Shown: in pieces, positions 1-64,000 of the stretch | Numbering within the stretch: the first letter of the stretch is position 1 | Layout of the letters: every line of letters begins with the position of its first letter | Source: an uncultured Candidatus Saccharibacteria bacterium | GTDB taxonomy: Bacteria; Patescibacteriota; Minisyncoccia; Phycocordibacterales; UBA2100 | Direction of reading: 5' to 3' | Assembly: GCA_964545165.1 (NCBI GenBank) | Contig: CAZJEQ010000001.1 | Location: 1,971 to 65,970, forward strand | DNA length: 64,000 bases | Position numbers and translations under genes: made by a program | The notes under the pieces: generated by a model | Seen by the model: only the letters and a program-made list of their open reading frames with translations | The model's database searches: none | What the model was told of the DNA's origin: nothing

Positions 1-968
1 AAGCGACGAACCTTGAGGCGGGGATCGAGGTCGGTGTGGTCGCTGATATCTCTGAGAAGGGTGTCGTCGCTGTCTCGGCGACGGTTCTCTCGCAGACACT
101 CCGTTCAATCATGGCGGACAAGGTTACTTTTACCTCCGAAGAAAATAATCTCCTCATTGAGTCCAAGGGTACTAAGACACTTATCAAATCGGTCCCGCAC
201 GAAGAATTTCCGACACTTCCGACCTCCGGCACAGGTAAGGCAATAAAGATCGAACGTGAGCGACTTTTGAGCGCATTGCAGGCCGTCTCATACGCAGCCT
301 CACCCTCGATGATCCGCCCCGATCTTGGTTCTATCTATCTTGTGGTCAAAGATGGTGCGCTCACCTCCGTCGCAACTGATTCGTTCCGTCTCGCCGAAAA
401 GACGGTGAGTGATACGGGTGCCAAGATGGAGGGCGAACTCTTGATTCCGGTGAAGCATGCACTTGAGTTGGCGCATATCCTGGAGCGATTGGAGGGGGAT
501 ACGGTCTCGCTTGCCATTGAAGATTCGCAGCTGACACTGATAGGTGACGGCACACGCTTTTCTTCGCGTGTAGTGGATGCGCAATTTCCGAACTACAAAG
601 AAATTATCCCCAAAACGGCGACGACTGACGCCACCGTACTCAAGAGTGATTTTGCAGAAATGCTTCGGAAGGCGCGCGTTTTCTCAGGACAGGATATGCA
701 CGTCGGCCTTCATGTGTACCCCAAGAAAAAGATTTTTACCGCAACGGCACGCTCCAATGACGTAGGTGAGATGTCTGATGAGATCGACGGCGCACTGAAT
801 GGGGAAGATCTCGATATTAATTTCCATATCGGCTACCTCGCCGACTGTCTCTCGTCTGTGCAGGCAGATTCACTCGTGCTCTCCTTTGCGGGTCCCGGAA
901 AACCACTCGTCATTAAGGGGGTATCGGACAATTCCTTCCGTTACCTGGTCATGCCACTTAATAGGTAG
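1..968 (+). CDS. dnaN: DNA polymerase III beta sliding clamp, 5'-truncated by the window edge
   Basis: The 310-aa ORF reads through from position 1 with beta-clamp domain organisation and conserved C-terminal motifs (FPNYKEIIP, YLVMPLN). It is about 60 aa short of full length at the N-terminus. Confidence 0.85.
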   Translation, partial: ATNLEAGIEVGVVADISEKGVVAVSATVLSQTLRSIMADKVTFTSEENNLLIESKGTKTLIKSVPHEEFPTLPTSGTGKAIKIERERLLSALQAVSYAASPSMIRPDLGSIYLVVKDGALTSVATDSFRLAEKTVSDTGAKMEGELLIPVKHALELAHILERLEGDTVSLAIEDSQLTLIGDGTRFSSRVVDAQFPNYKEIIPKTATTDATVLKSDFAEMLRKARVFSGQDMHVGLHVYPKKKIFTATARSNDVGEMSDEIDGALNGEDLDINFHIGYLADCLSSVQADSLVLSFAGPGKPLVIKGVSDNSFRYLVMPLNR

Positions 969-989
969 GTGAGGTGGGGCGGCATAGCA

Positions 990-1016
990 AAAGGCGCCGT
1001 GTGGCGCCTTTTGCTA
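990..1016. terminator. bidirectional stem-loop terminator between dnaN and the PBP gene
   Basis: aaaggcgcc-gtgt-ggcgcctttt hairpin with T-runs on both strands between convergent genes. Confidence 0.5.
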
Positions 1017-3437
1017 TTGAATCGTGATCTGGATCTGGGTGGTCTCAATACCGGTGGTGGTCTGTACGAGCGCCTTGAGTGTCGCTGGGCCGCGGATGAC
1101 GGGCGTAAACGTCACGCCGTAGGGTGGCTGGTTGGCTGAGCCAACGAACTGATCGTTGAGGAAATACGAGACGCTTTGCGCATTTTGTGGATTTGCGTAC
1201 GAGGCGGTCGCGATAATCGGCATACCCGACGCCATAAATGTACCTGTTTGTGGAGAGAGTATCTGAAGATTGCCAGCCACGGGGGAGGTGGAGGTGCCGC
1301 TCGTCGGGTTCGCGAGATTTTGTCCCTGAGCCCACAGCTGCACGGGATATTCCCAATACGCATACTGCGGATCTGACCAGGGGTTTCCGGGGCGCCCACC
1401 GCGCGGATTTGATTTGCTGATCCAGTGCAAAATATCGTGCACGCCTTCGCTCGGGCTGGTGTTCCACTCACCACGAATGACTGGTGGCAGCGACGCGAGA
1501 TCAGGCTCTGGTGCAGGCGGGACGAAATCGTCCGACGGGTATTTCTTGAGCGCCTTCACGACGAATTCGTGCCACATCGGCGCGATGATAAATGCCGCGA
1601 TGCGCTTTTCCATTTGCGAGTTGTTGTTGTTGCCAGCCCACGCGCCCACGGAGATGCCCGGTGTGTAGCCGATGATCCACACGTCACGGAAATCGTTGGT
1701 GGTACCAGTCTTGTCGGCGACGTTGTAGCCGGGGAAGTACAGCGGAGAATTTGCGCCGAATTCGGGCGTACGCGCGACGTTGTCGGAGAGTACATCGTTC
1801 ATAAGGCGCGCGATTTGCGGATCGAGTACGCGCTCGGGCTTGGATTCGTAGGACTCGAGCACGGCGCCGTCTTTGTCAGTTACGCGCAGGATAGCGACCG
1901 GTTTGTTTTTCACGCCGTCGTTGGCGAAGACTGCGTACGCACCCGTCATCTCCAAAAGATTGACGTTGCCGCCGCCGAGAACGAGCGAAAGACCGTACTG
2001 TGATGCGTCGCCCAATGATGTGATACCCAGTGAACGCGCCATCTGGATAGCATCGTCGACACCGACGAGGTAGAGCGTCTTCACTGCGGGGACGTTTTCG
2101 GAAATTGCGAGCGCGTCGCGGAGCTTCAAGGGGCCCTTGAAGGTCCCATCGTAATTCGAGGGTGAGTAGCACGGTGGCGTGTCATTGGCGTAGTCGCTCG
2201 CTGCGCAGCGTGTGGAGAATTGTGTCGGCAAATCGAAAACGACGGTGTCTGGTGTATAGCCTTCGGCAAAAGCCGCTGCGTATACGAATGGCTTGAATGA
2301 TGAGCCCGGCTGGCGGCTCGCCGTCACCACATTTACCTTGCCATCTATGGTGTCGTCGAAGTAGCCCTTGGAGCCGACCATGGTGAGAATCTGGCCGGTC
2401 GAGGGCTCAATCGCGACGAGACCCTCGTTGGAGGCATTGAAGCTGGCGAGCATGCCCGGCGCAAATTTCTCTACGGTCGCTTCAGCATCGTTTTGCAGTT
2501 CGTAATCGAGCGTCGTGACAACATTGAGGCCATCGCGATACACCGCGTCGACGCCATATTTCTGCTCGAGATACTCGCGCACGTAGAAGACAAAGTGCGG
2601 CGCCTTGATACCTGCCTCGGTCTCGTCTTTGAATTGCACGGTCTCGGCCTTGGCCTCATCGTGCTCCTCGGCAGTGATGAATTTGTGTTCGAGCATTTTA
2701 TCCAGCACGAGATCTTTGCGCTTGTCCAAGAGTGCTTTGTTGTTGCCATAGGGTGAGTAGCGCGTCGGAGCCTGGGGAAGTGCCGCAAGGTACGCCGCTT
2801 GTGCGAGATCAACATCGATTGCGTCGACGCCGAAGAAATATTGCGAGGCCTCCTGGACGCCGTAGATCGTACCGCCGTAGGGATTTTCGTTGAGATACGT
2901 ATTCAAAATCTGATCCTTGGTGTAGAGACGTTCGAGGCGAAGCGCAAGAATGATCTCTTTGAGTTTGCGTGTCGGCTTTTTGTCTTGGGTGAGCAGCGCA
3001 TTTTTCACCACCTGCTGCGTGATCGTCGAGCCGCCTTGGCCGAGGAGATCACCGGTGGTGAGATTGATCCACACCGCGCGGAGAAATGCGAGGGGACGGA
3101 ATCCGTGGTGCTGGTAGAAGCTTGCATCTTCGATGGCGATCGTCGCGTCTTGGATCGATTTGCTCACCTGGTCGAGCGGCACCGAGGTGCGGCGTACGGT
3201 GCCGTGCACATCGTAGAGGACGATCTGTCCCGTACGGTCGTAGATCTTGGTGGATTGCGCGACGGCACGATTCTCGAAGCTCGTGATTGCGGGGATCGGC
3301 ATTACTGCCGCCCAGAGCACGATCGCTCCCACCGAGAAAAATCCGACAGCGATGATGCCCATCGCGGTGAGCTTCACCCAGTCGGGGAGCTGTGCGAATA
3401 ATCGTGAAGCGCGACGCCAGGCGCGTCGAATAAATTT
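1014..3437 (-). CDS. class A penicillin-binding protein (transglycosylase + transpeptidase), PBP1A-like
   Basis: N-terminal TM anchor; glycosyltransferase motifs (GGSTITQQVVKN, RKLKEIILALRLE); C-terminal transpeptidase domain. Start may be at 3524 (alternative upstream start). Confidence 0.85.
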   Translation of the reverse strand, partial: KFIRRAWRRASRLFAQLPDWVKLTAMGIIAVGFFSVGAIVLWAAVMPIPAITSFENRAVAQSTKIYDRTGQIVLYDVHGTVRRTSVPLDQVSKSIQDATIAIEDASFYQHHGFRPLAFLRAVWINLTTGDLLGQGGSTITQQVVKNALLTQDKKPTRKLKEIILALRLERLYTKDQILNTYLNENPYGGTIYGVQEASQYFFGVDAIDVDLAQAAYLAALPQAPTRYSPYGNNKALLDKRKDLVLDKMLEHKFITAEEHDEAKAETVQFKDETEAGIKAPHFVFYVREYLEQKYGVDAVYRDGLNVVTTLDYELQNDAEATVEKFAPGMLASFNASNEGLVAIEPSTGQILTMVGSKGYFDDTIDGKVNVVTASRQPGSSFKPFVYAAAFAEGYTPDTVVFDLPTQFSTRCAASDYANDTPPCYSPSNYDGTFKGPLKLRDALAISENVPAVKTLYLVGVDDAIQMARSLGITSLGDASQYGLSLVLGGGNVNLLEMTGAYAVFANDGVKNKPVAILRVTDKDGAVLESYESKPERVLDPQIARLMNDVLSDNVARTPEFGANSPLYFPGYNVADKTGTTNDFRDVWIIGYTPGISVGAWAGNNNNSQMEKRIAAFIIAPMWHEFVVKALKKYPSDDFVPPAPEPDLASLPPVIRGEWNTSPSEGVHDILHWISKSNPRGGRPGNPWSDPQYAYWEYPVQLWAQGQNLANPTSGTSTSPVAGNLQILSPQTGTFMASGMPIIATASYANPQNAQSVSYFLNDQFVGSANQPPYGVTFTPVIRGPATLKALVQTTTGIETTQIQITIQ

Positions 3438-3462
3438 CATACGTAGGGCAATTGTAGCGTAA

Positions 3463-3963
3463 TTACAATTTCTGGCGAAGTGCGGGCGCAAAACTTCGGG
3501 CGCGCGCGAGATGCGTGAGCCCAATAGCGATCGCGTCGTACTCGTCGTCTAGACGCACGGGGCGGGGGAATTTTACGAGCATGTGCAGCATGCGCGCAAT
3601 CTGCGCCTTGTCGGCGCGGCCGTCGCCCGTGATTGCGCTCTTTACTTCGCCCGGACCATACTCGTGAATCGTGAGTCCGGCAGCTCCTGCGGAGGAGAGG
3701 ATGGCTCCGCGCACTTCGGCGACGCGCATGGCGGTGGTGCGATTGGCCTTGAAGAAGAGTGTTTCCATGGCGAGTGCTTCGGGTGTATGTGCGCGCATCG
3801 CGGATTCGACCTCCTCGATGACGAGGCGGAGGCGGTCAGTAAATTCGAGATCCGATGATGTCTCGACGCAGGTCGAAAAAAGGAGCGTGTCGACCGTGCC
3901 GATGCGCTCCAAGACGGCGATACCGCATCGCCCGTAGCCCGGGTCGATCGCGAGCACTCGCAT
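3463..3963 (-). CDS. ruvC: Holliday junction resolvase RuvC
   Basis: MRVLAIDPGYGRCGIAV... RuvC fold motifs. The real start is the internal Met of a longer ORF; the N-terminal extension in the ORF track is low-complexity and not credible. Confidence 0.85.
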   Translation of the reverse strand: MRVLAIDPGYGRCGIAVLERIGTVDTLLFSTCVETSSDLEFTDRLRLVIEEVESAMRAHTPEALAMETLFFKANRTTAMRVAEVRGAILSSAGAAGLTIHEYGPGEVKSAITGDGRADKAQIARMLHMLVKFPRPVRLDDEYDAIAIGLTHLARARSFAPALRQKL

Positions 3964-3964
3964 A

Positions 3965-4111
3965 TTATTGCTGCTTCTCTTTGTCGCCGAATTGTTCAAA
4001 ACACGACATGCAGAGGTGTTTTTCTTTGGCGTCGCCATCGGTGGGAGTAAACACGATAGAGTCGCCCGGCTGGAGCGGCTTTTCGCAACTGTCGCAGACG
4101 TTTGCTGCCAT
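3965..4111 (-). CDS. small zinc-ribbon protein (48 aa, CxxC...CxxC), not in the ORF track
   Basis: Reverse-strand ORF encoding MAANVCDSCEKPLQPGDSIVFTPTDGDAKEKHLCMSCFEQFGDKEKQQ. Its stop abuts the ruvC start codon (translational coupling). Confidence 0.45.
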   Translation of the reverse strand: MAANVCDSCEKPLQPGDSIVFTPTDGDAKEKHLCMSCFEQFGDKEKQQ

Positions 4112-4138
4112 GTCTGTAGTATATCGCGCTGCAAGCGC

Positions 4139-4669
4139 TTAGGCGGCGTTGGTGTAGACATCTTCGACGTCGTCGTGTGCGTCGATGGTCTCGAGAATTT
4201 TGAGGAGCTTTTCGTTGTCTTCTTCGGAGAGGGGGACGGTGGTCGTAGCTTCGAAGGCATTGGCGACTTTGGTAAATGCCCAGGCAGCAGAGCCAGGCGA
4301 GGCGAGCTCAAGGCCCTGCTCGCTCAGAAGGTGCTTGATCTCCTGCGCCGTGCGATTGCGACTATCGGTGAGCGTTTGTATCAAAATTGCTGCGCCGCCC
4401 GGGCCGTATGTCTCGTACAAGATAGCTTCCATCGCATCGGCATCGTTCGCGACGCCTTTTTTCACGGCACGCTCGATGTTGTCCTTGGGCATGTTGGCCT
4501 CCTTGGCCTTCTCGATCCAGGTGCGAAGCGTGGGCGAGGTGACGTCACCCGCGGCGATTTTGCTCTCGACGATGATGCGTTTGGCGATTTTGCTCCAGAG
4601 CTTGCTCTTGGCGGCATCGGTCGCACCTTTCTTGTGTTTAATCTGGGACCATTTGTTGTGTCCGGACAT
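4139..4669 (-). CDS. yebC: YebC/PmpR (TACO1) family transcriptional regulator, short form
   Basis: MSGHNKWSQIKHKKG... canonical YebC N-terminus. The ORF-track start is an upstream extension. Confidence 0.8.
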   Translation of the reverse strand: MSGHNKWSQIKHKKGATDAAKSKLWSKIAKRIIVESKIAAGDVTSPTLRTWIEKAKEANMPKDNIERAVKKGVANDADAMEAILYETYGPGGAAILIQTLTDSRNRTAQEIKHLLSEQGLELASPGSAAWAFTKVANAFEATTTVPLSEEDNEKLLKILETIDAHDDVEDVYTNAA

Positions 4670-4836
4670 GATGGAAGGGTATAGGGGATAGCGCAGAAAT
4701 GCAAAAAAAGAAAGACGCCGCGGAGCAAAGCTGCGCGGCGTCTTGTTGCCCGGGGGAAGGTCGGGCAACAGGTTCAGGTCAATACGCGACCCTCGTCAGC
4801 CGAGGCTGACGGACACGTCGCCCGACTAGAAGCGGG

Positions 4837-5391
4837 CTACTGCAGCGCCTGCGGATGACCGGCGGTGTTCTCGAGGATCGACGTCATCGCGTCCCACGTC
4901 TGCGCGAGCTTCGCGACGGTCAGCGTCGCGCCGTCGTCGATCGCCGCCTTGATGGCAATCTCGTCGGCCGCGGCCGGATCGATGATGCCACTGCTGATGC
5001 CCGTGCTGAGCATGTCGGTGCCGCTCACCTGGTAGCCGTCGTCGCCCGACGTCTTGGCGGTGATCACGCGCACGGTGCCACGATCAGGCGTTGGAAGCGC
5101 CGGCGCCGACACGAAGTCGATGTTGCTCTGGCACTGGCCGGCCGCGACGACATCCGGGTTGTGGTGCAGATAGTCGTTGCCGCCGATGCGAGCGTTACCA
5201 TTGATGATGTCGACCTGGCCGCGGTTGGCGGTGGCGAACACCTGGTTCTTGATCGTCGTGGTCTTCTCCATGAACGTCGGGCCAGCGATGCCGAATGCGT
5301 CGAACAGGGAGGTCGGCGGTGCGGCGTTGGCTTGCGAGACGAGGAATGCTGCAGCGAGCGCTGCCGCCCCCGTAATGAGCATGCGAGGCAT
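4837..5391 (-). CDS. secreted hypothetical protein (signal peptide), high-GC
   Basis: MPRMLITGAAALAAAFLVSQANA signal peptide; AAGGA-like RBS upstream; local GC ~62%, above surroundings. Confidence 0.55.
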   Translation of the reverse strand: MPRMLITGAAALAAAFLVSQANAAPPTSLFDAFGIAGPTFMEKTTTIKNQVFATANRGQVDIINGNARIGGNDYLHHNPDVVAAGQCQSNIDFVSAPALPTPDRGTVRVITAKTSGDDGYQVSGTDMLSTGISSGIIDPAAADEIAIKAAIDDGATLTVAKLAQTWDAMTSILENTAGHPQALQ

Positions 5392-5555
5392 GATTACACA
5401 TCCTTTGTTTCGAGTCTTACGCAGTTTCGCTGCGAGGAAGGAACAGGGATAGACTCTTCCTACTGCGCACAGTAGCATTTCTTCATGTAAAGATCACCCG
5501 CACCTGCAGGGGGGGGCGGTGCTATACTTTCTTCATTAACGTAATCAGTCTTTTT

Positions 5556-6008
5556 ATGATGGAAATGATGAATAAGTGGTCGCGCTGGTGCAAGAATCGC
5601 GCACTCGGCCTCCTCCTTATCCGTGCTGCTATCGGTATGGTCTTCTTCGCTCACGGTTGGATGAAGATGCAGAATATGGACATGGCAGAAGCGATGTTTA
5701 TCGGCTTCGGATTCCCAGCATGGGTCGCGGTGGCTATCGCGTGGCTCGAGGTGATAGGTGGTATCGCACTTGTCCTCGGCGTCATGACGCGTCTCTTTGC
5801 GAAGCTCTTCGTGATCGTGATGATCGTCGCATTTTTCGTGACCGGTGGCATCTCCACAGGCTACTTTGCTCACGAGATGGAGCTCGTGCTCTTCTTGGGA
5901 TCGCTCGGCATTCTCTTCGCAGGGAGTGGTCGCTACTCGCTCTGGGCGTGTGAGTGCCACAATTGCGGTGCGATGAATTGCAAAGACGGCAACTGCCAAG
6001 CGAAATAA
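5556..6008 (+). CDS. DoxX family membrane protein with Cys-rich C-terminal tail
   Basis: 4-TM DoxX-like profile (FAHGWMK...), followed by a CECHNCGAMNCKDGNCQAK tail. Confidence 0.6.
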   Translation: MMEMMNKWSRWCKNRALGLLLIRAAIGMVFFAHGWMKMQNMDMAEAMFIGFGFPAWVAVAIAWLEVIGGIALVLGVMTRLFAKLFVIVMIVAFFVTGGISTGYFAHEMELVLFLGSLGILFAGSGRYSLWACECHNCGAMNCKDGNCQAK

Positions 6009-6066
6009 TCTTCGCTGTATAAAAAACGATTCGGCGGCCTCTAGGGGGCCGCCGACCAATAGGTGG

Positions 6067-6399
6067 CTAGATATTCTGCTGCTTCAGCTCACACCGTAGG
6101 TAGAGTACATCGTCGCCGAGGCCGCGTGTATTGCAGCGCACGTTGTGTGAGGTCAGCTCGAGGATGTGGCGTACCGCCTCCTCGTTGTGATTCACAAAGT
6201 GCGCAATCTCACCTTCGCCAAGATACTGGTAATGGCGCAAGAGATAGATCCCGACGGCGCGGATGTCGAAGTGCGCGGCGTTCTCGATTGGCTTGCATAG
6301 CTCTTCGCCTGAGCAGAGTCCATAGTGACGAGCGACGAACTCAAAGATACGCGCCGCTCGTGTCTCTGTTACGTTGCCGTAACGTATGAGGGCGTCCAT
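6067..6399 (-). CDS. standalone DnaA domain IV-like (Bac_DnaA_C) helix-turn-helix protein
   Basis: Resembles the DnaA C-terminal DNA-binding domain (…LLRHYQYLGEGEIAHFVNHNEEAVRHILEL…), with no AAA+ domain. Confidence 0.4.
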   Translation of the reverse strand: MDALIRYGNVTETRAARIFEFVARHYGLCSGEELCKPIENAAHFDIRAVGIYLLRHYQYLGEGEIAHFVNHNEEAVRHILELTSHNVRCNTRGLGDDVLYLRCELKQQNI

Positions 6400-6610
6400 A
6401 TTCTTGTCCTCCTCGACCTGCGTATATCGTAGACGTGCTCACTAGATAGCGCAACAAGATCAGACATTCTGCGCATGGTGTATACACATAGTTATGCACG
6501 CGGTTATACACCTCTTACCCACATACATATCCCCCGAATCGGCGAATATGCCCTGATTCATTAAAAAATAGCGTCGTTACAATGTATCGACTGACCGCCT
6601 TACCGTGCGT

Positions 6611-6831
6611 CAGCGCAGCCGAGGACTGCTGCCCGCAAGGGGAGCAACACCAGGAGGCAGTTCCGCGGGATTACTCGCAGCTTCGGCTGGGAGGACAGAG
6701 CCGGAATCGTTCGGGGAGAGCAATGAGGGCGGTAGGTGCAAGACGGGGAGATCATATCAATCCGAGAAGTGCCGATTCGTCGTCCCACAATGCCCGAAAA
6801 CAAAAGAGACCCGAAAGGGTCTCTTTTGTTA
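6611..6831 (+). ncRNA. GC-rich structured element of ~220 nt ending in an intrinsic terminator; unclassified ncRNA or miniature insertion
   Basis: Marked GC jump; multiple hairpins (gcagc...gctgc, cagcUUCGgctg); agagaccc-GAAA-gggtctct + TTTGTT terminator at 6805-6830; flanked by 10-bp direct repeat taccgtgcgt (6601-6610 and 6832-6841). Confidence 0.3.
6805..6830. terminator. rho-independent terminator hairpin, symmetric and usable on both strands
   Basis: agagaccc GAAA gggtctct followed by a T-run. Confidence 0.55.
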
Positions 6832-6952
6832 TACCGTGCGTTGCGGTCATTGTAGTTGATTTTCCAAGAAAATTGACCCGTATCCACAGTACGAAATATG
6901 TTTGCCTACATAGGCTTGCGGCGGTATTGTGGTGACCGATCTTTGAGCCGTT

Positions 6953-7100
6953 ATTTAGCGACACATAATCGACTTTTCGCGGCGATCCTGCTGTGATGAA
7001 AGAAAATGTGAATCTTTTGCTCCGCTGTGTGCATAGCACCAGTTGTAGTCATGTCCTACATGAATGATGTAGAGGTATGAAGGATTTTGTGTCGCTAAAT
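6953..7100 (+). ncRNA. candidate retron msr/msd ncRNA bounded by a1/a2-like inverted repeats
   Basis: 12-nt perfect inverted repeat atttagcgacac (6953-6964) / gtgtcgctaaat (7089-7100). It encloses ~125 nt with internal hairpins (ctacat-gaatg-atgtag) and ends at the RT start codon. Confidence 0.35.
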
Positions 7101-8691
7101 GCCGATTGATAAAAACAAATTTCTTGCAGTTAGGAATAAAATAGCGCTGGCGTCTCTTCTCGGTGTAAGTCCACGGGCGTTAAACTTCTTTGCCTATGCA
7201 GGAGGCAAAAGATATCGCAGCTTTGATATCAAGAAGAAAAGTGGCGCCCCGAGGTTGATTTCGGCACCTAGTGGACCGCTAAAAACCTTACAGCGGAAAC
7301 TCGCGCTCGTGCTCAATGACATATATCCAGCCCCGAATTCCTCGCATGGATTCGTTTGTCAGCGTTCGATCGTAACAAACGCTGAGCGGCACGTAAGGAA
7401 GCGGATCATTTTGAATCTAGATTTAGAGGATTTTTTCCCGACAATCCACTCGGGAAGAATTTACGGTCTTTTCAAATCGGAACCATTTGGCTTCCCACAT
7501 GAGGTGGCGTCGACTCTCGCGGCGCTCGTGACATTCGAGAACAAGCTGCCGCAGGGTGCTCCAACGTCTCCGATTCTATCGAACATGATCTGTTTTCAAT
7601 TAGATCGTGACATGGCCAAGTTTGCCGCTAGTCACCATGCGACATACACCAGATACGCAGATGACATAACATTTTCGACGATGAGTCGTCGCCTCCCCGA
7701 CGCGCTCGCAATTGAGTCGGCCAGCGGGGCAGAGGCCGGAGGTTTGTTAGAGGCTTTGATAGCTCGTCACGGCTTCAAAATTAACAGCGCCAAAACTCGT
7801 ACACACGGTCTTTCTCGTGCAAAATTCGTGACCGGGGTAAAGGTGAACGAAAAAAAGAACGTCACAAAGAAATTCACACGACAACTACGTGCCATGATTC
7901 ACGCGCTTGCGAAATTTGGCCCATCGAACGCGGGTGCGGAATTTAATTCAAAGTATAACGCTGGGCCCGCAAAGAATTACGTCAGCGTCGTGCGCGGAAA
8001 ATTGGCGCACTTAAAGAACGTAAAGGGAGAAGGAGATGCTCAATATGTCCACCTCTACAATCGATATGCATCAGTTTTCGGACTGCCGCAACTCACGGAG
8101 AAACGAGATCCCAGCGAAGATCTCGAATACAAGACGTTCACAGTCGTATCCAAGAAGGGCATGAGCTCTGGATTTATTCTTAACTCAAAATATCTTGTTA
8201 CTGCGGCTCACGCTCTTGAGGAAGGCGAGAATTCTGTAAAGTACTTTGACTTCAATAATTTCCCATCAACATGCCACAGAACGGGGAGGTTGCGAGCATG
8301 CTTTCCTGAAGTTGATATAGCGCTTTTCAACATTTCGGGTAACGATTTGGACGACATATCACTCGGCCTTCCAGAAAGATATAAGGAGTCCGTCAGAGGT
8401 GATGCTTTGCGTGCATCTGGGTATCCTCTCTCGCAGCCTGGACTGCGTCCCCACATCACACCGATTACGGTGACAGGTAAGATTAGAAATAAATACGGCG
8501 CGACCCTGGTGCATGTGGACGTCCATCTTCTGAGCGGGAATAGCGGAGGGCCGGTTGTGGACCAAGATAATCGTGTCGTGGGAGTAGTAAGTAGAGGTGC
8601 ACCTAACAAGGAAGACCCCGATTACGGCACCGCATTCGTGCCAGTAAGCGAGATATTGAGAGTCTTCGCAGAGGAAGGAATTTCTTTTTAA
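7099..8691 (+). CDS. retron-type reverse transcriptase fused to a C-terminal trypsin-like serine protease
   Basis: RT motifs NAERH (NAXXH), ILNLDLEDFFPTI, QGAPTSPILSN, YADDITF, FVTGV (retron VTG). C-terminal His (TAAHAL), Asp (DIALF) and Ser (GNSGGPV) match the S1 catalytic triad. GC is low (~45%). Confidence 0.8.
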   Translation: MPIDKNKFLAVRNKIALASLLGVSPRALNFFAYAGGKRYRSFDIKKKSGAPRLISAPSGPLKTLQRKLALVLNDIYPAPNSSHGFVCQRSIVTNAERHVRKRIILNLDLEDFFPTIHSGRIYGLFKSEPFGFPHEVASTLAALVTFENKLPQGAPTSPILSNMICFQLDRDMAKFAASHHATYTRYADDITFSTMSRRLPDALAIESASGAEAGGLLEALIARHGFKINSAKTRTHGLSRAKFVTGVKVNEKKNVTKKFTRQLRAMIHALAKFGPSNAGAEFNSKYNAGPAKNYVSVVRGKLAHLKNVKGEGDAQYVHLYNRYASVFGLPQLTEKRDPSEDLEYKTFTVVSKKGMSSGFILNSKYLVTAAHALEEGENSVKYFDFNNFPSTCHRTGRLRACFPEVDIALFNISGNDLDDISLGLPERYKESVRGDALRASGYPLSQPGLRPHITPITVTGKIRNKYGATLVHVDVHLLSGNSGGPVVDQDNRVVGVVSRGAPNKEDPDYGTAFVPVSEILRVFAEEGISF

Positions 8692-8779
8692 ATGAGGCTC
8701 GAAATTTAAAAAATTCAGTATCTTCCGCAAAGCTTCATGTGCGAAGCGTAAGCTTGGCGGATAACCGCTAGCAACATCT

Positions 8780-9133
8780 ATGGACAACGCATCAAGTATT
8801 AAGCCCCTTTACCGTGGCACACAGGTCGTGTGGTATTTATTTTCAGCAATCGAAGTCGTGCTGTTGTTTCGATTCTTTCTCAAGCTCATCGGTGCAAATC
8901 CCGATGCGTGGTTTACGGCATTCATCTATGCGGTGAGCTATCCGTTTGCGGGCCCGTTCCTCTACGTCGTCCGATCCACGCAGGTCTCCGGCAGCGTATT
9001 CGAATGGACGACGCTGCTCGCGATGGCGGTGTACTGGGTACTTGCGTGGGGGATCGTGCGCCTCTTCGTCATGGGCAAGCCCGTCTCCACCGGCGAAGCA
9101 TCGGTCAAGCTCGCCAAGCAAGACGTAGCCTAA
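8780..9133 (+). CDS. YggT-family small membrane protein
   Basis: 2-3 TM helices; YggT-like pattern (FLKLIGANPDAWFTAFIYAVSYPFAGPF... EWTTLLAMAVYWVL). Confidence 0.5.
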   Translation: MDNASSIKPLYRGTQVVWYLFSAIEVVLLFRFFLKLIGANPDAWFTAFIYAVSYPFAGPFLYVVRSTQVSGSVFEWTTLLAMAVYWVLAWGIVRLFVMGKPVSTGEASVKLAKQDVA

Positions 9134-9205
9134 AACAGTTTGCCTTTACAGACCCTGGAGGCTGTGGGATAACGGCGTCAGTCAACAAGATGGAAGGACC
9201 AAGCA

Positions 9206-10075
9206 ATGATCGGTATCGAAACAGCAGGCCCCCTGACGGGAGAAGCCGCGGGCATCGTGCTCAAGGAGGCCGTCAAGCGGGCCGGCGCTGAAATCCGCCG
9301 ACAGCGCTTGTCGTTCGAGTCGGGCTTCAAAGCCGGCCGCAGCGGCAAGATGGACGACGTGTTCACTTCCGCCGACACGGCGGCGCAGGAAATCATGCTG
9401 AAGATCTTGCGCGAGGTGTTCCCGAATGCGGGCATCATCGCCGAGGAGAAGCGCCTGATCATCAAGCCGAATCCCGGCTGTGAGATCTACATCACGATCG
9501 ACCCGATGGATGGCACTCGCGCGTTCAAGCGGAGGCAGTCACGCGGCGTCGGCAGCATGGTCGCGTTGATCGAGAATGGTCGCGTGCTCTCGGCTTGGAT
9601 CTACGACGTATACGCGCGGGAAGTCGTCGGCTATCGGCCCGGCTCCGACAAGGTGCACTGCGTCTTCGACGACGGTGGCAGTCTGCGCCTCGCCGCGCCG
9701 ACTCGACGGTTGCGCGAGGCATATGTGCTGCTGCGCGACCCGCTCGATAAGTATTCGGCGACGAGCGCGTCAATGGTGCAAAAGTTCCGCAGCCACGAGA
9801 TCGAGGGCGGCTCGATCGGCGTCTGGATGATGCGCCTGTTCAAGGGCGAGTGCGGCGGCGTGATCATGCTGCCGTCGGATGACAATCCCTGGGACGTGGC
9901 ACCGATCTACGGTATCGCGCTCAAGCTCGGCTACGTGTTCCTCAGGCCGTTCGGCGATTCGTGGGAGCGGTACGAGCCGTACATCGGGCCAGAGGTGCAG
10001 CCGCGAGATCATGACACGCTGATCGTGCACGAGCGTGCGCTCGGTCAAATCCGTCTTCGCGCTATCGCCGCCTGA
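9206..10075 (+). CDS. inositol monophosphatase / CysQ-family phosphatase
   Basis: DPMDGT and WDVAPIYGIALKLG motifs of the IMPase/FBPase superfamily; GC ~63%. Confidence 0.7.
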   Translation: MIGIETAGPLTGEAAGIVLKEAVKRAGAEIRRQRLSFESGFKAGRSGKMDDVFTSADTAAQEIMLKILREVFPNAGIIAEEKRLIIKPNPGCEIYITIDPMDGTRAFKRRQSRGVGSMVALIENGRVLSAWIYDVYAREVVGYRPGSDKVHCVFDDGGSLRLAAPTRRLREAYVLLRDPLDKYSATSASMVQKFRSHEIEGGSIGVWMMRLFKGECGGVIMLPSDDNPWDVAPIYGIALKLGYVFLRPFGDSWERYEPYIGPEVQPRDHDTLIVHERALGQIRLRAIAA

Positions 10076-10127
10076 GAATCGCGAGCGTATGAATCGGGGG
10101 CCGTCGCTTTAGACGGCCCTCATCTTT

Positions 10128-11132
10128 TTATAAAAGTGCCTGCTGATTTTTTGGCAGATCTTCGCCGAGGTGTGCGTAGCCTTTTTTCGTGACGGTGCGG
10201 CCGCGCGGCGTGCGCTCCAAGAGATCGATCTGCATGAGGTACGGCTCGTGCACTTCTTCGATCGTCGCTTCTTCTTCGGAGAGGGAGGCGGCGATGGTCT
10301 TCAGACCTGCCGGGCCGCCATTAAATTTCTCGATGAGCGTGAGCAGGATGTCGCGGTCGATCTGATTGAGGCCGAGCTCGTCGATCTCGAGCAGCGCGAG
10401 CGCTTTTTTCACCGTCTTGGTATCGAGTACTTCGCTGCTTACTTCGGCGAAATCGCGTGCGCGTTTCAAGAGATAGTTTGCGGTGCGCGGTGTGGCGCGC
10501 GAGCGGCGTGCGATTTCGCCGAGCGATTCTTTATCGATGACAATACCGAGCACGTGCGCAGAGCGGCGGAGGATTTCTGCGATCTCATCCACGCTGTAGT
10601 ACTGCAAGCGGAAGGTCCCGCCCGAGAAGCGTGAGCGAAGTGGCGCGGAGAGCATGGAGACGCGCGTCGTTGCGGCGATGAGGGTAAATGGCGGGAGATC
10701 GAGCTGCACCGTGCGTGCGCTCGGGCCCTTGCCGATGACGATATCGAGGACGCCTGCCTCCATGGCAGGGTAGAGGACCTCCTCGATGGTGCGATTCAAG
10801 CGGTGGATTTCATCTATAAATAGAACGTCGCCCGGTGTGAGGTTGGTGAGGATGGCGGCGAGGTCGCCCACGCGCTCGATCGCCGGCCCCGAGGTGGAGC
10901 GGAGATTGGTATTGAGCTCCTTGGCAATGAGGTGGGCGAGCGTGGTCTTGCCGAGGCCCGGCGGCCCATAGAGGAGCACATGCTCGGGCTGATGATTGCG
11001 GCCCTTGGCAGCCGTGAGGAGGATGCGAAGGTTCTCTTTAATAGAGGGCTGGCCAATGTAATCGGCCCAATCGGTCGGGCGCAGCGCACTATCGAGGCTG
11101 CGGGGGCTTTTTTCGGCTACAGGCTGAGACAT
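10128..11132 (-). CDS. ruvB: Holliday junction ATP-dependent DNA helicase RuvB
   Basis: Walker A (GPPGLGKTT), Walker B ([11 protein letters not shown]), arginine finger/sensor motifs and C-terminal wHTH. Confidence 0.9.
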
Positions 11133-11438
11133 ACGAGGCTTTTCGGCTCTCCGGGGAGAGGCGATAAGGCTACTTGACAATTATTAACAAGATGCTACAC
11201 TATCTGAAGAAGCGGAGCATATCCGCTTTTTTCATTGCGAGGCGCGCAGCTTCGGGTAATCGCGACTTTATCGAGGACGACGACAGTGCTTATCTATACG
11301 GTACGACCACTATCTCCATCCTTAGATCCCAGTTGCAACTTTCTCCCGAAAGGATTACCCGAATTTGTGCACCTCTCATTCCTCTCGAAGCCTATCACTC
11401 GCCAAACCGCCCGCAAGGCGGTTTTGTGGTTTAAAACA

Positions 11439-11708
11439 TCAGACACTTTTGTTCAGCCGCTGATTATTTCGGTAGATTTCTATCAGCATCTCGATCCGCT
11501 CCGGATCGTCTCGCACATCCATCAAGGAAAGTCGCATGAGTGATGTCTCGATGACTCGTGGAGGCAAGCTCTGCATGGCTTCGCGCATCAGTTTTTTCAT
11601 GGAAGCGAGCGTCTCGACAGGCGCTGATGCGTGCGGGCTTTCCGCAAGCCACCCTTCTACCTTTGCGATCTTTTTCTCCACCAGAGAGACGACGTTGGGA
11701 GATTCCAT
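11439..11708 (-). CDS. hypothetical small protein downstream of pilB
   Basis: 89-aa ORF co-oriented with pilB and 8 bp downstream of it. Confidence 0.35.
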   Translation of the reverse strand: MESPNVVSLVEKKIAKVEGWLAESPHASAPVETLASMKKLMREAMQSLPPRVIETSLMRLSLMDVRDDPERIEMLIEIYRNNQRLNKSV

Positions 11709-11715
11709 GTGATTG

Positions 11716-13410
11716 CTAGGCGATTGAATCGAGCATCACCTCGTCGGTGAGGTCCACGACGCGGGAGAGTTCTTCAAATGAAGTGACGCCCTGGAGGATT
11801 TTCACGGCGCCGTCTTGTGCCATGCGGCGAATGCCCTGGTGCTTCGCGGCTTTCCAGATATCGCGCTCGCTCGAGGAGTGGCGCACGCACTCTTCGATCT
11901 CGCGATCCATGAGAATGACCTCGACGACCGCGACGCGGCCCTTGTAGCCGATGCCGCCGCATTTCACGCAGCCCTTCGGCAGCCACATGGTGTCGCGATT
12001 CTGCGGGAGCTCGTCAGCGTGCGGAATATTTTTCAGGAGTATCTCCATGGTCTTTTTTACTTCGCCCTCGATCACGTGCGATTCGCGGCAATTCGGGCAG
12101 AGGCGTCGCACGAGACGCTGTGCCATCGCCACGGTGACGGAAGCGCCGAGAATATCCGCATTTACGCCCATGTCGATGAGTCGGGGGAAGGTGCCAGCGG
12201 CGTCGTTGGTGTGCAGCGTCGAGAAGACCAAGTGACCCGTGAGTGATGCCTGTACTGCCGTGGAGGCGACTTCCGCATCGCGGATCTCGCCGACCATGAT
12301 CACATCGGGGTCTTGGCGGAGTGTCGAGCGCAGGCCCTGCGCAAATGAATACTCTTTTGATACCTGCGTCTGCACGATGCCGGGGAGGTGGTATTCGATC
12401 GGGTCTTCGATCGTGACGATCTTGATCTCGGGGCTCTTCACGGCGGTGAGAAATGCGTAGAGCGTGGTGGTCTTACCGCTGCCGGTCGGACCCGTGTTGA
12501 GGATCATGCCGTTGGGCTTGGCGACCTCGTGCTTGAAGATGTCCATCAGATATTTATCAAAGCCCAGTTGCTCCATCGGCAGTGCGATGGTGCTCGGATC
12601 AAGGACGCGCATGACGATGGTCTCGGCATAGCCGGCAGGGAGGACCGAGAGACGAATCTCGATCTCTTTGCCACCGACGACGATCGAGAAGCGGCCATCT
12701 TGTGCGGCGTTTTTTACGTTGAGCTTGAGACCCGAGAGTAATTTGAGACGACTTGAGATAAGCGCGTAGGTCGGCGCGTCGATCATGAGTGCTTCCACGA
12801 GTACGCCATCGAGGCGATAGCGCATACGGACACCCGCTTCTTCAGGCTCGAGGTGCACATCGCTCGCTCCCAGCGAGAGCGCGCCGGCCATGATCACTTC
12901 GAGCACGCGCGAGATGCGATGCGCGTCCTTGGATCCGGTGTGCGAGGTGATTTCGCTCTTCACATCGGCGAGCGTCTTGAGCGTACCGAGCATTTGCTGG
13001 ATCGCTTCATTGGAGAGGGTGAGGACGCCCGCCTCCGTCTCGGTGGCAAATGAAATGTCTTTGTAGCGATCCCAGGCGTGCTCGAGCGAGACGGTGGAGA
13101 CCATGAATTTGCGAGTCGAATAGCCGAGGCCCTCGATATTTTTTACGACGGTGAGTGCGTCGGGGCGCTCGGGTGCGCGCATACCGATCCAGATTTGTTT
13201 GTTGACCTTGTGAAATGCGGCGACTTCTGCCGCACGTGCCTCAGCTTCGGGGATGAGGCGCAGGGCGTCGGAGTTGATCGCCTTGGAGGTGAGATCGGCG
13301 TATTCGACGCCGTACTTGGTGGAGAGGATTTGCGCGAGCTGCTCCTCCTCTTTGGCGCGGAGCTCGTGCAGGCGCTCCTCGCTCTTCTTCTCATCAAAGG
13401 GCACGTTCAT
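11716..13410 (-). CDS. pilB: type IV pilus assembly / type II secretion ATPase PilB/GspE
   Basis: GPTGSGKTTTLYA Walker A; GspE N-terminal and C-terminal zinc-finger (CPNC...CVKC) domains. Confidence 0.85.
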   Translation of the reverse strand: MNVPFDEKKSEERLHELRAKEEEQLAQILSTKYGVEYADLTSKAINSDALRLIPEAEARAAEVAAFHKVNKQIWIGMRAPERPDALTVVKNIEGLGYSTRKFMVSTVSLEHAWDRYKDISFATETEAGVLTLSNEAIQQMLGTLKTLADVKSEITSHTGSKDAHRISRVLEVIMAGALSLGASDVHLEPEEAGVRMRYRLDGVLVEALMIDAPTYALISSRLKLLSGLKLNVKNAAQDGRFSIVVGGKEIEIRLSVLPAGYAETIVMRVLDPSTIALPMEQLGFDKYLMDIFKHEVAKPNGMILNTGPTGSGKTTTLYAFLTAVKSPEIKIVTIEDPIEYHLPGIVQTQVSKEYSFAQGLRSTLRQDPDVIMVGEIRDAEVASTAVQASLTGHLVFSTLHTNDAAGTFPRLIDMGVNADILGASVTVAMAQRLVRRLCPNCRESHVIEGEVKKTMEILLKNIPHADELPQNRDTMWLPKGCVKCGGIGYKGRVAVVEVILMDREIEECVRHSSSERDIWKAAKHQGIRRMAQDGAVKILQGVTSFEELSRVVDLTDEVMLDSIA

Positions 13411-13463
13411 AGGGCTATTTTACCCCACAAAATAGGCATATATTGGCGAAACTAAGCCATCTA

Positions 13464-13491
13464 TTGACTTTTGACATAATCGTGATACAAT
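13464..13491 (+). promoter_or_regulatory. sigma70-like promoter (TTGACT-N16-TGaTACAAT) for the 13570 gene
   Basis: Near-consensus -35 and extended -10 elements ~80 nt upstream of the ATG. Confidence 0.4.
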
Positions 13492-13569
13492 GAAGAAAGA
13501 ACATATAGCGTACGTATTTGTGTTCTGAACCGGCCTTTGGCCATAACCTCGATTGATCGGAGATTAGTC

Positions 13570-14487
13570 ATGAGCAACGGAAACGCGAGCGTTCGTCGTC
13601 ACCACGGGGCCACCAACTACTACCGCGTCATGCCCGGTCGGCGTCCCCACAAGGTGGGCGATCGCACGGACGAGCGTATCGTACTCGAGAGCGCACGGTA
13701 CTCTTCGACCGCCCTCGAAATCGCGACGGAGAGCTTCGCCGCCGGCCTCGCGGTCGGTCCCGGCGAACACAACGCGGAGGGTTTCGGACAGGGCTTCAAG
13801 CTCTCGCGCGGTGGGGTCATCCTGCCGGCGGTCGCGTCCGATGACGAGCGGACGATCCCGATCCGCGAGTTCCGCTACAAGGACCACGCTGGTCATGAGC
13901 AGGTCCGCTTGTTCGCGGACAAGGTCTCGATCGAGCGCATGCCCGATGGCTCTGCCCGCGCGGTGCCCTTCAACAAGAAGGACGAGTCCGACATTGTCTA
14001 CTTCGAAGTCTGGACCGGCTACACGGGCGACATCAATCGCACGATGCAGTTGATCAACGCGGGCAAGTTCAAGACGCATGGGTCCGTCGAGTACTCCGGC
14101 GGCGCCGTCATGGTCGATGCGTCGAGCAAGCGCAAGCGTCCGACCAAGGCGGAGAGCGCAAAGCTCGATGAGCTGACGATTCTCGAGTCGGATGTCACGT
14201 CCGGCACGCAGGGTCAGGCAGAACTGGTCGCGGAAGTGCCCTTCCTGGTCGTCGGCGGCTTCGTCGTCTGGAGCGTCAGGCTCTGGAAGGTCAAGTATTC
14301 GGCGAAGGGGTCGGAGGCGGTGCTCGTGAAGCACGACGAGCAGTTCCTGTTGCTCCGCGCTCCGGGGGGCAAGGTGCTCGAGAAGGACAAGCTCTACGTG
14401 CCGGCTGCGGACTTCGGGCGCACCTTCACGAGGCTCGCCTCGAATGTCTACGTGCCCGGCGCGTCCAAGCACGAAGCCGCAGCATAG
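13570..14487 (+). CDS. hypothetical protein in a high-GC (~64%) block
   Basis: Protein-like composition on the + strand; GGAG RBS 8 nt upstream of the ATG; strong terminator downstream. The opposite-strand 397-aa ORF is an Arg/Leu-rich GC artefact. Confidence 0.55.
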   Translation: MSNGNASVRRHHGATNYYRVMPGRRPHKVGDRTDERIVLESARYSSTALEIATESFAAGLAVGPGEHNAEGFGQGFKLSRGGVILPAVASDDERTIPIREFRYKDHAGHEQVRLFADKVSIERMPDGSARAVPFNKKDESDIVYFEVWTGYTGDINRTMQLINAGKFKTHGSVEYSGGAVMVDASSKRKRPTKAESAKLDELTILESDVTSGTQGQAELVAEVPFLVVGGFVVWSVRLWKVKYSAKGSEAVLVKHDEQFLLLRAPGGKVLEKDKLYVPAADFGRTFTRLASNVYVPGASKHEAAA

Positions 14488-14504
14488 TACGCATAGATCG
14501 TTAA

Positions 14505-14535
14505 TGAAGAGCGGGCACGCTAGTGCCCGCTCTTT
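14505..14535 (+). terminator. intrinsic terminator
   Basis: agagcgggcac-gcta-gtgcccgctct followed by TTATTTTT. Confidence 0.6.
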
Positions 14536-14580
14536 ATTTTTCGGCAGATTGGTAGGTGTCTGCGTGGTAAAATATTTTAT

Positions 14581-15498
14581 ATGGATGGGAAAATCGGACG
14601 TGTTAAGAACAGAGAAACAGGTCAATGGTTCAGCAGCCCTGAAGAAGCTGCGCGCGCAGCAACACTCACGGCATCTGCAGAATCTCCAACTACACCGGAA
14701 ATGCCTCCTGAAGAAGTGCAGCTCAACATGAATGATGCGCGTGAAATCTGGTATCAAACGCGTAGCGGGGAGATCGTAAAATTACGAGAGCAGCCAGCAA
14801 TTAACGACGAACGAGATCGTCAGCAAATATCTCCTGACTCGCTGCCGCTGCCGGGGTTCCCAAAATTTAGTCGCACCATAGAAGATGCCGAAATTCCTGA
14901 CCCGAACGCTCCTGAATCAGTTCCAGTTCCAGCTTCAGCGCCTCCTGCCACCCCTGTTCGCGATACTGCTCGACGAGCAGAGCCAGTGGTAGAGGAGCGT
15001 CTCTCGGCTGATGAGTGGCGCCAAGTCGACACCTCAGTGAGCTACTTTAGAAACATGTACAAGCCAGCTCTTCCAGGCGAGCGTAAAGGTCCGATCGCGA
15101 TCACACGTTTTTTGGAAGCGACTCACGCTATGCCCGCACAAGTGATCAACGCCGTCATCACCGATATCTCAAGCAGGGGCGAGGGCTACCCGAGCAAAGG
15201 AATGCTTGAGGCCGCGAACCTAAATCGGTACATGTACGACTACAATTTTAGTGCTCGGGATAGTTTGAATACGGGAGAAGGAGCAAATACATATGTAGCT
15301 GCGGATGCTCCAGCTGATGAGACGCCAGAACAACGTGCACTCCGCCAACGCACGGCACAAATGCTCGCACGCCTTGATGCAACACCTCGCGTGCCAGGCG
15401 AAGCAACTGCGCCGACGCGAGAAGCAGCGACACCGGTCGCAGAAACACAAGAACAGCGGAATGAAAGAACGCGCAAGATGCTCGCTCGGTTGGGATAA
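14581..15498 (+). CDS. hypothetical Pro/Ala-rich protein
   Basis: 305-aa ORF, low-complexity central region, no recognisable domain. Confidence 0.4.
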   Translation: MDGKIGRVKNRETGQWFSSPEEAARAATLTASAESPTTPEMPPEEVQLNMNDAREIWYQTRSGEIVKLREQPAINDERDRQQISPDSLPLPGFPKFSRTIEDAEIPDPNAPESVPVPASAPPATPVRDTARRAEPVVEERLSADEWRQVDTSVSYFRNMYKPALPGERKGPIAITRFLEATHAMPAQVINAVITDISSRGEGYPSKGMLEAANLNRYMYDYNFSARDSLNTGEGANTYVAADAPADETPEQRALRQRTAQMLARLDATPRVPGEATAPTREAATPVAETQEQRNERTRKMLARLG

Positions 15499-15528
15499 TA
15501 TCTCGCTGTCGCTATTTGCTATGCTGTC

Positions 15529-15981
15529 GTGATGCAGACGACCAGTCTCGTGGAATTCAATGACGAAGCGACGCGCTTTGCGGCTTCACTCACACCGGCC
15601 GCGGAGGCGACGGTCGTCGCGCTCTCGGGGGATTTAGGGGCAGGGAAGACCACCTTCACCCAGGCGCTCGCACGGCATTTCGGTATCGCAGAGCAGGTCT
15701 CGAGCCCCACCTTTGTCATCGAAAAGATCTACTCTATAGAAGGAGGTCCGCCAGCTGGCGGATTCACGCGCCTCGTTCATATCGATGCCTACCGCCTCAA
15801 AGGCTCGCACGAGCTCGAGGCGCTTGGCTGGGCGGAGCTCGTCCATAATCCAGAGAATCTCGTTCTGATAGAGTGGCCAGAGCGCGTGGCGGAGCTTATC
15901 CCGTCGAGCGCACATCGCATTGCGCTTACATTCATCGACGAACACACACGAGAGATTTCATATGGCGAAAAGAGTAATTAA
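15529..15981 (+). CDS. tsaE: tRNA t6A biosynthesis ATPase TsaE (YjeE)
   Basis: GDLGAGKTTF P-loop and SPTFV motif; ~150 aa. Confidence 0.8.
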   Translation: MMQTTSLVEFNDEATRFAASLTPAAEATVVALSGDLGAGKTTFTQALARHFGIAEQVSSPTFVIEKIYSIEGGPPAGGFTRLVHIDAYRLKGSHELEALGWAELVHNPENLVLIEWPERVAELIPSSAHRIALTFIDEHTREISYGEKSN

Positions 15982-18391
15982 AAAGAAAGAGGAGAAAGAA
16001 GAGCGTGCGGGGGAGAAGCCGGCGCGATTGGTCCTGCTCGATTCGCACGCGATTTTGCACCGCGCGTATCACGCACTTCCCGAATTCTCCAAGGCCAATG
16101 GCGAGCCCACCGGCGCGCTCTACGGCCTTATCCTCATGCTCCTGAAGATCCAGGACACGCTCAAGCCCGATTACATCATCGCGACGCGCGATTTGCCCGG
16201 CAAGACCGTGCGCCACGAAGCATTCGAAGCATACAAGGCGACGCGTGCCGAAATTGACGAGGCGCTCATCAAACAGCTGATCGCAGCACCAAAGATTTTC
16301 GAGGCCTTTGGTATTCCTGTGTACCAAAGAGAGGGCTATGAGGCAGACGACATGCTCGGTACCATCGCGCGTGAGACGAGTGTGCGCAGCGACATGCAGA
16401 CTATTATCGCGACGGGCGATAGCGATACGCTCCAGCTCGTGGGTCCACGCGTCCACGTCTTTATGATGCGGACCGGCATTTCCGATACCGTGATCTACGA
16501 CGAAGCAGGCGTGCGCGAGAAATATGGCTTTGGCCCCGAATTTGTCACCGACTACAAGGGCATCGTGGGAGATACCTCAGACAACATCCCCGGTGTCCCG
16601 GGTGTCGGCGCGGGTAGTGCGTCGAAGCTGATCGCGACCTTTGGCGGCCTCTCCAAGATTTACGAAGCTATCGCCAAGAAGGGCGTCGAAGCGACAGCCA
16701 AAGAAGCAGGTGTGCAGAAACGATACGTACAGCTCGTCGCAGACAACAAAAGCCAGGCGCAATTCTCGAAAGAGATCGCGACGATTCATACGGATCTTCC
16801 GATCGGATTTAAAATGCCCCCGCGCCACTATCATATGAAGGAGTACGCCGAGACCATCGGCAAAATCCTTGAGGAATACGAATTCCATTCCATCCGACAG
16901 CGTCTGAAGAGTGTGCTGGATTTGAGCGAGCCGACGGTCCAGAGCGTGGGAGAGAAGGACGTTATTGTTGATGAAGCGGAAGTCAAAGAAACAGGGCTCG
17001 CCGTGTGGCTTTTGCGGAGCGATATCACAGCGCCGAGTGTGCAGGATATTTTGAATTTCGCGCAGACGGAGGATTTCGCTAAAGCCAAGGAGAGCATTTT
17101 CGCGCAGCTGCGTGCGACCGGAAAGCTCGAGGCGGTATACAACGAGATTGAGCACCCCCTCATCGCCGTGGTCAATCGTATGAATGCGACGGGTATCGTG
17201 CTCGATGTGGCGTACATGCAGGGTCTTGAGAAGGAGTACACCGCCGAGCTCGCCAAGATCGTGGCGCGCATCTACGGGCACGTCGGCCACGAATTCAATA
17301 TCAATTCTCCCAAGCAGCTTGGCGATGTGCTCTACGACGAGCTCAAGATCACGCCCGAGCGGCAGAAGAAAACCGCGACCGGTGCTCGCACCACGCGCGA
17401 AGAAGAGCTGCTCAAGATGGTCGACCAGCATCCGATTATTGAAGACGTGCTTGCGTATCGTGAATTGCAGAAGCTGCTTGGCACGTATGTCGAGAAGATG
17501 CCGAAATTAGTGGGCGAAGATGGCCGACTCCGCACCGAATTCGTGCAATCAGGCTCGGCGACAGGGCGCATGTCGTGTCAGGATCCGAATCTCCAGAATA
17601 TTCCGATCAAGACCGAGTACGGTCGCCGTATTCGCAATGGGTTCGTCGCGGCTCCCGGCTGCAAGATCGTTGCGATCGACTATTCGCAGATCGAGCTGCG
17701 TATCGCGGCAGGTCTCTCTGGCGATGAGAAGCTCACTGAGATCTTCAAGCGCGGGGACGATGTGCACACGGCGACCGCCGCGCAGGTATTTAATGTGCCG
17801 GCCGAGCATGTCGACAAGGAAATGCGTCGTCGTGCCAAGGTAATCAACTTTGGCATCCTCTACGGCATGGGAGTTAATGCGCTCAGGCAAAATCTCGGCA
17901 CTGATGTCTCGCGCGAAGAGTCAGCACAGTATCTCGACGACTATTTCAAAAATTTCGCTGGCATTGCGCGTTATATCGCGCAAACCAAAGCAGATGCCGC
18001 TCGACAGGGATACACCGAGACACTCTACGGTCGCCGCCGCTACTTCCCGGGATTCAAATCACCGCTGCCGAATTTGCGCGCGCAGGCAGAGCGCATGGCA
18101 GTGAATGCGCCGATTCAAGGCACGCAGGCCGACATCATCAAGCGCGCCATGATCGAAGCTGATGCGCTGATCGAGAAAAAGGGGTGGCGTGACAAGGTGA
18201 AGTTGCTCATGCAGGTGCACGATGAGCTTGTCTATGAAATCGATGAGCAAGAAGCTGAATCGATTGGATCTGAGCTTCGAAAGACAATGGAAGATGTCGT
18301 TGACCCCGCGCTGATCTCTGGGGTGCCCATCATCGCCGAGATGTCGATCGGGGACAACTGGGGCGATCTCGAAAAAATAAAGCACAGCTAA
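15962..18391 (+). CDS. polA: DNA polymerase I (5'-3' exonuclease + polymerase domains)
   Basis: N-terminal FEN-like domain; pol A motifs RRRAKVINFGILYGMG and QVHDELVYE; overlaps the tsaE stop. Confidence 0.9.
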   Translation: MAKRVIKKKEEKEERAGEKPARLVLLDSHAILHRAYHALPEFSKANGEPTGALYGLILMLLKIQDTLKPDYIIATRDLPGKTVRHEAFEAYKATRAEIDEALIKQLIAAPKIFEAFGIPVYQREGYEADDMLGTIARETSVRSDMQTIIATGDSDTLQLVGPRVHVFMMRTGISDTVIYDEAGVREKYGFGPEFVTDYKGIVGDTSDNIPGVPGVGAGSASKLIATFGGLSKIYEAIAKKGVEATAKEAGVQKRYVQLVADNKSQAQFSKEIATIHTDLPIGFKMPPRHYHMKEYAETIGKILEEYEFHSIRQRLKSVLDLSEPTVQSVGEKDVIVDEAEVKETGLAVWLLRSDITAPSVQDILNFAQTEDFAKAKESIFAQLRATGKLEAVYNEIEHPLIAVVNRMNATGIVLDVAYMQGLEKEYTAELAKIVARIYGHVGHEFNINSPKQLGDVLYDELKITPERQKKTATGARTTREEELLKMVDQHPIIEDVLAYRELQKLLGTYVEKMPKLVGEDGRLRTEFVQSGSATGRMSCQDPNLQNIPIKTEYGRRIRNGFVAAPGCKIVAIDYSQIELRIAAGLSGDEKLTEIFKRGDDVHTATAAQVFNVPAEHVDKEMRRRAKVINFGILYGMGVNALRQNLGTDVSREESAQYLDDYFKNFAGIARYIAQTKADAARQGYTETLYGRRRYFPGFKSPLPNLRAQAERMAVNAPIQGTQADIIKRAMIEADALIEKKGWRDKVKLLMQVHDELVYEIDEQEAESIGSELRKTMEDVVDPALISGVPIIAEMSIGDNWGDLEKIKHS

Positions 18392-18392
18392 T

Positions 18393-19022
18393 ATGCTTTT
18401 TTTCTATTCCGGCACCGATACATCAAAGCTGCGCGCGAAATTAAACGCGGCCGTTGAAAAAGTTAAAGGCGCAACGGTGGTGCGGGTTACTGATGCGCAC
18501 GGTATTGCTGATCTCGAGGCGGCACTTGCCGGGGGAGGTATGTTCTCGACAGGGAAGCGTATGGTCGTGCTCGATAATGTCCTCGGCAATCCTGACATGA
18601 GCGTGATGATCCTTGGGCGGCTCCCGGTGCTCGCCACGAGCGCGGACATCTTTTTCCTTGTGGCGTCTGAGGTGAATGCCGCGACGCGCAAACAGATCGA
18701 AAAGCATGCGGAGACATCTGAGAAATTTGATGCGGAAAAAGAGAAGAAGGCCGAGACCATTTTTGCGCTGGCGAATGCCTTGCAGAGTGGCAAGAAAAAG
18801 GATCTTTGGGTCGGCTACCGCCGCGAAATTGCGGCGGGTAAATCACCCGAGAGCATTCATGGGGTGCTTTTTTGGGCGGCAAAGCAATATTTCCTCAGAA
18901 GCCCGCAGGATGTGCGCGCCAAAAAGCTGGTCGCACAGCTCGCGGAATTGCCACATGAAGCGCGCCGCAATGGATTTGATATGGAATACGCACTGGAGCA
19001 CTTCGTACTTTCTACTGCGTGA
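18393..19022 (+). CDS. DNA polymerase III delta subunit-like protein (HolA-like), short
   Basis: Weak HolA-like pattern (RMVVLDNV..., alpha-helical C-terminus); position immediately after polA. Confidence 0.3.
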   Translation: MLFFYSGTDTSKLRAKLNAAVEKVKGATVVRVTDAHGIADLEAALAGGGMFSTGKRMVVLDNVLGNPDMSVMILGRLPVLATSADIFFLVASEVNAATRKQIEKHAETSEKFDAEKEKKAETIFALANALQSGKKKDLWVGYRREIAAGKSPESIHGVLFWAAKQYFLRSPQDVRAKKLVAQLAELPHEARRNGFDMEYALEHFVLSTA

Positions 19023-19034
19023 TAGAATTTCTGC

Positions 19035-21569
19035 ATGAGGAGGCTCACTCGTGCGACTGCTGTAATTCTTTCGTTTGCGATGCTGCTGTCGCCGCTCACA
19101 GTGACAGCGCAAGGATCATTCCCGTCTAATTGGGCCTCTCTTACACCGCAGCAGCAGACCAATTGGTTGAATGCATACAATAACCAGACGTTGCCGGCGT
19201 ACGTCTCGCCGACAGTTCCTTCGAGCCCCTCTCTATGGTCGCAATTTACAAATTTGTTCAGTGCGCCGTCGCCATCTCCTGCGTACAACCCCTATTCTGC
19301 GCAGTCGCCGGATATGTACGGTCAGCAGAATCAGTACACCTCTACTAACAACGCGTTACAGGATTACAGTCGCCTCAATCCGTCATCGGGTACGACGGGC
19401 GGACAAGGATGGGGAGGTCCCGAGCCCGCACCGGGAAGCTTGAGTGGCTCGGGGAGCGGAGCGGGTGCAAGCGCTGGGGGAGGCAGTGCAGCGGGTGCGA
19501 TAGCTGGACCAGCGGCTTCGATTGGTGCGGGAGCAATCATGAATCAAGGAGGCAATCTCTTGTGCGCAAATGTCATCGTCAATAATCTGTGCCCACCGTG
19601 CTCACTCCCCGAAAAAGCATCGAACCCAGCCGGGTACAACTGTATCCCAAAGGCCAATCAATATATGTGTCCTGGCTCGTGTTTTGATATTTCATCGGCC
19701 ACGGTTGGTATGTGTGTTGCGCCCGGAAAATGTCAGGCAGTGTCAGCACCGGGTCTCGGTGGCATTGGCGGCGGATTGCTCTCGACGCTCGGTGTTGGTG
19801 TGACGATGTCGGTGGTTGGAGCCGTCGTCGGCAAGCTCGTGAGTGGTTTTGGCGCTGCATCCGGCGGCGGCACGAATCCTGGTGCCAGCGGATACGGTAG
19901 CAATCCGTTTGGTTCGACGAATCCGACCGCGCAAACCTGCACCTCGTATCGGCCGACCAGCGACACCGCCCAGCTCTCACAGCCGTGCACGTACTATGTC
20001 CCTGCTTCGGGGACGAGTACGGGTACCACTGGTACGGGCACTACGTGCAGTGCGATGGATCAGGCACTGGGCCTCTGCGGCGGCACGAGCACCGGCACTA
20101 CCGGCACGGGCACTGGTACGAACACGTGCAGCCCGACCTCGCAAGCCCTCGGCCTCTGCGGCGGCACGAGCACGACGACCAGTGCGACCAATGCCTCAGT
20201 CTCAGCCACGCCAACGTCTGGCCCGGCACCGCTCAGCGTCACCTTTACGGTGACAGATACCTCGACTGGCTGTACGCGCGATGCGGTCACACTCGCATAC
20301 GGTGATTCATCGGCAGCGGTCACGGTGTTTGCGGCAACGACTGCGTGTGGTGCGCGCAATCCGGCGACGCTCACGCATACGTATGCGACGAGCAGTTCCT
20401 TCGTCGCGCGCCTCAAGAATGCTGCGAGCGGAGCGGAGCTCTCGAGTGTCAGTATTACCGCGACGGCACCAGGGACGACCGGCGGAGGACCCATCGCTGA
20501 CGTGACGACGGCAGCACTCGCCGCAGCGCCCTCGTCTGGTTCCGCACCGCTTTCTGTTTCGATCATCGCATCCGACACATCACCCGAATGTCCTCATGCG
20601 CCGATCGGTATCAGATACGGAGACGATTCAGCCCCGATAACGCTCTTCGATGGTGTGACCAGTTGCGGACAAGCGGCACAGCGGCTGACGCATGCGTACG
20701 TGGCACCTGGCTCGTACAAGCTTGAGCTCGTAAAAGCGGGAGGTGCGATCGTCCGTTCGGTCACTATCAATGTGAGCGCGCCGACGACGGGCACGGGTGG
20801 CACGCAAGGACAAGGTGGGGTGCAGACGACATTCGATGCAGACGCGCAACCGATTACCGCTGGCGTCCAATCATCCGAAAATCAAGCGACCATTACCTCT
20901 GGTGGCGCGGCTCCTGCGGGAGCGCCGACAGGCGACATCAAGCTCTTTGGCGCGGGTGCGACTATTTCTGCATCCACCAAGGACGCGCAGACCAATACCA
21001 CGGTCTCTGGCTTCGTCGGTGGCAACACCAACAGCACTATCAACGATAAGAGCGTTGCGCAGCGCTTGTGCGTCTCGCGACCATGGAGCAGCAATTTCCT
21101 TTCTTATGTGATTCCGCCGTCGTTCTTCGACTCGCTCTGTTCGTGGCGTGGCTACGAAGTGGGGCAGGCAACCTCGACGCCTGTCGTGCCAACGACTTCC
21201 ACCACACAAACCAGCGTGAAGCCGCAGGTGCAGCTGACGCAGCAGCCCGCGAAGACGACACCCGCTTCGGTGAAGCCAGCGACTACGACGCCGGTCCTCA
21301 CGACACCGGCAAAAATAGATGTGTGGGCGGTGCCAGCCAGCGTCCCGCTCGGCTCGCGCACGTCAATCTTCTGGAATGCTGAGGGTGTGGAGAGCTGCCT
21401 CATTACCTCGCCCGATGGGAGCTTTACGCAGAACGTCTCGGGCGCAAATCTCCGCAACAAGGGCGCCTCGACCGTGCCGATTATTGCCGCCACCACCTTC
21501 TCAATGTCATGTCTGCGTGCCGATGGTTCGCATGTGACAGATTTCGTCACGGTAAAGATTGCCATTTAA
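19035..21569 (+). CDS. large secreted surface protein with Gly/Ser/Thr-rich region, two PKD-like domains and C-terminal Ig-like domain
   Basis: Signal peptide MRRLTRATAVILSFAMLLSPLTVTAQG; internal repeats (CS.MDQALGLCGGTSTGTTGTG x2); PKD-like repeats (PLSVTF...GD...LTHTY...); the C-terminal domain is shared with the 32796 protein. Confidence 0.7.
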   Translation: MRRLTRATAVILSFAMLLSPLTVTAQGSFPSNWASLTPQQQTNWLNAYNNQTLPAYVSPTVPSSPSLWSQFTNLFSAPSPSPAYNPYSAQSPDMYGQQNQYTSTNNALQDYSRLNPSSGTTGGQGWGGPEPAPGSLSGSGSGAGASAGGGSAAGAIAGPAASIGAGAIMNQGGNLLCANVIVNNLCPPCSLPEKASNPAGYNCIPKANQYMCPGSCFDISSATVGMCVAPGKCQAVSAPGLGGIGGGLLSTLGVGVTMSVVGAVVGKLVSGFGAASGGGTNPGASGYGSNPFGSTNPTAQTCTSYRPTSDTAQLSQPCTYYVPASGTSTGTTGTGTTCSAMDQALGLCGGTSTGTTGTGTGTNTCSPTSQALGLCGGTSTTTSATNASVSATPTSGPAPLSVTFTVTDTSTGCTRDAVTLAYGDSSAAVTVFAATTACGARNPATLTHTYATSSSFVARLKNAASGAELSSVSITATAPGTTGGGPIADVTTAALAAAPSSGSAPLSVSIIASDTSPECPHAPIGIRYGDDSAPITLFDGVTSCGQAAQRLTHAYVAPGSYKLELVKAGGAIVRSVTINVSAPTTGTGGTQGQGGVQTTFDADAQPITAGVQSSENQATITSGGAAPAGAPTGDIKLFGAGATISASTKDAQTNTTVSGFVGGNTNSTINDKSVAQRLCVSRPWSSNFLSYVIPPSFFDSLCSWRGYEVGQATSTPVVPTTSTTQTSVKPQVQLTQQPAKTTPASVKPATTTPVLTTPAKIDVWAVPASVPLGSRTSIFWNAEGVESCLITSPDGSFTQNVSGANLRNKGASTVPIIAATTFSMSCLRADGSHVTDFVTVKIAI

Positions 21570-21572
21570 ATC

Positions 21573-22472
21573 ATGTGGCAGGCCTTTGCATTTCTCGCGC
21601 TCCTCGCGACAGCCGGGCAAAGTGTCGTCGATAAGTGGGCGATCGTGAGCGATCGTCGCATTGATCCCACTGTGGCGACCTTCTGGCGCAATGCACTCGT
21701 TTTTGTGTTCGTGGTAGCTATGGGCTGGTGGGGAATCATGGGCACCATCAGCTGGTACTTCGATCCGCTCATTCTGCTCTTCGGTGCGCTGCTTGTCTGC
21801 AGCGCCTTCTTTTACACCTACATGCTCAAGCATGTCGAAGTGACCGGTATCGAAATGGACAACTACATAGATCCCGTCGTATTTCTCTTGATCGATGTGT
21901 TCATCGTAGGCGCGGCGCTCAATGGCGGGCAGATAGCGGGAGTCGTATTGCTCTCGGTAGGGGGCTTCCTCTTTGCGGTGGATGCGCGCACGCGTCATCT
22001 CAAGCGGGAATTCTCGCTCAAGGTAGTGGGGATTATTTGCTTTTGGGTCATCTACAGCGGTCTGCAGTTTTACCTCTTCAAGTACCTCAACGACACCGTC
22101 GGACTCAACAGCGTGAGCTTTATGGCAAGTACGCATCTGGTCGCAGTTGCTATCATGCTTCTCCTGGTGACGATGCGTGGGAAATTCGGCGCGCTTTTTC
22201 TCAGTGCATCTGCTCAGTATTTGCCACCCGTCATGCTCAGCAAGGTATTCGATACTGCTGCAGCGCTGCTCATGCTCACAGCGCTCATGAGTGCGAGCGC
22301 CTCACAAGTTGCCGCGATAGGGGCGCTCGCACCGCTCATCCTCCTTGCTACAGCGGTATTCGTCCAAAAGGAGACCCGATTCAATATCCGCGAGCGTGTG
22401 GACCGTGCCAATGTTTCTTCGAAAATCGTGGCCGTCATCCTGATCGGCCTCGGCATTTATTTGGTGAGCTAA
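21573..22472 (+). CDS. DMT-superfamily (EamA-like) 10-TM transporter
   Basis: Duplicated 5-TM hydrophobic pattern. Confidence 0.5.
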   Translation: MWQAFAFLALLATAGQSVVDKWAIVSDRRIDPTVATFWRNALVFVFVVAMGWWGIMGTISWYFDPLILLFGALLVCSAFFYTYMLKHVEVTGIEMDNYIDPVVFLLIDVFIVGAALNGGQIAGVVLLSVGGFLFAVDARTRHLKREFSLKVVGIICFWVIYSGLQFYLFKYLNDTVGLNSVSFMASTHLVAVAIMLLLVTMRGKFGALFLSASAQYLPPVMLSKVFDTAAALLMLTALMSASASQVAAIGALAPLILLATAVFVQKETRFNIRERVDRANVSSKIVAVILIGLGIYLVS

Positions 22473-22501
22473 GGATGCTATAGTCGTCCTGTTCATTGCA
22501 T

Positions 22502-22577
22502 CCGCCCGTAGCTCAGTCGGTAGAGCAACTCCCTTTTAAGGAGATGGTCGTTGGTTCGATTCCAACCGGGCGGACCA
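22502..22577 (+). tRNA. tRNA-Lys (anticodon TTT), CCA encoded
   Basis: Manual cloverleaf: acceptor ccgcccg/cgggcgg, D-arm gctc-agtcggta-gagc, anticodon loop cTTTTaa, T-loop ttcgatt. The overlapping 81-aa ORF (…VAQSVEQLP…) is the typical tRNA translation artefact. Confidence 0.85.
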
Positions 22578-22584
22578 GTAAAAG

Positions 22585-22625
22585 AAAATGCCGAGCTTTT
22601 TGCTCGGCATTTTCTTTTTGTTATT
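22585..22625 (+). terminator. intrinsic terminator after tRNA-Lys
   Basis: aaaatgccgagc-tttt-gctcggcatttt followed by CTTTTTG. Confidence 0.6.
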
Positions 22626-22881
22626 TATTTTCGCTACCGGGTTCTTTCATCGCCGCAAGGGCATCGAGCAGCTCAACTCCCTGTTCTTGCAATTCCATGA
22701 TGCGTGCTTCGTCCGCTTCCTTCTGCAGCGATTCGGCGTAAAAGCCGAGCAGAAGCTTGCCCTGCACCTCTTCGGGTAATTCCTGGTAATGGTCGATCAT
22801 AAATCGTTCCACTGCCTTCTCGTCGCCCGCATCAACGAGCTTGTCTATTTCCGCCATCAATTGTTGCTGAGTCATAGTCAT
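22621..22881 (-). CDS. hypothetical small acidic protein
   Basis: 86-aa ORF (MTMTQQQLMAEIDKL...) directly downstream of the 22887 gene. Confidence 0.4.
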   Translation of the reverse strand: MTMTQQQLMAEIDKLVDAGDEKAVERFMIDHYQELPEEVQGKLLLGFYAESLQKEADEARIMELQEQGVELLDALAAMKEPGSENK

Positions 22882-22886
22882 ATCAT

Positions 22887-24146
22887 TTATAGGGGAGCGG
22901 ATGCGGTCGCCCACCATCCGTTCATATCTTGATGCATTCGGTCGCGCGTTGGCCACAATAGTTCCATAAGTGCAGCAAAAAGCCCCGTCGCTTTGTGCTG
23001 CTCACGCTGCCCCTGCTGCATTGCCGTTTCTTCGCTGAGGCAGCTTGCATCGAAGGCGTCGTGTTCCGGTTGTGTGAACGCGTCCGGTGTCTTGCCAAGT
23101 CGCACGCATTCTGCCTGAAGACGCTCTTTGTATCTGCGCTGCCGAGCCTCAGGAGAGTTCGATTCTCTAAGGCCTTCGCGCACTCCACGAAACTCGGCAA
23201 ATGTTTTGACCGCACGTTCTTCCCGTAGGACTGGCGCGTTCCCAGTTTTCAATGCTTCGATGATCGCAATACGCATATCGGGATCAAGCGTGCCGCGAAG
23301 AATCGTGCCGACCTGTCCCATGTACGCATCCCGCCGCTGCATGATCGCGCGCTCTCCTTCAAATGCGCGTTCAATTTGCGCCACCTTGCGTCGGACATGA
23401 CCTCCGCCCCACAAGCCGTCCCACAATCGGCCGATGCCGTTCATCTGCGCCCGAGCAAGTTGTGCCAGATTTTCTCTAACGGCATCTGTCATACCAGCGG
23501 TACCGAGTGCGGGTTCGATAGCCGTTCGGTAGGCTTCTTCTGTTATGCCATGCCTGCCGAGAGCCCCAAGTACATTCGCCGTTGCTCGTTCGGCATCTGG
23601 GCTTGAGCCAAGTGTGCGCGCAGATCGGAGGTTGTCTACAAGGGTCTCGAATCCTCGGGGATTCTCGACAGCCATCTTATCGAGCTGAGATCGCAATACG
23701 TTTCCTGCTTCCTGCAAATTGCGCGTTTGTCCGAGCACTTCCTGAATACGTGGGTCGCGTAAAGCCATGCGTTGGATCTCCGGGTCAGAAATAGCCTCAC
23801 GCGCAAGTGACACAAGCGTCATTTGACGGTTAAAACCCTGCCGAGATGCCTCCAAAAAAGCGTTCTCTTCGTCGGTGAACAAGCGCTCTGCTACCGAGCG
23901 CGCGGGATCATTTTCTATCTTTTGCGCAATCGATACAGCCATATTCGGGTCCTGTGCGTGCAGGTACTTGCCGAAGAATAAATCCTCAAGGTGCGCGTTG
24001 CTTCGCAGCTGCGGAAGCGTGCGATCATTATCTCCAAGCGCAACGGTACCTTCACCGAGCGGATTCGGGATTTCCCTGCTTCGTTGTATTTGAGCATCGC
24101 TCGAAGCAACCATGCGATTTAGCGCCCTCTCTGACTCCATTGACAT
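22887..24146 (-). CDS. hypothetical alpha-helical protein
   Basis: 419-aa ORF with no recognisable motifs. Confidence 0.45.
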   Translation of the reverse strand: MSMESERALNRMVASSDAQIQRSREIPNPLGEGTVALGDNDRTLPQLRSNAHLEDLFFGKYLHAQDPNMAVSIAQKIENDPARSVAERLFTDEENAFLEASRQGFNRQMTLVSLAREAISDPEIQRMALRDPRIQEVLGQTRNLQEAGNVLRSQLDKMAVENPRGFETLVDNLRSARTLGSSPDAERATANVLGALGRHGITEEAYRTAIEPALGTAGMTDAVRENLAQLARAQMNGIGRLWDGLWGGGHVRRKVAQIERAFEGERAIMQRRDAYMGQVGTILRGTLDPDMRIAIIEALKTGNAPVLREERAVKTFAEFRGVREGLRESNSPEARQRRYKERLQAECVRLGKTPDAFTQPEHDAFDASCLSEETAMQQGQREQHKATGLFAALMELLWPTRDRMHQDMNGWWATASAPL

Positions 24147-24198
24147 GCAGCTATTGTGACACGGTACTTACGCCGTGCAATCGGGACAACTGCGCGGT

Positions 24199-24543
24199 TT
24201 ACAGCGGGAGATCGAAGGCGAAGGCGCCTGGGCCAGTGACCACGAGGGTCGCGAGCATCACGCACATGAGTATGGCCGTGGTCATTGGGTAGTGGCGCAT
24301 TTTGGGTACGAAAAGTCCTGCCGCCACCACGACGAGGCCAATGAGGGCGGCAATCTGCGTCCACGCGCCGACGAGGAGCGATATAGCGACGGCAACTTCT
24401 ACGACACTGAGCGTGCGCGTGAGCGAATCGCGATGCGCCATGTGCTGCCAGGCAGCGAGTACGAGAAAGGCTGCGAGGGCGAGACGAATAGCGAGTGCTG
24501 CAAATGGTGAGAGGAAGAGGAGTTGTGGGAAGAGGCTCAACAT
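24199..24543 (-). CDS. DoxX family membrane protein (second copy)
   Basis: 4-TM DoxX-like sequence (LAAWQHM...). Confidence 0.5.
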   Translation of the reverse strand: MLSLFPQLLFLSPFAALAIRLALAAFLVLAAWQHMAHRDSLTRTLSVVEVAVAISLLVGAWTQIAALIGLVVVAAGLFVPKMRHYPMTTAILMCVMLATLVVTGPGAFAFDLPL

Positions 24544-24580
24544 GGGTGCAGTATATCGTATTTCGTATATGGTATGCACC

Positions 24581-25045
24581 ATGCACGAGACGGTAGCCAT
24601 CCTCCACAACATCCGCAGTGCTCACAATGTGGGCTCCATATTTCGCACCTGCGATGCGGCTGGCATTGCCAGGGTATTTCTCACCGCCCACACCCCAACC
24701 CCCCTTCATACATTGGCCCCCCCCCAAACGGATGTTCCCAACCCCGCGCGCGGCGCCGAGCGCACGGTCGGCTGGGAGCAGTATGCGAATGTGCGTGATG
24801 CAATACAGAAGCTGCGCGATGAGGGCTTCCAGATCATCGGTGTGGAGCTCGACGATCGTGCTGTCGATTATCGTCAGTTCGTCCGCGCCGAAAAGTCAGC
24901 ATTCATTTTCGGCAACGAGGTGCGTGGCCTCTCACCCGCGCTTCGCGACGCGTGTGATGCGCTTGTAGAAATTCCTATGCGGGGAACCAAAGAATCACTC
25001 AATGTCTCGGTGAGCGCGGGTGTTATTCTCTTCGCGCTTCAGTAG
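24581..25045 (+). CDS. SpoU/TrmH-family RNA 2'-O-methyltransferase
   Basis: SPOUT motifs: AILHNIRSAHNVGSIFRTCDAAG, IGVELD, FIFGNEVRGL, EIPMRG..SLNVSVSAGVILF. Start ambiguous (24569/24581). Confidence 0.75.
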   Translation: MHETVAILHNIRSAHNVGSIFRTCDAAGIARVFLTAHTPTPLHTLAPPQTDVPNPARGAERTVGWEQYANVRDAIQKLRDEGFQIIGVELDDRAVDYRQFVRAEKSAFIFGNEVRGLSPALRDACDALVEIPMRGTKESLNVSVSAGVILFALQ

Positions 25046-25809
25046 GAGGTCTCGTCGACGATGCGCCCCGCGCTATCGAGGAGGCGCAGTGTGTCACCAG
25101 TATTTTTCCAGATTTCCTTGGTGTATCCGCCGTAGAGCCGCCAGCTCGGGAAATAAAAGCCGGGCGAGGAGGCGCGTTGGTTCGCGCATGCGCCGTACGA
25201 CTGCATATTCGGAAGATACTGCGTGCATTGATTTTCGCGGAACGAGACACCGATCGGCGAGACGCCACTAAAGATGAGTGCGCTCCCATCGCTCTGAAGC
25301 ACGACGTTGTCTACGCGATTCGGCGTGCCGGGGAGAAAGGGAGTCGTCGCCAGCGGGATCACCAGGCGCACGCCCGTGGTCATACTAACGATGGACCAGC
25401 CGCTGAGCGTGACCGGTGCCGCGCTGTCGCCCGTCATGTAGATCGAGAGGTATTCGTCGCGCGCACTTTCCGCGTATGCGTTGCTCGCCTCGAGCCGTAC
25501 TGATCCTCGCGCGGGAGAATCTGCGCCAGTGGTGGATAGGGGAGTATACGAGGTTGTGTCGCTCTCTATCGAGGGAGCGCTCTGGTCGTCGATTTCGGGC
25601 TCGATGCCGAGATCGCCGAAGATGCCGTCTTGCCCTGGTAATTGGAATTGTGTGGAGGATGAGGCGATGCCAAAGAGAAAATCGCGCAGGCTCGGCACGG
25701 AGTGCGCGGTATTTACGATAGAGCGAATACCACCACCATTAATAAACAGGAGGAGCACCACCGAGGCCACCATGCCGACAACAGTCCAGCCGAGGACGGT
25801 CTTTATCAT
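25039..25809 (-). CDS. membrane-anchored protein with C-terminal lamin-tail-like (LTD) domain
   Basis: N-terminal TM helix; C-terminal ...GDTLRLLDSAGRIVDETSY typical LTD ending. Confidence 0.45.
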   Translation of the reverse strand: MIKTVLGWTVVGMVASVVLLLFINGGGIRSIVNTAHSVPSLRDFLFGIASSSTQFQLPGQDGIFGDLGIEPEIDDQSAPSIESDTTSYTPLSTTGADSPARGSVRLEASNAYAESARDEYLSIYMTGDSAAPVTLSGWSIVSMTTGVRLVIPLATTPFLPGTPNRVDNVVLQSDGSALIFSGVSPIGVSFRENQCTQYLPNMQSYGACANQRASSPGFYFPSWRLYGGYTKEIWKNTGDTLRLLDSAGRIVDETSY

Positions 25810-25816
25810 CGATCTA

Positions 25817-27073
25817 TTATATCGTCCCGCGAAGCTTCTCTAATTCTTCTCGTGCGATTCGTGCGTCGCTCCATGGCTCTTTCGTGCCGTTGGCTCGAGC
25901 AATATTCGGGTCAGTACCTTTGCCCGTGATGATGACGGCGTCACCGGCGCGTGCGAGTGTAAGGCCGCGTGCAATGGCCTCGCGGCGATCCATGATGATT
26001 TCTGGTGTGTGCTTCGTGATGCCGCGCGCGAGCTCGTCGACGATACTGCGCGGATCTTCGTCGTACGGGTCCTCATCGGTCAAAATGACGATGTCGCAAT
26101 GCGTGTCGGCAACGCCCGCCATCACGGGGCGCTTCCATTTGTCTCTACCCCCACCCGTTGCACCCAAGACGCAGATGCGTCGGCGCCCTTCGTAGGCGTC
26201 GTAGATCGCTTTGAGTGAATCCGGCGTATGTGCATAGTCGACAACCACGGCAAAATCCTGGCCCGCGTCGACACGCTCGGCACGGCCGGGGATACGGCGA
26301 ATGCTCCCGAGCGCTGCAGCGATGACATGTGGCTTCACGCCGAGAGCGCGCGTGAGGGTCGCGGCGGCGAGTGCGTTTTTGAGAGAGAATTCTCCGGGCA
26401 ACTGAATCTCGATTTTCTCGCCCTCGAGCGTAAAGTAGCCGCCCTCGGACGTTGCCTCCCATGGCTGGTGCGCGGAGAGCGAGAATGGAAGCGCGCGCTC
26501 AACCGGGAGCGCTAGGTATCGCGCACTCTGCGGATCATCGGCGTTGGCGACCATGAAACGATGACGCTTCCTCGATCGTGCGAGTGCACGGCCTATTTCG
26601 AATTTCGCATCAGCATAGGCCTCGAAGGAGCCGTGGGACTCGATATGCTCTGGTGCGAGATTCGTAAAGATGAGCGCGTCGAGCGCGATGCCGCGATGGC
26701 GATGCTGTCGCGCACCCTCGGATGTCATTTCCAAAACGACCGCATCACAATCATCCGCGTACGCGCGTCGCATAAATCGCTGCATAAAAAATCTGCCCGG
26801 CATCGACATGCGTGTCGTGTTCGGCGCGGACCACTCGCCAATTTTGAAGCGAATGGAATTCACGAGCGCAGTGCGATAGTTGGACGCCTCGAGAATCGCC
26901 GCGACCATCTCAGTGACCGATGATTTACCTTTGGTGCCGGTCACCGCGACGATGAGCATCCCGCGCGATGGGTAGCGAAACACCAGGGCGGCGAATTCCG
27001 CGAGGAAGAGGTGATACGCCGAGATGGCTCGCTCGGGGAGCAATCCTCGAATGATGTTTTTGAGCGTACGCAT
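25817..27073 (-). CDS. Mur ligase family protein (MurE/MurT-like)
   Basis: VAVTGTKGKSS P-loop, DYAHTPDSL motif, Mur ligase central and C-terminal domains; short N-terminus. Confidence 0.7.
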   Translation of the reverse strand: MRTLKNIIRGLLPERAISAYHLFLAEFAALVFRYPSRGMLIVAVTGTKGKSSVTEMVAAILEASNYRTALVNSIRFKIGEWSAPNTTRMSMPGRFFMQRFMRRAYADDCDAVVLEMTSEGARQHRHRGIALDALIFTNLAPEHIESHGSFEAYADAKFEIGRALARSRKRHRFMVANADDPQSARYLALPVERALPFSLSAHQPWEATSEGGYFTLEGEKIEIQLPGEFSLKNALAAATLTRALGVKPHVIAAALGSIRRIPGRAERVDAGQDFAVVVDYAHTPDSLKAIYDAYEGRRRICVLGATGGGRDKWKRPVMAGVADTHCDIVILTDEDPYDEDPRSIVDELARGITKHTPEIIMDRREAIARGLTLARAGDAVIITGKGTDPNIARANGTKEPWSDARIAREELEKLRGTI

Positions 27074-27074
27074 A

Positions 27075-27644
27075 TTAGCGGCCCATTATTTTCAGCGCCT
27101 CGCGCAGTCGCTCCGAGCTCGATTCGATTTCGGGCGGCACTTGACGCAGTGCATCGCGCGCTTCTGCACCGCTGTAGCCGAGTGCCTTCATGGCCTCGAG
27201 CGCTTCCTCATCGCCCTTGAGGCTGGCCGTCTCGTAGGCGCTGCCGGTGCCGACTTTGTCGCGAAGTTCGAGCACAATCTTCTCAGCAGTCTTTTTGCCG
27301 ATGCCGGAGACCTTGGTGAGATATTCGGAGCGGCCGGTCGAAATCGCGCTGCGGAGCGTCTCGACACTCGCGATATCTAAAATGGCGAGTGCGGATTTCG
27401 GGCCGATGCCGGAGACAGAGAGGAGCATCTCAAAGAAGTGCTGCTCCTCCTCGTCAGCAAAGCCGTAGAGATCGAGGATGTCTTCGCGAACCGCGAGGTG
27501 CGTCCAGAGTGAGGCCTCCGTGCCTTCGCGAAGCGGGGAGAGGGTGGCGCGGGTAGCGGCGACCTTGTAGCCCACACCGCCGCACGAGAGGATGACGAAT
27601 CCGGCAGCGCTTTTGGTGACGATTCCACGCAGGTGTCCGATCAT
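27075..27644 (-). CDS. ruvA: Holliday junction helicase subunit RuvA
   Basis: MIGHLRG... OB-fold N-terminus, HhH motifs (GIGPKSA, GIGKKTAEKI), C-terminal RuvB-interaction domain. Upstream extension in the ORF track is not credible. Confidence 0.85.
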   Translation of the reverse strand: MIGHLRGIVTKSAAGFVILSCGGVGYKVAATRATLSPLREGTEASLWTHLAVREDILDLYGFADEEEQHFFEMLLSVSGIGPKSALAILDIASVETLRSAISTGRSEYLTKVSGIGKKTAEKIVLELRDKVGTGSAYETASLKGDEEALEAMKALGYSGAEARDALRQVPPEIESSSERLREALKIMGR

Positions 27645-27723
27645 CCGCTCAGTATGAGCGGCACTAGACCCGGGGGCAAGTAGATTGCAATTGTGGGCAG
27701 AATTGTGTAGTATCTCGCCACAT

Positions 27724-27987
27724 ATGGCACGTACGTCTTCCGCACGAAAAGCCCATCGCGTCGCAAAGCGCCGCGGCCTTTTCAATGCACGCCGTAAGGG
27801 CACGATGAAATCGGCCGTCAAAGGCATCCAGAAACAGATCCTTGCCAAATCAGCCGATGCTGCCAAGTCGCTCTCGGGTGTTCAGCAGGCGATCGACAAG
27901 GCCGCCAAGAACGGCACCATCAAGAAAAACACGGCCGCGCGCATGAAATCGCGCATCGCCAAGCGCATCTCAGCGCTCTCCAAGTAA
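27724..27987 (+). CDS. rpsT: 30S ribosomal protein S20
   Basis: MARTSSARKAHRVAKRRG... basic helical S20 signature; terminator follows. Confidence 0.8.
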   Translation: MARTSSARKAHRVAKRRGLFNARRKGTMKSAVKGIQKQILAKSADAAKSLSGVQQAIDKAAKNGTIKKNTAARMKSRIAKRISALSK

Positions 27988-27999
27988 GATATAAGAAAA

Positions 28000-28027
28000 C
28001 GACCCCGGAAGGGGTCGTTTTCTTAGA
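28000..28027 (+). terminator. intrinsic terminator after rpsT
   Basis: aaacgacccc-ggaa-ggggtcgttt + TCTT. Confidence 0.55.
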
Positions 28028-28043
28028 GCTTTTCTCTCACTTG

Positions 28044-28115
28044 TGCTCTCGGTAGGAATCGAACCTACATCACAACCTCCGCAAGGTTGCGTCCTATCCA
28101 TTGAACGACGAGAGC
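28044..28115 (-). tRNA. tRNA-Arg with anticodon GCG
   Basis: Reverse complement folds as GCTCTCG/CGAGAGC acceptor, D-loop with A20, anticodon stem CAACC/GGTTG, loop TTGCGGA (C35), T-loop TTCGATT. Confidence 0.75.
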
Positions 28116-28232
28116 GTGGTAGCCGCCAATGTAGCATAATTCTTCCATTTTCACAGAGGGCGAGCGGACGCTCGTGACACTCTCCACACGTGAGTCATTG
28201 TTGAAGCATCATCCAGGCTTCATTATTGGGCC

Positions 28233-31200
28233 ATGTCACACCCGCAAAAGGGAGCTGCTGTGTTGAATGCGCTCCTTTCTTTTGCGCTCATCTTTACAGC
28301 TGGATACGGTGTTTATGAAATCATCCCGGCGGACACCGCTGCGCAACAGGCGTCGGCGACCCTGGCGCTCGGGGAGACGGACCTGGCTTCTGCTGCAGAT
28401 GTCGCCACGCCGTCACTCGAAACGAGAGCTGGTTCAAGCCGCTGTGATTCATCTAAATCTCAGAGCGCTGCAGAGAGCGACGCGCAGGCCGATGATTTGA
28501 ATGCGGTGTGCGTGCCAGGTTGTACCTACGATGTGTATCAACAAAGCGCGAGCGCTGAATATGCGACGAAAGTGGTCGCGCTCGACACCTGTCCTCAGAT
28601 CAACGGCCAAGCAACACTCAGCTGTGCACGAACGGCGAGGTGCGTTGTGCGGTACTGCATCGGATCATCGCCGTGCGTGGAAGCGGGCTCGAAGAGCCTC
28701 GCTGGTGGATCTCCCGAGCAATACCTGAAGCAAAAGTTGGGGATGAGTACCGACACCGGACCGATTACTCTCAAAGAGAGTCCGGATTTGCAGAAGGTGC
28801 TTGATCTTGCGAAAACGAATCCTGCTGCGGCGCAAGAGATGCTCAGCGGCATGTCGCAGCCCCTGCAGGCGGCGTACAAAGAGCTGCAGGGGGAAGCAGT
28901 GCAGCAAAATAAAACAGAGATCCAAAATAATATTGAAGCGATCAAAGAGCTCGGTGCCTCGAATCCGGCAGCGCAGCAGGAGTACCAAAATAAAATCAGC
29001 GCTCTTCAAGAGGAGAACCAGAAGCTCGCTCAAGTAAATCCAGGACTCGTCACGAGCCAGGGCGTGCTGGCGGCTCCTGGGCAAGATTACCCAGAGCTGG
29101 GTCCGATAGCGGGTAGTGAGGGTCGGGACAGCATGCCCGAGTTTGCGCGCGGACAAGATACGTTTGCCGATGCGGAGCTTGCGCACCGAGCAACGGAAAC
29201 ACAGCACGTATCACCGAGCTTTGCGGGTGAGTGCCCGGATTGCGTGAGCGGCGAACGCGCGTGGCCGGATGCAAATTGGCGGCCGTTGTATGCGGCGGCG
29301 GGAGATCAGCGAGAAGCAGCGTTTCAAGAGGTAAATGCGGAGCCGCAAGAGTGGCCGACGAGTGTCTGGAAGCCGGAGTCTTCGCAAGAAAACGCGGCGT
29401 TTGAAGAATTGAATCGCGGTGGCGGCTCGACGCTGCTCGAAGAGCGAAATCAGGAAGGAGTTGCGGCGCGGGCTCCTGGATCGCTCAGCGATACTGAGCT
29501 GGATCGATTGGCTGAGTTGAGTCTCAGAAGACAGGCGGCGGCACAAGCAGAAAATGCCGGTGACCTTGTGCCCTTGAACCAAGCAGAGTCATACGAATGG
29601 CGAAACCTCATACAACGATATGGTGAATTCGGCCTGATCGAACACGATGAGCGTCCGCGAACGCCGGATGAGGACAGTAGATACGCTGAATACGTGGCGA
29701 AGTTACAGCGCGGAGAAATGCTAACGAGAGAAGAGACTGTCGATATGATGAGATTAGACGACAGACGAAGATCACTCGGAGATGTCGACGGGAGAAACGG
29801 CGTTGCTCCACTATCGACGACCGAGGTAGAGGAGTATGCTGGCTTCCAACAAAAGCGTGCTCGCGGAGAAGCTTATTTTACCCGAGAAGAAATCGAACAG
29901 TATCGCGATCTCAGAACACGCTACGCCTTTGCTGGCACGTCAGACGAGCTGGTATCTGGAACGCCGCGGACCAGTGAGGAGGCAGCGGAACTCAAGGAAA
30001 TCTTTAACAAACGCCCAAGCGACCGAACGGTTGGCGAATGGGTGCGCGCCCTGAACGACGAGGCTGCGGACGATTCGTTCGTCAGGCAATTTAATAATCC
30101 GTACAAAGTAGAGCCCAACACAAATTCGCCGATCACAGGCTCGATTACCGCAGAAGAGCTGCCGGTCTTGCCTGGCGAAGTCCGCGAGGGTTTGGGGGCT
30201 GTACCGCAAGCCGCGGCAGAAGGTGCGAGCCCAGCAGAGCGCGATTATGTAGAGAAGCTCAATGGCGGCTGGGCATTCGATACCTTTGCAGCCGGTGCCA
30301 AAGGCCCCGAATTTGAAGAAGCAAACTGGCCAGAGGACATAGAGCGTCTCAGCGATGGCTCGTGTCTCCAGGACACAGAAGAAGAGCTCGGCTATAACTC
30401 GGCCGTGCCGTGTCCGCTCCCGACTCGCACGACATACGGCGCTGTATGGCGGCCGGATCAGACGTTCTTGAGTGGCAACGAGAGCGAGGCGCCGCGAGGG
30501 GATGAGCCGAATGCCAACACGAGTCGCGCCGGTACTGTCGCGAATACCGCGCCGGAGCTTACTGGGGAGCTCACTCCGCTCGACGAGGCAGAAAAGCTCA
30601 GATACGCGGAGCTCGTGCGTGACTCATGGCAGCCTGGGTATGACTACGAATCCGAGGAAAACAAAGAAGTGCAAAAATTAGCTGCTCGGTATGGCGCATT
30701 TGGTCTGGAGCGGGCGTCGACAGAACCACTCTCCGTTGAAGAGCAAGCGAGACTCGATGAATTGGAGAATAAAGATAAAGCAAGCAAAACCGTTGCAGAG
30801 TGGGCGCAATTGATGGACTTGAAGGCAAAGCAGGGCTATGCGCTGCGGGATCAAGACACTCTCAATGAGATGTTGCCGGACCCAGAAGATTTCCCGATCA
30901 CTGATGCAGAGCGGGTAGCGCTGGGAGCCAAGCCAGACACCGGGTTAACGGGAGCGCAGAATGCAGCGACGCTCAATGATGGCGACTTACGCAGATTGGC
31001 GGAGCTGCAGAATATGCATGCCCGCGAGAATGCACCAGGCTCAGACTATCGGATGAGCAACGAGGAATTCAGGGAGCGCGCTGATCTGCTTGAGCGTTTT
31101 CGTAGTCAGGGGGTGAACTCAGAGTGGAAGCGACTTACCGAAGACGAAGAAAAGCGATATGTTGAGCTTCAAGATAAAGACGCTAAGTCCGGGCTCACAC

Positions 31201-32735
31201 TAGCTGAGCGGGAAGAAGCTTTAAAGCTGGAAGCTCGGTATCGTCAATATGCGTTGAGCACGCCTACCAGTCCGACTCCTTCAGCAGCAGAAGGACTCGG
31301 GTATATTCCGCAGTCTGCGGCACCAGGAGCGAGTCTTGTGGAGCAGGGATATATAGAAGCACTCAAAGGTGGGTGGGTATTTGATGTGACTACGGGCGAT
31401 GGCAGCTACGCACTGGAAGGTTTCCGCGTGAAGCAGCAATCACCGGCTCTGGAGGAGTCGCTTTCAGACACGACCTCGCAGGAGAGAATTGATGACTGTG
31501 CCCGGCATCGTGATTGCACAGGCGATGCTCCTCGTGCGGTGTGGACGCCGCAACATCAGCTGACCGAATTTGCTTCTGGTCCGCAATCAACTACTCAGGC
31601 TATCGACGACACGAACCCGCCAGGCGACCAGTCGTCATCAGCAATGCCGCGCGGCATCGTGACGTCGACATCTGACTGCGGGGTAGCAGCCGATGAGAAC
31701 GGTAAGTGTCCTCCTGCGCAGCCAGCGAACATCTCGAAGCAAGATAAAGATTATGGACCTGGCACAGAGACACTGCCGTCGAAGAAAGATAAAGATTATG
31801 GACCAGGCACTGAGAGCGCATCTGCGCCGACACCGCGCCCAGATGGCACAGCGCCGAAACAGGGGATTGAAGAAAATAGTGGGTACTGTCTCGCGACAGC
31901 AGGCAGTAGCAGCGAGCGTTTGTGGCTCGTGAATCGTGGATATCAATGCGATGCCACCGGCCAGGGATCATATTCGTGCACGATGCAGAAGGGTGCGGCA
32001 GGCTGCGCACCGTCATTTAACCCAACCCCGTCTACTCCGGCAGCACCGCAGGCGCCACAGAAGAGTGGCACTGCCCCTGCACCAACAACGCGCTCTGCCG
32101 GTGCGTCGCAGGGAAGTGGTGCGGCTCAGCAACAGCAGACAGGCACACCGCAAGGAAGTGGCGCACCACAGCCCCAGCAACCGTACACGCCGAGCAATGC
32201 GCAGCTTCAGCAGGCAATTCCACAGCAGGGCACGGTATTGAGCGGGGATTACTTCTGCGTGACGAGCAAGGACCCGCTTATCGTGATGCCGCTCTCCGCG
32301 GGACAGGCGATGCCTGCAAATTGTTACAACGCTGAGTACCAGCGAGCACAGAACGCCGCAAATGCCGGTGCAACGCAAGCACAAAACTCTCCGCTCACGC
32401 AGAAGCCGATGTGGGATACGCAGACGGGGTTGCCGTGTACAAATGAGTTTGCCAATAAGATCGTCTGCGGAACGGTGCAGTCGGTGCCACTCCCGTGGCA
32501 GAAGCCAGCAGCTACGCCGGGCGTAACAGCTCAGAATTTGCAGAATTATCCGGGCTGGCAGCCGGGAGCAGCCGCGCCTGTGTCGCAGACTGGCGGTATG
32601 TGCTACGCCAGCATTTACAACGGCGATCAGTTCACGTATGCGATCGCGCGAGGCTACACGTGCCAATACGGCATGTACCCGACGGTGTGCTCCAAGCCAG
32701 ATCTAGGCGCTCCGAGTAGCTGCACAAGTCCGTAA
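28233..32735 (+). CDS. giant (1500 aa) membrane-anchored surface protein
   Basis: N-terminal TM helix; coiled-coil/Gln-rich segments; acidic repeat regions; Cys motifs (C..GC.YD, GYxC); internal KDKDYGPGTE repeat. Confidence 0.7.
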   Translation: MSHPQKGAAVLNALLSFALIFTAGYGVYEIIPADTAAQQASATLALGETDLASAADVATPSLETRAGSSRCDSSKSQSAAESDAQADDLNAVCVPGCTYDVYQQSASAEYATKVVALDTCPQINGQATLSCARTARCVVRYCIGSSPCVEAGSKSLAGGSPEQYLKQKLGMSTDTGPITLKESPDLQKVLDLAKTNPAAAQEMLSGMSQPLQAAYKELQGEAVQQNKTEIQNNIEAIKELGASNPAAQQEYQNKISALQEENQKLAQVNPGLVTSQGVLAAPGQDYPELGPIAGSEGRDSMPEFARGQDTFADAELAHRATETQHVSPSFAGECPDCVSGERAWPDANWRPLYAAAGDQREAAFQEVNAEPQEWPTSVWKPESSQENAAFEELNRGGGSTLLEERNQEGVAARAPGSLSDTELDRLAELSLRRQAAAQAENAGDLVPLNQAESYEWRNLIQRYGEFGLIEHDERPRTPDEDSRYAEYVAKLQRGEMLTREETVDMMRLDDRRRSLGDVDGRNGVAPLSTTEVEEYAGFQQKRARGEAYFTREEIEQYRDLRTRYAFAGTSDELVSGTPRTSEEAAELKEIFNKRPSDRTVGEWVRALNDEAADDSFVRQFNNPYKVEPNTNSPITGSITAEELPVLPGEVREGLGAVPQAAAEGASPAERDYVEKLNGGWAFDTFAAGAKGPEFEEANWPEDIERLSDGSCLQDTEEELGYNSAVPCPLPTRTTYGAVWRPDQTFLSGNESEAPRGDEPNANTSRAGTVANTAPELTGELTPLDEAEKLRYAELVRDSWQPGYDYESEENKEVQKLAARYGAFGLERASTEPLSVEEQARLDELENKDKASKTVAEWAQLMDLKAKQGYALRDQDTLNEMLPDPEDFPITDAERVALGAKPDTGLTGAQNAATLNDGDLRRLAELQNMHARENAPGSDYRMSNEEFRERADLLERFRSQGVNSEWKRLTEDEEKRYVELQDKDAKSGLTLAEREEALKLEARYRQYALSTPTSPTPSAAEGLGYIPQSAAPGASLVEQGYIEALKGGWVFDVTTGDGSYALEGFRVKQQSPALEESLSDTTSQERIDDCARHRDCTGDAPRAVWTPQHQLTEFASGPQSTTQAIDDTNPPGDQSSSAMPRGIVTSTSDCGVAADENGKCPPAQPANISKQDKDYGPGTETLPSKKDKDYGPGTESASAPTPRPDGTAPKQGIEENSGYCLATAGSSSERLWLVNRGYQCDATGQGSYSCTMQKGAAGCAPSFNPTPSTPAAPQAPQKSGTAPAPTTRSAGASQGSGAAQQQQTGTPQGSGAPQPQQPYTPSNAQLQQAIPQQGTVLSGDYFCVTSKDPLIVMPLSAGQAMPANCYNAEYQRAQNAANAGATQAQNSPLTQKPMWDTQTGLPCTNEFANKIVCGTVQSVPLPWQKPAATPGVTAQNLQNYPGWQPGAAAPVSQTGGMCYASIYNGDQFTYAIARGYTCQYGMYPTVCSKPDLGAPSSCTSP

Positions 32736-32795
32736 GATCGCACTCTCCACATTTCTCTAATTGTCGATAGGCCTGCGAGGGCGCATGATTGAGCG

Positions 32796-35147
32796 ATGAT
32801 CAACTCGCGGCGAGGCGATTTCACACGTGGTACCTCGGTACTTGCTGCACTCGTCTTCGTCGCCGTCCTCTCGACCATCGCATACGCGGTCCATGCCATC
32901 GTCCCTAATGATCCGCTGGCGCAAACAGCATCGGCAACCCTGGCTGCTGATACGACATTTGAGCCCAATGAAGCAAAAGGCGAGCCTCTGCAGGTAACAC
33001 CACTTCTTGCGAATTTATCGGGCGACGAACGATGCAAAGCCCCGATCGAAAATAAAGAGAAGAGTGAAATCGGGGGAGCGGAAGAGCCGAGCAGTAAAGA
33101 TGAGAGCGTACAGACTGCATGCGTACGCGGCTGTCGTTACGACATATCCATAGCGAAGGGGGTCACAAAGGTTTTAGCGAAAGATCTTGCAGTAAAAAGC
33201 AATGGAGAAATTGATCAGCAGTATGTTGCTATTAACAAGTGCGCGGTAAGACAATGTGACGAATCTGGTAAATGCATTGCGCTCGACACGGCGAGCATGA
33301 GCGACCAAACGCTTAGCTCTCTACTCGCTGCGAAGTCTCGAGTGAATGCCGCACTTGTCCAAATCAAGGAAAGTCCTGATCTTCAAAAAGCGTTGCAGCA
33401 GATGCAGTCAGGCTCATTTGACTCCTACAACAAACTTTCATCGGGTGACCAGGATCTGATAAAAAGTGCTCAGCAGGAGCAAATCCGCCAAAATGACGCG
33501 CAGATCAAGAGTAATCTCGAAATTATCAGAAGCATGGCGAATGATCCGCCAGAGGCGAGGAGTAAAGTCGAAGCCGAGAATGCGCGTCTCGTCACCGAGA
33601 CTGAAAATTTGAAACGCGTATCATCGATCCTCGGTAAGAGCCAGTCCAGCATTTCTGCGGTAGTGGGATGCGGACTGTCCGGGCAAGTAGATGGAGAGTG
33701 TCCTGCCGCCAGCCCCGACGGGATCCCATACACACCGAAGGTTGTCGGAGAAAATACTTTTGGGGCGAGCATGGTCTGTGGTCAGCCAGGAGCAAATCCG
33801 GATTCCTGCATTCCGGCGAATGCAAAAGAGACAGGAAGTACAAACCCGAAAGAAGCGGCGAAGAATTTGCCAAAAGTTGAGGGCAATTGGACAGGCGCAG
33901 AGCCTCCGCCAGGTGTGGGGACAAACCCATCATGTTCAGGTGGGGTCTGCAAAGCGTTACCGAGAAACGATGCCGAATACAGATCGCTGCTCCTGCAAGG
34001 CTATCGGTGCGAAGCGGATGCAGGTGGCAATGTGTGCTGGCGCGAACAGCCGAATCGTGGGGGCAATAAGCCGGACGCAAACCCTGGTCCACAAGTACCA
34101 CCGCCTGGTAGAGAAGCGCCGCCGCCCGGCAAGAGGGATACGACCGAGACCACTACGAAGACGACACAAACGCAAACTACTCCGCGCTCGACTTCGAGCT
34201 GGCTCAGCGATGACGCAATGAAGCTTGGAGTTCAGGGATTCTTGACGGGCTTTATGGGATCGATGGCCGCGAGCAATCAGCAGCAATCGCGCAACGGTGC
34301 GCCGCCGGGATACCAGCCACCGATCGGTAATAGCATTCCACAGCAGCCAGGCACATGCGGCGTCTCTCTGTACTGCCAAAACGGTATGCAGTATCAACGC
34401 AATGCGCAGTGTGTGGATCAGGTGGTGCAGACGTGTCAGTACGGCTGCAACGGCAATCAGTGCGTAAGTGCGCCGCAGAATCAGTGCCCACCTCCACCGC
34501 AGATGCCGCCAGCCTCAGCCTGCTCGGGCACGTGGAATGAAACGACATCGACCTTGGGCAATGCCGTGCAATGCGTGACCGGCTGGACCTGTGAGCTGAA
34601 CACACCAGGCGCGACCACGACGCCGGATACGACACCGACCGGCGCGCCGACAGCGGAGATTTCTTGCGCACCATCTATCGCAGATGCTGGCACGGCCATT
34701 TCGATTACCTATGCGTGTGGCAATTCCGCAACATCAAGCGGTAGCAATTTCTCGACCCGCGGTGCACTCTCCGGTACGGCATCACTCACGGCACCGACGG
34801 CGAGCACGACAATCTCGTTTGGTGTTGCGTGTGTAAATACGCAGGGGCAGGCCAAGACCGACACGTGTAGCGTACAAATCGTACGACCAACGATCGTGCT
34901 CGTCGCTCGTCCACAATCGGTCGCGCCCGGTGAGAAATCGACCGTGGGATGGGTGAGCACTGGTATGCAATCGTGCGTCATCTCGAGCCCGCAATCGAGC
35001 GCATTCACCGCTGCTAATGCTGGCCAAACCGCAACGAGCGGTACCGCCGAGACGCCGCCGCTCACCGCTTCTATGACGATGGTACTGCGCTGCGAGACGC
35101 TCGGCGGCAATGTGCGCAGTGCCTCAACGACGGTTGTTGTGCGCTAG
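32796..35147 (+). CDS. large (783 aa) membrane-anchored surface protein, paralogue of the preceding gene, with C-terminal Ig/PKD-like domains
   Basis: The N-terminal ~250 aa share architecture with the 28233 protein (TM anchor, ATLA.DT, C..GCRYD, IKESPDLQK.L). The C-terminal domain resembles the C-terminus of the 19035 protein. Confidence 0.7.
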   Translation: MINSRRGDFTRGTSVLAALVFVAVLSTIAYAVHAIVPNDPLAQTASATLAADTTFEPNEAKGEPLQVTPLLANLSGDERCKAPIENKEKSEIGGAEEPSSKDESVQTACVRGCRYDISIAKGVTKVLAKDLAVKSNGEIDQQYVAINKCAVRQCDESGKCIALDTASMSDQTLSSLLAAKSRVNAALVQIKESPDLQKALQQMQSGSFDSYNKLSSGDQDLIKSAQQEQIRQNDAQIKSNLEIIRSMANDPPEARSKVEAENARLVTETENLKRVSSILGKSQSSISAVVGCGLSGQVDGECPAASPDGIPYTPKVVGENTFGASMVCGQPGANPDSCIPANAKETGSTNPKEAAKNLPKVEGNWTGAEPPPGVGTNPSCSGGVCKALPRNDAEYRSLLLQGYRCEADAGGNVCWREQPNRGGNKPDANPGPQVPPPGREAPPPGKRDTTETTTKTTQTQTTPRSTSSWLSDDAMKLGVQGFLTGFMGSMAASNQQQSRNGAPPGYQPPIGNSIPQQPGTCGVSLYCQNGMQYQRNAQCVDQVVQTCQYGCNGNQCVSAPQNQCPPPPQMPPASACSGTWNETTSTLGNAVQCVTGWTCELNTPGATTTPDTTPTGAPTAEISCAPSIADAGTAISITYACGNSATSSGSNFSTRGALSGTASLTAPTASTTISFGVACVNTQGQAKTDTCSVQIVRPTIVLVARPQSVAPGEKSTVGWVSTGMQSCVISSPQSSAFTAANAGQTATSGTAETPPLTASMTMVLRCETLGGNVRSASTTVVVR

Positions 35148-35621
35148 CTACAGATTCAAAAATTCAAAAATCTTGTGCGAGAGCGGCTCTTGCATGGGCA
35201 CCTCCTCGCATCGTTCGCGCAAATACGCGCGTATCAGATCGTGATCGATGTGCTCGATGGGGATGATGAGATTCGGCGACATGAATTTGACTGTATCGAT
35301 AAGCAGGAGCGGCCGACCCTTGTGATGCTCTTCCTCGACCCAAAACGAAATGATTTCTTCAAAGCGGTGTAGGCGACCGTTGATACGCAAGCCGCGGTCG
35401 GAGAGCTCAAACTGCGCGATCTCCGGCGGTGTGCGCGAGAGGAGCGCGATGGTGTAGGCGGCGATAAGGATGAGAAGTGCAAAGAGGAAGTCGTGTAGCA
35501 AGATACTCGTGAGTGCAATCGACACGGAGGCGATGCCGAGCGCCCAATACCAATCGCTGCCGCGCTCGATATGCTCGTGCTCGTACGCACTCCAACGCAG
35601 CGTCGTGTTTTCACCCGGCAT
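35148..35621 (-). CDS. hypothetical 2-TM membrane protein
   Basis: ORF with two hydrophobic helices; start ambiguous. Confidence 0.4.
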   Translation of the reverse strand: MPGENTTLRWSAYEHEHIERGSDWYWALGIASVSIALTSILLHDFLFALLILIAAYTIALLSRTPPEIAQFELSDRGLRINGRLHRFEEIISFWVEEEHHKGRPLLLIDTVKFMSPNLIIPIEHIDHDLIRAYLRERCEEVPMQEPLSHKIFEFLNL

Positions 35622-35692
35622 TGGCCAAATTGTAGCATCGCACTCTCTGAGCATGCGCTTTTCGTGCGTACGTGTTACAACGATGGCACGGA

Positions 35693-35777
35693 GGAGAGGT
35701 GGCAGAGTGGTCTATCGCACCTGTCTTGAAAACAGGAGTCTCGCAAGGGACCGAGAGTTCGAATCTCTCCCTCTCCG
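35693..35777 (+). tRNA. tRNA-Ser (anticodon TGA), long variable arm
   Basis: GGAGAGG/CCTCTCC acceptor, 3-bp D-stem, anticodon loop CTTGAAA, long extra arm, T-loop TTCGAAT, discriminator G. Confidence 0.85.
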
Positions 35778-35812
35778 CAGTATTGAAGGCAGTGATTTGA
35801 TAGAGTATCGAT

Positions 35813-36817
35813 ATGGCATCTGGCGAAAAGGGGATGACACCGGTCATCGCAGCCCTTGTTGGCAATACGACCGTGACGCTCATCAAAGGGGCGGTCGCGG
35901 TATCTTCTGGTTCGAGCGCGATGTTCTCCGAGGCGGTACACAGCTTTGCCGACACCCTCAACCAGGCGCTCCTTCTCATCGGCTTGCGCCGCTCGCGCAA
36001 AAAGCCCGATGAGGAATTCGGGTATGGCTATGGATTCGAGAGATTCTTCTGGGCGCTCATTTCCGCCTGCGGTATTTTCTTTGTCGGCGCTGGCGTGACG
36101 ATTTATCATGGCATTACGAGCCTGCAGCATCCGAAGCCAGTTACTATCGACATACTCACCTTCGCGGTGCTCTTTATCGCGTTCGTCATTGAATTCTGGA
36201 CGCTCACTGTCGCTGCGCGAGCGCTTCGAGAATCGCACCCTGGATTTTCGTGGCGCGAGCGCCTCAATCATGCGGATCCAACGACGCTCGCGGTCTTCCT
36301 CGAAGATGGCATCGCCGTTATCGGTGTATCTATCGCGGCGGCGGCAATCTCGATTTCATACATGACGCAGAGCGTGACCTGGGACGCGTATGGTTCGATA
36401 CTGATCGGTATACTCCTCGCTATTGCGGCGGTGGTCCTCATTATCAAAAATCGTCAGTATCTCATCGGCCGCTCGATTCCCGAGAAAGAGCGCGCGGACA
36501 TCATCGATCTGCTTGTCAAAGATCCTGCGATCGAGCGCGTGATCGATTTCAAATCGACGGTACTCGATATCGGTGTGTACCGCATTAAATGCGAAGTGGA
36601 ATTCAACGGCTCCGCGCTTCTCCATGCCGCTCACCAAATGGATGAGCTCAAAAATGATTACGAAAAGATCAAAGACAACTACGAGGAATTCAAGAAGTTT
36701 TACGTCGATTATGCAGATAGAATTCCGCGTCTCATCGGTAAGCGTATCGACGAGATCGAGTCACGCATCCGCGAGCGTTTTCCGAATGTGCGCCACATTG
36801 ATATCGAAATCAATTAA
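35813..36817 (+). CDS. cation diffusion facilitator (CDF) family metal efflux transporter
   Basis: 6-TM N-terminal domain with HSFAD metal-site motif; cytoplasmic C-terminal CDF domain. Confidence 0.8.
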   Translation: MASGEKGMTPVIAALVGNTTVTLIKGAVAVSSGSSAMFSEAVHSFADTLNQALLLIGLRRSRKKPDEEFGYGYGFERFFWALISACGIFFVGAGVTIYHGITSLQHPKPVTIDILTFAVLFIAFVIEFWTLTVAARALRESHPGFSWRERLNHADPTTLAVFLEDGIAVIGVSIAAAAISISYMTQSVTWDAYGSILIGILLAIAAVVLIIKNRQYLIGRSIPEKERADIIDLLVKDPAIERVIDFKSTVLDIGVYRIKCEVEFNGSALLHAAHQMDELKNDYEKIKDNYEEFKKFYVDYADRIPRLIGKRIDEIESRIRERFPNVRHIDIEIN

Positions 36818-36883
36818 AAGCAGAGCGGCGCGATCCGTGAGGTCGCGCCGCCGATTATATCTGTAGTGCCTTGTGCGTGACCT

Positions 36884-37642
36884 CTAGCGGTCGCGACTGC
36901 GGCCGAGCACGTGGGGCACCATGTCTTGCACGGTGAATTTGCCATTCGGCTCGAGGCCCCAGCTGCGCGCTGCCGTAGCATTCGTGTACTGCATCTGCGA
37001 GCCGAGGAAGAGGTCCGATGGCATCTTCTCGATGGGGTAGGCCTTGATCACCTCGACGAACGCAGCGCAGAGTGCGTCACCGGCGTTGCTCGAGAGGTTC
37101 TCCTGCGAACCGGCAACGCGGTGAGCGATGATTGCTGCATCTTCACTCAGTATCTTGAAGGAGCCGCGCACCGCCGCCTGGATGTGCCGGCCGTCACGAG
37201 TGATGGCCGCGCAGCCCTTTGAGGTGCGGACGGTGTCGTCGTAGAAGAACACCGTCTCCGTAAACGGATTGAACCACGTGAGTGTCGCACCGGAAGCGTA
37301 TCGAATGTCCACTTGTCCCGCATCGTGTTCGATCACGCGATAGCTGCCGCGCTGCACTTGCAGCAAGCAAAAGTGGCTGGCGATCGTGGCGATGACGACG
37401 ATCGTCTGCAGGCACCGTTTGGCAGGTGTGTACCACGTTCGTCGATGCCATGTCTCCGCATTCTTTATGAATACTATGAGTATCCCAATGCCAAGCAGCA
37501 ACACACAGAGCGGCAGCAGGTTCTTCTCTGCGAAGCCCGTTATCGTCGAAATGACGCAGATGATGAGAACGCTGCCCGTCACGAGCAGCTCGAGCAGGTC
37601 GGGGTCGAAAGGAGTCGACCGCTGGATCCGGGTAGCATTCAT
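36884..37642 (-). CDS. membrane protein, tentatively SPFH/band-7-like
   Basis: N-terminal TM segments and weak SPFH-like pattern; call is tentative. Confidence 0.3.
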   Translation of the reverse strand: MNATRIQRSTPFDPDLLELLVTGSVLIICVISTITGFAEKNLLPLCVLLLGIGILIVFIKNAETWHRRTWYTPAKRCLQTIVVIATIASHFCLLQVQRGSYRVIEHDAGQVDIRYASGATLTWFNPFTETVFFYDDTVRTSKGCAAITRDGRHIQAAVRGSFKILSEDAAIIAHRVAGSQENLSSNAGDALCAAFVEVIKAYPIEKMPSDLFLGSQMQYTNATAARSWGLEPNGKFTVQDMVPHVLGRSRDR

Positions 37643-37764
37643 GGTATTTCTCCGTGCTTTCGGCAGCCGTAGCCCTCTTTGACTATCTCAGAAGGGACGG
37701 TTGTGTCTGCGAGGATACTTCCACTCGCGGCTTTTATTGTCAACGCATTTGATAGAGTGGTCGC

Positions 37765-38115
37765 ATGAGCTCATCAGAGGAGTATCGGGGAATCGTACAG
37801 AAAGGGGCACGGCGCGGCTCGGCGCTCGGGTATCCGACCGTGAATATCCCCATGACGGAGGGCGATGCCGACGGCATTTATGCGGCACGGGTGAGCGTGG
37901 GGGCAGTGGAATATCTCGCCGCTGCTTTTGCCGATCCGGCGCGCGGTGTCCTCGAGGCGCACATCCTCAGCTTCTTTGGTGATTTGTACGACAAAGAAAT
38001 CGCTATCACGCTGGAGAAGAAAATCCGCGACACAGAAACCTTCCACGCCGATGTTGATCTGAGGAACGCGATAGCCGAAGATGTGCAGGCGGTGCGTCAG
38101 TATTTCTCCGCATAA
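37765..38115 (+). CDS. monofunctional riboflavin kinase (RibF C-terminal-domain type)
   Basis: GIVQKGARRGSALGYPTVNI... flavokinase signature (G.G.G..LG.PT.N) in a 116-aa protein. Confidence 0.7.
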   Translation: MSSSEEYRGIVQKGARRGSALGYPTVNIPMTEGDADGIYAARVSVGAVEYLAAAFADPARGVLEAHILSFFGDLYDKEIAITLEKKIRDTETFHADVDLRNAIAEDVQAVRQYFSA

Positions 38116-38117
38116 TT

Positions 38118-38693
38118 ATGTTCAGCGGGATTGTAGAAGCCATCACGAAGGTGACGGCAATAAAAAAGCGTGGCGCGCATCTCGCGGTCGCGTTTACTAC
38201 GCCGAGCGGCTGGCGTCTGAAGAAAGGGCAGAGTGTCTCGATCGACGGGATCTGCTCCACGGTGGTGGCGATTGGCGAGGGAAACTTCTCTGTCGAGTAC
38301 ATGCAGGAAACGCTTGAGAAGACGACGGCGACTCACTTTGCACCGGGCTATGCGGTCAATCTCGAGCGCTCCCTCGCGGCGGGGAGTCGCATTGATGGAC
38401 ATTTTGTGGCGGGACACATCGATGCGCGTGCCGAGATTGCGCGCATTGAGGAAAATGTCTTCACCATCAAAGTGCCACGCACACTTGCGCGCTTCATTGC
38501 CAAGAAAGGTTCGATTGCCATCAACGGCGTCGCGCTTACCGTGACCGCGGTTACAGCGGGGAATTTTTCAGTCGCGCTTATTCCGTACACGATTGCACAC
38601 ACCACGCTCGGTGCGCTCGCGAAAGGGAGCGCGGTCAACGTCGAAGTCGACCTCTTGGCTCGTTACCTGGACGCGCTCCTCAAAAAGCGTTAG
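38118..38693 (+). CDS. ribE: riboflavin synthase alpha subunit
   Basis: MFSGIVE... start, duplicated lumazine-binding barrel; 191 aa. Confidence 0.85.
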   Translation: MFSGIVEAITKVTAIKKRGAHLAVAFTTPSGWRLKKGQSVSIDGICSTVVAIGEGNFSVEYMQETLEKTTATHFAPGYAVNLERSLAAGSRIDGHFVAGHIDARAEIARIEENVFTIKVPRTLARFIAKKGSIAINGVALTVTAVTAGNFSVALIPYTIAHTTLGALAKGSAVNVEVDLLARYLDALLKKR

Positions 38694-38703
38694 CGTACGG
38701 CGC

Positions 38704-39168
38704 ATGAGACGCACCGCACACACGACGCAGCGCACCACGAGAGGCGATGGGTCAAAGCTGCGCGTGGGCATTGCCGTCGCGCGATTCAACGAAGATATCA
38801 CCACGGCGCTCCTCGATGGCGCGCGCGAAACTCTTCGCGCCTGGGGTGTCAAAGATGCGCACGTGCACGTATCGCATGTAGCGGGGAGCTACGAGCTGCC
38901 GCTTGCATGTGCACGGCTCATCAAGCGTCACAAGCTCGATGCGGCACTCGCGCTCGGCTGCATCGTGAAAGGTGAGACCAAGCACGACGAATATCTCGCA
39001 CAGGCAGTTGCAAACGGATTGATGCAACTCATGCTGAGCACGAATGTGCCGATCGGATTTGGCGTGATTACTGCAAATACACTACAGCAGGCACGCGTGC
39101 GCTCGCGTGGCACCGCCAACAAGGGGAGTGAGGCTGCGGCCGCGGCACTCGAGAGCGCCTGCGCGTGA
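38704..39168 (+). CDS. ribH: 6,7-dimethyl-8-ribityllumazine synthase
   Basis: LRVGIAVARFNEDIT... and GETKHDEYLA motifs. The ORF-track N-terminus overlaps ribE; the real start is the internal Met. Confidence 0.85.
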   Translation: MRRTAHTTQRTTRGDGSKLRVGIAVARFNEDITTALLDGARETLRAWGVKDAHVHVSHVAGSYELPLACARLIKRHKLDAALALGCIVKGETKHDEYLAQAVANGLMQLMLSTNVPIGFGVITANTLQQARVRSRGTANKGSEAAAAALESACA

Positions 39169-39287
39169 CCGTGAAATTCTCACCAGGGAATTTCTAGAGT
39201 CATGCCCGGACAGACCCCTGCAGGGGTGTGACGTTGGGCATAACTCAGCAGATTCTCTGCTGAAAATCTGAAGGGTATACTGCCTGC

Positions 39288-40241
39288 ATGCTTAGTCGAC
39301 AAAAGCTTGCTGCTTGGGGCCCGGTACTCGTTTTTCTCGCCGCCATACTGTGGGCGACGGATGCGCCGTTTCGCGCACATCTCACAGAGGGACTCTCTTC
39401 GAATTTCATAGTATTTGCCGAGCACTTCGTAGATGTGCTGATAGCACTGCCGATTCTCTGGTGGATGCGATCAGATCTCAAGAAACTCTCGCGAAAGGAG
39501 TGGGGTGCAATTCTCTTGATCGCCATCGGCGGTTCCGCGCTGGCTTCCATCGCGTTTACCCAGGCATTCCATTACGTGAATCCATCTGTCGCGATTCTCT
39601 TGCAGAAAATCCAGCCGCTCATCGCCATCGTGCTCGCTGGCGTCTTCCTCGGTGAGCGCATGCATCGCAATTTTTGGATTTGGGCCGCGGTCGCGCTCTG
39701 TGGCACGTATCTGATTAGCTTCCCGACGCTTGTGCCGCAGCTCTACGCGGGAGAAGCCTTCAATCCCAACACCATCGGTGTACTTCTTGCGCTCACGGCG
39801 GCGCTGCTCTGGGGTGCGTGCACGGTAGTGGGCAAATTTGTTCTGCGCACGGCTGCCTTTCAAACGCTCACCGCGCTGCGCTTCGTCATCGCGTTTATTT
39901 TCTTGGGAATCCTCAATCTGGTGCAGGGTACCTTTCCGGTATGGAGTACCGTCACACCGACCGACTATTTCTTTATCGTTATCATCGCACTCGCTTCTGG
40001 CGTGTTTTCGCTCTTTCTCTATTACTACGGACTCCAATACACCAAAGCCTCGATTGCCACGATCGCAGAGTTGGGCTTTCCGTTTGCGGCAGTCGTCGTC
40101 AATGCGTACTTCATCGTGGGCGCCATGCAGCCGGGGACCGTGCTCGGTCTGCATCTCGGACAGTGGGTCGGCTCGATGATGCTCCTTGGCGCGCTCTACA
40201 TGCTCGCGCGCGTCAATCGCGAAGACGCGGCAGCTACATAA
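39288..40241 (+). CDS. EamA/DMT-family transporter embedded in the rib cluster (candidate riboflavin transporter, RibN-like)
   Basis: 10-TM duplicated EamA pattern; the riboflavin substrate is inferred only from genomic context. Confidence 0.5.
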
Positions 40242-40245
40242 CCAT

Positions 40246-40656
40246 ATGGCGCGCATCATGGTCTTCGGGACCTTCGATATGGTGCACGAAGGACATCTCG
40301 ATTTGTTTCGACAGGCGCGTGCGCTCGCACCTGAGCCACACCTCATCGTCTCTGTGGCACGCGACGCGGTAGCAGCGCGGATTAAGGGTGCCGCGCCTCG
40401 CAGACGTGAAGAAGCGCGTCGTGCCGCTGTCGCAGCAAGCGATCTTGTCGACGAGGCAGTCTTGGGAGACAGCGAAGGATATCTGCCGCATATCATCGCT
40501 GCGCAGCCGGAGATTATTGCATTGGGATACGATCAGGAAGGGGAATACGTCGCGCACCTCGCGCAGGATTTGGAAGCTGCGGGTCTTCGTGTGCGCATCG
40601 TGCGACTCGAGCCCTTCGAGCCCGAGATATACAAAACTTCCAAGCTGCGCTCGTGA
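40246..40656 (+). CDS. cytidylyltransferase-family protein, archaeal RibL-like putative FMN adenylyltransferase
   Basis: [13 protein letters not shown] (nucleotidyltransferase HxGH motif); ~137 aa; directly downstream of the rib genes and transporter. Confidence 0.5.
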
Positions 40657-40753
40657 ATCCCTCCCTTTCACAACCCGTGCTCACACGTTCCTGCGCAACG
40701 AGTTGCTGCTGTGCACATTGCGTTCAGTATGTTATTCGCGTAGAAAGGGAAGG

Positions 40754-41143
40754 ATGAAATATTTTGCAATCGATTACGGCTCAAAACGCATCGGCACGGC
40801 TGCTTCAAATGTTGAGGGCACGATCGCATTTCCACGTACAACCATCCCCAATGATGCCTCAGCCGTCACCACACTGGTCACCATGATTGCCGCAGAAAAA
40901 GCGGAGGCGATTGTGATCGGCGATACGCGCACGCTCGAAGGGAGCGAGAATCCGGTGACGAAAGCTGCACAGCAATTTGCGGAGAAGCTCGGTGCCGCCG
41001 CACAGGTGACGATTGTATGGGCCCGCGAGGCGGGAAGCACCATCGGGGCGGGGGAAATCTCTGGCACGAATCATGATGATGCGTCAGCCGCAGCGTTTAC
41101 CTTGCAGCGGTATTTGGATATGCATACAAGACGTGTAGAGTAG
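40754..41143 (+). CDS. ruvX: RuvX/YqgF pre-16S rRNA nuclease / Holliday junction resolvase-like
   Basis: MKYFAIDYGSKRIGTA... signature; 129 aa; GGA-rich RBS. Confidence 0.8.
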   Translation: MKYFAIDYGSKRIGTAASNVEGTIAFPRTTIPNDASAVTTLVTMIAAEKAEAIVIGDTRTLEGSENPVTKAAQQFAEKLGAAAQVTIVWAREAGSTIGAGEISGTNHDDASAAAFTLQRYLDMHTRRVE

Positions 41144-41147
41144 CGAT

Positions 41148-41495
41148 ATGGAAGAGGCACCACAGCCGACGGAAATTCAATACGAAGATTTTGCGAAGCT
41201 CGATATCCGCATTGGGCTCATCGTGGCCGCGGAAAAGGTGCCCGAGACCGACAAGCTCATCAAGTGCACGATTGATTTTGGCGCATTCGGACAGCGCACC
41301 ATCGTCTCAGGTATTGCTGCATGGAAGACGCCAGAAGAGCTGGTTGGAAAAAAACTCCCCTACATCGTGAATCTTGCACCGCGCATGCTCAAGGGGGTGG
41401 AAAGTCAGGGGATGTTGCTCGCGGCCAGCGATGAGACAGGTCTTGCGCTGATCGTTCCCGAGCGCGATGTGACACCTGGTACGCGCCTCAAGTAA
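41148..41495 (+). CDS. tRNA-binding protein (CsaA/Trbp111-like OB-fold)
   Basis: DIRIGLIVAAEKVPETDKLIKCTIDFG...RTIVSGI matches the Trbp111/MetG C-terminal domain. Confidence 0.75.
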   Translation: MEEAPQPTEIQYEDFAKLDIRIGLIVAAEKVPETDKLIKCTIDFGAFGQRTIVSGIAAWKTPEELVGKKLPYIVNLAPRMLKGVESQGMLLAASDETGLALIVPERDVTPGTRLK

Positions 41496-41587
41496 AGCGA
41501 GAGTCGATGCGCGACTGATATAATTGTGCGATGGATCTCTCCTTCGCGCGGAAGATTGGCGACGATGGTCGAGCTTTTTCGCGTATC

Positions 41588-42658
41588 ATGGCGCGCGCCT
41601 TCCCGATGCCGCAGCTGTTGATGCCGCCAGCAGCAGGTGTCGACATCTCGGACTCTTCAGTGAAGTGGCTCGTGCTCAAGCAGGTGGGCGAGTCGTACCA
41701 TGTCGATAATTACGGCGAGGTACCGCTCCCGAGCGGCGTCGTCGTGGCCGGTGCCGTACAGAATGTGGGAGCGCTTGCCGAGGCGCTCAAGGCGGTGCGC
41801 GTACAGCTCAAGGGCGTCCGCGCGGCGCATGGCGCGCTTCCTGAAGAAGCCGCGTACGTCTTCAGCATGCTCGTCCCGCACGCGACACCGCGCACCCAGG
41901 TCTTGCGCATGATCGAATTCGAATTCGAGGGTCGTGTGCCGATTGCGCCCACTGCTGCGGTCTACGATTACTCGCTCATTCCGGCAGAAGGCAATGAGCA
42001 GGAAGAGATCAGTGTGGTGGTATTCCCGAAAGACATCGCAGAAGCGTATACCGCCGCATTTGATCAGGCGGGCATGACGCTCCTCTCGCTCGAAGTCGAG
42101 GCACGCTCTATTGCACGCGCGGTCTCCTCCGGCGCACCCGATGAGCCTGTCACGCTTATAGCTGATTATGGTCGCGGCCGCACTGGCTTTGCCGTCCTCA
42201 AACGCGGCGTGCCGATTTTTACCTCCACAGTGCCAGTCGGAGGTGATGCGATTAATCGCGCGCTGATCGACACGATGCACATGAGCGAGGCAGAGGCGGC
42301 ACAGTTCAAGCTCGATGAGGGTGTTGATGCACAGGCCCAGCGCACCGCGGCACGCGACGCGATTTTGCCTGCGGTGAGCGCGTTTGCCGATGAGATTGCA
42401 CGTCACTATCGGTACTGGGATACGCGCAAGAATGATCGGGGTGATCGAGTCACCGCCGTGGGCAAGGTGATGCTCGTCGGCGGCAATGCGAATCTTCGCG
42501 GACTGGCAGACTACGTGGCAAGCAGGGTCCAGGCCCCGGTCGAAATAGGGCAGTGCTGGCGACATGTCGCGCCCTTCGATACATACATTCCGCCGATTGA
42601 TCGACACATCTCGCTCCAGTATGCGACCGCCGTTGGTCTCGCACTGCGCGCACACTAA
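41588..42658 (+). CDS. pilM: type IV pilus assembly protein PilM (actin-like ATPase)
   Basis: GVDISDSSVKWLVL start of the actin fold; GGGANLRGL motif; followed by pilN/pilO. Start ambiguous (41531-41606). Confidence 0.75.
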   Translation: MARAFPMPQLLMPPAAGVDISDSSVKWLVLKQVGESYHVDNYGEVPLPSGVVVAGAVQNVGALAEALKAVRVQLKGVRAAHGALPEEAAYVFSMLVPHATPRTQVLRMIEFEFEGRVPIAPTAAVYDYSLIPAEGNEQEEISVVVFPKDIAEAYTAAFDQAGMTLLSLEVEARSIARAVSSGAPDEPVTLIADYGRGRTGFAVLKRGVPIFTSTVPVGGDAINRALIDTMHMSEAEAAQFKLDEGVDAQAQRTAARDAILPAVSAFADEIARHYRYWDTRKNDRGDRVTAVGKVMLVGGNANLRGLADYVASRVQAPVEIGQCWRHVAPFDTYIPPIDRHISLQYATAVGLALRAH

Positions 42659-42660
42659 CT

Positions 42661-43194
42661 ATGGCCAACGTCTTGCCACTTGATGCTCAGAAGAAAATCG
42701 CCAGCGAATACCGCGCGCGCTTTGTGATCGCCACGGCAATTGCGATTGCGGCGACCGCACTCTTGCTCGCGCTCGCGCTCGTACCCAGCTATCTCGCGAT
42801 CTCGCTCGCCGCGCCCCCTATACGCGATGCTGTGAGCGCTGAGCACGCGCAAAACCCACAGGTGGTGGCGCGCACGCAGATGCTGATCACGCAATTCATG
42901 CCGACGCTCGCCGCGACAACGTCGCCGCGTGCGCTCATCTCAGCCGCCATTGCTGATCGGCCGAGCGGTGTCACGCTGGATCATTTCGTATACTCCGCAC
43001 CGCGCACAGGTAAGAGCGCAGAGATGCTGATCACGGGAGTCGCCGCGCGCGATAAAATCGCCGCGTATCGCGATGCTCTGGAAGCCGATCCGCTTTTTGC
43101 AACGGTGTCGGTGCCGGTGAGCGCGCTCGTGGGTGGCGGAAGCGGCGATTTCTCCGCCACACTTACTATTCCGAGCATCACCGCAACCTTTTAA
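42661..43194 (+). CDS. pilN: PilN-like pilus assembly protein
   Basis: Single N-terminal TM helix; position between pilM and pilO. Confidence 0.55.
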   Translation: MANVLPLDAQKKIASEYRARFVIATAIAIAATALLLALALVPSYLAISLAAPPIRDAVSAEHAQNPQVVARTQMLITQFMPTLAATTSPRALISAAIADRPSGVTLDHFVYSAPRTGKSAEMLITGVAARDKIAAYRDALEADPLFATVSVPVSALVGGGSGDFSATLTIPSITATF

Positions 43195-43197
43195 TCT

Positions 43198-43734
43198 ATG
43201 CGACACCTAGCATCACTCTCGTGGTTTGCGCTGCTCGGCTCCATCGCGCTTTTAGCATTGGTGGTTTATCAGGCGGGAGCGATTCGCGAAGAAGCGCGTA
43301 CACGCGCGGCGTTTGCGGCAGATCGCGAACAGCAAAGTGATCGAAGTGCGTATGCGCAACGGGTGGCTGCCGTGATCGCAGAGACAGAAGACGAGCGCGC
43401 GAAACTCGACGCGTTTGCAAAGCTCGATGTGGTCTCGGTCGTCGAGCTCCTTGAAAGCGCGGGGACAAGCGCCGGGCTCACGGTGACGGTCGCGGGCGCA
43501 CAGGCCGAAAGCGGTGCGCAGCTTCCGACAGGGGAGCTGGTGCAGCCCGTCGCGTTTTCCGTGAATACATCCGGCTCGTACGCGGCGGTGATGCGCGCGC
43601 TCGATCTCTACGAGCATCTCCCGCTTGCCTCGCAAATTGAACAGCTCGACATCGCACGCGACGCATCGGGAAGCGGACGCACGTGGAGCCTGTCGATGCG
43701 AATCCGTATTATGACGCTTGCACCATCCTTATGA
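43198..43734 (+). CDS. pilO: PilO-like pilus assembly protein
   Basis: N-terminal TM helix plus coiled-coil and C-terminal domain; position after pilN. Confidence 0.5.
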   Translation: MRHLASLSWFALLGSIALLALVVYQAGAIREEARTRAAFAADREQQSDRSAYAQRVAAVIAETEDERAKLDAFAKLDVVSVVELLESAGTSAGLTVTVAGAQAESGAQLPTGELVQPVAFSVNTSGSYAAVMRALDLYEHLPLASQIEQLDIARDASGSGRTWSLSMRIRIMTLAPSL

Positions 43735-44057
43735 TGTCATTCGGCACATTCAAACGCGTAAAGGAACTGTATACGTACCGGCATGAGCCGGAGTACATGC
43801 GCCCGCTCGGCGAGATCTTCTGGCATGGCCTTTTGCTCTGTGCCGCGGTCGCTATGGTGGGTGTGCTTGTCTTTGCGGCGAGTGTCTTTGTCGATGTGCT
43901 CACCACACTCGGGGGCTCGGCAGCGGGACCCACGAGACCGCCTGTGGTGCTCGATCGTGCGAAACTCGACGAGATGCTCAATCGCATCGACGAGAAGGTC
44001 GTCGAATACAATGCGCATCGCGCGGCATCATCGCCAGTTGTCGATCCGTCGAGATAG
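43731..44057 (+). CDS. hypothetical single-TM protein
   Basis: ORF overlapping the pilO stop by 4 nt. Confidence 0.35.
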   Translation: MMSFGTFKRVKELYTYRHEPEYMRPLGEIFWHGLLLCAAVAMVGVLVFAASVFVDVLTTLGGSAAGPTRPPVVLDRAKLDEMLNRIDEKVVEYNAHRAASSPVVDPSR

Positions 44058-44069
44058 AAACGTCTGTGG

Positions 44070-44142
44070 TGCGCGCTGAGGGACTTGAACCCCCGACCTT
44101 CCCCGTGTAAAGGGGTTGCTCTACCAACTGAGCTAAGCGCGC
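44070..44142 (-). tRNA. tRNA-Val (anticodon TAC), CCA encoded at 44067-44069
   Basis: Reverse complement: GCGCGCT/AGCGCGC acceptor, D-arm GCTC-AGTTGGTA-GAGC, anticodon loop TTTACAC, T-loop TTCAAGT. Confidence 0.85.
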
Positions 44143-44292
44143 ATGTGCCCCCGTTCGGTCTGTAACCCCATGAGGTGAGACACCGTAAGGGTTTCTGGAG
44201 GGACCTTTAATATAACAGGCTTGGGCCGCTCGGTCGCGTCCCTTTTTTGGAAAGTTACAAAAGTGACACAGGAATGTGACGTGACCGTGTCA

Positions 44293-45027
44293 CTATTTGG
44301 TTGACTCGCTTTGTTGCTGCTCTGTCTTTTCAAGGGAAAGGTCTTGTGTGGCAATTGCCTGACGGAGCTTGAACAGACCGAACCACACGGCAGGATGGGC
44401 CTTCATTTTGTGTCGCGGACCGCACACGCAATTAGTTGCCCCATTGATGTGTTCTTGGCCGGAGAGCAACTTTTGCACGCGCGGCCATTCGATCATATTT
44501 GCCTGCATTTTGCGTATGCAGATTTCCACGTGTTCGCGAGAGCTGCCTGAACGATGGTAAGACTCAAATACACCTGCCGAGCCGTGTGAATAGTCATTCC
44601 AGGGCCACTCATCGTGCAAGTCGTAATGCCGCTGTCCATACAAGAATGGGTAGACCAGTTGCTCGAGATACACGGGGAAAGAAAATCCAGCGTTCATGCG
44701 CTCCACCTCTTCTACGGGCCCACACAAACAAGCGTGACCGGTTCCGTAGAAATGCCTATCGAGTATGAGCTCGACCTTATCGCCGAGTACCTGAAGTGTT
44801 GGGAGGGTTTTGTTGTTTCTGCCCTTCTTAATCGATATCTCGTACGCACCGCGGAGCACAACACCCACTCCAGTTTGTCCGGACTGCGTGAGCGGCGTGA
44901 AAGTATCTGTCGCCTTGTCGTAAGCGGCGGCGAACACAATCTCGCCGCTTATCTCCGTATGGTCAGCATTAACTGTGAGAAGTGGGTAGCTGGTTTGGAG
45001 CCATGTGACTTCATCCTTGGTGATCAT
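44293..45027 (-). CDS. uncharacterised protein co-operonic with the CD-NTase (two CxCGP motifs)
   Basis: Overlaps the 3' end of the nucleotidyltransferase gene; contains HACLCGP and NCVCGPRHK; no recognisable E1/E2/JAB/HORMA signature. Confidence 0.45.
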   Translation of the reverse strand: MITKDEVTWLQTSYPLLTVNADHTEISGEIVFAAAYDKATDTFTPLTQSGQTGVGVVLRGAYEISIKKGRNNKTLPTLQVLGDKVELILDRHFYGTGHACLCGPVEEVERMNAGFSFPVYLEQLVYPFLYGQRHYDLHDEWPWNDYSHGSAGVFESYHRSGSSREHVEICIRKMQANMIEWPRVQKLLSGQEHINGATNCVCGPRHKMKAHPAVWFGLFKLRQAIATQDLSLEKTEQQQSESTK

Positions 45028-45940
45028 GGCTGTCGCCCCACTGGCGCGTTGGAGTGAAGGAGCTGCCGGCTGCGTACGCTGCACCGGCAGCTGCGGATGC
45101 TGTGCCGGAAGCCGTAGCCGACTTAGTAGTAGGGCCGCTTTCGCGGAACTCCTGTTGCCAGACGGAAATGTCGTCTACGCCATCGAGCATTTTGTGTGCG
45201 TTGGCTGCAGCACGCGCAATATTAGTCTTCTCGGCGGGCTGCATCAGTTGTGATACTACGTTGTTGGTGTTCGCGGGATCGACGAGTTGCAAGGTCTCAA
45301 ACTCACTCTCGAACGCATCGAGTACGCCCAAGAAACTCTCTTTGAGATCGCTCTTGCTGCGCGAGCCCTTGAGGGCCTCAACGACAAAGAGCTCGAGGAT
45401 GAACGTCTTGATTTGGAGACGATTGCGATGCGCCCAGAGCTTGATCAACCGGATGACCGGTACACATTCGCTGTTGGTAATGTAGTCGATATGCGTCTTG
45501 AGGTTCGTCTTCATGCGCTCCTGCTCACCGTATTGGACGTGTAGGAACACATCCTTAGTGCCTTCTATAAAGCGGCCAGGAACGACGTCGATGTGGAAGT
45601 CGCCCGGCGCGGCCGCGCCCTTGAGATCAAGAATGCGCTCGGCCGACGCTTTTGGGCGCGTGACGTACTTTTCACGCAATCGCTTGGCAACATCTTCACG
45701 AATGTCTTTTAGCGAGCGGGAGTCGCCACTGAGGAAATAGCAGACGATGTCGAGATCGTAACGGTCGCTGATCATCGTGCCCTTCTCATACGAACCCGCA
45801 TACTTTATGTGCGGCGTGTCGCCGAACTCCGTGCGCAGGAATTTAGTAATCTCATCCTTGTGCAACTGGAGGTCTTTCTCCTGACGCGGAGTGAGATCCT
45901 GCGAAGCGAGTGTCTCTTCTAAATATTTTTTTGGTGTCAT
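45011..45940 (-). CDS. CBASS cGAS/DncV-like nucleotidyltransferase (SMODS domain)
   Basis: IKYAGSYEKGTMISDRYDLDIVCYF (GS...DxD) and FHIDVVP third acidic residue; Pol-beta NTase fold; low-complexity Ala/Ser tail. Confidence 0.75.
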   Translation of the reverse strand: MTPKKYLEETLASQDLTPRQEKDLQLHKDEITKFLRTEFGDTPHIKYAGSYEKGTMISDRYDLDIVCYFLSGDSRSLKDIREDVAKRLREKYVTRPKASAERILDLKGAAAPGDFHIDVVPGRFIEGTKDVFLHVQYGEQERMKTNLKTHIDYITNSECVPVIRLIKLWAHRNRLQIKTFILELFVVEALKGSRSKSDLKESFLGVLDAFESEFETLQLVDPANTNNVVSQLMQPAEKTNIARAAANAHKMLDGVDDISVWQQEFRESGPTTKSATASGTASAAAGAAYAAGSSFTPTRQWGDSHDHQG

Positions 45941-45949
45941 ATTGTTTTT

Positions 45950-47068
45950 TTAATTAATGGTTAATGTGGGAACGAAAACACCCTGGTCTCTGTCATATAC
46001 GCGCATGGTCGGATCGGCCTTGGGGAGCAACTCTTTGCCACACAGCACCGCGACCGGAGCTGGTATCGCGGGAAATAAGTAGATAGTGCTGCCGCCGTAC
46101 TTCGCTCCTATCTCGCTAAGCACCTGCCGATATGTTGTTCTGAATTTTTCGAGGCGGGATTTGTAAGGCAAGAAACCTGGGTTGGCACCATCCACTTCTA
46201 TCTCATACACTGGCGCGTCGCCGACAATAGGACGATACATCTCCGAACCGTTCTTGCCGCTGAGCGAGAGTACCAGTGCTACTTTACTGTGGTCCGCGCC
46301 CTCAGTGTGGGTGACGCGAAATGTAAAATCGTCCTCCGCTGGCTCCTCTTTCCACTTCCAGTCATCGGTGTCGCGATGTTTTTGATAGAGGTCTACTGGC
46401 ACAATGTTTCCCAACTGGTTGCCTAGATGCACGAGAATGGGTATCGGCGCGAGTGCAAACACCGACAGATGGCTATACAACAGACCATCATTACCCCGAC
46501 GTAGTGATTGCCGGAGCTGTTCTGTTACCTCACTCGCGAATTGCGTCCAAAACGCTTCGTCGCCTCTACCTGCCTTGTGACTGAAGTCGAGCCATACGCC
46601 CTTGTCATCCGCTAAAGGACGCGATTGAACTGCCGGAAAAATATCGGCGGGTGCAATTTCAACCCGCCGATCGCCGATCGGTGCATTGAACCGGAGCACA
46701 GCAGTAGGACCTTCGACGCCGATGGCTGTCTGGCGTTGGATACGCTCCTCGTGCTTTTGTTTGTAGCTCCGTAGTTGCTCAATCGTATAGGACTCCGCAT
46801 TGCGCCCGTCTATGAGGCGCGAATGCTTGAGACATACGAGCATGAGGTTGTCGTAATCGGTTTGTAACTCGGACGATAACTCCTCATCTCCGCGTGGACC
46901 GTTCGGACTCGCCGCGACAATGTGCGCCATGTGGGCGAAATTATCTTCCTTCTGAGTAGTGTCATCGCGCCAAACCGGCTCGTTACAGTTTGGGAACTCG
47001 CAACGGCCTCCGGAATGGACCCAGAGTTTAAGCCTGACCTGCTCGGGTATGTTAAGACGCGCCGCCAT
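45950..47068 (-). CDS. CBASS effector Cap5-like: N-terminal HNH endonuclease + C-terminal SAVED domain
   Basis: HNH motif (LWVHSGGRCEFPNCN...NFAHMAHIVAASPNGPRGD); C-terminal ~250 aa SAVED-like; 10 bp upstream of the NTase gene. The ORF-track start at 47251 is an over-extension into the DUF2188 gene. Confidence 0.7.
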   Translation of the reverse strand: MAARLNIPEQVRLKLWVHSGGRCEFPNCNEPVWRDDTTQKEDNFAHMAHIVAASPNGPRGDEELSSELQTDYDNLMLVCLKHSRLIDGRNAESYTIEQLRSYKQKHEERIQRQTAIGVEGPTAVLRFNAPIGDRRVEIAPADIFPAVQSRPLADDKGVWLDFSHKAGRGDEAFWTQFASEVTEQLRQSLRRGNDGLLYSHLSVFALAPIPILVHLGNQLGNIVPVDLYQKHRDTDDWKWKEEPAEDDFTFRVTHTEGADHSKVALVLSLSGKNGSEMYRPIVGDAPVYEIEVDGANPGFLPYKSRLEKFRTTYRQVLSEIGAKYGGSTIYLFPAIPAPVAVLCGKELLPKADPTMRVYDRDQGVFVPTLTIN

Positions 47069-47075
47069 ATCGTTA

Positions 47076-47321
47076 TTAGTGCTTCTTGTCGCGAGGAGGA
47101 TTCGGATCATGACCAGGCGCAACAGTGTCGCTGTCGCGGATAGGTCCGCCATTCGGCTTGTGAATCCGTACCTCGCCACCACCGGAGTTACCGGAAAACT
47201 CCTTGGCGATTTTCTCCGCTTCCTTTTGTGTATCCGCAGTCGCGGACGCACGATCAGCTCCTTCTTTTACAACCTTCCAAACATCGGACCCCTTGGGGTT
47301 CGTGACGTGGTAATTAGCCAT
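47076..47321 (-). CDS. DUF2188-family small protein
   Basis: MANYHVTNPKGSDVWKVVKEGADRASATADTQKEAEKIA...IHKPNGGPIRDSDTV..DPNPPRD matches the DUF2188 pattern. Confidence 0.6.
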   Translation of the reverse strand: MANYHVTNPKGSDVWKVVKEGADRASATADTQKEAEKIAKEFSGNSGGGEVRIHKPNGGPIRDSDTVAPGHDPNPPRDKKH

Positions 47322-47326
47322 ACGTT

Positions 47327-47962
47327 TTAGTACAGGTCGGGTGGCAAGACTCCCACCACCACACCCTGAATGCTGCAATTATCTGTTAATACGATCGGCG
47401 TGTGCGGATCGGACGACTTCGGGCGGAGGATCACCACGCCGTTCTTTCGTTCCAATATCTTTACGGTCGCTTCGTCGTTAATGAGCGCGACGACGATCTG
47501 GCCGTCGTCTGCGGATTCCTGCTGGCGCACGAGCACGATGCTTCTGTCATCGACGCTCACGCCGCCCACTCTCGCCTGGTTCATTGACGTACCAACGACA
47601 CGGAGCAGAAAGTACCGTGAGCCGGGACGCGCGAGCGCCGTCGAGACTGGAATCACTGCCTCGACATTCTGCTTCGCGAGCATCGGCGCACCGGCGGCTA
47701 CACTGCCCACCAATGGCACGTTCACCGTGGACACGGACGTGTTCGCATTGAGGCTCGGACTCGTGAGCCGAATCCTTCTGCCGAGGCGGCGTATAAGCCC
47801 CGCCGCTTCAAGGCGTTCGAGGGCCAAGACAGCCGAGCGGGGGGAGGCCTTCTTGGTCACCTGGTTGATTTCCCGCAGCGTGGGCGCTTCCTGACCGTGG
47901 ACGAGGCGGTTGCGGATGAGGAGATAGACCTGCTTGTCGCTCTCGCTGAGGTTATTAATCAT
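47327..47962 (-). CDS. lexA: LexA-like repressor (wHTH + S24 peptidase)
   Basis: N-terminal wHTH; S24 catalytic Ser in GTSM and Lys in VKIL; VAAG cleavage-site region. Confidence 0.8.
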   Translation of the reverse strand: MINNLSESDKQVYLLIRNRLVHGQEAPTLREINQVTKKASPRSAVLALERLEAAGLIRRLGRRIRLTSPSLNANTSVSTVNVPLVGSVAAGAPMLAKQNVEAVIPVSTALARPGSRYFLLRVVGTSMNQARVGGVSVDDRSIVLVRQQESADDGQIVVALINDEATVKILERKNGVVILRPKSSDPHTPIVLTDNCSIQGVVVGVLPPDLY

Positions 47963-48021
47963 AGGTATAAACAAGTATACACCCAAGTGGACTTTTTTGC
48001 AAGGGGTGCTAGGCTAGAGAA

Positions 48022-48441
48022 ATGGAGTACCAGCTGCAACTCAAGCCGTTCGAGCGCAAGGATGGTCTCAAATACAAGGTCATACAGATTACCGATATAG
48101 CCCTCCACACGACCCCTCACCGCCCAACCTCCGTCGGCAAGAAAATCAAGCAGGCGTTCACTCAAAACAAGCCGGGACGGGTGTACGCGCCGTTGACAGG
48201 GGCCATACAGACGGATGAATCCGCCCACGAGGCCAAGATCTCCATTGAGCAATTGATTCGGCAGGACCCTGAACTGGTGCGCTGGATTCAAGAAGAGGAA
48301 CAAAAGGGGTACAAGATCCTGATCGGTCTCCCGAAGGGCGGCATTCCGATATTCGAGGGACCGGATACCCGGGAGTTCCTCCAGAGCAAAAACGGTAAGC
48401 GCGTGCTTAGAGGGCTTGCCAAGAAACAGGACGGTGTATAA
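48022..48441 (+). CDS. hypothetical protein, divergent from lexA
   Basis: 139-aa ORF with no recognisable motifs. Confidence 0.4.
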   Translation: MEYQLQLKPFERKDGLKYKVIQITDIALHTTPHRPTSVGKKIKQAFTQNKPGRVYAPLTGAIQTDESAHEAKISIEQLIRQDPELVRWIQEEEQKGYKILIGLPKGGIPIFEGPDTREFLQSKNGKRVLRGLAKKQDGV

Positions 48442-48571
48442 TAAGGGTTCAGCGTAGTAAAAAGTAGAGTAGCGTATCGCCTCCAGGCCATGCCTACTTC
48501 GCGCAAGAGATAGTGAGGTCTTCGGACTTTCCCTGTTTCGTGTGTGGAGTAGGCATTTTCTATATCCACGC

Positions 48572-48592
48572 ATTTATTAACAGCTCGTTAAT
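48572..48592. promoter_or_regulatory. perfect palindrome TTATTAAC-agctc-GTTAATAA overlapping the RBS region of the ParB-MTase gene (candidate operator)
   Basis: 8-bp arms, 5-bp spacer, ending 9 nt before the ATG at 48601. Confidence 0.4.
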
Positions 48593-48600
48593 AAAGGCAT

Positions 48601-49872
48601 ATGCAAAAACTAGCCTGGAAAACAGAGCGGCGGCGGGTCAACGACCTGCTGCCCTACGAGGCCAACCCTCGTGTTATCAGCGATAAGCAGATGGAGGATC
48701 TCAAAAAGAGTCTCCGCATGTTCAACCTGGTCGAACTCCCCGCGATAGATGCGGACAACCGAATCATTGCGGGGCACCAACGCCTCAAGGCGCTTCAGCT
48801 TCTCGGGCGCGGTGAGGAACAGATCGAGGTGCGCGTCCCGAACCGCAAACTCACCAAGGCGGAATTCGAGCGGTACCTCGTCACCTCGAACGCGGTGGGT
48901 GGCGACTGGGACTTCAGCAAGCTCAAGTCGTTCGACCTCGAGCTGTTGCTCGACATCGGATTCAATGACGACGATGTCGCCAGCATTTGGGATGGCAACC
49001 TCGAAACCGAGGACGACGGCTTCGACGTAGAAAAAGAACTCGCCAAAATCACGAAGCCGAAAACGAAACTCGGTGACCTCTACCAGCTCGGGACGCATCG
49101 CCTCATCTGCGGCGACTCGACCGATCTAGCGGTGCTAAAGAAACTCGTCGGCAAGGATGCGGTCTCGATGATATACAGCGACCCCGTCTACAACATCGGT
49201 GTCGACTACAACAAAGGCATCGGCGGCAAGAAGTCATACGGCGGCACGGTGAACGATAAGCGCACCGATACCGAGTACAAAGTATTTCTCCGCACAACGC
49301 TCGAGAACGCACTCACCGTCTCCAAGCTCGACACGCATGTGTACTATTGGTGCGATGAATCGTACATCTGGCTTATTCAAGAGTTGTACCGAGAACTCGG
49401 TATCGAGAACAAGCGCGTATGCATGTGGATCAAGAACGGCCACAATCCGACGCCCGGCGTCGCGTTCAACAAATGCTACGAGCCCTGCGTGTACGGCGTG
49501 CGCGGAAAACCCCATCTCACCAAGGGCATCGACAACCTCAACGAGGTGTTCAACAAAGAACTCACGACCGGCAACCGGCTTATCGACGACATCCTCGACC
49601 TCCTCAACATCTGGCTCGTGAAGCGGATGGCGGGACAGGACTACCAGCACGCCACGGCAAAACCGCCCACACTCCACGAAAAAGCCATCCGGCGCTGTAC
49701 GCGCCCGGGTGATCTCATTCTCGACTCGTTCGGCGGCTCCGGCAGCACCTTAATAGCAGCAGAACAGCTCAAGCGGCGCTCCGCCTTGGTCGAACTGGAG
49801 CCGATATTCTGCGACCTCATCGTCAAGCGATATGAAGCACTCACGCACACAAAAGCCAAAAAGCTCAATTAA
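48601..49872 (+). CDS. ParB-like nuclease N-terminal domain fused to DNA methyltransferase (N6A/N4C beta-class)
   Basis: ParB-N motif (AGHQRLKA); SDPVYN (DPPY-like) catalytic motif; C-terminal DSFGGSGST AdoMet-binding motif. Confidence 0.75.
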   Translation: MQKLAWKTERRRVNDLLPYEANPRVISDKQMEDLKKSLRMFNLVELPAIDADNRIIAGHQRLKALQLLGRGEEQIEVRVPNRKLTKAEFERYLVTSNAVGGDWDFSKLKSFDLELLLDIGFNDDDVASIWDGNLETEDDGFDVEKELAKITKPKTKLGDLYQLGTHRLICGDSTDLAVLKKLVGKDAVSMIYSDPVYNIGVDYNKGIGGKKSYGGTVNDKRTDTEYKVFLRTTLENALTVSKLDTHVYYWCDESYIWLIQELYRELGIENKRVCMWIKNGHNPTPGVAFNKCYEPCVYGVRGKPHLTKGIDNLNEVFNKELTTGNRLIDDILDLLNIWLVKRMAGQDYQHATAKPPTLHEKAIRRCTRPGDLILDSFGGSGSTLIAAEQLKRRSALVELEPIFCDLIVKRYEALTHTKAKKLN

Positions 49873-50605
49873 GGTCGGTGACGTCTTCTGCATCGGCGAC
49901 CACGTACTCGGCTGCGGCGATGCCCGCGATGCCGACTTCGTGAATCGCGTCATCGGCAAGGCCAAGATCGCACTCATTCTGAGCGACCCGCCGTATGGCG
50001 TGGCATTCGTCGAGAGCAAGGAATCCTTCACGAACATCAAGGTACAAAAGAGAATCCTCAACGATGGAATCGTCTCGGAATCGCAGTACGCGCAATTCAC
50101 GAAGGACTGGCTTGTGCCGGTCGTGCCGCATCTTGCGAGCAAGAACAGCGTCTACATCTTCAACTCCGACAAGATGCTCTTTGCCCTGCGCGAGGGCATG
50201 GAGCGCTCAGGCATCCGCTTCGCACAACTCTTGGTATGGATCAAAAACCATGTCGTGGTCGGGCGCAAAGACTATCTTCCCCAGCATGAGCTAGTGGCAT
50301 ACGGCTGGCATGGCACGCATGACTTCAAGAAAGCGAAGGATAAATCCATCCTCTTCTATCCGAAGCCGAGCAAGAGCCCGCTGCACCCGACACAAAAGCC
50401 GGTAGGACTCCTGCGCCGTCTCGTCCTCAACAGTTCCGACATCAAAGGTGTGGTGTACGACTGCTTTGCGGGGTCGGGCTCGACCGGCATCGCCGCGGAG
50501 CAGTGCAAGCGCAAGTCGATCCTCATCGAGCGGGACGAGGAGTATTGCCAGACCATTATCAGCCGCTTCGAGCGGGAGTTCGGACTCAAGGCGACAAAGG
50601 TATGA
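49832..50605 (+). CDS. DNA methyltransferase (beta-class N6-adenine/N4-cytosine)
   Basis: SDPPYG catalytic motif followed by CFAGSGSTGIAAE motif I; overlaps the previous gene by ~40 nt. Confidence 0.75.
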   Translation: MKHSRTQKPKSSIKVGDVFCIGDHVLGCGDARDADFVNRVIGKAKIALILSDPPYGVAFVESKESFTNIKVQKRILNDGIVSESQYAQFTKDWLVPVVPHLASKNSVYIFNSDKMLFALREGMERSGIRFAQLLVWIKNHVVVGRKDYLPQHELVAYGWHGTHDFKKAKDKSILFYPKPSKSPLHPTQKPVGLLRRLVLNSSDIKGVVYDCFAGSGSTGIAAEQCKRKSILIERDEEYCQTIISRFEREFGLKATKV

Positions 50606-51072
50606 AAAAGGACCGCACCAAAAACCTCTTTCTGGAGCAGCTTCGGAAAATCCCGATCGTGCAAATCGCGTGCGAGAAAGTCGACATCTCGCGCAACACC
50701 ATCTACCGCTGGCGCAAAGAAGAGCCTGAATTCGCTAAGACGATGGACGAGGCGCTCACCGACGGCGAGGCGGTCGTCAACGACATGAGCGAATCGCAGT
50801 TGCTCTCCAAGATCAAAAACGGCGAATGGCCTCCCATCGCGTTCTGGCTTCGCAAACGCCACCCGAAATTCAAAGACCGCCTCGAAATTACCGGCATCTT
50901 GCAAGGACCGCAGGAAGAGCTGTCCCCCGAACAAGAGGCTGTCGTTAAAGAAGCGCTGCGCCTTGCTTCGTTATCCGTCGAGCAGCCACTAGAACAACCA
51001 ATCGAACAAGCGGATACCGCGCAAGGTGCGGAAGAAATTAGTCATAAGAAAAAAGACCATGAACAAAATTAA
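50602..51072 (+). CDS. phage terminase small subunit-like HTH protein
   Basis: ACEKVDISRNTIYRWRKEEPEF HTH typical of small terminases; overlaps the MTase stop and the TerL start. Confidence 0.55.
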   Translation: MKKDRTKNLFLEQLRKIPIVQIACEKVDISRNTIYRWRKEEPEFAKTMDEALTDGEAVVNDMSESQLLSKIKNGEWPPIAFWLRKRHPKFKDRLEITGILQGPQEELSPEQEAVVKEALRLASLSVEQPLEQPIEQADTAQGAEEISHKKKDHEQN

Positions 51073-52552
51073 TACCAACGAGAATTACCAGTCCAACAGC
51101 GGGCTTACACCAGAGCTTGCGGAGAAAATGTTCCGCGACCGCCGCATCCGAACGGCGATCACGCGGCAAAGCCACTTCATGTTCTTCCATTTCTACTTCG
51201 CGCACTATGTGAAGTACGCGACCGCGCCATTCCAACGCGAGCTATTTCACCTGAGCGAACGGCAGGACATCAAAAATCTTTTTGTCGTCGCGTTTCGCGG
51301 ATCGGCAAAGTCGACAATATTCACGACCTCGTATCCGGTGTGGGCGATTCTTGGAGAACAGCAGAAAAAATTCGTGCTCATCCTCTGCCAGACGCAAGCG
51401 CAGGCAAAGCAACACATGATGAACTTGCGCCGCGAGCTTGAGAGCAACGCACTTCTCAAGAACGACCTTGGTCCATTCCAAGAAGAGAATAACGAGTGGG
51501 GTTCGTCGTCGCTCGTGTTCTCGAATCTCAACGCTCGCATCACGGCAGTCTCATCCGAGCAGAGCATTCGCGGTCTGCGCCACAATCAGCATCGTCCCGA
51601 CTTGATTGTCGGCGACGACCTAGAGGACCTCGCATCTACGAAAACGCGAGAGGGACGCAACAAAACCTACCAGTGGCTCACGGGAGAGGTTGTGCCCGCA
51701 GGCGACCGCAATACGCGACTCGTCATAGTCGGCAACTTGCTCCATGAGGACTCGCTCCTCATGCGGCTCAAAGAGGATGTCGATAAAGGGAGAATTAATG
51801 GCGTATTCAAGGCGTACCCACTGATACAAAAGGGCCTCATCGTATGGCCCGGCAAGTATCCCTCGATGGCGGACATCGAAGAGGAAAAATCGAAAGCGGC
51901 GAATGAGTACGCATGGCAGCGAGAGTATCTGCTGCACATTGTACCGGCTGAAGATCAGGCGATTCATCGTGAATGGATACAGTACTACGACACCATACCG
52001 GCACCGATTCGGGTCATCGACAATTACACGTCACACAAGGAGGTTCGCATCGGTATCGACCCGGCCATCTCAAAAAACGACGCTGCGGATTATACGGCTA
52101 TGGTGCCCGGGCTGTTGTACGAACTCAGGGAGGGGTATCGGATTTATATTCTCCCGAAAATCATCAATAGGCGTATGTCATTCCCGGAAACGGTGGAAAT
52201 GTGCAAGACGCTTGACGACAGCTATGGCGAAGAGGATACGGGACGTCCAACATTCGTGATCGAAGATGTTGCGTATCAGAAAGCGTTGCCGCAGCAACTG
52301 AAGGACGAAGGGATATGGAACGTGATGACAACGCGGCCGGGCAATCAAGACAAGCGTAGTCGTCTCGTGCTCACAGCGAATCTCATCAAGAGCGGCAAAA
52401 TCCTCTTTCCGAGGGAGGGCGCGGAGCAACTCATACAGCAAATCGTACACTTTGGCGTTGAGAAGCACGACGACCTTGCCGATGCGTTCGCAAATCTCGT
52501 GCATAGTGTTTCAGAGGATCCACCGTGCGTACCGAGAATATTTTTTTTCTGA
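51059..52552 (+). CDS. phage terminase large subunit
   Basis: Walker A-like VVAFRGSAKST and Walker B DLIVGDDLED; C-terminal RNase H-like nuclease (IGIDPA...DAADYTAMV). Confidence 0.75.
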   Translation: MNKINTNENYQSNSGLTPELAEKMFRDRRIRTAITRQSHFMFFHFYFAHYVKYATAPFQRELFHLSERQDIKNLFVVAFRGSAKSTIFTTSYPVWAILGEQQKKFVLILCQTQAQAKQHMMNLRRELESNALLKNDLGPFQEENNEWGSSSLVFSNLNARITAVSSEQSIRGLRHNQHRPDLIVGDDLEDLASTKTREGRNKTYQWLTGEVVPAGDRNTRLVIVGNLLHEDSLLMRLKEDVDKGRINGVFKAYPLIQKGLIVWPGKYPSMADIEEEKSKAANEYAWQREYLLHIVPAEDQAIHREWIQYYDTIPAPIRVIDNYTSHKEVRIGIDPAISKNDAADYTAMVPGLLYELREGYRIYILPKIINRRMSFPETVEMCKTLDDSYGEEDTGRPTFVIEDVAYQKALPQQLKDEGIWNVMTTRPGNQDKRSRLVLTANLIKSGKILFPREGAEQLIQQIVHFGVEKHDDLADAFANLVHSVSEDPPCVPRIFFF

Positions 52553-52597
52553 TCTCCAGGGCTGACTCGATATTCGATGATGATGACGACTAACGAC

Positions 52598-53467
52598 TTA
52601 CTGGCATTGCGGACTAAGCGAGCGACTGTATTTTGCGAGCAATGCATCAAGTGTATCGAATGATTCTAGATAACTCTCGCTCAGACCCTTCCATCCGTCG
52701 CAGGACGCTGGGTAGTAGTACTTTGCACTGTAGTGAGAGGACGTGTAGTACTTGCTGCCGGTGGAGGGTTGCGCGACCGGATCCGCTTTGCCGTTGCAGG
52801 TGGTCGGTGACCACAAACCCTTACCAGCATTCTGCGCGGCAAGTTGAGCGGCTTTGAATTCCGCTTGATACTTGTACGCTTTATCGTACGTGTACTCGTA
52901 TGCGTACCCATCGGCGACCATATTCTTGTTGAAGAATAGGCTGTCATCGCGGTAGATGTAGACGAGGAGCCGTCCATACTTGTCTCGCGTGTCCTGGGTT
53001 GGGTCGGCTTCAATGCGAACCTTCTGACCAGACAGTAATGCTTTTGCCCGGTTGGATGCTTCGGTGCCGAAACATTGTACGGGCTTCCGTGGATCAACGG
53101 TCTCTGGAGTATCGATGCCGATAAGTCGGAGCGTTTCTACTGTGCCGCCCATGTTTATCTTAAGCGTGTCGCCATCAACAACGTCGGTGACTGCGTAGTA
53201 CTGATACTGTGGAGCGGACTGAGTCGGAGTAGCGGGAGTCTGTGTAACCGACGGTGTTTGCTTCGGCGCAGTAGCCTCTGTCTTTGCGGTAACGAATGTC
53301 ACTTCTGTGACAGACTCAGATGTTGTTGCTTCAGTAGCAGTTTCTGTCTGCGAGATTTGCTGCAGCTGTTCTTGGGCAGGCGCTGGTTCCGGCGAAGGGG
53401 CGAAAATGCCGATGATAAAAAGTAGGCCGATGACACCTCCAACACCGTAAAGAATTTTTCTAATCAT
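52598..53467 (-). CDS. membrane-anchored thermonuclease (SNase-like) family protein
   Basis: N-terminal TM helix; Thr/Glu-rich linker; SNase motifs (VVDGDTLK, RLIGIDTPE, YGRLLVYIY). Confidence 0.7.
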   Translation of the reverse strand: MIRKILYGVGGVIGLLFIIGIFAPSPEPAPAQEQLQQISQTETATEATTSESVTEVTFVTAKTEATAPKQTPSVTQTPATPTQSAPQYQYYAVTDVVDGDTLKINMGGTVETLRLIGIDTPETVDPRKPVQCFGTEASNRAKALLSGQKVRIEADPTQDTRDKYGRLLVYIYRDDSLFFNKNMVADGYAYEYTYDKAYKYQAEFKAAQLAAQNAGKGLWSPTTCNGKADPVAQPSTGSKYYTSSHYSAKYYYPASCDGWKGLSESYLESFDTLDALLAKYSRSLSPQCQ

Positions 53468-53607
53468 ATGGCTCAGGTCTTGGTGTTCTAACTTAGGTTC
53501 GAGGGTATGCGAAGGGGGTTACCAACTCTTGCCTTTGATTGACATTCGTAGCCTAACATAATTATTCCACTTTGGAATATCCCAATACGGAATACACGCT
53601 TATAGGT

Positions 53608-53826
53608 ATGAGAAAGTCTATTCATACCAACGAGAGGGCTGGGTTCGTAAAGAAGCTGAAACAGGCTCGGCTCGAAGCTGGGTTGAGCCAGACAGAGGTA
53701 GCAAAGAAACTAGGCTGCTCGCAGTCTTGGGTATCGAAAATTGAATTGGGCGAGTTGCGAGTGGAAGCGATTTGGCTTAATCGTTTGGCGAAGCTCTACG
53801 GAAAGAGCCTGAGCTACTTTCTATAG
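53608..53826 (+). CDS. XRE-family HTH transcriptional regulator
   Basis: LSQTEVAKKLGCSQSWVSKIE HTH_3 motif. Confidence 0.7.
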   Translation: MRKSIHTNERAGFVKKLKQARLEAGLSQTEVAKKLGCSQSWVSKIELGELRVEAIWLNRLAKLYGKSLSYFL

Positions 53827-53917
53827 GCTATAGGCGCATCCTTTAGATGCCTGGCCCCTTGAAGCTTTGAATAGTCTCCACTGGATTTTCAGCTGGATTC
53901 GCGGTATTCCTTAAGGT

Positions 53918-54340
53918 ATGACTGTAACCGTGACATCAAATTGTAAAAAGTGTGATGGGGCTGGAAGGTATATGTACGATGAAAATCACATAAAACCTTG
54001 TGAGGAGTGTTGCACTCATTCAGAAGGATGGTGGGAGCTGGAAGAACATTACGGAAACGATAACGGCAAATATGCATGCAAGAAAGGTTGCGGAACTCTG
54101 ATGACTCGACCACCGTCAGAAAAACTAACGAAGAAAATACCCGTTCCTCAAACGGAAGAAGATCTTATGGAACTCACCAAAGATGCGCTCGCCGACGTAC
54201 TTGGGCGTGAGCCCACAAAGCAGGAAATTCTAAAGGCGCATGCCGGATTTAAACGCATGGCCTTTGTCATGCACGAACATCTTCGTCACGAGGAGGTTAC
54301 AAAGAAAGAAGCCCCCAAAGATCCAAAACACTCGAATTAA
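53918..54340 (+). CDS. hypothetical Cys-rich protein
   Basis: 140-aa ORF with CKKCDGAG...CEEC and CKKGCG clusters. Confidence 0.4.
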   Translation: MTVTVTSNCKKCDGAGRYMYDENHIKPCEECCTHSEGWWELEEHYGNDNGKYACKKGCGTLMTRPPSEKLTKKIPVPQTEEDLMELTKDALADVLGREPTKQEILKAHAGFKRMAFVMHEHLRHEEVTKKEAPKDPKHSN

Positions 54341-54499
54341 TTAGCACGTACACTTCGTCTCTGCTTCACTGCACGCCTTGCACTTCGGCATGCAGTGATC
54401 CCCGCCGCATTTGTGATTTGCATCATGCTCCTTCGCCTCCGCGCCGCATACATCACACTTAAACCCCTCCACATCGCCGTCACATGTCTTACACGACAT
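54341..54499 (-). CDS. small Cys-rich metal-binding protein (52 aa), not in the ORF track
   Basis: Reverse-strand ORF MSCKTCDGDVEGFKCDVCGAEAKEHDANHKCGGDHCMPKCKACSEAETKCTC with 12 Cys; co-oriented immediately downstream of the multicopper oxidase. Confidence 0.4.
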   Translation of the reverse strand: MSCKTCDGDVEGFKCDVCGAEAKEHDANHKCGGDHCMPKCKACSEAETKCTC

Positions 54500-54539
54500 A
54501 CGTTTTAGTGATTACAAAATTTACTAATAATTTACCCCA

Positions 54540-56090
54540 TTATTCTACGCTATATTTAAGCATCATCCCGGCTTCGAGGTGCTCCGCGATATGGCAATGC
54601 GCCATCCAAGTACCGGGGTTGGATGTATCGAGCACGATGTCGACGGTTTCTCCCGCCTTCACGAGCACGGTATCTTTCCAAACGAGATTCGTCTGCGGCA
54701 CACCATCGCGCGAGACAACGAGGAATCGTTGGCCGTGGAAATGGATTGGATGTTGCATAGGATGCATTGATTTTGGATCGTTGAAAATCCTGATCTTGAC
54801 CGGTTCACCTTTTTTGAAAGTCCAATCTATATCCATATCTTTCTTGCCGGTGTCCTGATCAATGATCCGCCATTTAACCATCTCGGCATTCGACATCTCA
54901 TTCATCATTTGCATATCAGTGTCTTCCCATTCGATTCCTCCTTCGGGTACTTCTCCCATACTCATGCCTCCCATCATTGTGCCGTCCGACATCATGTGGC
55001 CTCCCATGCCGCTCATCATTCCTCCTGTCATGTCGACTGAAAGCGCAATGCGCTTATCCGGTGCTGTCTCAAAGAGGAATCGATAAGGTTCAATGCTTGC
55101 GATGGTTTCTGCGTGTGAGCGAAGTGTCCCGAATTGCGCGGCATATGACTCTTCGATCTCTTGATTCAACACGGTTATGCTCCCGAGTGCATAGGTTTTT
55201 TCGGGAGTTTTGTTTTGGATCGCGTATGTTCCCGCATTGTCGAAAAGCACTTCGACAATCGCGCGCTCTGACGGCCCCAAGACAACACTATCGGCCCAGC
55301 TCTCTTGCTCATAAGCGCCTCCATCTGCGCCAACAAGCTTCATCCGAGTTCCTTCAATCGCAAAGTTGAATGGGCGGGTATTCGCGACATTCGTGACGTA
55401 CAAGCGTACAACCTCTCCCTCCTTCATTTCGAGTTTGTACGCCTCATCGCCATTTATGAGCATCACATTGCCGAATCGACCCATGAGCGTGCGGTCAGCT
55501 CCTTTTTTGCTGAGGAGGATATTGCCATCCTCGATGAGGATGTCATCAAGAAAAAGTGGAATTTCGCGATTGACTGGCGACCAGTAGTCTTGAGAATTCG
55601 GAATTACAAGATACCCGCCATAGAGTCCAAGCTCTTGCTGGTAGTCTTCGCGTACATGCGGGTGATACCAGTACATTCCGACATCAGGAAACTTCAGTCT
55701 GTACGAAAATGTTTCGCCGGGCTCCATTTCCTTTTGGCTGGTTTGCGATCCATCAAAAGGATTATCCATCCGCACTCCGTGTGAATGTAGGAGGGTTTTC
55801 ATGTCCGTATTATTAGTAAAGTTGATCGTAACCTCTGCACCTTGCGCGACCTTGATAAGCGGTCCCGGAATAGAACCGTTATAGGCAAGCATCGAGTATG
55901 TCTTGCCTCCGATGTTCTTTTTGACAGCAGATGCCACAAGGTCATATGTGTCGCCATTTTTGAGTTCGACGATCTGGCTCTCCGTAACAGGTGACATTTG
56001 CTGCCCCGGGATGACCCACCAGCCGATTGCGGCGATTGTGCCTCCGATAAGCGCGACTGCCACTGCGATGTTGAAGTATTTTTGGTTCAT
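54540..56090 (-). CDS. multicopper oxidase (CueO/laccase-like) with Met-rich insert
   Basis: Copper-ligand motifs HSHGV, HPHVRE, HCHIAEHLEAGMM; Met/Gly-rich segment MTGGMMSGMGGHMMSDGTMMGGMSMG; signal/TM N-terminus. Confidence 0.85.
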   Translation of the reverse strand: MNQKYFNIAVAVALIGGTIAAIGWWVIPGQQMSPVTESQIVELKNGDTYDLVASAVKKNIGGKTYSMLAYNGSIPGPLIKVAQGAEVTINFTNNTDMKTLLHSHGVRMDNPFDGSQTSQKEMEPGETFSYRLKFPDVGMYWYHPHVREDYQQELGLYGGYLVIPNSQDYWSPVNREIPLFLDDILIEDGNILLSKKGADRTLMGRFGNVMLINGDEAYKLEMKEGEVVRLYVTNVANTRPFNFAIEGTRMKLVGADGGAYEQESWADSVVLGPSERAIVEVLFDNAGTYAIQNKTPEKTYALGSITVLNQEIEESYAAQFGTLRSHAETIASIEPYRFLFETAPDKRIALSVDMTGGMMSGMGGHMMSDGTMMGGMSMGEVPEGGIEWEDTDMQMMNEMSNAEMVKWRIIDQDTGKKDMDIDWTFKKGEPVKIRIFNDPKSMHPMQHPIHFHGQRFLVVSRDGVPQTNLVWKDTVLVKAGETVDIVLDTSNPGTWMAHCHIAEHLEAGMMLKYSVE

Positions 56091-56497
56091 ACAGAGTTAC
56101 GTGACGTAATAAATACCCTAATCCATTCTTTCCAAAAAAGAAAGGCGAGGATTGGAAAGACGAGAGACGTGACAAGCCCCGGATAGTAGTCTCCTGCGAA
56201 TAAGGCCTTGATCGGGTGATGCAGTTCAAAAACGAAGATTATTCCTACGAGCGCAAGTGCGTAGAAACGAGTGCGCTCACTAATGAGAAACAGCAGAGCA
56301 ACGGCAAGGAGCACCCAGAACATCATTTGAAAGGTTGCGAACATCGCCTGATGAATCGACGTAAATGGCAACAGTCCAAAAATCCATTCATCCCACTTAT
56401 CAAGAGTATAAAATCCAGTGAAATATTCCTCAATGCCGTGCAGAATAAACACGGGTATCGATGCGGCAAAGATATATTTTATTCGTGGTGTGATCAT
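56087..56497 (-). CDS. HXXEE-domain membrane protein
   Basis: HGIEEY motif in a 4-TM ~136-aa protein; overlaps the MCO start by 4 nt. Confidence 0.55.
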   Translation of the reverse strand: MITPRIKYIFAASIPVFILHGIEEYFTGFYTLDKWDEWIFGLLPFTSIHQAMFATFQMMFWVLLAVALLFLISERTRFYALALVGIIFVFELHHPIKALFAGDYYPGLVTSLVFPILAFLFWKEWIRVFITSRNSV

Positions 56498-56499
56498 AA

Positions 56500-57117
56500 T
56501 TAAACAAGCCAGTCTTTTAGACTCGCCTCGACGGCGTCGCGTACCTCATCAATACCAAGACGTGCGGCGTCGACAACAAAATCAGCATATTTTTTGGTCG
56601 GCTCTATATATTGCTTGTGCATTGGAATGAGAATCTTTTGAACGTACTCTTTGTCACCATCCTTTGTGCGTCTTTTCAAAGATTCTTCGATCGGAATGTC
56701 GAGATAAATTTTTCGCGCCATGAGTTCGCGTACGTGCATGTCGTGAAATGTGAGGTACCCCTCGACGAGAATGACTGACGTCGGTTCTATGGTATGCGGG
56801 ATTTTATTCCGGCGAATTGGATCATACCCCGGGTTGTAGAGTTCGCTCTTGGTCATTACCGTAACCGCTTTCCCATGCATGAGAGAGACGATATCGCGGT
56901 ACAGGTCGTCAAATCGAATCGTTGCGGGATCATCCCAGTTGATCATGCCGTTCACGATTGGCGCATCCTCGGGTTCTACGAAGTAATCATCAAGGTGCAT
57001 GAGTGCAATCTTGTTTGGGTATTTTTTATGGAGCCCTATAGCAAGGGTTGTTTTACCTGACCCGGAACCCCCGGCAATCCCTACAATCCTGCACTCATGT
57101 CCGTGTTGCATATCCAT
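56500..57117 (-). CDS. uridine kinase / phosphoribulokinase-family P-loop kinase
   Basis: GIAGGSGSGKTT P-loop and ILVEGY motif. Confidence 0.5.
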   Translation of the reverse strand: MDMQHGHECRIVGIAGGSGSGKTTLAIGLHKKYPNKIALMHLDDYFVEPEDAPIVNGMINWDDPATIRFDDLYRDIVSLMHGKAVTVMTKSELYNPGYDPIRRNKIPHTIEPTSVILVEGYLTFHDMHVRELMARKIYLDIPIEESLKRRTKDGDKEYVQKILIPMHKQYIEPTKKYADFVVDAARLGIDEVRDAVEASLKDWLV

Positions 57118-57380
57118 TAGATCATTTCTCCCTTCTTCTCAAGCATCATGTGGTGGATAGTTGCGATCTGTGTCCAAATGGCAATAAGGATAAGAATCGC
57201 AGAACATGCGAGCGCGTCGGCTTTAGTAATACCAAAAACCGATTGCGGGTCGCCAAAAGCCGCGATGAGAAAAGAGATTACACCAATAAATCCGACAATC
57301 ACACTCGCAACATGCATTAATTTTGATGGTTTCATATTTTTATGATTAATTCTTAATATATTGCGCGAGCAATCCGACAA
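57117..57380 (-). CDS. small hypothetical membrane protein
   Basis: 87-aa ORF with two hydrophobic helices, in the operon-like run. Confidence 0.3.
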   Translation of the reverse strand: MSDCSRNILRINHKNMKPSKLMHVASVIVGFIGVISFLIAAFGDPQSVFGITKADALACSAILILIAIWTQIATIHHMMLEKKGEMI

Positions 57381-57597
57381 GCCCGATGCTCGCGCCCACG
57401 ATAATGTTCCAGAGAATGAGGCTTACGACGAAGTTCTGAAGCGTGAAGATATTCTCAACCGGCCCGACATTCAAGTGCAAGATGTACGGCAGAAGCGTGG
57501 GACGAATTGCCGGTATCAACCCTAAGAGTCCGTAGCACAGCACGTACGTAATATTGATATACGCCAAACCTATCTTAATTGCACGAGTGATGTTCAT
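57346..57597 (-). CDS. small hypothetical membrane protein
   Basis: 83-aa hydrophobic ORF. Confidence 0.3.
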   Translation of the reverse strand: MNITRAIKIGLAYINITYVLCYGLLGLIPAIRPTLLPYILHLNVGPVENIFTLQNFVVSLILWNIIVGASIGLVGLLAQYIKN

Positions 57598-57631
57598 AGA
57601 ATTTCTGTTAATTCATAATGCTTATGATCTG

Positions 57632-58279
57632 TTAACCTGTTTCGACCCGCCTTTCGGCGACAGATTTTTGCTTGAAGTGCCAGAAGATGAACACGCTCAA
57701 GATCGCAGCGAAGAAGCACCACACTGAAATAAAATTGACGTTGTAGAACCACTGCGTAACTAAAAAGGCGACGAATGCCGTGAAGCCGAAGAGATTTAAG
57801 ATTCTGTGGCTTGAGACCATTCCGCTTACGGTTGTTACAACAACGTAGGGAGCAACGTAGAGAAGGTCATATACATGGCGAAAATCATAGGCAATACTCT
57901 GATTGAGAATGTGTGCTTGGCCCGGCTCAAGAACAAGAAAATAGAGAAGATATAGCCCTATCGCGAGCCCTACGGCAGAAAATGCCTGCAATATCCTTCT
58001 TCGGAGCGGGTGTGTTTCTACGAGGAGAGTCGCGATAGGGACAAGAATAGGCCAGAGAACATAGGCGAAGAATAAGAATCCGTAGGCTGCAATAGTATTG
58101 AGGAGCGTCGAGCCAAACGAAATCCAAACAATTCCTTCAATTGCTTGCTGAATTCCAAACAGAAGCGGAATGCTTGCAAGCGGGAGCTCACTTGTTGATT
58201 TCGCTTTTTTAAGCGTCACAACCCCAGTTGTGCTGAGAACTGCGGCGGCCGTAAAACTTGCTGTGGCAGAAAAACACAT
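57632..58279 (-). CDS. hypothetical polytopic membrane protein
   Basis: 215-aa ORF with ~6 TM segments, immediately downstream of copA. Confidence 0.4.
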   Translation of the reverse strand: MCFSATASFTAAAVLSTTGVVTLKKAKSTSELPLASIPLLFGIQQAIEGIVWISFGSTLLNTIAAYGFLFFAYVLWPILVPIATLLVETHPLRRRILQAFSAVGLAIGLYLLYFLVLEPGQAHILNQSIAYDFRHVYDLLYVAPYVVVTTVSGMVSSHRILNLFGFTAFVAFLVTQWFYNVNFISVWCFFAAILSVFIFWHFKQKSVAERRVETG

Positions 58280-58281
58280 AT

Positions 58282-60504
58282 CTATTCTTTTAAGCGAGGT
58301 TCAACCCGCTTTAATAATACCGCGTTCGTGGCGACGATGATGGAGGAGGCGGACATAAGGAGCGCGGCGATTTCGGGTCGCAAGGACCAGCCAAGAGATG
58401 TGTAGAACACACCGGCGGCAACGGGAATGGCAAGTACATTGTAGATCGCGGCCCAAAAGAGATTCTGCTTCATTTTTGTAACAGTCGCCTTGCTTAGGCG
58501 AAGTGCGGCCACGATGTCGTACGGGTCTGACTTCATAAGTACGATGTTACCGGTCTCGATTGCAACATCAGTACCCGCCCCAATGGCTATGCCAATGTCA
58601 GATTGCGCCAAAGCGGGGGCATCATTGATGCCATCACCGACCATCGCGACAAACTTGCCTTCGTCTTGGAGTTTCTTCACGTATTTTGCTTTCTCCTCCG
58701 GAAGCACCTGTGCGAAGTAGCGTTCGATGCCAAGCTGTGTGGCGACCGCTTTAGCCACCTGTTCGTGGTCACCCGTGATCATGACTACTTCCAAGCCCAT
58801 CTCTTTGAGTTTTGACACTGTTTTCTTTGCAGAATCACGCACCGTATCGGCGACGCCGATAGCTCCGGCGACTTTGCCGTCAATCGCCACGATGCTTATG
58901 GTATTCCCAGTATCGAGCAATCGGTTGATTTCTTTTTGAAGTGGCGAAAGATCGATATTGCTTTGCTTCATGAGGCGTTCGGTTCCCGCAATGACGTCTC
59001 TGCTGTCCGCAAGCGCGCGCACGCCGTGGCCGCCGATCGATTCAAACTTTTCAACTTTCTTCTCGATCGACACATTCCGCTTCTTTGCCTCCTCGATGAT
59101 GGCAAGGCTAATTGGGTGATTAGAGCTTCGCTCCACCGCGGCAGCATACGCAAGCACATCTTCTTTGGTGTATGAATTTATAGAAACGACTTCGGTGACT
59201 TTGGGTTTTCCTTCCGTGAGCGTTCCTGTTTTATCTAACACGATAGCAGTGAGCTTTGACGTATTTTCAAGCGTTGCCGCGTCTTTGATGAGAATGTTGT
59301 GCTTTGCGCCAAGACCAGTGCCTACCGCAACAGCGGTAGGGGTGGCAAGTCCTAAGGCATCGGGACACGCAATGACAACGGTCGAAACAGCAAAGGTAAG
59401 CGCAGTCAGAAGTCCTACATCACCAAAGAAATACCAGCCAATAAAAGCGGCCGTGCCAGAGCCGATGGCAACGACAACTAATCTGCCTGCCCACAGATCC
59501 GCGATTCTCTGTCCGGGCGCTTTAGAGTTCTGCGCGGTTTCCACCATTTTGATGATCTGTGCAAGTACAGTATCTGCACCGACTTTTGTCGCCTTGAATT
59601 GCACAGCACCGGTGAGATTTACCGAACCGCCCACCACTTTGTCTCCCTTCGCTTTGGAGACAGGGATTGATTCACCGGTCACCAGCGATTCGTCGATTGA
59701 TGTTCCGCCTTCAGTCACTTCTCCATCTACCGGCACCTTGTCGCCGGGGCGCAAAACGACGATATCGCCCTGCACTATCTCGGAGCTTGGTATCGAGAGT
59801 TCTTTCCCATTACGGACAACCGTCGCTTTCGGAGGCACTAGATCAAAGAGCGCACGCAGCGCATCAGAGGTTCCCCGGCGCGATTTCATTTCCATCCAAT
59901 GACCGAAGAGGACGAAGGTAACGAGGAGCGCAGCTGCTTCGTAGAAAGTCTCACTCTCGGGCTGGATCAATGTAAGAAGCACGCTAAAGAGGTACGCCGC
60001 AAGGACACCGGTAGCGATGAGTACCGCCATGTTGAGCTTCCGGGCTTTCAGGGAGTAGTAGGTACCGGTTATGAAAATTGAACCAGTCCAAAAGACAATA
60101 GGAGTCGTGAGGATCAGAAGAATCCAACTCGCTGGAATGGGGGTTGGGAGATTAAGTCCGAAAAAATTGATGCCCACAGGAGAGTAGAGAAATATCGGGA
60201 TCGAAAGAGCCAAGGAAATCCAGAAACGGCGGCGCATATCTCTCTCCATCGCCTTCGCCATTTGTGGATTTGTCATCGCTGACTCGTGATCCATATGGCT
60301 GACCTTCGACATATCGTGCCCGGCATGTTCTCCAGCACTTTCTTTTGACGATGCGGCCTTGGGAATTAAATCCATGCCACACCCGGGACATTTGCCGGGT
60401 TCCTTCTTTACTACCTCCGGATGCATGGGGCAGGTGTAAACAGCGCTCGACGAATCTTTGACGACCACTTTTGCATGCTTATGGTTGTGATGTTTGTGGT
60501 TCAT
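58282..60504 (-). CDS. copA: copper-translocating P1B-type ATPase (CopA)
   Basis: CPC transmembrane metal site (ACPDALGLATP), DKTGTLT phosphorylation motif, GDGIND; His-rich N-terminus with CPMHPE...CPGCG metal-binding motif. Confidence 0.9.
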   Translation of the reverse strand: MNHKHHNHKHAKVVVKDSSSAVYTCPMHPEVVKKEPGKCPGCGMDLIPKAASSKESAGEHAGHDMSKVSHMDHESAMTNPQMAKAMERDMRRRFWISLALSIPIFLYSPVGINFFGLNLPTPIPASWILLILTTPIVFWTGSIFITGTYYSLKARKLNMAVLIATGVLAAYLFSVLLTLIQPESETFYEAAALLVTFVLFGHWMEMKSRRGTSDALRALFDLVPPKATVVRNGKELSIPSSEIVQGDIVVLRPGDKVPVDGEVTEGGTSIDESLVTGESIPVSKAKGDKVVGGSVNLTGAVQFKATKVGADTVLAQIIKMVETAQNSKAPGQRIADLWAGRLVVVAIGSGTAAFIGWYFFGDVGLLTALTFAVSTVVIACPDALGLATPTAVAVGTGLGAKHNILIKDAATLENTSKLTAIVLDKTGTLTEGKPKVTEVVSINSYTKEDVLAYAAAVERSSNHPISLAIIEEAKKRNVSIEKKVEKFESIGGHGVRALADSRDVIAGTERLMKQSNIDLSPLQKEINRLLDTGNTISIVAIDGKVAGAIGVADTVRDSAKKTVSKLKEMGLEVVMITGDHEQVAKAVATQLGIERYFAQVLPEEKAKYVKKLQDEGKFVAMVGDGINDAPALAQSDIGIAIGAGTDVAIETGNIVLMKSDPYDIVAALRLSKATVTKMKQNLFWAAIYNVLAIPVAAGVFYTSLGWSLRPEIAALLMSASSIIVATNAVLLKRVEPRLKE

Positions 60505-60514
60505 AGTGCGAACG

Positions 60515-60766
60515 TTAAAGCCAATAGTTAATAACTCCGAAAATGAGAATGGCTGTCACGATAAGCGTATTGATAAACATGCCGATTTGATCCGCATCTC
60601 TCCACGCCTTATACGTGCTGTAGAGCCAGAAAACTTCTGAAATCAGGTTCGCAATAACACCGTATTCCGGAAGTTTGAGCGAAGTGAGCAAGAAGCCGAG
60701 CATTGTAAATCCAACCAGCCCGACCTGCATAAAACTATTAAGCGATCTCTGTTCCGGTTGAATCAT
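60515..60766 (-). CDS. small hypothetical membrane protein
   Basis: 83-aa ORF with 2-3 TM segments. Confidence 0.3.
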   Translation of the reverse strand: MIQPEQRSLNSFMQVGLVGFTMLGFLLTSLKLPEYGVIANLISEVFWLYSTYKAWRDADQIGMFINTLIVTAILIFGVINYWL

Positions 60767-61602
60767 ATTATTTTTAATAATTGCCGTGTCTCTTTAATAA
60801 CTGTGTCAGCTCGCGCCGGTGATCCAACTATTTTTTGCAAAATATCAGGATTGTCTAAAATGTCCTTGCATAAAATAAGCCCCTCACCTAACAACTCTTG
60901 TTTTTGGAAACGATTGAGGAGCGTAAGGCATGTAAGCGGGTGTAGATTGTGCCGTTCGATCAGTGCTTCCAAACCACCGGCTGCTGGGTAACTCCAACCG
61001 ATTGCAGTCATGCCAACGCACTTCGCATAGTCAGTTGCGTCCGATGTGAGTTTAGTATTGGTTACGAGCCACACCTCGTGGAATTTCTCTCCGTGCTCCG
61101 GTTGCTTCTTCCACCGACGCTCGATGTCCTCGAAGCGAGCTTGTACATACAAAGATATTTTCACGTCCGATCGCAATCCCGACTGGTTGTGGAATTTGCA
61201 TTCAACCATCACATGCCTATCACCTTTAGTGCCGACTACATCGACTTCATGCTTGACGCACACTCCCGGAACGATTTTTGCCACTTCGACGGCGAATCCC
61301 TCTGATTTCATAAGCTCACCAACGAAACGCTCAAATGGCCTACCAGTCGGGCCCAACTCCATGAGCGCGTTTTTAAGACTGTAGCGGGCAGCAGTCGGCC
61401 GATTCGTTTTACGAAGCAGGGAGAAGGCTTTGCGGTAGATGTCCGATGTCTTCATTCCTTCTGTAATCTCGTTTTCAATATGAACGACAATATCGTCAAT
61501 TAATGCGGGTGACGCGTGCACCCGCTGTAGTGATCGCCGAAGCTTATCTTCCGAAAATGCTTCTCTTTCTCCCGATGCCTTTGTGATACGAATCGTTTTC
61601 AT
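60763..61602 (-). CDS. ATP-cone domain fused to Mrr-like PD-(D/E)xK restriction endonuclease domain
   Basis: N-terminal ATP-cone (MKTIRITKASGEREAFSEDKLRRSL...); central nuclease motif (VDVVGTKGD...VMVECKFH = D...ExK). Confidence 0.6.
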   Translation of the reverse strand: MKTIRITKASGEREAFSEDKLRRSLQRVHASPALIDDIVVHIENEITEGMKTSDIYRKAFSLLRKTNRPTAARYSLKNALMELGPTGRPFERFVGELMKSEGFAVEVAKIVPGVCVKHEVDVVGTKGDRHVMVECKFHNQSGLRSDVKISLYVQARFEDIERRWKKQPEHGEKFHEVWLVTNTKLTSDATDYAKCVGMTAIGWSYPAAGGLEALIERHNLHPLTCLTLLNRFQKQELLGEGLILCKDILDNPDILQKIVGSPARADTVIKETRQLLKII

Positions 61603-61604
61603 GG

Positions 61605-61826
61605 TTACTTGTGCTCGTACTCCGGTTTATTGTGATCATGGCCGTGCCCTCGGTGCATAAATATATGCAGAAGTGGACAAGCGAGAAGTATGAGATACGG
61701 TAGAAGAACAAGTACGTGCGAAGTGTGATTTCTAAGAAGAAATACGAGACCGGCAAACCCGATGATTGCGACGACTATCCAGTGCGTCTTTGAAAACAGA
61801 CCTCCGTTATTTTCTTGATTGTGCAT
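61605..61826 (-). CDS. DUF2933-like small membrane protein with His-rich tail
   Basis: CPLLHIFMHRGHGHDH motif and one or two TM segments; common in metal-resistance loci. Confidence 0.45.
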   Translation of the reverse strand: MHNQENNGGLFSKTHWIVVAIIGFAGLVFLLRNHTSHVLVLLPYLILLACPLLHIFMHRGHGHDHNKPEYEHK

Positions 61827-61853
61827 ATCTTTGTTAGTTATCGTTTATAAATT

Positions 61854-62603
61854 TCATTCGACCACGATTGAACCTTCAATCGCTGGGTTTATATGGTCGT
61901 GGTAGGGCCATGTGCCTTTTGAATCGAACGTGTACATGTAACTCTGACCTTTTGCAACCCCGTTAAATTGGTCAAATGTGGCCAGGATCTCGTGCGATGG
62001 GTGCATGTTTGATGCAACCCACATTTCCTCGTCGCTTTGGTTTACGAATTCGACCATGGTGCCGACTGGTACGGTAAGTTTTGCAGGCTCAAAACCAGAG
62101 TTCGTGTAGCGAACAGTTACCATTCCCATACCGCCCTCTGGGGCAACTTCGTGCTCAAAGATAGACGCGAGTACTGGCTTACCAGTCTTCGCGAATACGG
62201 CAGAGGCAGTAATCGGCTGATCAAGTTCGCTGAACGACTTGTCTCCATCGTCTTGGTAGATCATTGCAATGAGCTGGTCAGTCTCTTTGTAGGTGTAGAA
62301 GTCACCAAGTTCAATAGTTATATTTTCATGTTCTCCCGCCTCAAAATACCGGCTGATTTCTATGACCTGACCAACACGTCTGCCGTCGCCACCACGGACG
62401 ACCACATATCCGCCCTGTGCTAACGTGGCGCGATTTATTGTGACTGATGCTCGTGCGTCTTGCGGAGAAATGATGAGCTGTTCAGTAGCCTGGCTTACAG
62501 AAGATTCGATGACTCCGTTTCCATTTGTGAGATAGAGCGCATACGCACCCACGCCAACGATAAGCACGGCCGAGAGAACTGTTAGGATCGTTTTGGATTT
62601 CAT
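61854..62603 (-). CDS. membrane-anchored cupredoxin-domain protein
   Basis: N-terminal TM helix; C-terminal plastocyanin-like copper site (H...C..H..M pattern: NMHPSHE..., WPYHDHINPAIEG). Confidence 0.55.
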   Translation of the reverse strand: MKSKTILTVLSAVLIVGVGAYALYLTNGNGVIESSVSQATEQLIISPQDARASVTINRATLAQGGYVVVRGGDGRRVGQVIEISRYFEAGEHENITIELGDFYTYKETDQLIAMIYQDDGDKSFSELDQPITASAVFAKTGKPVLASIFEHEVAPEGGMGMVTVRYTNSGFEPAKLTVPVGTMVEFVNQSDEEMWVASNMHPSHEILATFDQFNGVAKGQSYMYTFDSKGTWPYHDHINPAIEGSIVVE

Positions 62604-62604
62604 A

Positions 62605-62877
62605 TCATCTTTTCTTTTGGGCAAGTCGGTAGACTTTGAGAATTTCACTTATAGCCTGCTTGTTCTTTCCCGAACGTATTTGCTCAATGACATGGGTAGA
62701 TAAGTGGTTCTCCAGCATCAAGTCCTCGACACCCGCGAGAGCTTCTTTTATTGCGGATGTTTGCGTAATGACATCAATGCAATACTTCTCATCGCTCACC
62801 ATCCTCTGAAGTCCTCTTACCTGGCCCTCGATGAGTTTCAGCCTTCTGATAACTTTACGCTTTGTGTCTTCTTTCAT
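62605..62877 (-). CDS. csoR: CsoR/RcnR-family metal-sensing repressor
   Basis: DUF156 pattern with KYCIDV (Cys) and ...H..C-like ligands; ~90 aa; upstream of the cupredoxin/copA run. Confidence 0.7.
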   Translation of the reverse strand: MKEDTKRKVIRRLKLIEGQVRGLQRMVSDEKYCIDVITQTSAIKEALAGVEDLMLENHLSTHVIEQIRSGKNKQAISEILKVYRLAQKKR

Positions 62878-62918
62878 GATGCCCAGTATACCCCCACAGG
62901 GTATACGGTGCAACTAGG

Positions 62919-63341
62919 TTATTCGTAACGCAGTTCAATCTTGTCGCCGTCTTTCATTTGGTAGTTCTCGAACTCGGTATTTTCCTTGCCGTTCACGGTC
63001 ATTTTCAAGCTTGAGCCGAATGAGTTGAAGTCCTTGCCCCAATTCTTGAAGAATGCACCGAGCGTAACCTCGTCCTTCTTTGCTGATCCAGCGAATTCCA
63101 TATGGATGATGGGGAGATCGTCGTGCGTATGGATGGGTCTATGTCCTCCCGCGAGTCCAATTCCTTGCGGAATTTCTTGCTTTTCTCCTTTGACATAGAT
63201 CATTAACTCCGGATGCCAATGGAATGCACCTGCCGATACTATGTTTGGGTCACTACTTTGTAAGAGTCGCGACCAACCAAGCAAGCCGGTGATAAGAACG
63301 ATGAATCCGATGATCCACCATAGTGTTGGTATCTTTTTCAT
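62919..63341 (-). CDS. hypothetical membrane-anchored protein
   Basis: 140-aa ORF with N-terminal TM helix. Confidence 0.4.
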   Translation of the reverse strand: MKKIPTLWWIIGFIVLITGLLGWSRLLQSSDPNIVSAGAFHWHPELMIYVKGEKQEIPQGIGLAGGHRPIHTHDDLPIIHMEFAGSAKKDEVTLGAFFKNWGKDFNSFGSSLKMTVNGKENTEFENYQMKDGDKIELRYE

Positions 63342-63347
63342 GTTTGT

Positions 63348-63920
63348 TTAATGGGTAACGTGATCACCAGGACCGCCACAGCCGTCTGAGAGATTCCAGA
63401 CTTCAGTGACCTGTTCTCCGGTGAAGCCGTATTTTTGAATGAGTAATTTTCCTAAGCCACCGTAGACATACCAGCGCCAGCATTTGCAGCAGCACGGGCC
63501 TTTTTCGTTAGAGTTTTGCATCGCGTAGTCATACGCTTCTTGCTCCTCCGGCGTAAGTTGTACGTCGTAATACGCCTTCAGTTGCTTTGCGAGTACTGCA
63601 TCAATGTCGTACGGATCAGAAGGAATCTCGGGAATGTCCTTGAATTTCTTTAGCCCCGTGACTTGTTCCTCGTAGCGGTGCGGATCCATTGGAGAGCAAC
63701 ATGAGCCTTGAATCCGGCCGGTGTCTGGCATGGTATCTATTGAACCTGCAAAAGCTGCCGAACATGTCGAGTTCCCGTTCTTGCTTAAGACATCGAACTT
63801 GGCGGCCAGAGCTTCGTCGGCAATGAGCGCTACGGGGGTTGTCCTTGTGGTGCTGAAATAGTACGCGCCTCCGATGAGAAGCACGGTTATCGCAACAGCA
63901 ATTGATAATTGAGTGTTCAT
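63348..63920 (-). CDS. hypothetical membrane-anchored Cys-containing protein
   Basis: ORF with N-terminal TM helix and CC/CCC motifs (GSCCSP, GPCCCKC). Confidence 0.4.
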   Translation of the reverse strand: MNTQLSIAVAITVLLIGGAYYFSTTRTTPVALIADEALAAKFDVLSKNGNSTCSAAFAGSIDTMPDTGRIQGSCCSPMDPHRYEEQVTGLKKFKDIPEIPSDPYDIDAVLAKQLKAYYDVQLTPEEQEAYDYAMQNSNEKGPCCCKCWRWYVYGGLGKLLIQKYGFTGEQVTEVWNLSDGCGGPGDHVTH

Positions 63921-64000
63921 GGTTTGAGTTCCGGCTCGCACACAAGCGGTTTTGTACTTTGTTTTGCTAAGAGATACGTTGAGTACCCGAGGAGCGCAAC

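What the first reader, a model, noticed from the sequence alone, without database searches (positions are those of the whole stretch)
44293..47962. CBASS-like operon (Cap5-like HNH-SAVED effector, SMODS cyclase, unknown third gene) next to LexA and DUF2188
On the minus strand, an HNH+SAVED protein (45950-47068) is followed 10 bp later by a cGAS/DncV-like nucleotidyltransferase with the GS...DxD...D active-site pattern (45011-45940). A third overlapping gene follows at 44293-45027. SMODS plus SAVED-HNH is the defining pair of CBASS systems with a Cap5 effector. Two things are less usual: the effector-first gene order, and the tightly overlapping third gene with no recognisable Cap2/Cap3/HORMA features. 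Directly upstream on the same strand are a DUF2188 gene and a LexA-type S24 repressor. This is compatible with SOS or prophage-repressor control of the locus, though that link is inference. The locus sits just past tRNA-Val at the start of an accessory region.
Basis: partly seen in the sequence, partly recalled or inferred. Interest (0 to 1): 0.65.

Follow-up and report, generated by a model that had tools for sequence, protein, structure and literature searches.

The report
LexA-linked E2-type CBASS defence operon
Five tightly packed minus-strand genes encode a complete anti-phage CBASS system (nuclease effector, signal-making cyclase, E2-like regulator) sitting behind a LexA-type repressor on a small phage-derived mobile element, in a slot that holds other defence systems in related bacteria.

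Summary
The "unknown third gene" (44293-45027) is not unknown. It matches seven PADLOC CBASS E2 models (best E 1.5e-25), and His92, Cys100 and His148 are invariant or nearly so in 134 relatives. The locus is therefore a type II-short (E2-only) CBASS with a Cap5 HNH-SAVED effector.

It departs from the studied E2-CBASS in three ways:
- The cyclase is short and closest to CdnC/CdnD rather than CdnG.
- Its C-terminal 41 residues are predicted disordered and carry a conserved F-x-P-x-x-[P/Q]-W-[S/C/G/A] motif.
- The E2 carries a SEC-C-like zinc motif.

The effector-cyclase-E2 gene order is conserved in more than 20 loci.

The most interesting result concerns LexA. A wHTH-S24 gene sits directly upstream, on the same strand, in 15 of about 26 related CBASS loci. 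Five of five sampled LexA orthologues (69-77% identity) are followed by a different defence cargo: CBASS type I, Thoeris, PDC-S53 and others. All of these, and the window, have a conserved methylase/terS (small terminase) backbone; the window and four of the five also have terL (large terminase). The five orthologue loci, but not the window, also carry a serine recombinase.

The CBASS itself is ordinary. The LexA-headed cargo slot was not described in any paper I could search.

The parts
47974..48002 (-). Sigma-70-like promoter of the operon: -35 TTGCAA (48002-47997), 17-nt spacer, -10 TATACT (47979-47974)
   Evidence: This is the only promoter-like site on the minus strand between 43900 and 48700. 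The same layout is conserved upstream of LexA orthologues in L005, L019 and L035-L039.
47965..47979 (-). Conserved element TATACT-N3-TTATAC (two TATAC units 10 bp apart). It overlaps the -10 box and the predicted transcription start and ends 2 nt before the lexA ATG. It is the candidate LexA operator.
   Evidence: There is one exact copy in the 64-kb window, here. There is one exact copy per locus, always just 5' of lexA, in L005, L035, L036, L037 and L038. No canonical GAAC-N4-GTTC, CTGT-N8-ACAG or GTTC-N7-GTTC box is nearby. Protein binding was not tested.
47327..47962 (-). LexA-family repressor: winged helix-turn-helix (wHTH) plus S24 self-cleaving peptidase, 211 aa. It has the Ala90-Gly91 cleavage site, Ser126 and Lys168.
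   Evidence: Pfam S24 7e-25 and LexA_DNA_bind 4e-7. The NCBIfam LexA equivalog scores 140 bits against a cut-off of 111. There are 842 homologues, with hundreds at 65-93% identity in Patescibacteria.
47076..47321 (-). DUF2188 small protein (81 aa), function unknown. It is part of the LexA-side backbone rather than of CBASS.
   Evidence: Pfam DUF2188 4e-20; PADLOC candidate PDC-S16 5e-17; phrog_3220. It occupies the same slot in L005, L026, L036 and L038, ahead of differing cargo.
45950..47068 (-). Cap5-type effector: N-terminal HNH nuclease (Cys23/Cys28, His49, Asn74, His82) plus C-terminal SAVED nucleotide sensor, 372 aa.
   Evidence: PADLOC effector/endonuclease 5e-116 and SAVED_HNH 1e-106. 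Full-length alignment to solved chains 8ysq (1e-61) and 7rwk (2e-47).
45011..45940 (-). CD-NTase (cyclase), 309 aa, with G49-S50, D62-x-D64 and D118. Its core is residues 1-265.
   Evidence: PADLOC cyclase PDLC00803 2e-67. The catalytic residues are invariant in alignment A2. The AF2 model has pLDDT 80, and its best structural matches are CdnC, CdnD and CdnB with TM 0.62-0.69. The profile search of PDB gives CdnC 5.5e-10 and SmCdnG 1e-6.
45014..45145 (-). C-terminal tail of the cyclase (residues 266-309): a low-complexity Ala/Ser/Gly/Thr linker, then the conserved F295-T-P297-T-R-Q-W301-G302 motif, then a variable 7-residue end (DSHDHQG). Proposed handle and processing site for the E2.
   Evidence: pLDDT is below 50 for residues 269-309. 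The motif is present in 115 of 120 homologues. The residue after the aromatic is S, C, G or A in 105 of 115, and tails run 1-13 aa.
44293..45027 (-). E2-only Cap2-like regulator, 244 aa. Catalytic His92 and Cys100 (plus Cys102) and His148; C-terminal SEC-C-like zinc motif C200-x-C202...H206...H211. Its start overlaps the cyclase stop by 17 nt.
   Evidence: Seven PADLOC E2 or E1-E2 models match, best 1.5e-25. H92 and C100 are present in 134 of 134 relatives and H148 in 133 of 134. A profile-profile alignment places H92/C100 on the HPN-His/Cys85 of UBE2D2 (pairwise E 0.0025, probability 12%). The SEC-C motif matches SecA peptides at E 0.02-0.04. The family has 983 cluster representatives.
44257..44293 (-). 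Weak terminator-like hairpin (GTGACAC...GTGTCAC, 17-nt loop) followed by TTTTGT, immediately after the E2 stop codon.
   Evidence: Read directly from the sequence. The scanner reported a hairpin only for the opposite strand, at 44276-44293. Not folded or tested.
44067..44142 (-). tRNA-Val (TAC), the left neighbour of the accessory region.
   Evidence: ARAGORN. No repeat of it was found up to 55 kb. tRNA adjacency is not conserved in related loci.
48022..52552 (+). Divergent backbone of the element: orf139 (48022-48441), ParB-N6/N4 DNA methylase (48601-49872), second methylase (49832-50605), small terminase-like HTH (about 50602-51072) and large terminase (51026-52552).
   Evidence: Pfam. PHROGs: phrog_498 methyltransferase 4e-87, terS 1e-11, terL phrog_38 8e-76. 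The same genes recur, in whole or in part, next to LexA or CBASS at 47-83% identity in L002, L005, L012, L013, L020, L035-L039 and in IMG/VR contigs L040-L044.

Best explanation
The locus is a type II-short (E2-only) CBASS abortive-infection system.

Proposed mechanism:
1. The CD-NTase (45011-45940) makes a cyclic oligonucleotide when infection is sensed.
2. The SAVED domain of the Cap5 protein (45950-47068) binds that signal and switches on its HNH nuclease, which degrades DNA and stops the infected cell.
3. The E2 (44293-45027) uses His92/Cys100 to capture the flexible C-terminal tail of the cyclase. It probably trims the variable end after the conserved Trp301-Gly302 and links the cyclase covalently, priming or tuning its activity, as shown for Serratia CdnG-E2.

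The three genes are cargo in a slot directly downstream of a LexA-family self-cleaving repressor (plus DUF2188). They are most likely transcribed with it from the single promoter at 48002-47974. Expression would then be low and autoregulated at rest, and would rise when RecA-ssDNA (DNA damage or phage replication) triggers LexA self-cleavage.

LexA, the divergent methylases and terS/terL form the backbone of a phage-derived integrative element that is widespread in Patescibacteria. In other copies this element also carries a serine recombinase, and its LexA-side slot carries varied defence systems.

Shown here: gene identities, catalytic residues, synteny, and the conserved promoter element. 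Inferred: the signal molecule, the E2 chemistry on this tail, LexA binding, SOS induction, mobility and the anti-phage phenotype.
For: CBASS parts:
- PADLOC and PDB matches and invariant catalytic residues.
- The cyclase model matches solved CD-NTases.

E2 mechanism:
- The spacing H92-C100-H148 parallels SmE2 H87-C101-H152, for which thioester/isopeptide linkage and C-terminal trimming were demonstrated (PMC12948482).
- The cyclase tail is disordered and has a conserved aromatic-plus-small-residue motif followed by variable ends of 1-13 aa.
- The 17-nt cyclase/E2 overlap recurs in L001, L003, L005, L007 and L013.

Operon:
- Gaps of 5, 7 and 9 nt and a 17-nt overlap.
- One promoter-like site on this strand.

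Regulator link:
- A wHTH-S24 gene is directly upstream on the same strand in 15 distinct loci, including Bacteroidota loci that lack the phage-like backbone (L017, L021, L024) and an Omnitrophota locus.
- In other family members the same slot holds an IrrE/M78 peptidase, preceded by a small upstream ORF in L018 that I read as HTH-like by eye. This resembles the known CapH/CapP regulators.

Element:
- Each of these loci has homologous methylase and terS genes and a serine recombinase within 8 kb, and four of the five have terL.
- The exact motif TATACT-N3-TTATAC occurs once per locus, in front of lexA.
- IMG/VR contigs hold the same backbone.
Against: - The E2 assignment rests on PADLOC models and motif logic. 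Foldseek of the E2 model against PDB found no significant E2 match (best E 0.04, unrelated folds). Pfam and NCBIfam are silent or faint. The profile-profile match to canonical E2 is weak.
- The cyclase lacks the structured alpha/beta E2-binding motif and the conserved Gly reported for E2-CBASS cyclases. Only 18 of 115 relatives have Gly after the aromatic residue.
- No serine recombinase is present anywhere in the 64-kb window, and no att repeats were found. This copy may be immobile, or it may extend past the window end.
- LexA binding to the conserved element and co-transcription were not tested. Internal promoters inside coding sequence cannot be excluded.
- About 11 of 26 related CBASS loci have no S24 gene, so the repressor is not obligatory.
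- The window LexA passes the housekeeping LexA equivalog threshold, so it could also be the cell's SOS repressor.
Confidence: 0.7

Rival explanations
1. The LexA protein is simply the cell's housekeeping SOS repressor. CBASS, like the other cargos, has landed next to lexA because that site is an insertion hotspot. It runs from its own promoter with no regulatory link to LexA.
For: The protein passes the NCBIfam LexA equivalog cut-off. It has hundreds of 65-93% identical relatives annotated as LexA in Patescibacteria. That is more conservation than is usual for mobile-element immunity repressors. About 11 of 26 related CBASS loci function without any S24 gene.
Against: Gaps of 3-18 nt between lexA (or DUF2188) and the first cargo gene in the window, L035, L036, L038 and L039 leave no intergenic room for a promoter. 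No other promoter-like site is found on that strand. LexA travels with the methylase/terminase/recombinase genes into different chromosomal contexts and into IMG/VR contigs. A second, non-equivalog wHTH-S24 type heads the same CBASS in Bacteroidota without that backbone. CapH/CapP-like regulators occupy the same slot elsewhere.
Confidence: 0.15
2. The S24 protein acts mainly as the CI-like maintenance repressor of a satellite-like or defective prophage element. CBASS is a passenger expressed together with the repressor in the quiescent state, as with lambda cI-rexAB. The point would be constitutive protection of the carrier cell rather than damage-induced up-regulation.
For: lexA and the packaging/methylase operon are divergent and share a 59-bp control region. 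The backbone has terS, terL and, in other copies, a serine recombinase. The cargo downstream of the repressor is variable. This arrangement resembles known defence hotspots of prophages and satellites (own knowledge: P2/P4 hotspots, PICI cargo, lambda rexAB).
Against: This largely overlaps the best explanation and differs only in emphasis. Self-cleaving S24 repressors are derepressed on SOS, so cargo behind an autoregulated promoter should rise rather than fall. S24-CBASS pairs also exist without any backbone (L017, L021, L024). No capsid, portal or replication genes are seen in any copy, so a phage-like life cycle is unproven.
Confidence: 0.35
3. The third protein is not a working E2. It is a degenerate or structural partner, and the system behaves as a two-gene type I CBASS.
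For: There is no significant structural match to E2 folds. No Pfam UQ_con or Prok-E2 hit was found for the window protein. The cyclase lacks the canonical E2-binding motif and the conserved Gly. The window clade has lost the third Cys of the SEC-C-like motif.
Against: His92 and Cys100 are invariant in 134 of 134 family members and His148 in 133 of 134. Seven PADLOC E2 models match. The E2 start overlaps the cyclase stop in a conserved way. The cyclase tail motif is conserved in 115 of 120 homologues, which argues for a partner that reads it. When the cyclase is fused to an AGS-C domain the tail motif is missing, and in the one such locus examined (L019) no E2 gene is present.
Confidence: 0.08

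Closest known systems
E2-CBASS / type II-short CBASS, studied in Serratia marcescens CdnG-E2 (bioRxiv 10.1101/2022.05.25.493364; PMC12948482)
   Same: A cyclase, an effector and a stand-alone E2, with no E1 and no JAB. The E2 has a catalytic Cys with a His about 8-14 residues upstream and a second His about 50 residues downstream. The cyclase carries extra residues after the presumed attachment residue, which the Serratia E2 is known to trim.
   Different: The cyclase is 309 aa (SmCdnG is 407) and is closest to CdnC/CdnD, not clade G. Its tail is disordered, with an F-x-P-x-x-[P/Q]-W-[S/C/G/A] motif in place of a helix plus three-stranded sheet and a conserved Gly. The E2 is 244 aa (against about 160) and has a SEC-C-like zinc motif. 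The gene order is effector-cyclase-E2.
Cap5 HNH-SAVED effectors (solved chains 8ysq, 7rwk, 7rwm, 8fm1, 7rws)
   Same: Full-length alignment of both HNH and SAVED domains, with the HNH His/Asn/His and Cys residues retained.
   Different: The activating nucleotide is unknown. Identity to solved proteins was not calculated; phmmer E-values are 1e-61 and weaker.
CBASS-associated transcription regulators CapW (wHTH-WYL), CapH+CapP (HTH plus IrrE-like metallopeptidase) and CapK+CapS (bioRxiv 10.1101/2022.04.27.489752; PMC11662680; PMC13373217)
   Same: A repressor gene immediately upstream of the immune operon that senses DNA damage. Relatives of this same CBASS carry an IrrE/M78 peptidase in the same slot, with a small upstream ORF in L018.
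   Different: Here the regulator is a single LexA/CI-type wHTH-S24 self-cleaving protein. It has no WYL, M78 or kinase domain. No paper in the searchable library links S24 repressors to CBASS.
Defence hotspots of prophages and satellites: lambda cI-rexAB, P2/P4 hotspots, PICI cargo (own knowledge, not checked in the library)
   Same: A conserved mobile backbone with a fixed slot that holds interchangeable defence systems. The cargo is placed in the repressor's transcription unit.
   Different: The backbone here is LexA, ParB-methylase, terS, terL and a large serine recombinase, with no capsid, portal, primase or Stl-like genes. The hosts are Patescibacteria. Helper dependence and mobility are unknown.
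Type III CBASS cyclases EcCdnC and PaCdnD (6p80, 6p8u, 6p82)
   Same: These are the best sequence-profile and structural matches to the cyclase core, and they are of similar length.
   Different: Those enzymes work with HORMA/TRIP13 partners, and none is present here. Identity is only 18-19%.

Membership tests
CBASS (any type) | CD-NTase with the GS...DxD...D active site | tested here: met
   G49-S50, D62, D64 and D118 are invariant in 26 relatives. PADLOC cyclase 2e-67. The CD-NTase fold matches with TM 0.62-0.69.
CBASS (any type) | Adjacent effector with a cyclic-nucleotide sensor domain | tested here: met
   SAVED 4e-40 fused to HNH, 9 nt upstream of the cyclase.
CBASS (any type) | Makes a cyclic oligonucleotide and protects against phage | not testable with these tools
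   This needs LC-MS and plaque assays.
Type II-short (E2-only) CBASS | Stand-alone E2-like accessory protein, with no E1 or JAB gene | tested here: met
   Seven PADLOC E2 or E1-E2 models match, best 1.5e-25. The protein is 244 aa, and no E1 or JAB hit occurs in the operon. Independent fold confirmation failed.
Type II-short (E2-only) CBASS | Catalytic Cys with nearby His residues in the E2 | tested here: met
   H92 and C100 in 134 of 134 relatives, H148 in 133 of 134. The spacing resembles SmE2 H87/C101/H152. The alignment to the HPN-His/Cys85 of UBE2D2 is weak, E 0.0025.
Type II-short (E2-only) CBASS | Conserved Gly at or near the cyclase C-terminus as the attachment residue | tested here: inconclusive
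   The window has G302 after W301 and a terminal G309. In the family the position after the aromatic is S 42, C 30, G 18 and A 15 of 115, and the last residue is not conserved. G406A was tolerated in Serratia.
Type II-short (E2-only) CBASS, CdnG subtype | Clade G cyclase of about 400 aa with a structured C-terminal helix plus beta-sheet E2-binding motif | tested here: not met
   The cyclase is 309 aa. The closest matches are CdnC (5.5e-10) ahead of SmCdnG (1e-6). Residues 269-309 have pLDDT below 50 and no secondary structure. No formal clade tree was built.
Cap5 effector | N-terminal HNH nuclease plus C-terminal SAVED in one chain | tested here: met
   End-to-end alignment to 8ysq (query residues 4-372) and 7rwk (7-362). 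PADLOC SAVED_HNH 1e-106.
LexA | wHTH DNA-binding domain plus S24 domain with an Ala-Gly site and a Ser/Lys dyad | tested here: met
   TIGR00498 scores 140 bits against a cut-off of 111. A90-G91, S126 and K168 are present.
LexA | Represses DNA-repair genes through a clade-specific SOS box; cleavage is RecA-stimulated | not tested
   No canonical box lies near the promoter. The conserved TATACT-N3-TTATAC element was found only in front of lexA in the sequence held. The paper on the Patescibacteria LexA motif (PMID 28618189) is not held.
CapW / CapH-CapP / CapK-CapS regulators | WYL domain, or HTH plus M78 peptidase, or kinase plus repressor | tested here: not met
   The window regulator has only LexA_DNA_bind and S24. 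It resembles these regulators in position and predicted logic but is not a member.
Phage satellite / integrative element | Own integrase/recombinase | tested here: not met
   tblastn with four element recombinases found nothing in the 64-kb window. Recombinases are present in L035-L043. The gene may lie beyond 64000 or may have been lost.
Phage satellite / integrative element | Repressor and packaging genes but no virion structural genes | tested here: met
   LexA, terS and terL are present. No capsid, portal or tail hits occur in the window neighbours or in the gene tables of L035-L039.
Phage satellite / integrative element | Induced excision and helper-dependent transfer | not testable with these tools
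   This needs experiments.

The most novel reading that the evidence does not exclude
LexA/CI-type wHTH-S24 repressors are a further, undescribed class of dedicated regulators of CBASS and other abortive-infection systems. In Patescibacteria they would head a defence-cargo slot on a widespread, previously uncharacterised family of terminase-bearing, serine-recombinase integrative elements. This would tie defence expression, and perhaps element mobilisation, directly to RecA-sensed DNA damage. Within that slot, this CBASS would represent a distinct E2-CBASS lineage in which the E2 reads a disordered Trp-small-residue tail instead of a ubiquitin-like fold ending in Gly.
Probability: 0.4. Interest if true: 0.75.

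Novelty: new variant of a known kind. Interest (0 to 1): 0.6.

Why it matters
How toxic abortive-infection systems are kept quiet yet ready is an open question. Only three regulator classes are described for CBASS: CapW, CapH/CapP and CapK/CapS.

A self-cleaving LexA-type repressor heading the operon would be the simplest possible link between RecA-sensed phage or DNA damage and immune gene dosage. It is directly testable by EMSA, reporter assays and mitomycin C induction.

The conserved LexA-methylase-terminase-recombinase backbone with interchangeable cargo gives a ready-made "guilt by position" tool. It could be used to find new defence genes in Patescibacteria, organisms with tiny genomes and few cultured members.

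The cyclase tail motif and the SEC-C-bearing E2 extend the sequence space in which ubiquitin-like cyclase conjugation may operate without a terminal glycine.

Tried and rejected
- Foldseek of the E2 model (pLDDT 76) against PDB gave no significant hit. The top hits were CorA and phage portal noise, with UBE2O and TSG101-UEV only at E above 2.
- The E2 family profile against PDB sequences found only SecA SEC-C peptides.
- Pfam on 17 E2 relatives gave only faint UQ_con (1 member, 0.058) and SEC-C (2 members, 0.055).
- hhalign to UBE2D2 alone gave probability 2%. This is suggestive only.
- The att-site search found no meaningful direct repeats between 43600 and 55000 and no copy of the tRNA-Val end. 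tRNAs are not consistently adjacent in 15 related loci.
- Canonical LexA boxes (Gram-positive, E. coli, alphaproteobacterial, cyanobacterial) are absent near the promoter.
- An inverted-repeat search of the control region found only 6-nt palindromes.
- The Patescibacteria SOS paper (PMID 28618189) could not be read.
- The source organism could not be named from cluster look-ups. Assignment to Patescibacteria/Paceibacterota rests on nearest relatives only.
- I first thought that the C-terminal Gly309 is the conjugation residue. I dropped this because the last residue is not conserved in 120 homologues.
- I first thought that the S24 gene is specific to this CBASS. I revised this after LexA orthologues were found in front of other defence systems.

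Full report
**Observation**

The minus strand between 44293 and 47962 carries five ORFs exactly as described. They are:
- a LexA-like gene (47327-47962, start at the Met of MINNLSE)
- a DUF2188 gene (47076-47321)
- an HNH-SAVED gene (45950-47068)
- a nucleotidyltransferase gene (45011-45940)
- a third gene (44293-45027)

The spacing is 5, 7 and 9 nt, followed by a 17-nt overlap. tRNA-Val lies at 44067-44142. Only one sigma-70-like promoter is found on this strand in the region: TTGCAA-17-TATACT at 48002-47974, just upstream of lexA. A weak hairpin plus T-run follows the last stop codon.

**The three CBASS genes**

*Effector.* It matches Pfam SAVED (4e-40) and PADLOC endonuclease-effector and SAVED_HNH models (5e-116 and 1e-106). 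It aligns end to end with the solved Cap5-type chains 8ysq (1e-61) and 7rwk (2e-47). The HNH His49/Asn74/His82 and the Cys pair are in place.

*Cyclase.*
- It passes the Pfam SMODS threshold and hits PADLOC cyclase PDLC00803 at 2e-67.
- G49-S50, D62-x-D64 and D118 are invariant in 26 relatives.
- Its AlphaFold model (pLDDT 80) matches solved CD-NTases, best EcCdnC, PaCdnD and BfCdnB with TM 0.62-0.69.
- A family profile ranks CdnC (5.5e-10) above SmCdnG (1e-6).

However, it hits seven PADLOC E2 or E1-E2 models (best 1.5e-25). PADLOC logic would therefore call the system type II-short CBASS.

**How good is the E2 call?**

The family is large: 983 cluster representatives at E of 1e-3 or better. 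In 134 aligned members:
- His92 and Cys100 are invariant.
- His148 is present in 133.
- A C-terminal C-x-C...C-H motif is present in about 125.

That last motif matches the SecA SEC-C zinc peptide. The window's clade has Ala in place of the third Cys.

The His-Cys-His spacing parallels SmE2 H87/C101/H152, the residues shown to catalyse tail trimming, thioester formation and isopeptide turnover.

The AF2 model (pLDDT 76) has an N-terminal helix, a beta-meander, the catalytic loop and then helices. Foldseek found no significant PDB match, and profile-profile alignment to canonical E2s is weak, although it places His92/Cys100 on the HPN-His and catalytic Cys. I accept the E2 assignment at about 0.85.

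**Differences from the studied E2-CBASS**

Published E2-CBASS cyclases are mostly clade G and about 400 aa. They carry a structured helix-plus-sheet E2-binding motif and a conserved near-terminal Gly.

Here the cyclase is 309 aa and residues 269-309 are predicted disordered. The tail is an Ala/Ser/Gly/Thr-rich linker followed by F-x-P-x-x-[P/Q]-W. In 115 of 120 homologues the aromatic residue is followed by a small residue (S 42, C 30, G 18, A 15) and then 1-13 variable residues. In the window this reads W301-G302-DSHDHQG.

I infer that the E2 trims after the small residue and attaches there. This is not shown. Homologues in which the cyclase is fused to an AGS-C domain lack the tail motif. 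In the one such locus examined (L019), no E2 gene was found.

**Family synteny**

The order effector-cyclase-E2 is fixed in every complete locus recovered. These loci come from several groups:
- Patescibacteria lineages (Paceibacterota, Saccharibacteria, Zambryskibacteria, Nomurabacteria)
- Bacteroidota
- Omnitrophota
- Acidobacteriota

The effector-first order is therefore a family trait. The 17-nt cyclase/E2 overlap recurs in L001, L003, L005, L007 and L013.

**The LexA link**

I listed what lies just upstream of Cap5 in each locus and scanned those proteins. This gave 15 distinct loci with a wHTH-S24 gene directly upstream on the same strand. There are two S24 types.

- *Type A* passes the NCBIfam LexA equivalog threshold (140 bits against 111). 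It is found in the window, L005/6, L035, L019, L022 and the Omnitrophota locus L023.
- *Type B* does not pass (90 bits). It is found in Saccharibacteria, other Patescibacteria and three Bacteroidota loci.

The three Bacteroidota loci (L017, L021, L024) have none of the phage-like neighbours, so there the S24 gene tracks the CBASS itself.

In other relatives the same slot holds an IrrE/M78 peptidase, preceded in L018 by a small ORF that I read by eye as HTH-like (L018, L028, L029). This is the CapH/CapP arrangement already known to regulate CBASS.

The window LexA has the Ala90-Gly91 site, Ser126 and Lys168. I found no paper in the library linking S24 repressors to CBASS.

**LexA belongs to a mobile backbone with a cargo slot**

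The window LexA has 842 homologues, hundreds of them 65-93% identical, in Patescibacteria. All five are followed within 3-53 nt by defence genes confirmed with PADLOC:

| Locus | Cargo downstream of lexA |
|---|---|
| L035 | Cap5-cyclase-E2 |
| L036 | DUF2188, type I CBASS cyclase, 2TM/Cap15 effector |
| L037 | PDC-M50A, ThsB-TIR, an E2, one unknown gene |
| L038 | DUF2188, DUF8370/8371 protein, PDC-S53 helicase |
| L039 | ThsB and ThsA-Macro (Thoeris) |

All five have a divergent ParB-methylase and a terS gene, and four also have terL, homologous to the window's genes at 31-73% identity. All five have a large serine recombinase within 8 kb, and those of L035 and L037-L039 are 59-76% identical to each other.

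IMG/VR contigs show the same methylase-terS-terL-recombinase string, and one of them (L041) also has the divergent LexA.

A 15-nt element, TATACT-N3-TTATAC, overlaps the -10 box. It occurs exactly once per locus, always in front of lexA, in the window and in five other loci. It is the obvious operator candidate. Canonical SOS boxes are absent.

DUF2188 belongs to this LexA side of the backbone, not to CBASS.

**This copy of the element**

The window has the methylases, terS and terL but no serine recombinase anywhere in its 64 kb. No att repeats were found.

After terL come a staphylococcal-type nuclease and then a lower-GC (0.45-0.53) copper-resistance block that runs to the window end. In other copies, extra cargo sits between terL and the recombinase (L036, L041). 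The element may therefore continue past position 64000, or it may be decayed.

**Mechanism and confidence**

- Type II-short CBASS with a Cap5 effector: about 0.9.
- E2 acting on the cyclase tail: about 0.6 for the specific site.
- Co-transcription with lexA and autoregulated, damage-inducible expression: about 0.65.
- Membership of a mobile, satellite-like element family with a LexA-side defence slot: about 0.7.

Rival readings are listed with their tests:
- LexA is the housekeeping repressor and the adjacency is incidental.
- LexA is a pure CI-like maintenance repressor carrying a passenger.
- The E2 is non-functional.

**Novelty**

The CBASS is a new member, with variant features, of a known type. 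The S24-headed arrangement and the Patescibacterial backbone with interchangeable defence cargo were not found in the searched literature. That search is limited to open-access text, so I rate the whole finding as a new variant of a known kind.

Noticed in passing
window 7099-8691 (+): A 530-aa fusion of a reverse transcriptase (RVT_1, 3e-22) and a trypsin-like protease (Trypsin_2, 8e-18) lies in a low-GC patch (0.48). It looks like a defence-type RT.
   Followed up: no
window 52598-64000: After terL come an SNase-family nuclease (52598-53467, minus strand) and a lower-GC (0.45-0.53) block. The block holds a multicopper oxidase, a P-type Cu ATPase, a cupredoxin/DUF7282 protein, DUF6629, an HXXEE protein and an ATP-cone plus Mrr-type nuclease (60763-61602). 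It may be a second cargo region of the same element.
   Followed up: partly
L037 8690-11614: The cargo behind LexA combines PDC-M50A, a ThsB-type TIR protein, an E2 of the same family as the window's (PADLOC E2 1e-31; 27% identity) and an unannotated 417-aa protein. This is an E2 paired with TIR rather than with a recognisable cyclase.
   Followed up: partly
L019 7974-9284; proteins P0076, P0097, P0098: Some close cyclase homologues are about 430 aa with a C-terminal AGS-C domain (PF18134). They lack the Trp-small-residue tail. In L019 no E2 gene follows.
   Followed up: partly
L012 6609-6818; L020 6584-6793: In two type-B loci the slot between the S24 gene and Cap5 holds a 69-aa protein (phrog_323 'transcriptional regulator, D5-like', 2e-9) instead of DUF2188.
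   Followed up: partly
L003, L012, L013, L015, L017, L020, L021, L024, L026, about 40-70 nt upstream of the type-B S24 start: Tandem TGTCAAG / GTGTAAA-like direct repeats recur upstream of the -35 region across Patescibacteria and Bacteroidota loci. This may be the operator of the type-B repressors. It was seen by eye only, with no statistics.
   Followed up: no
L036 320-2967; L041 9579-17144: A second variable region lies between terL and the serine recombinase. It holds a UvrD-like helicase plus AbiJ in L036 and about 8 kb of large ORFs in L041.
   Followed up: no
window 44293-47962, start regions: None of the five genes has a recognisable Shine-Dalgarno sequence. The lexA -10 box lies only 11 nt before the ATG, which implies a nearly leaderless transcript.
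   Followed up: no
L007/L009/L011 531-1343 (minus strand); L022 5503-6195 (minus strand): A conserved 230-270-aa protein of unknown function (N-terminus ...YDQNYYKAAAMLKDPWF...) is divergent from the CBASS or LexA promoter in loci that lack orf139.
   Followed up: no
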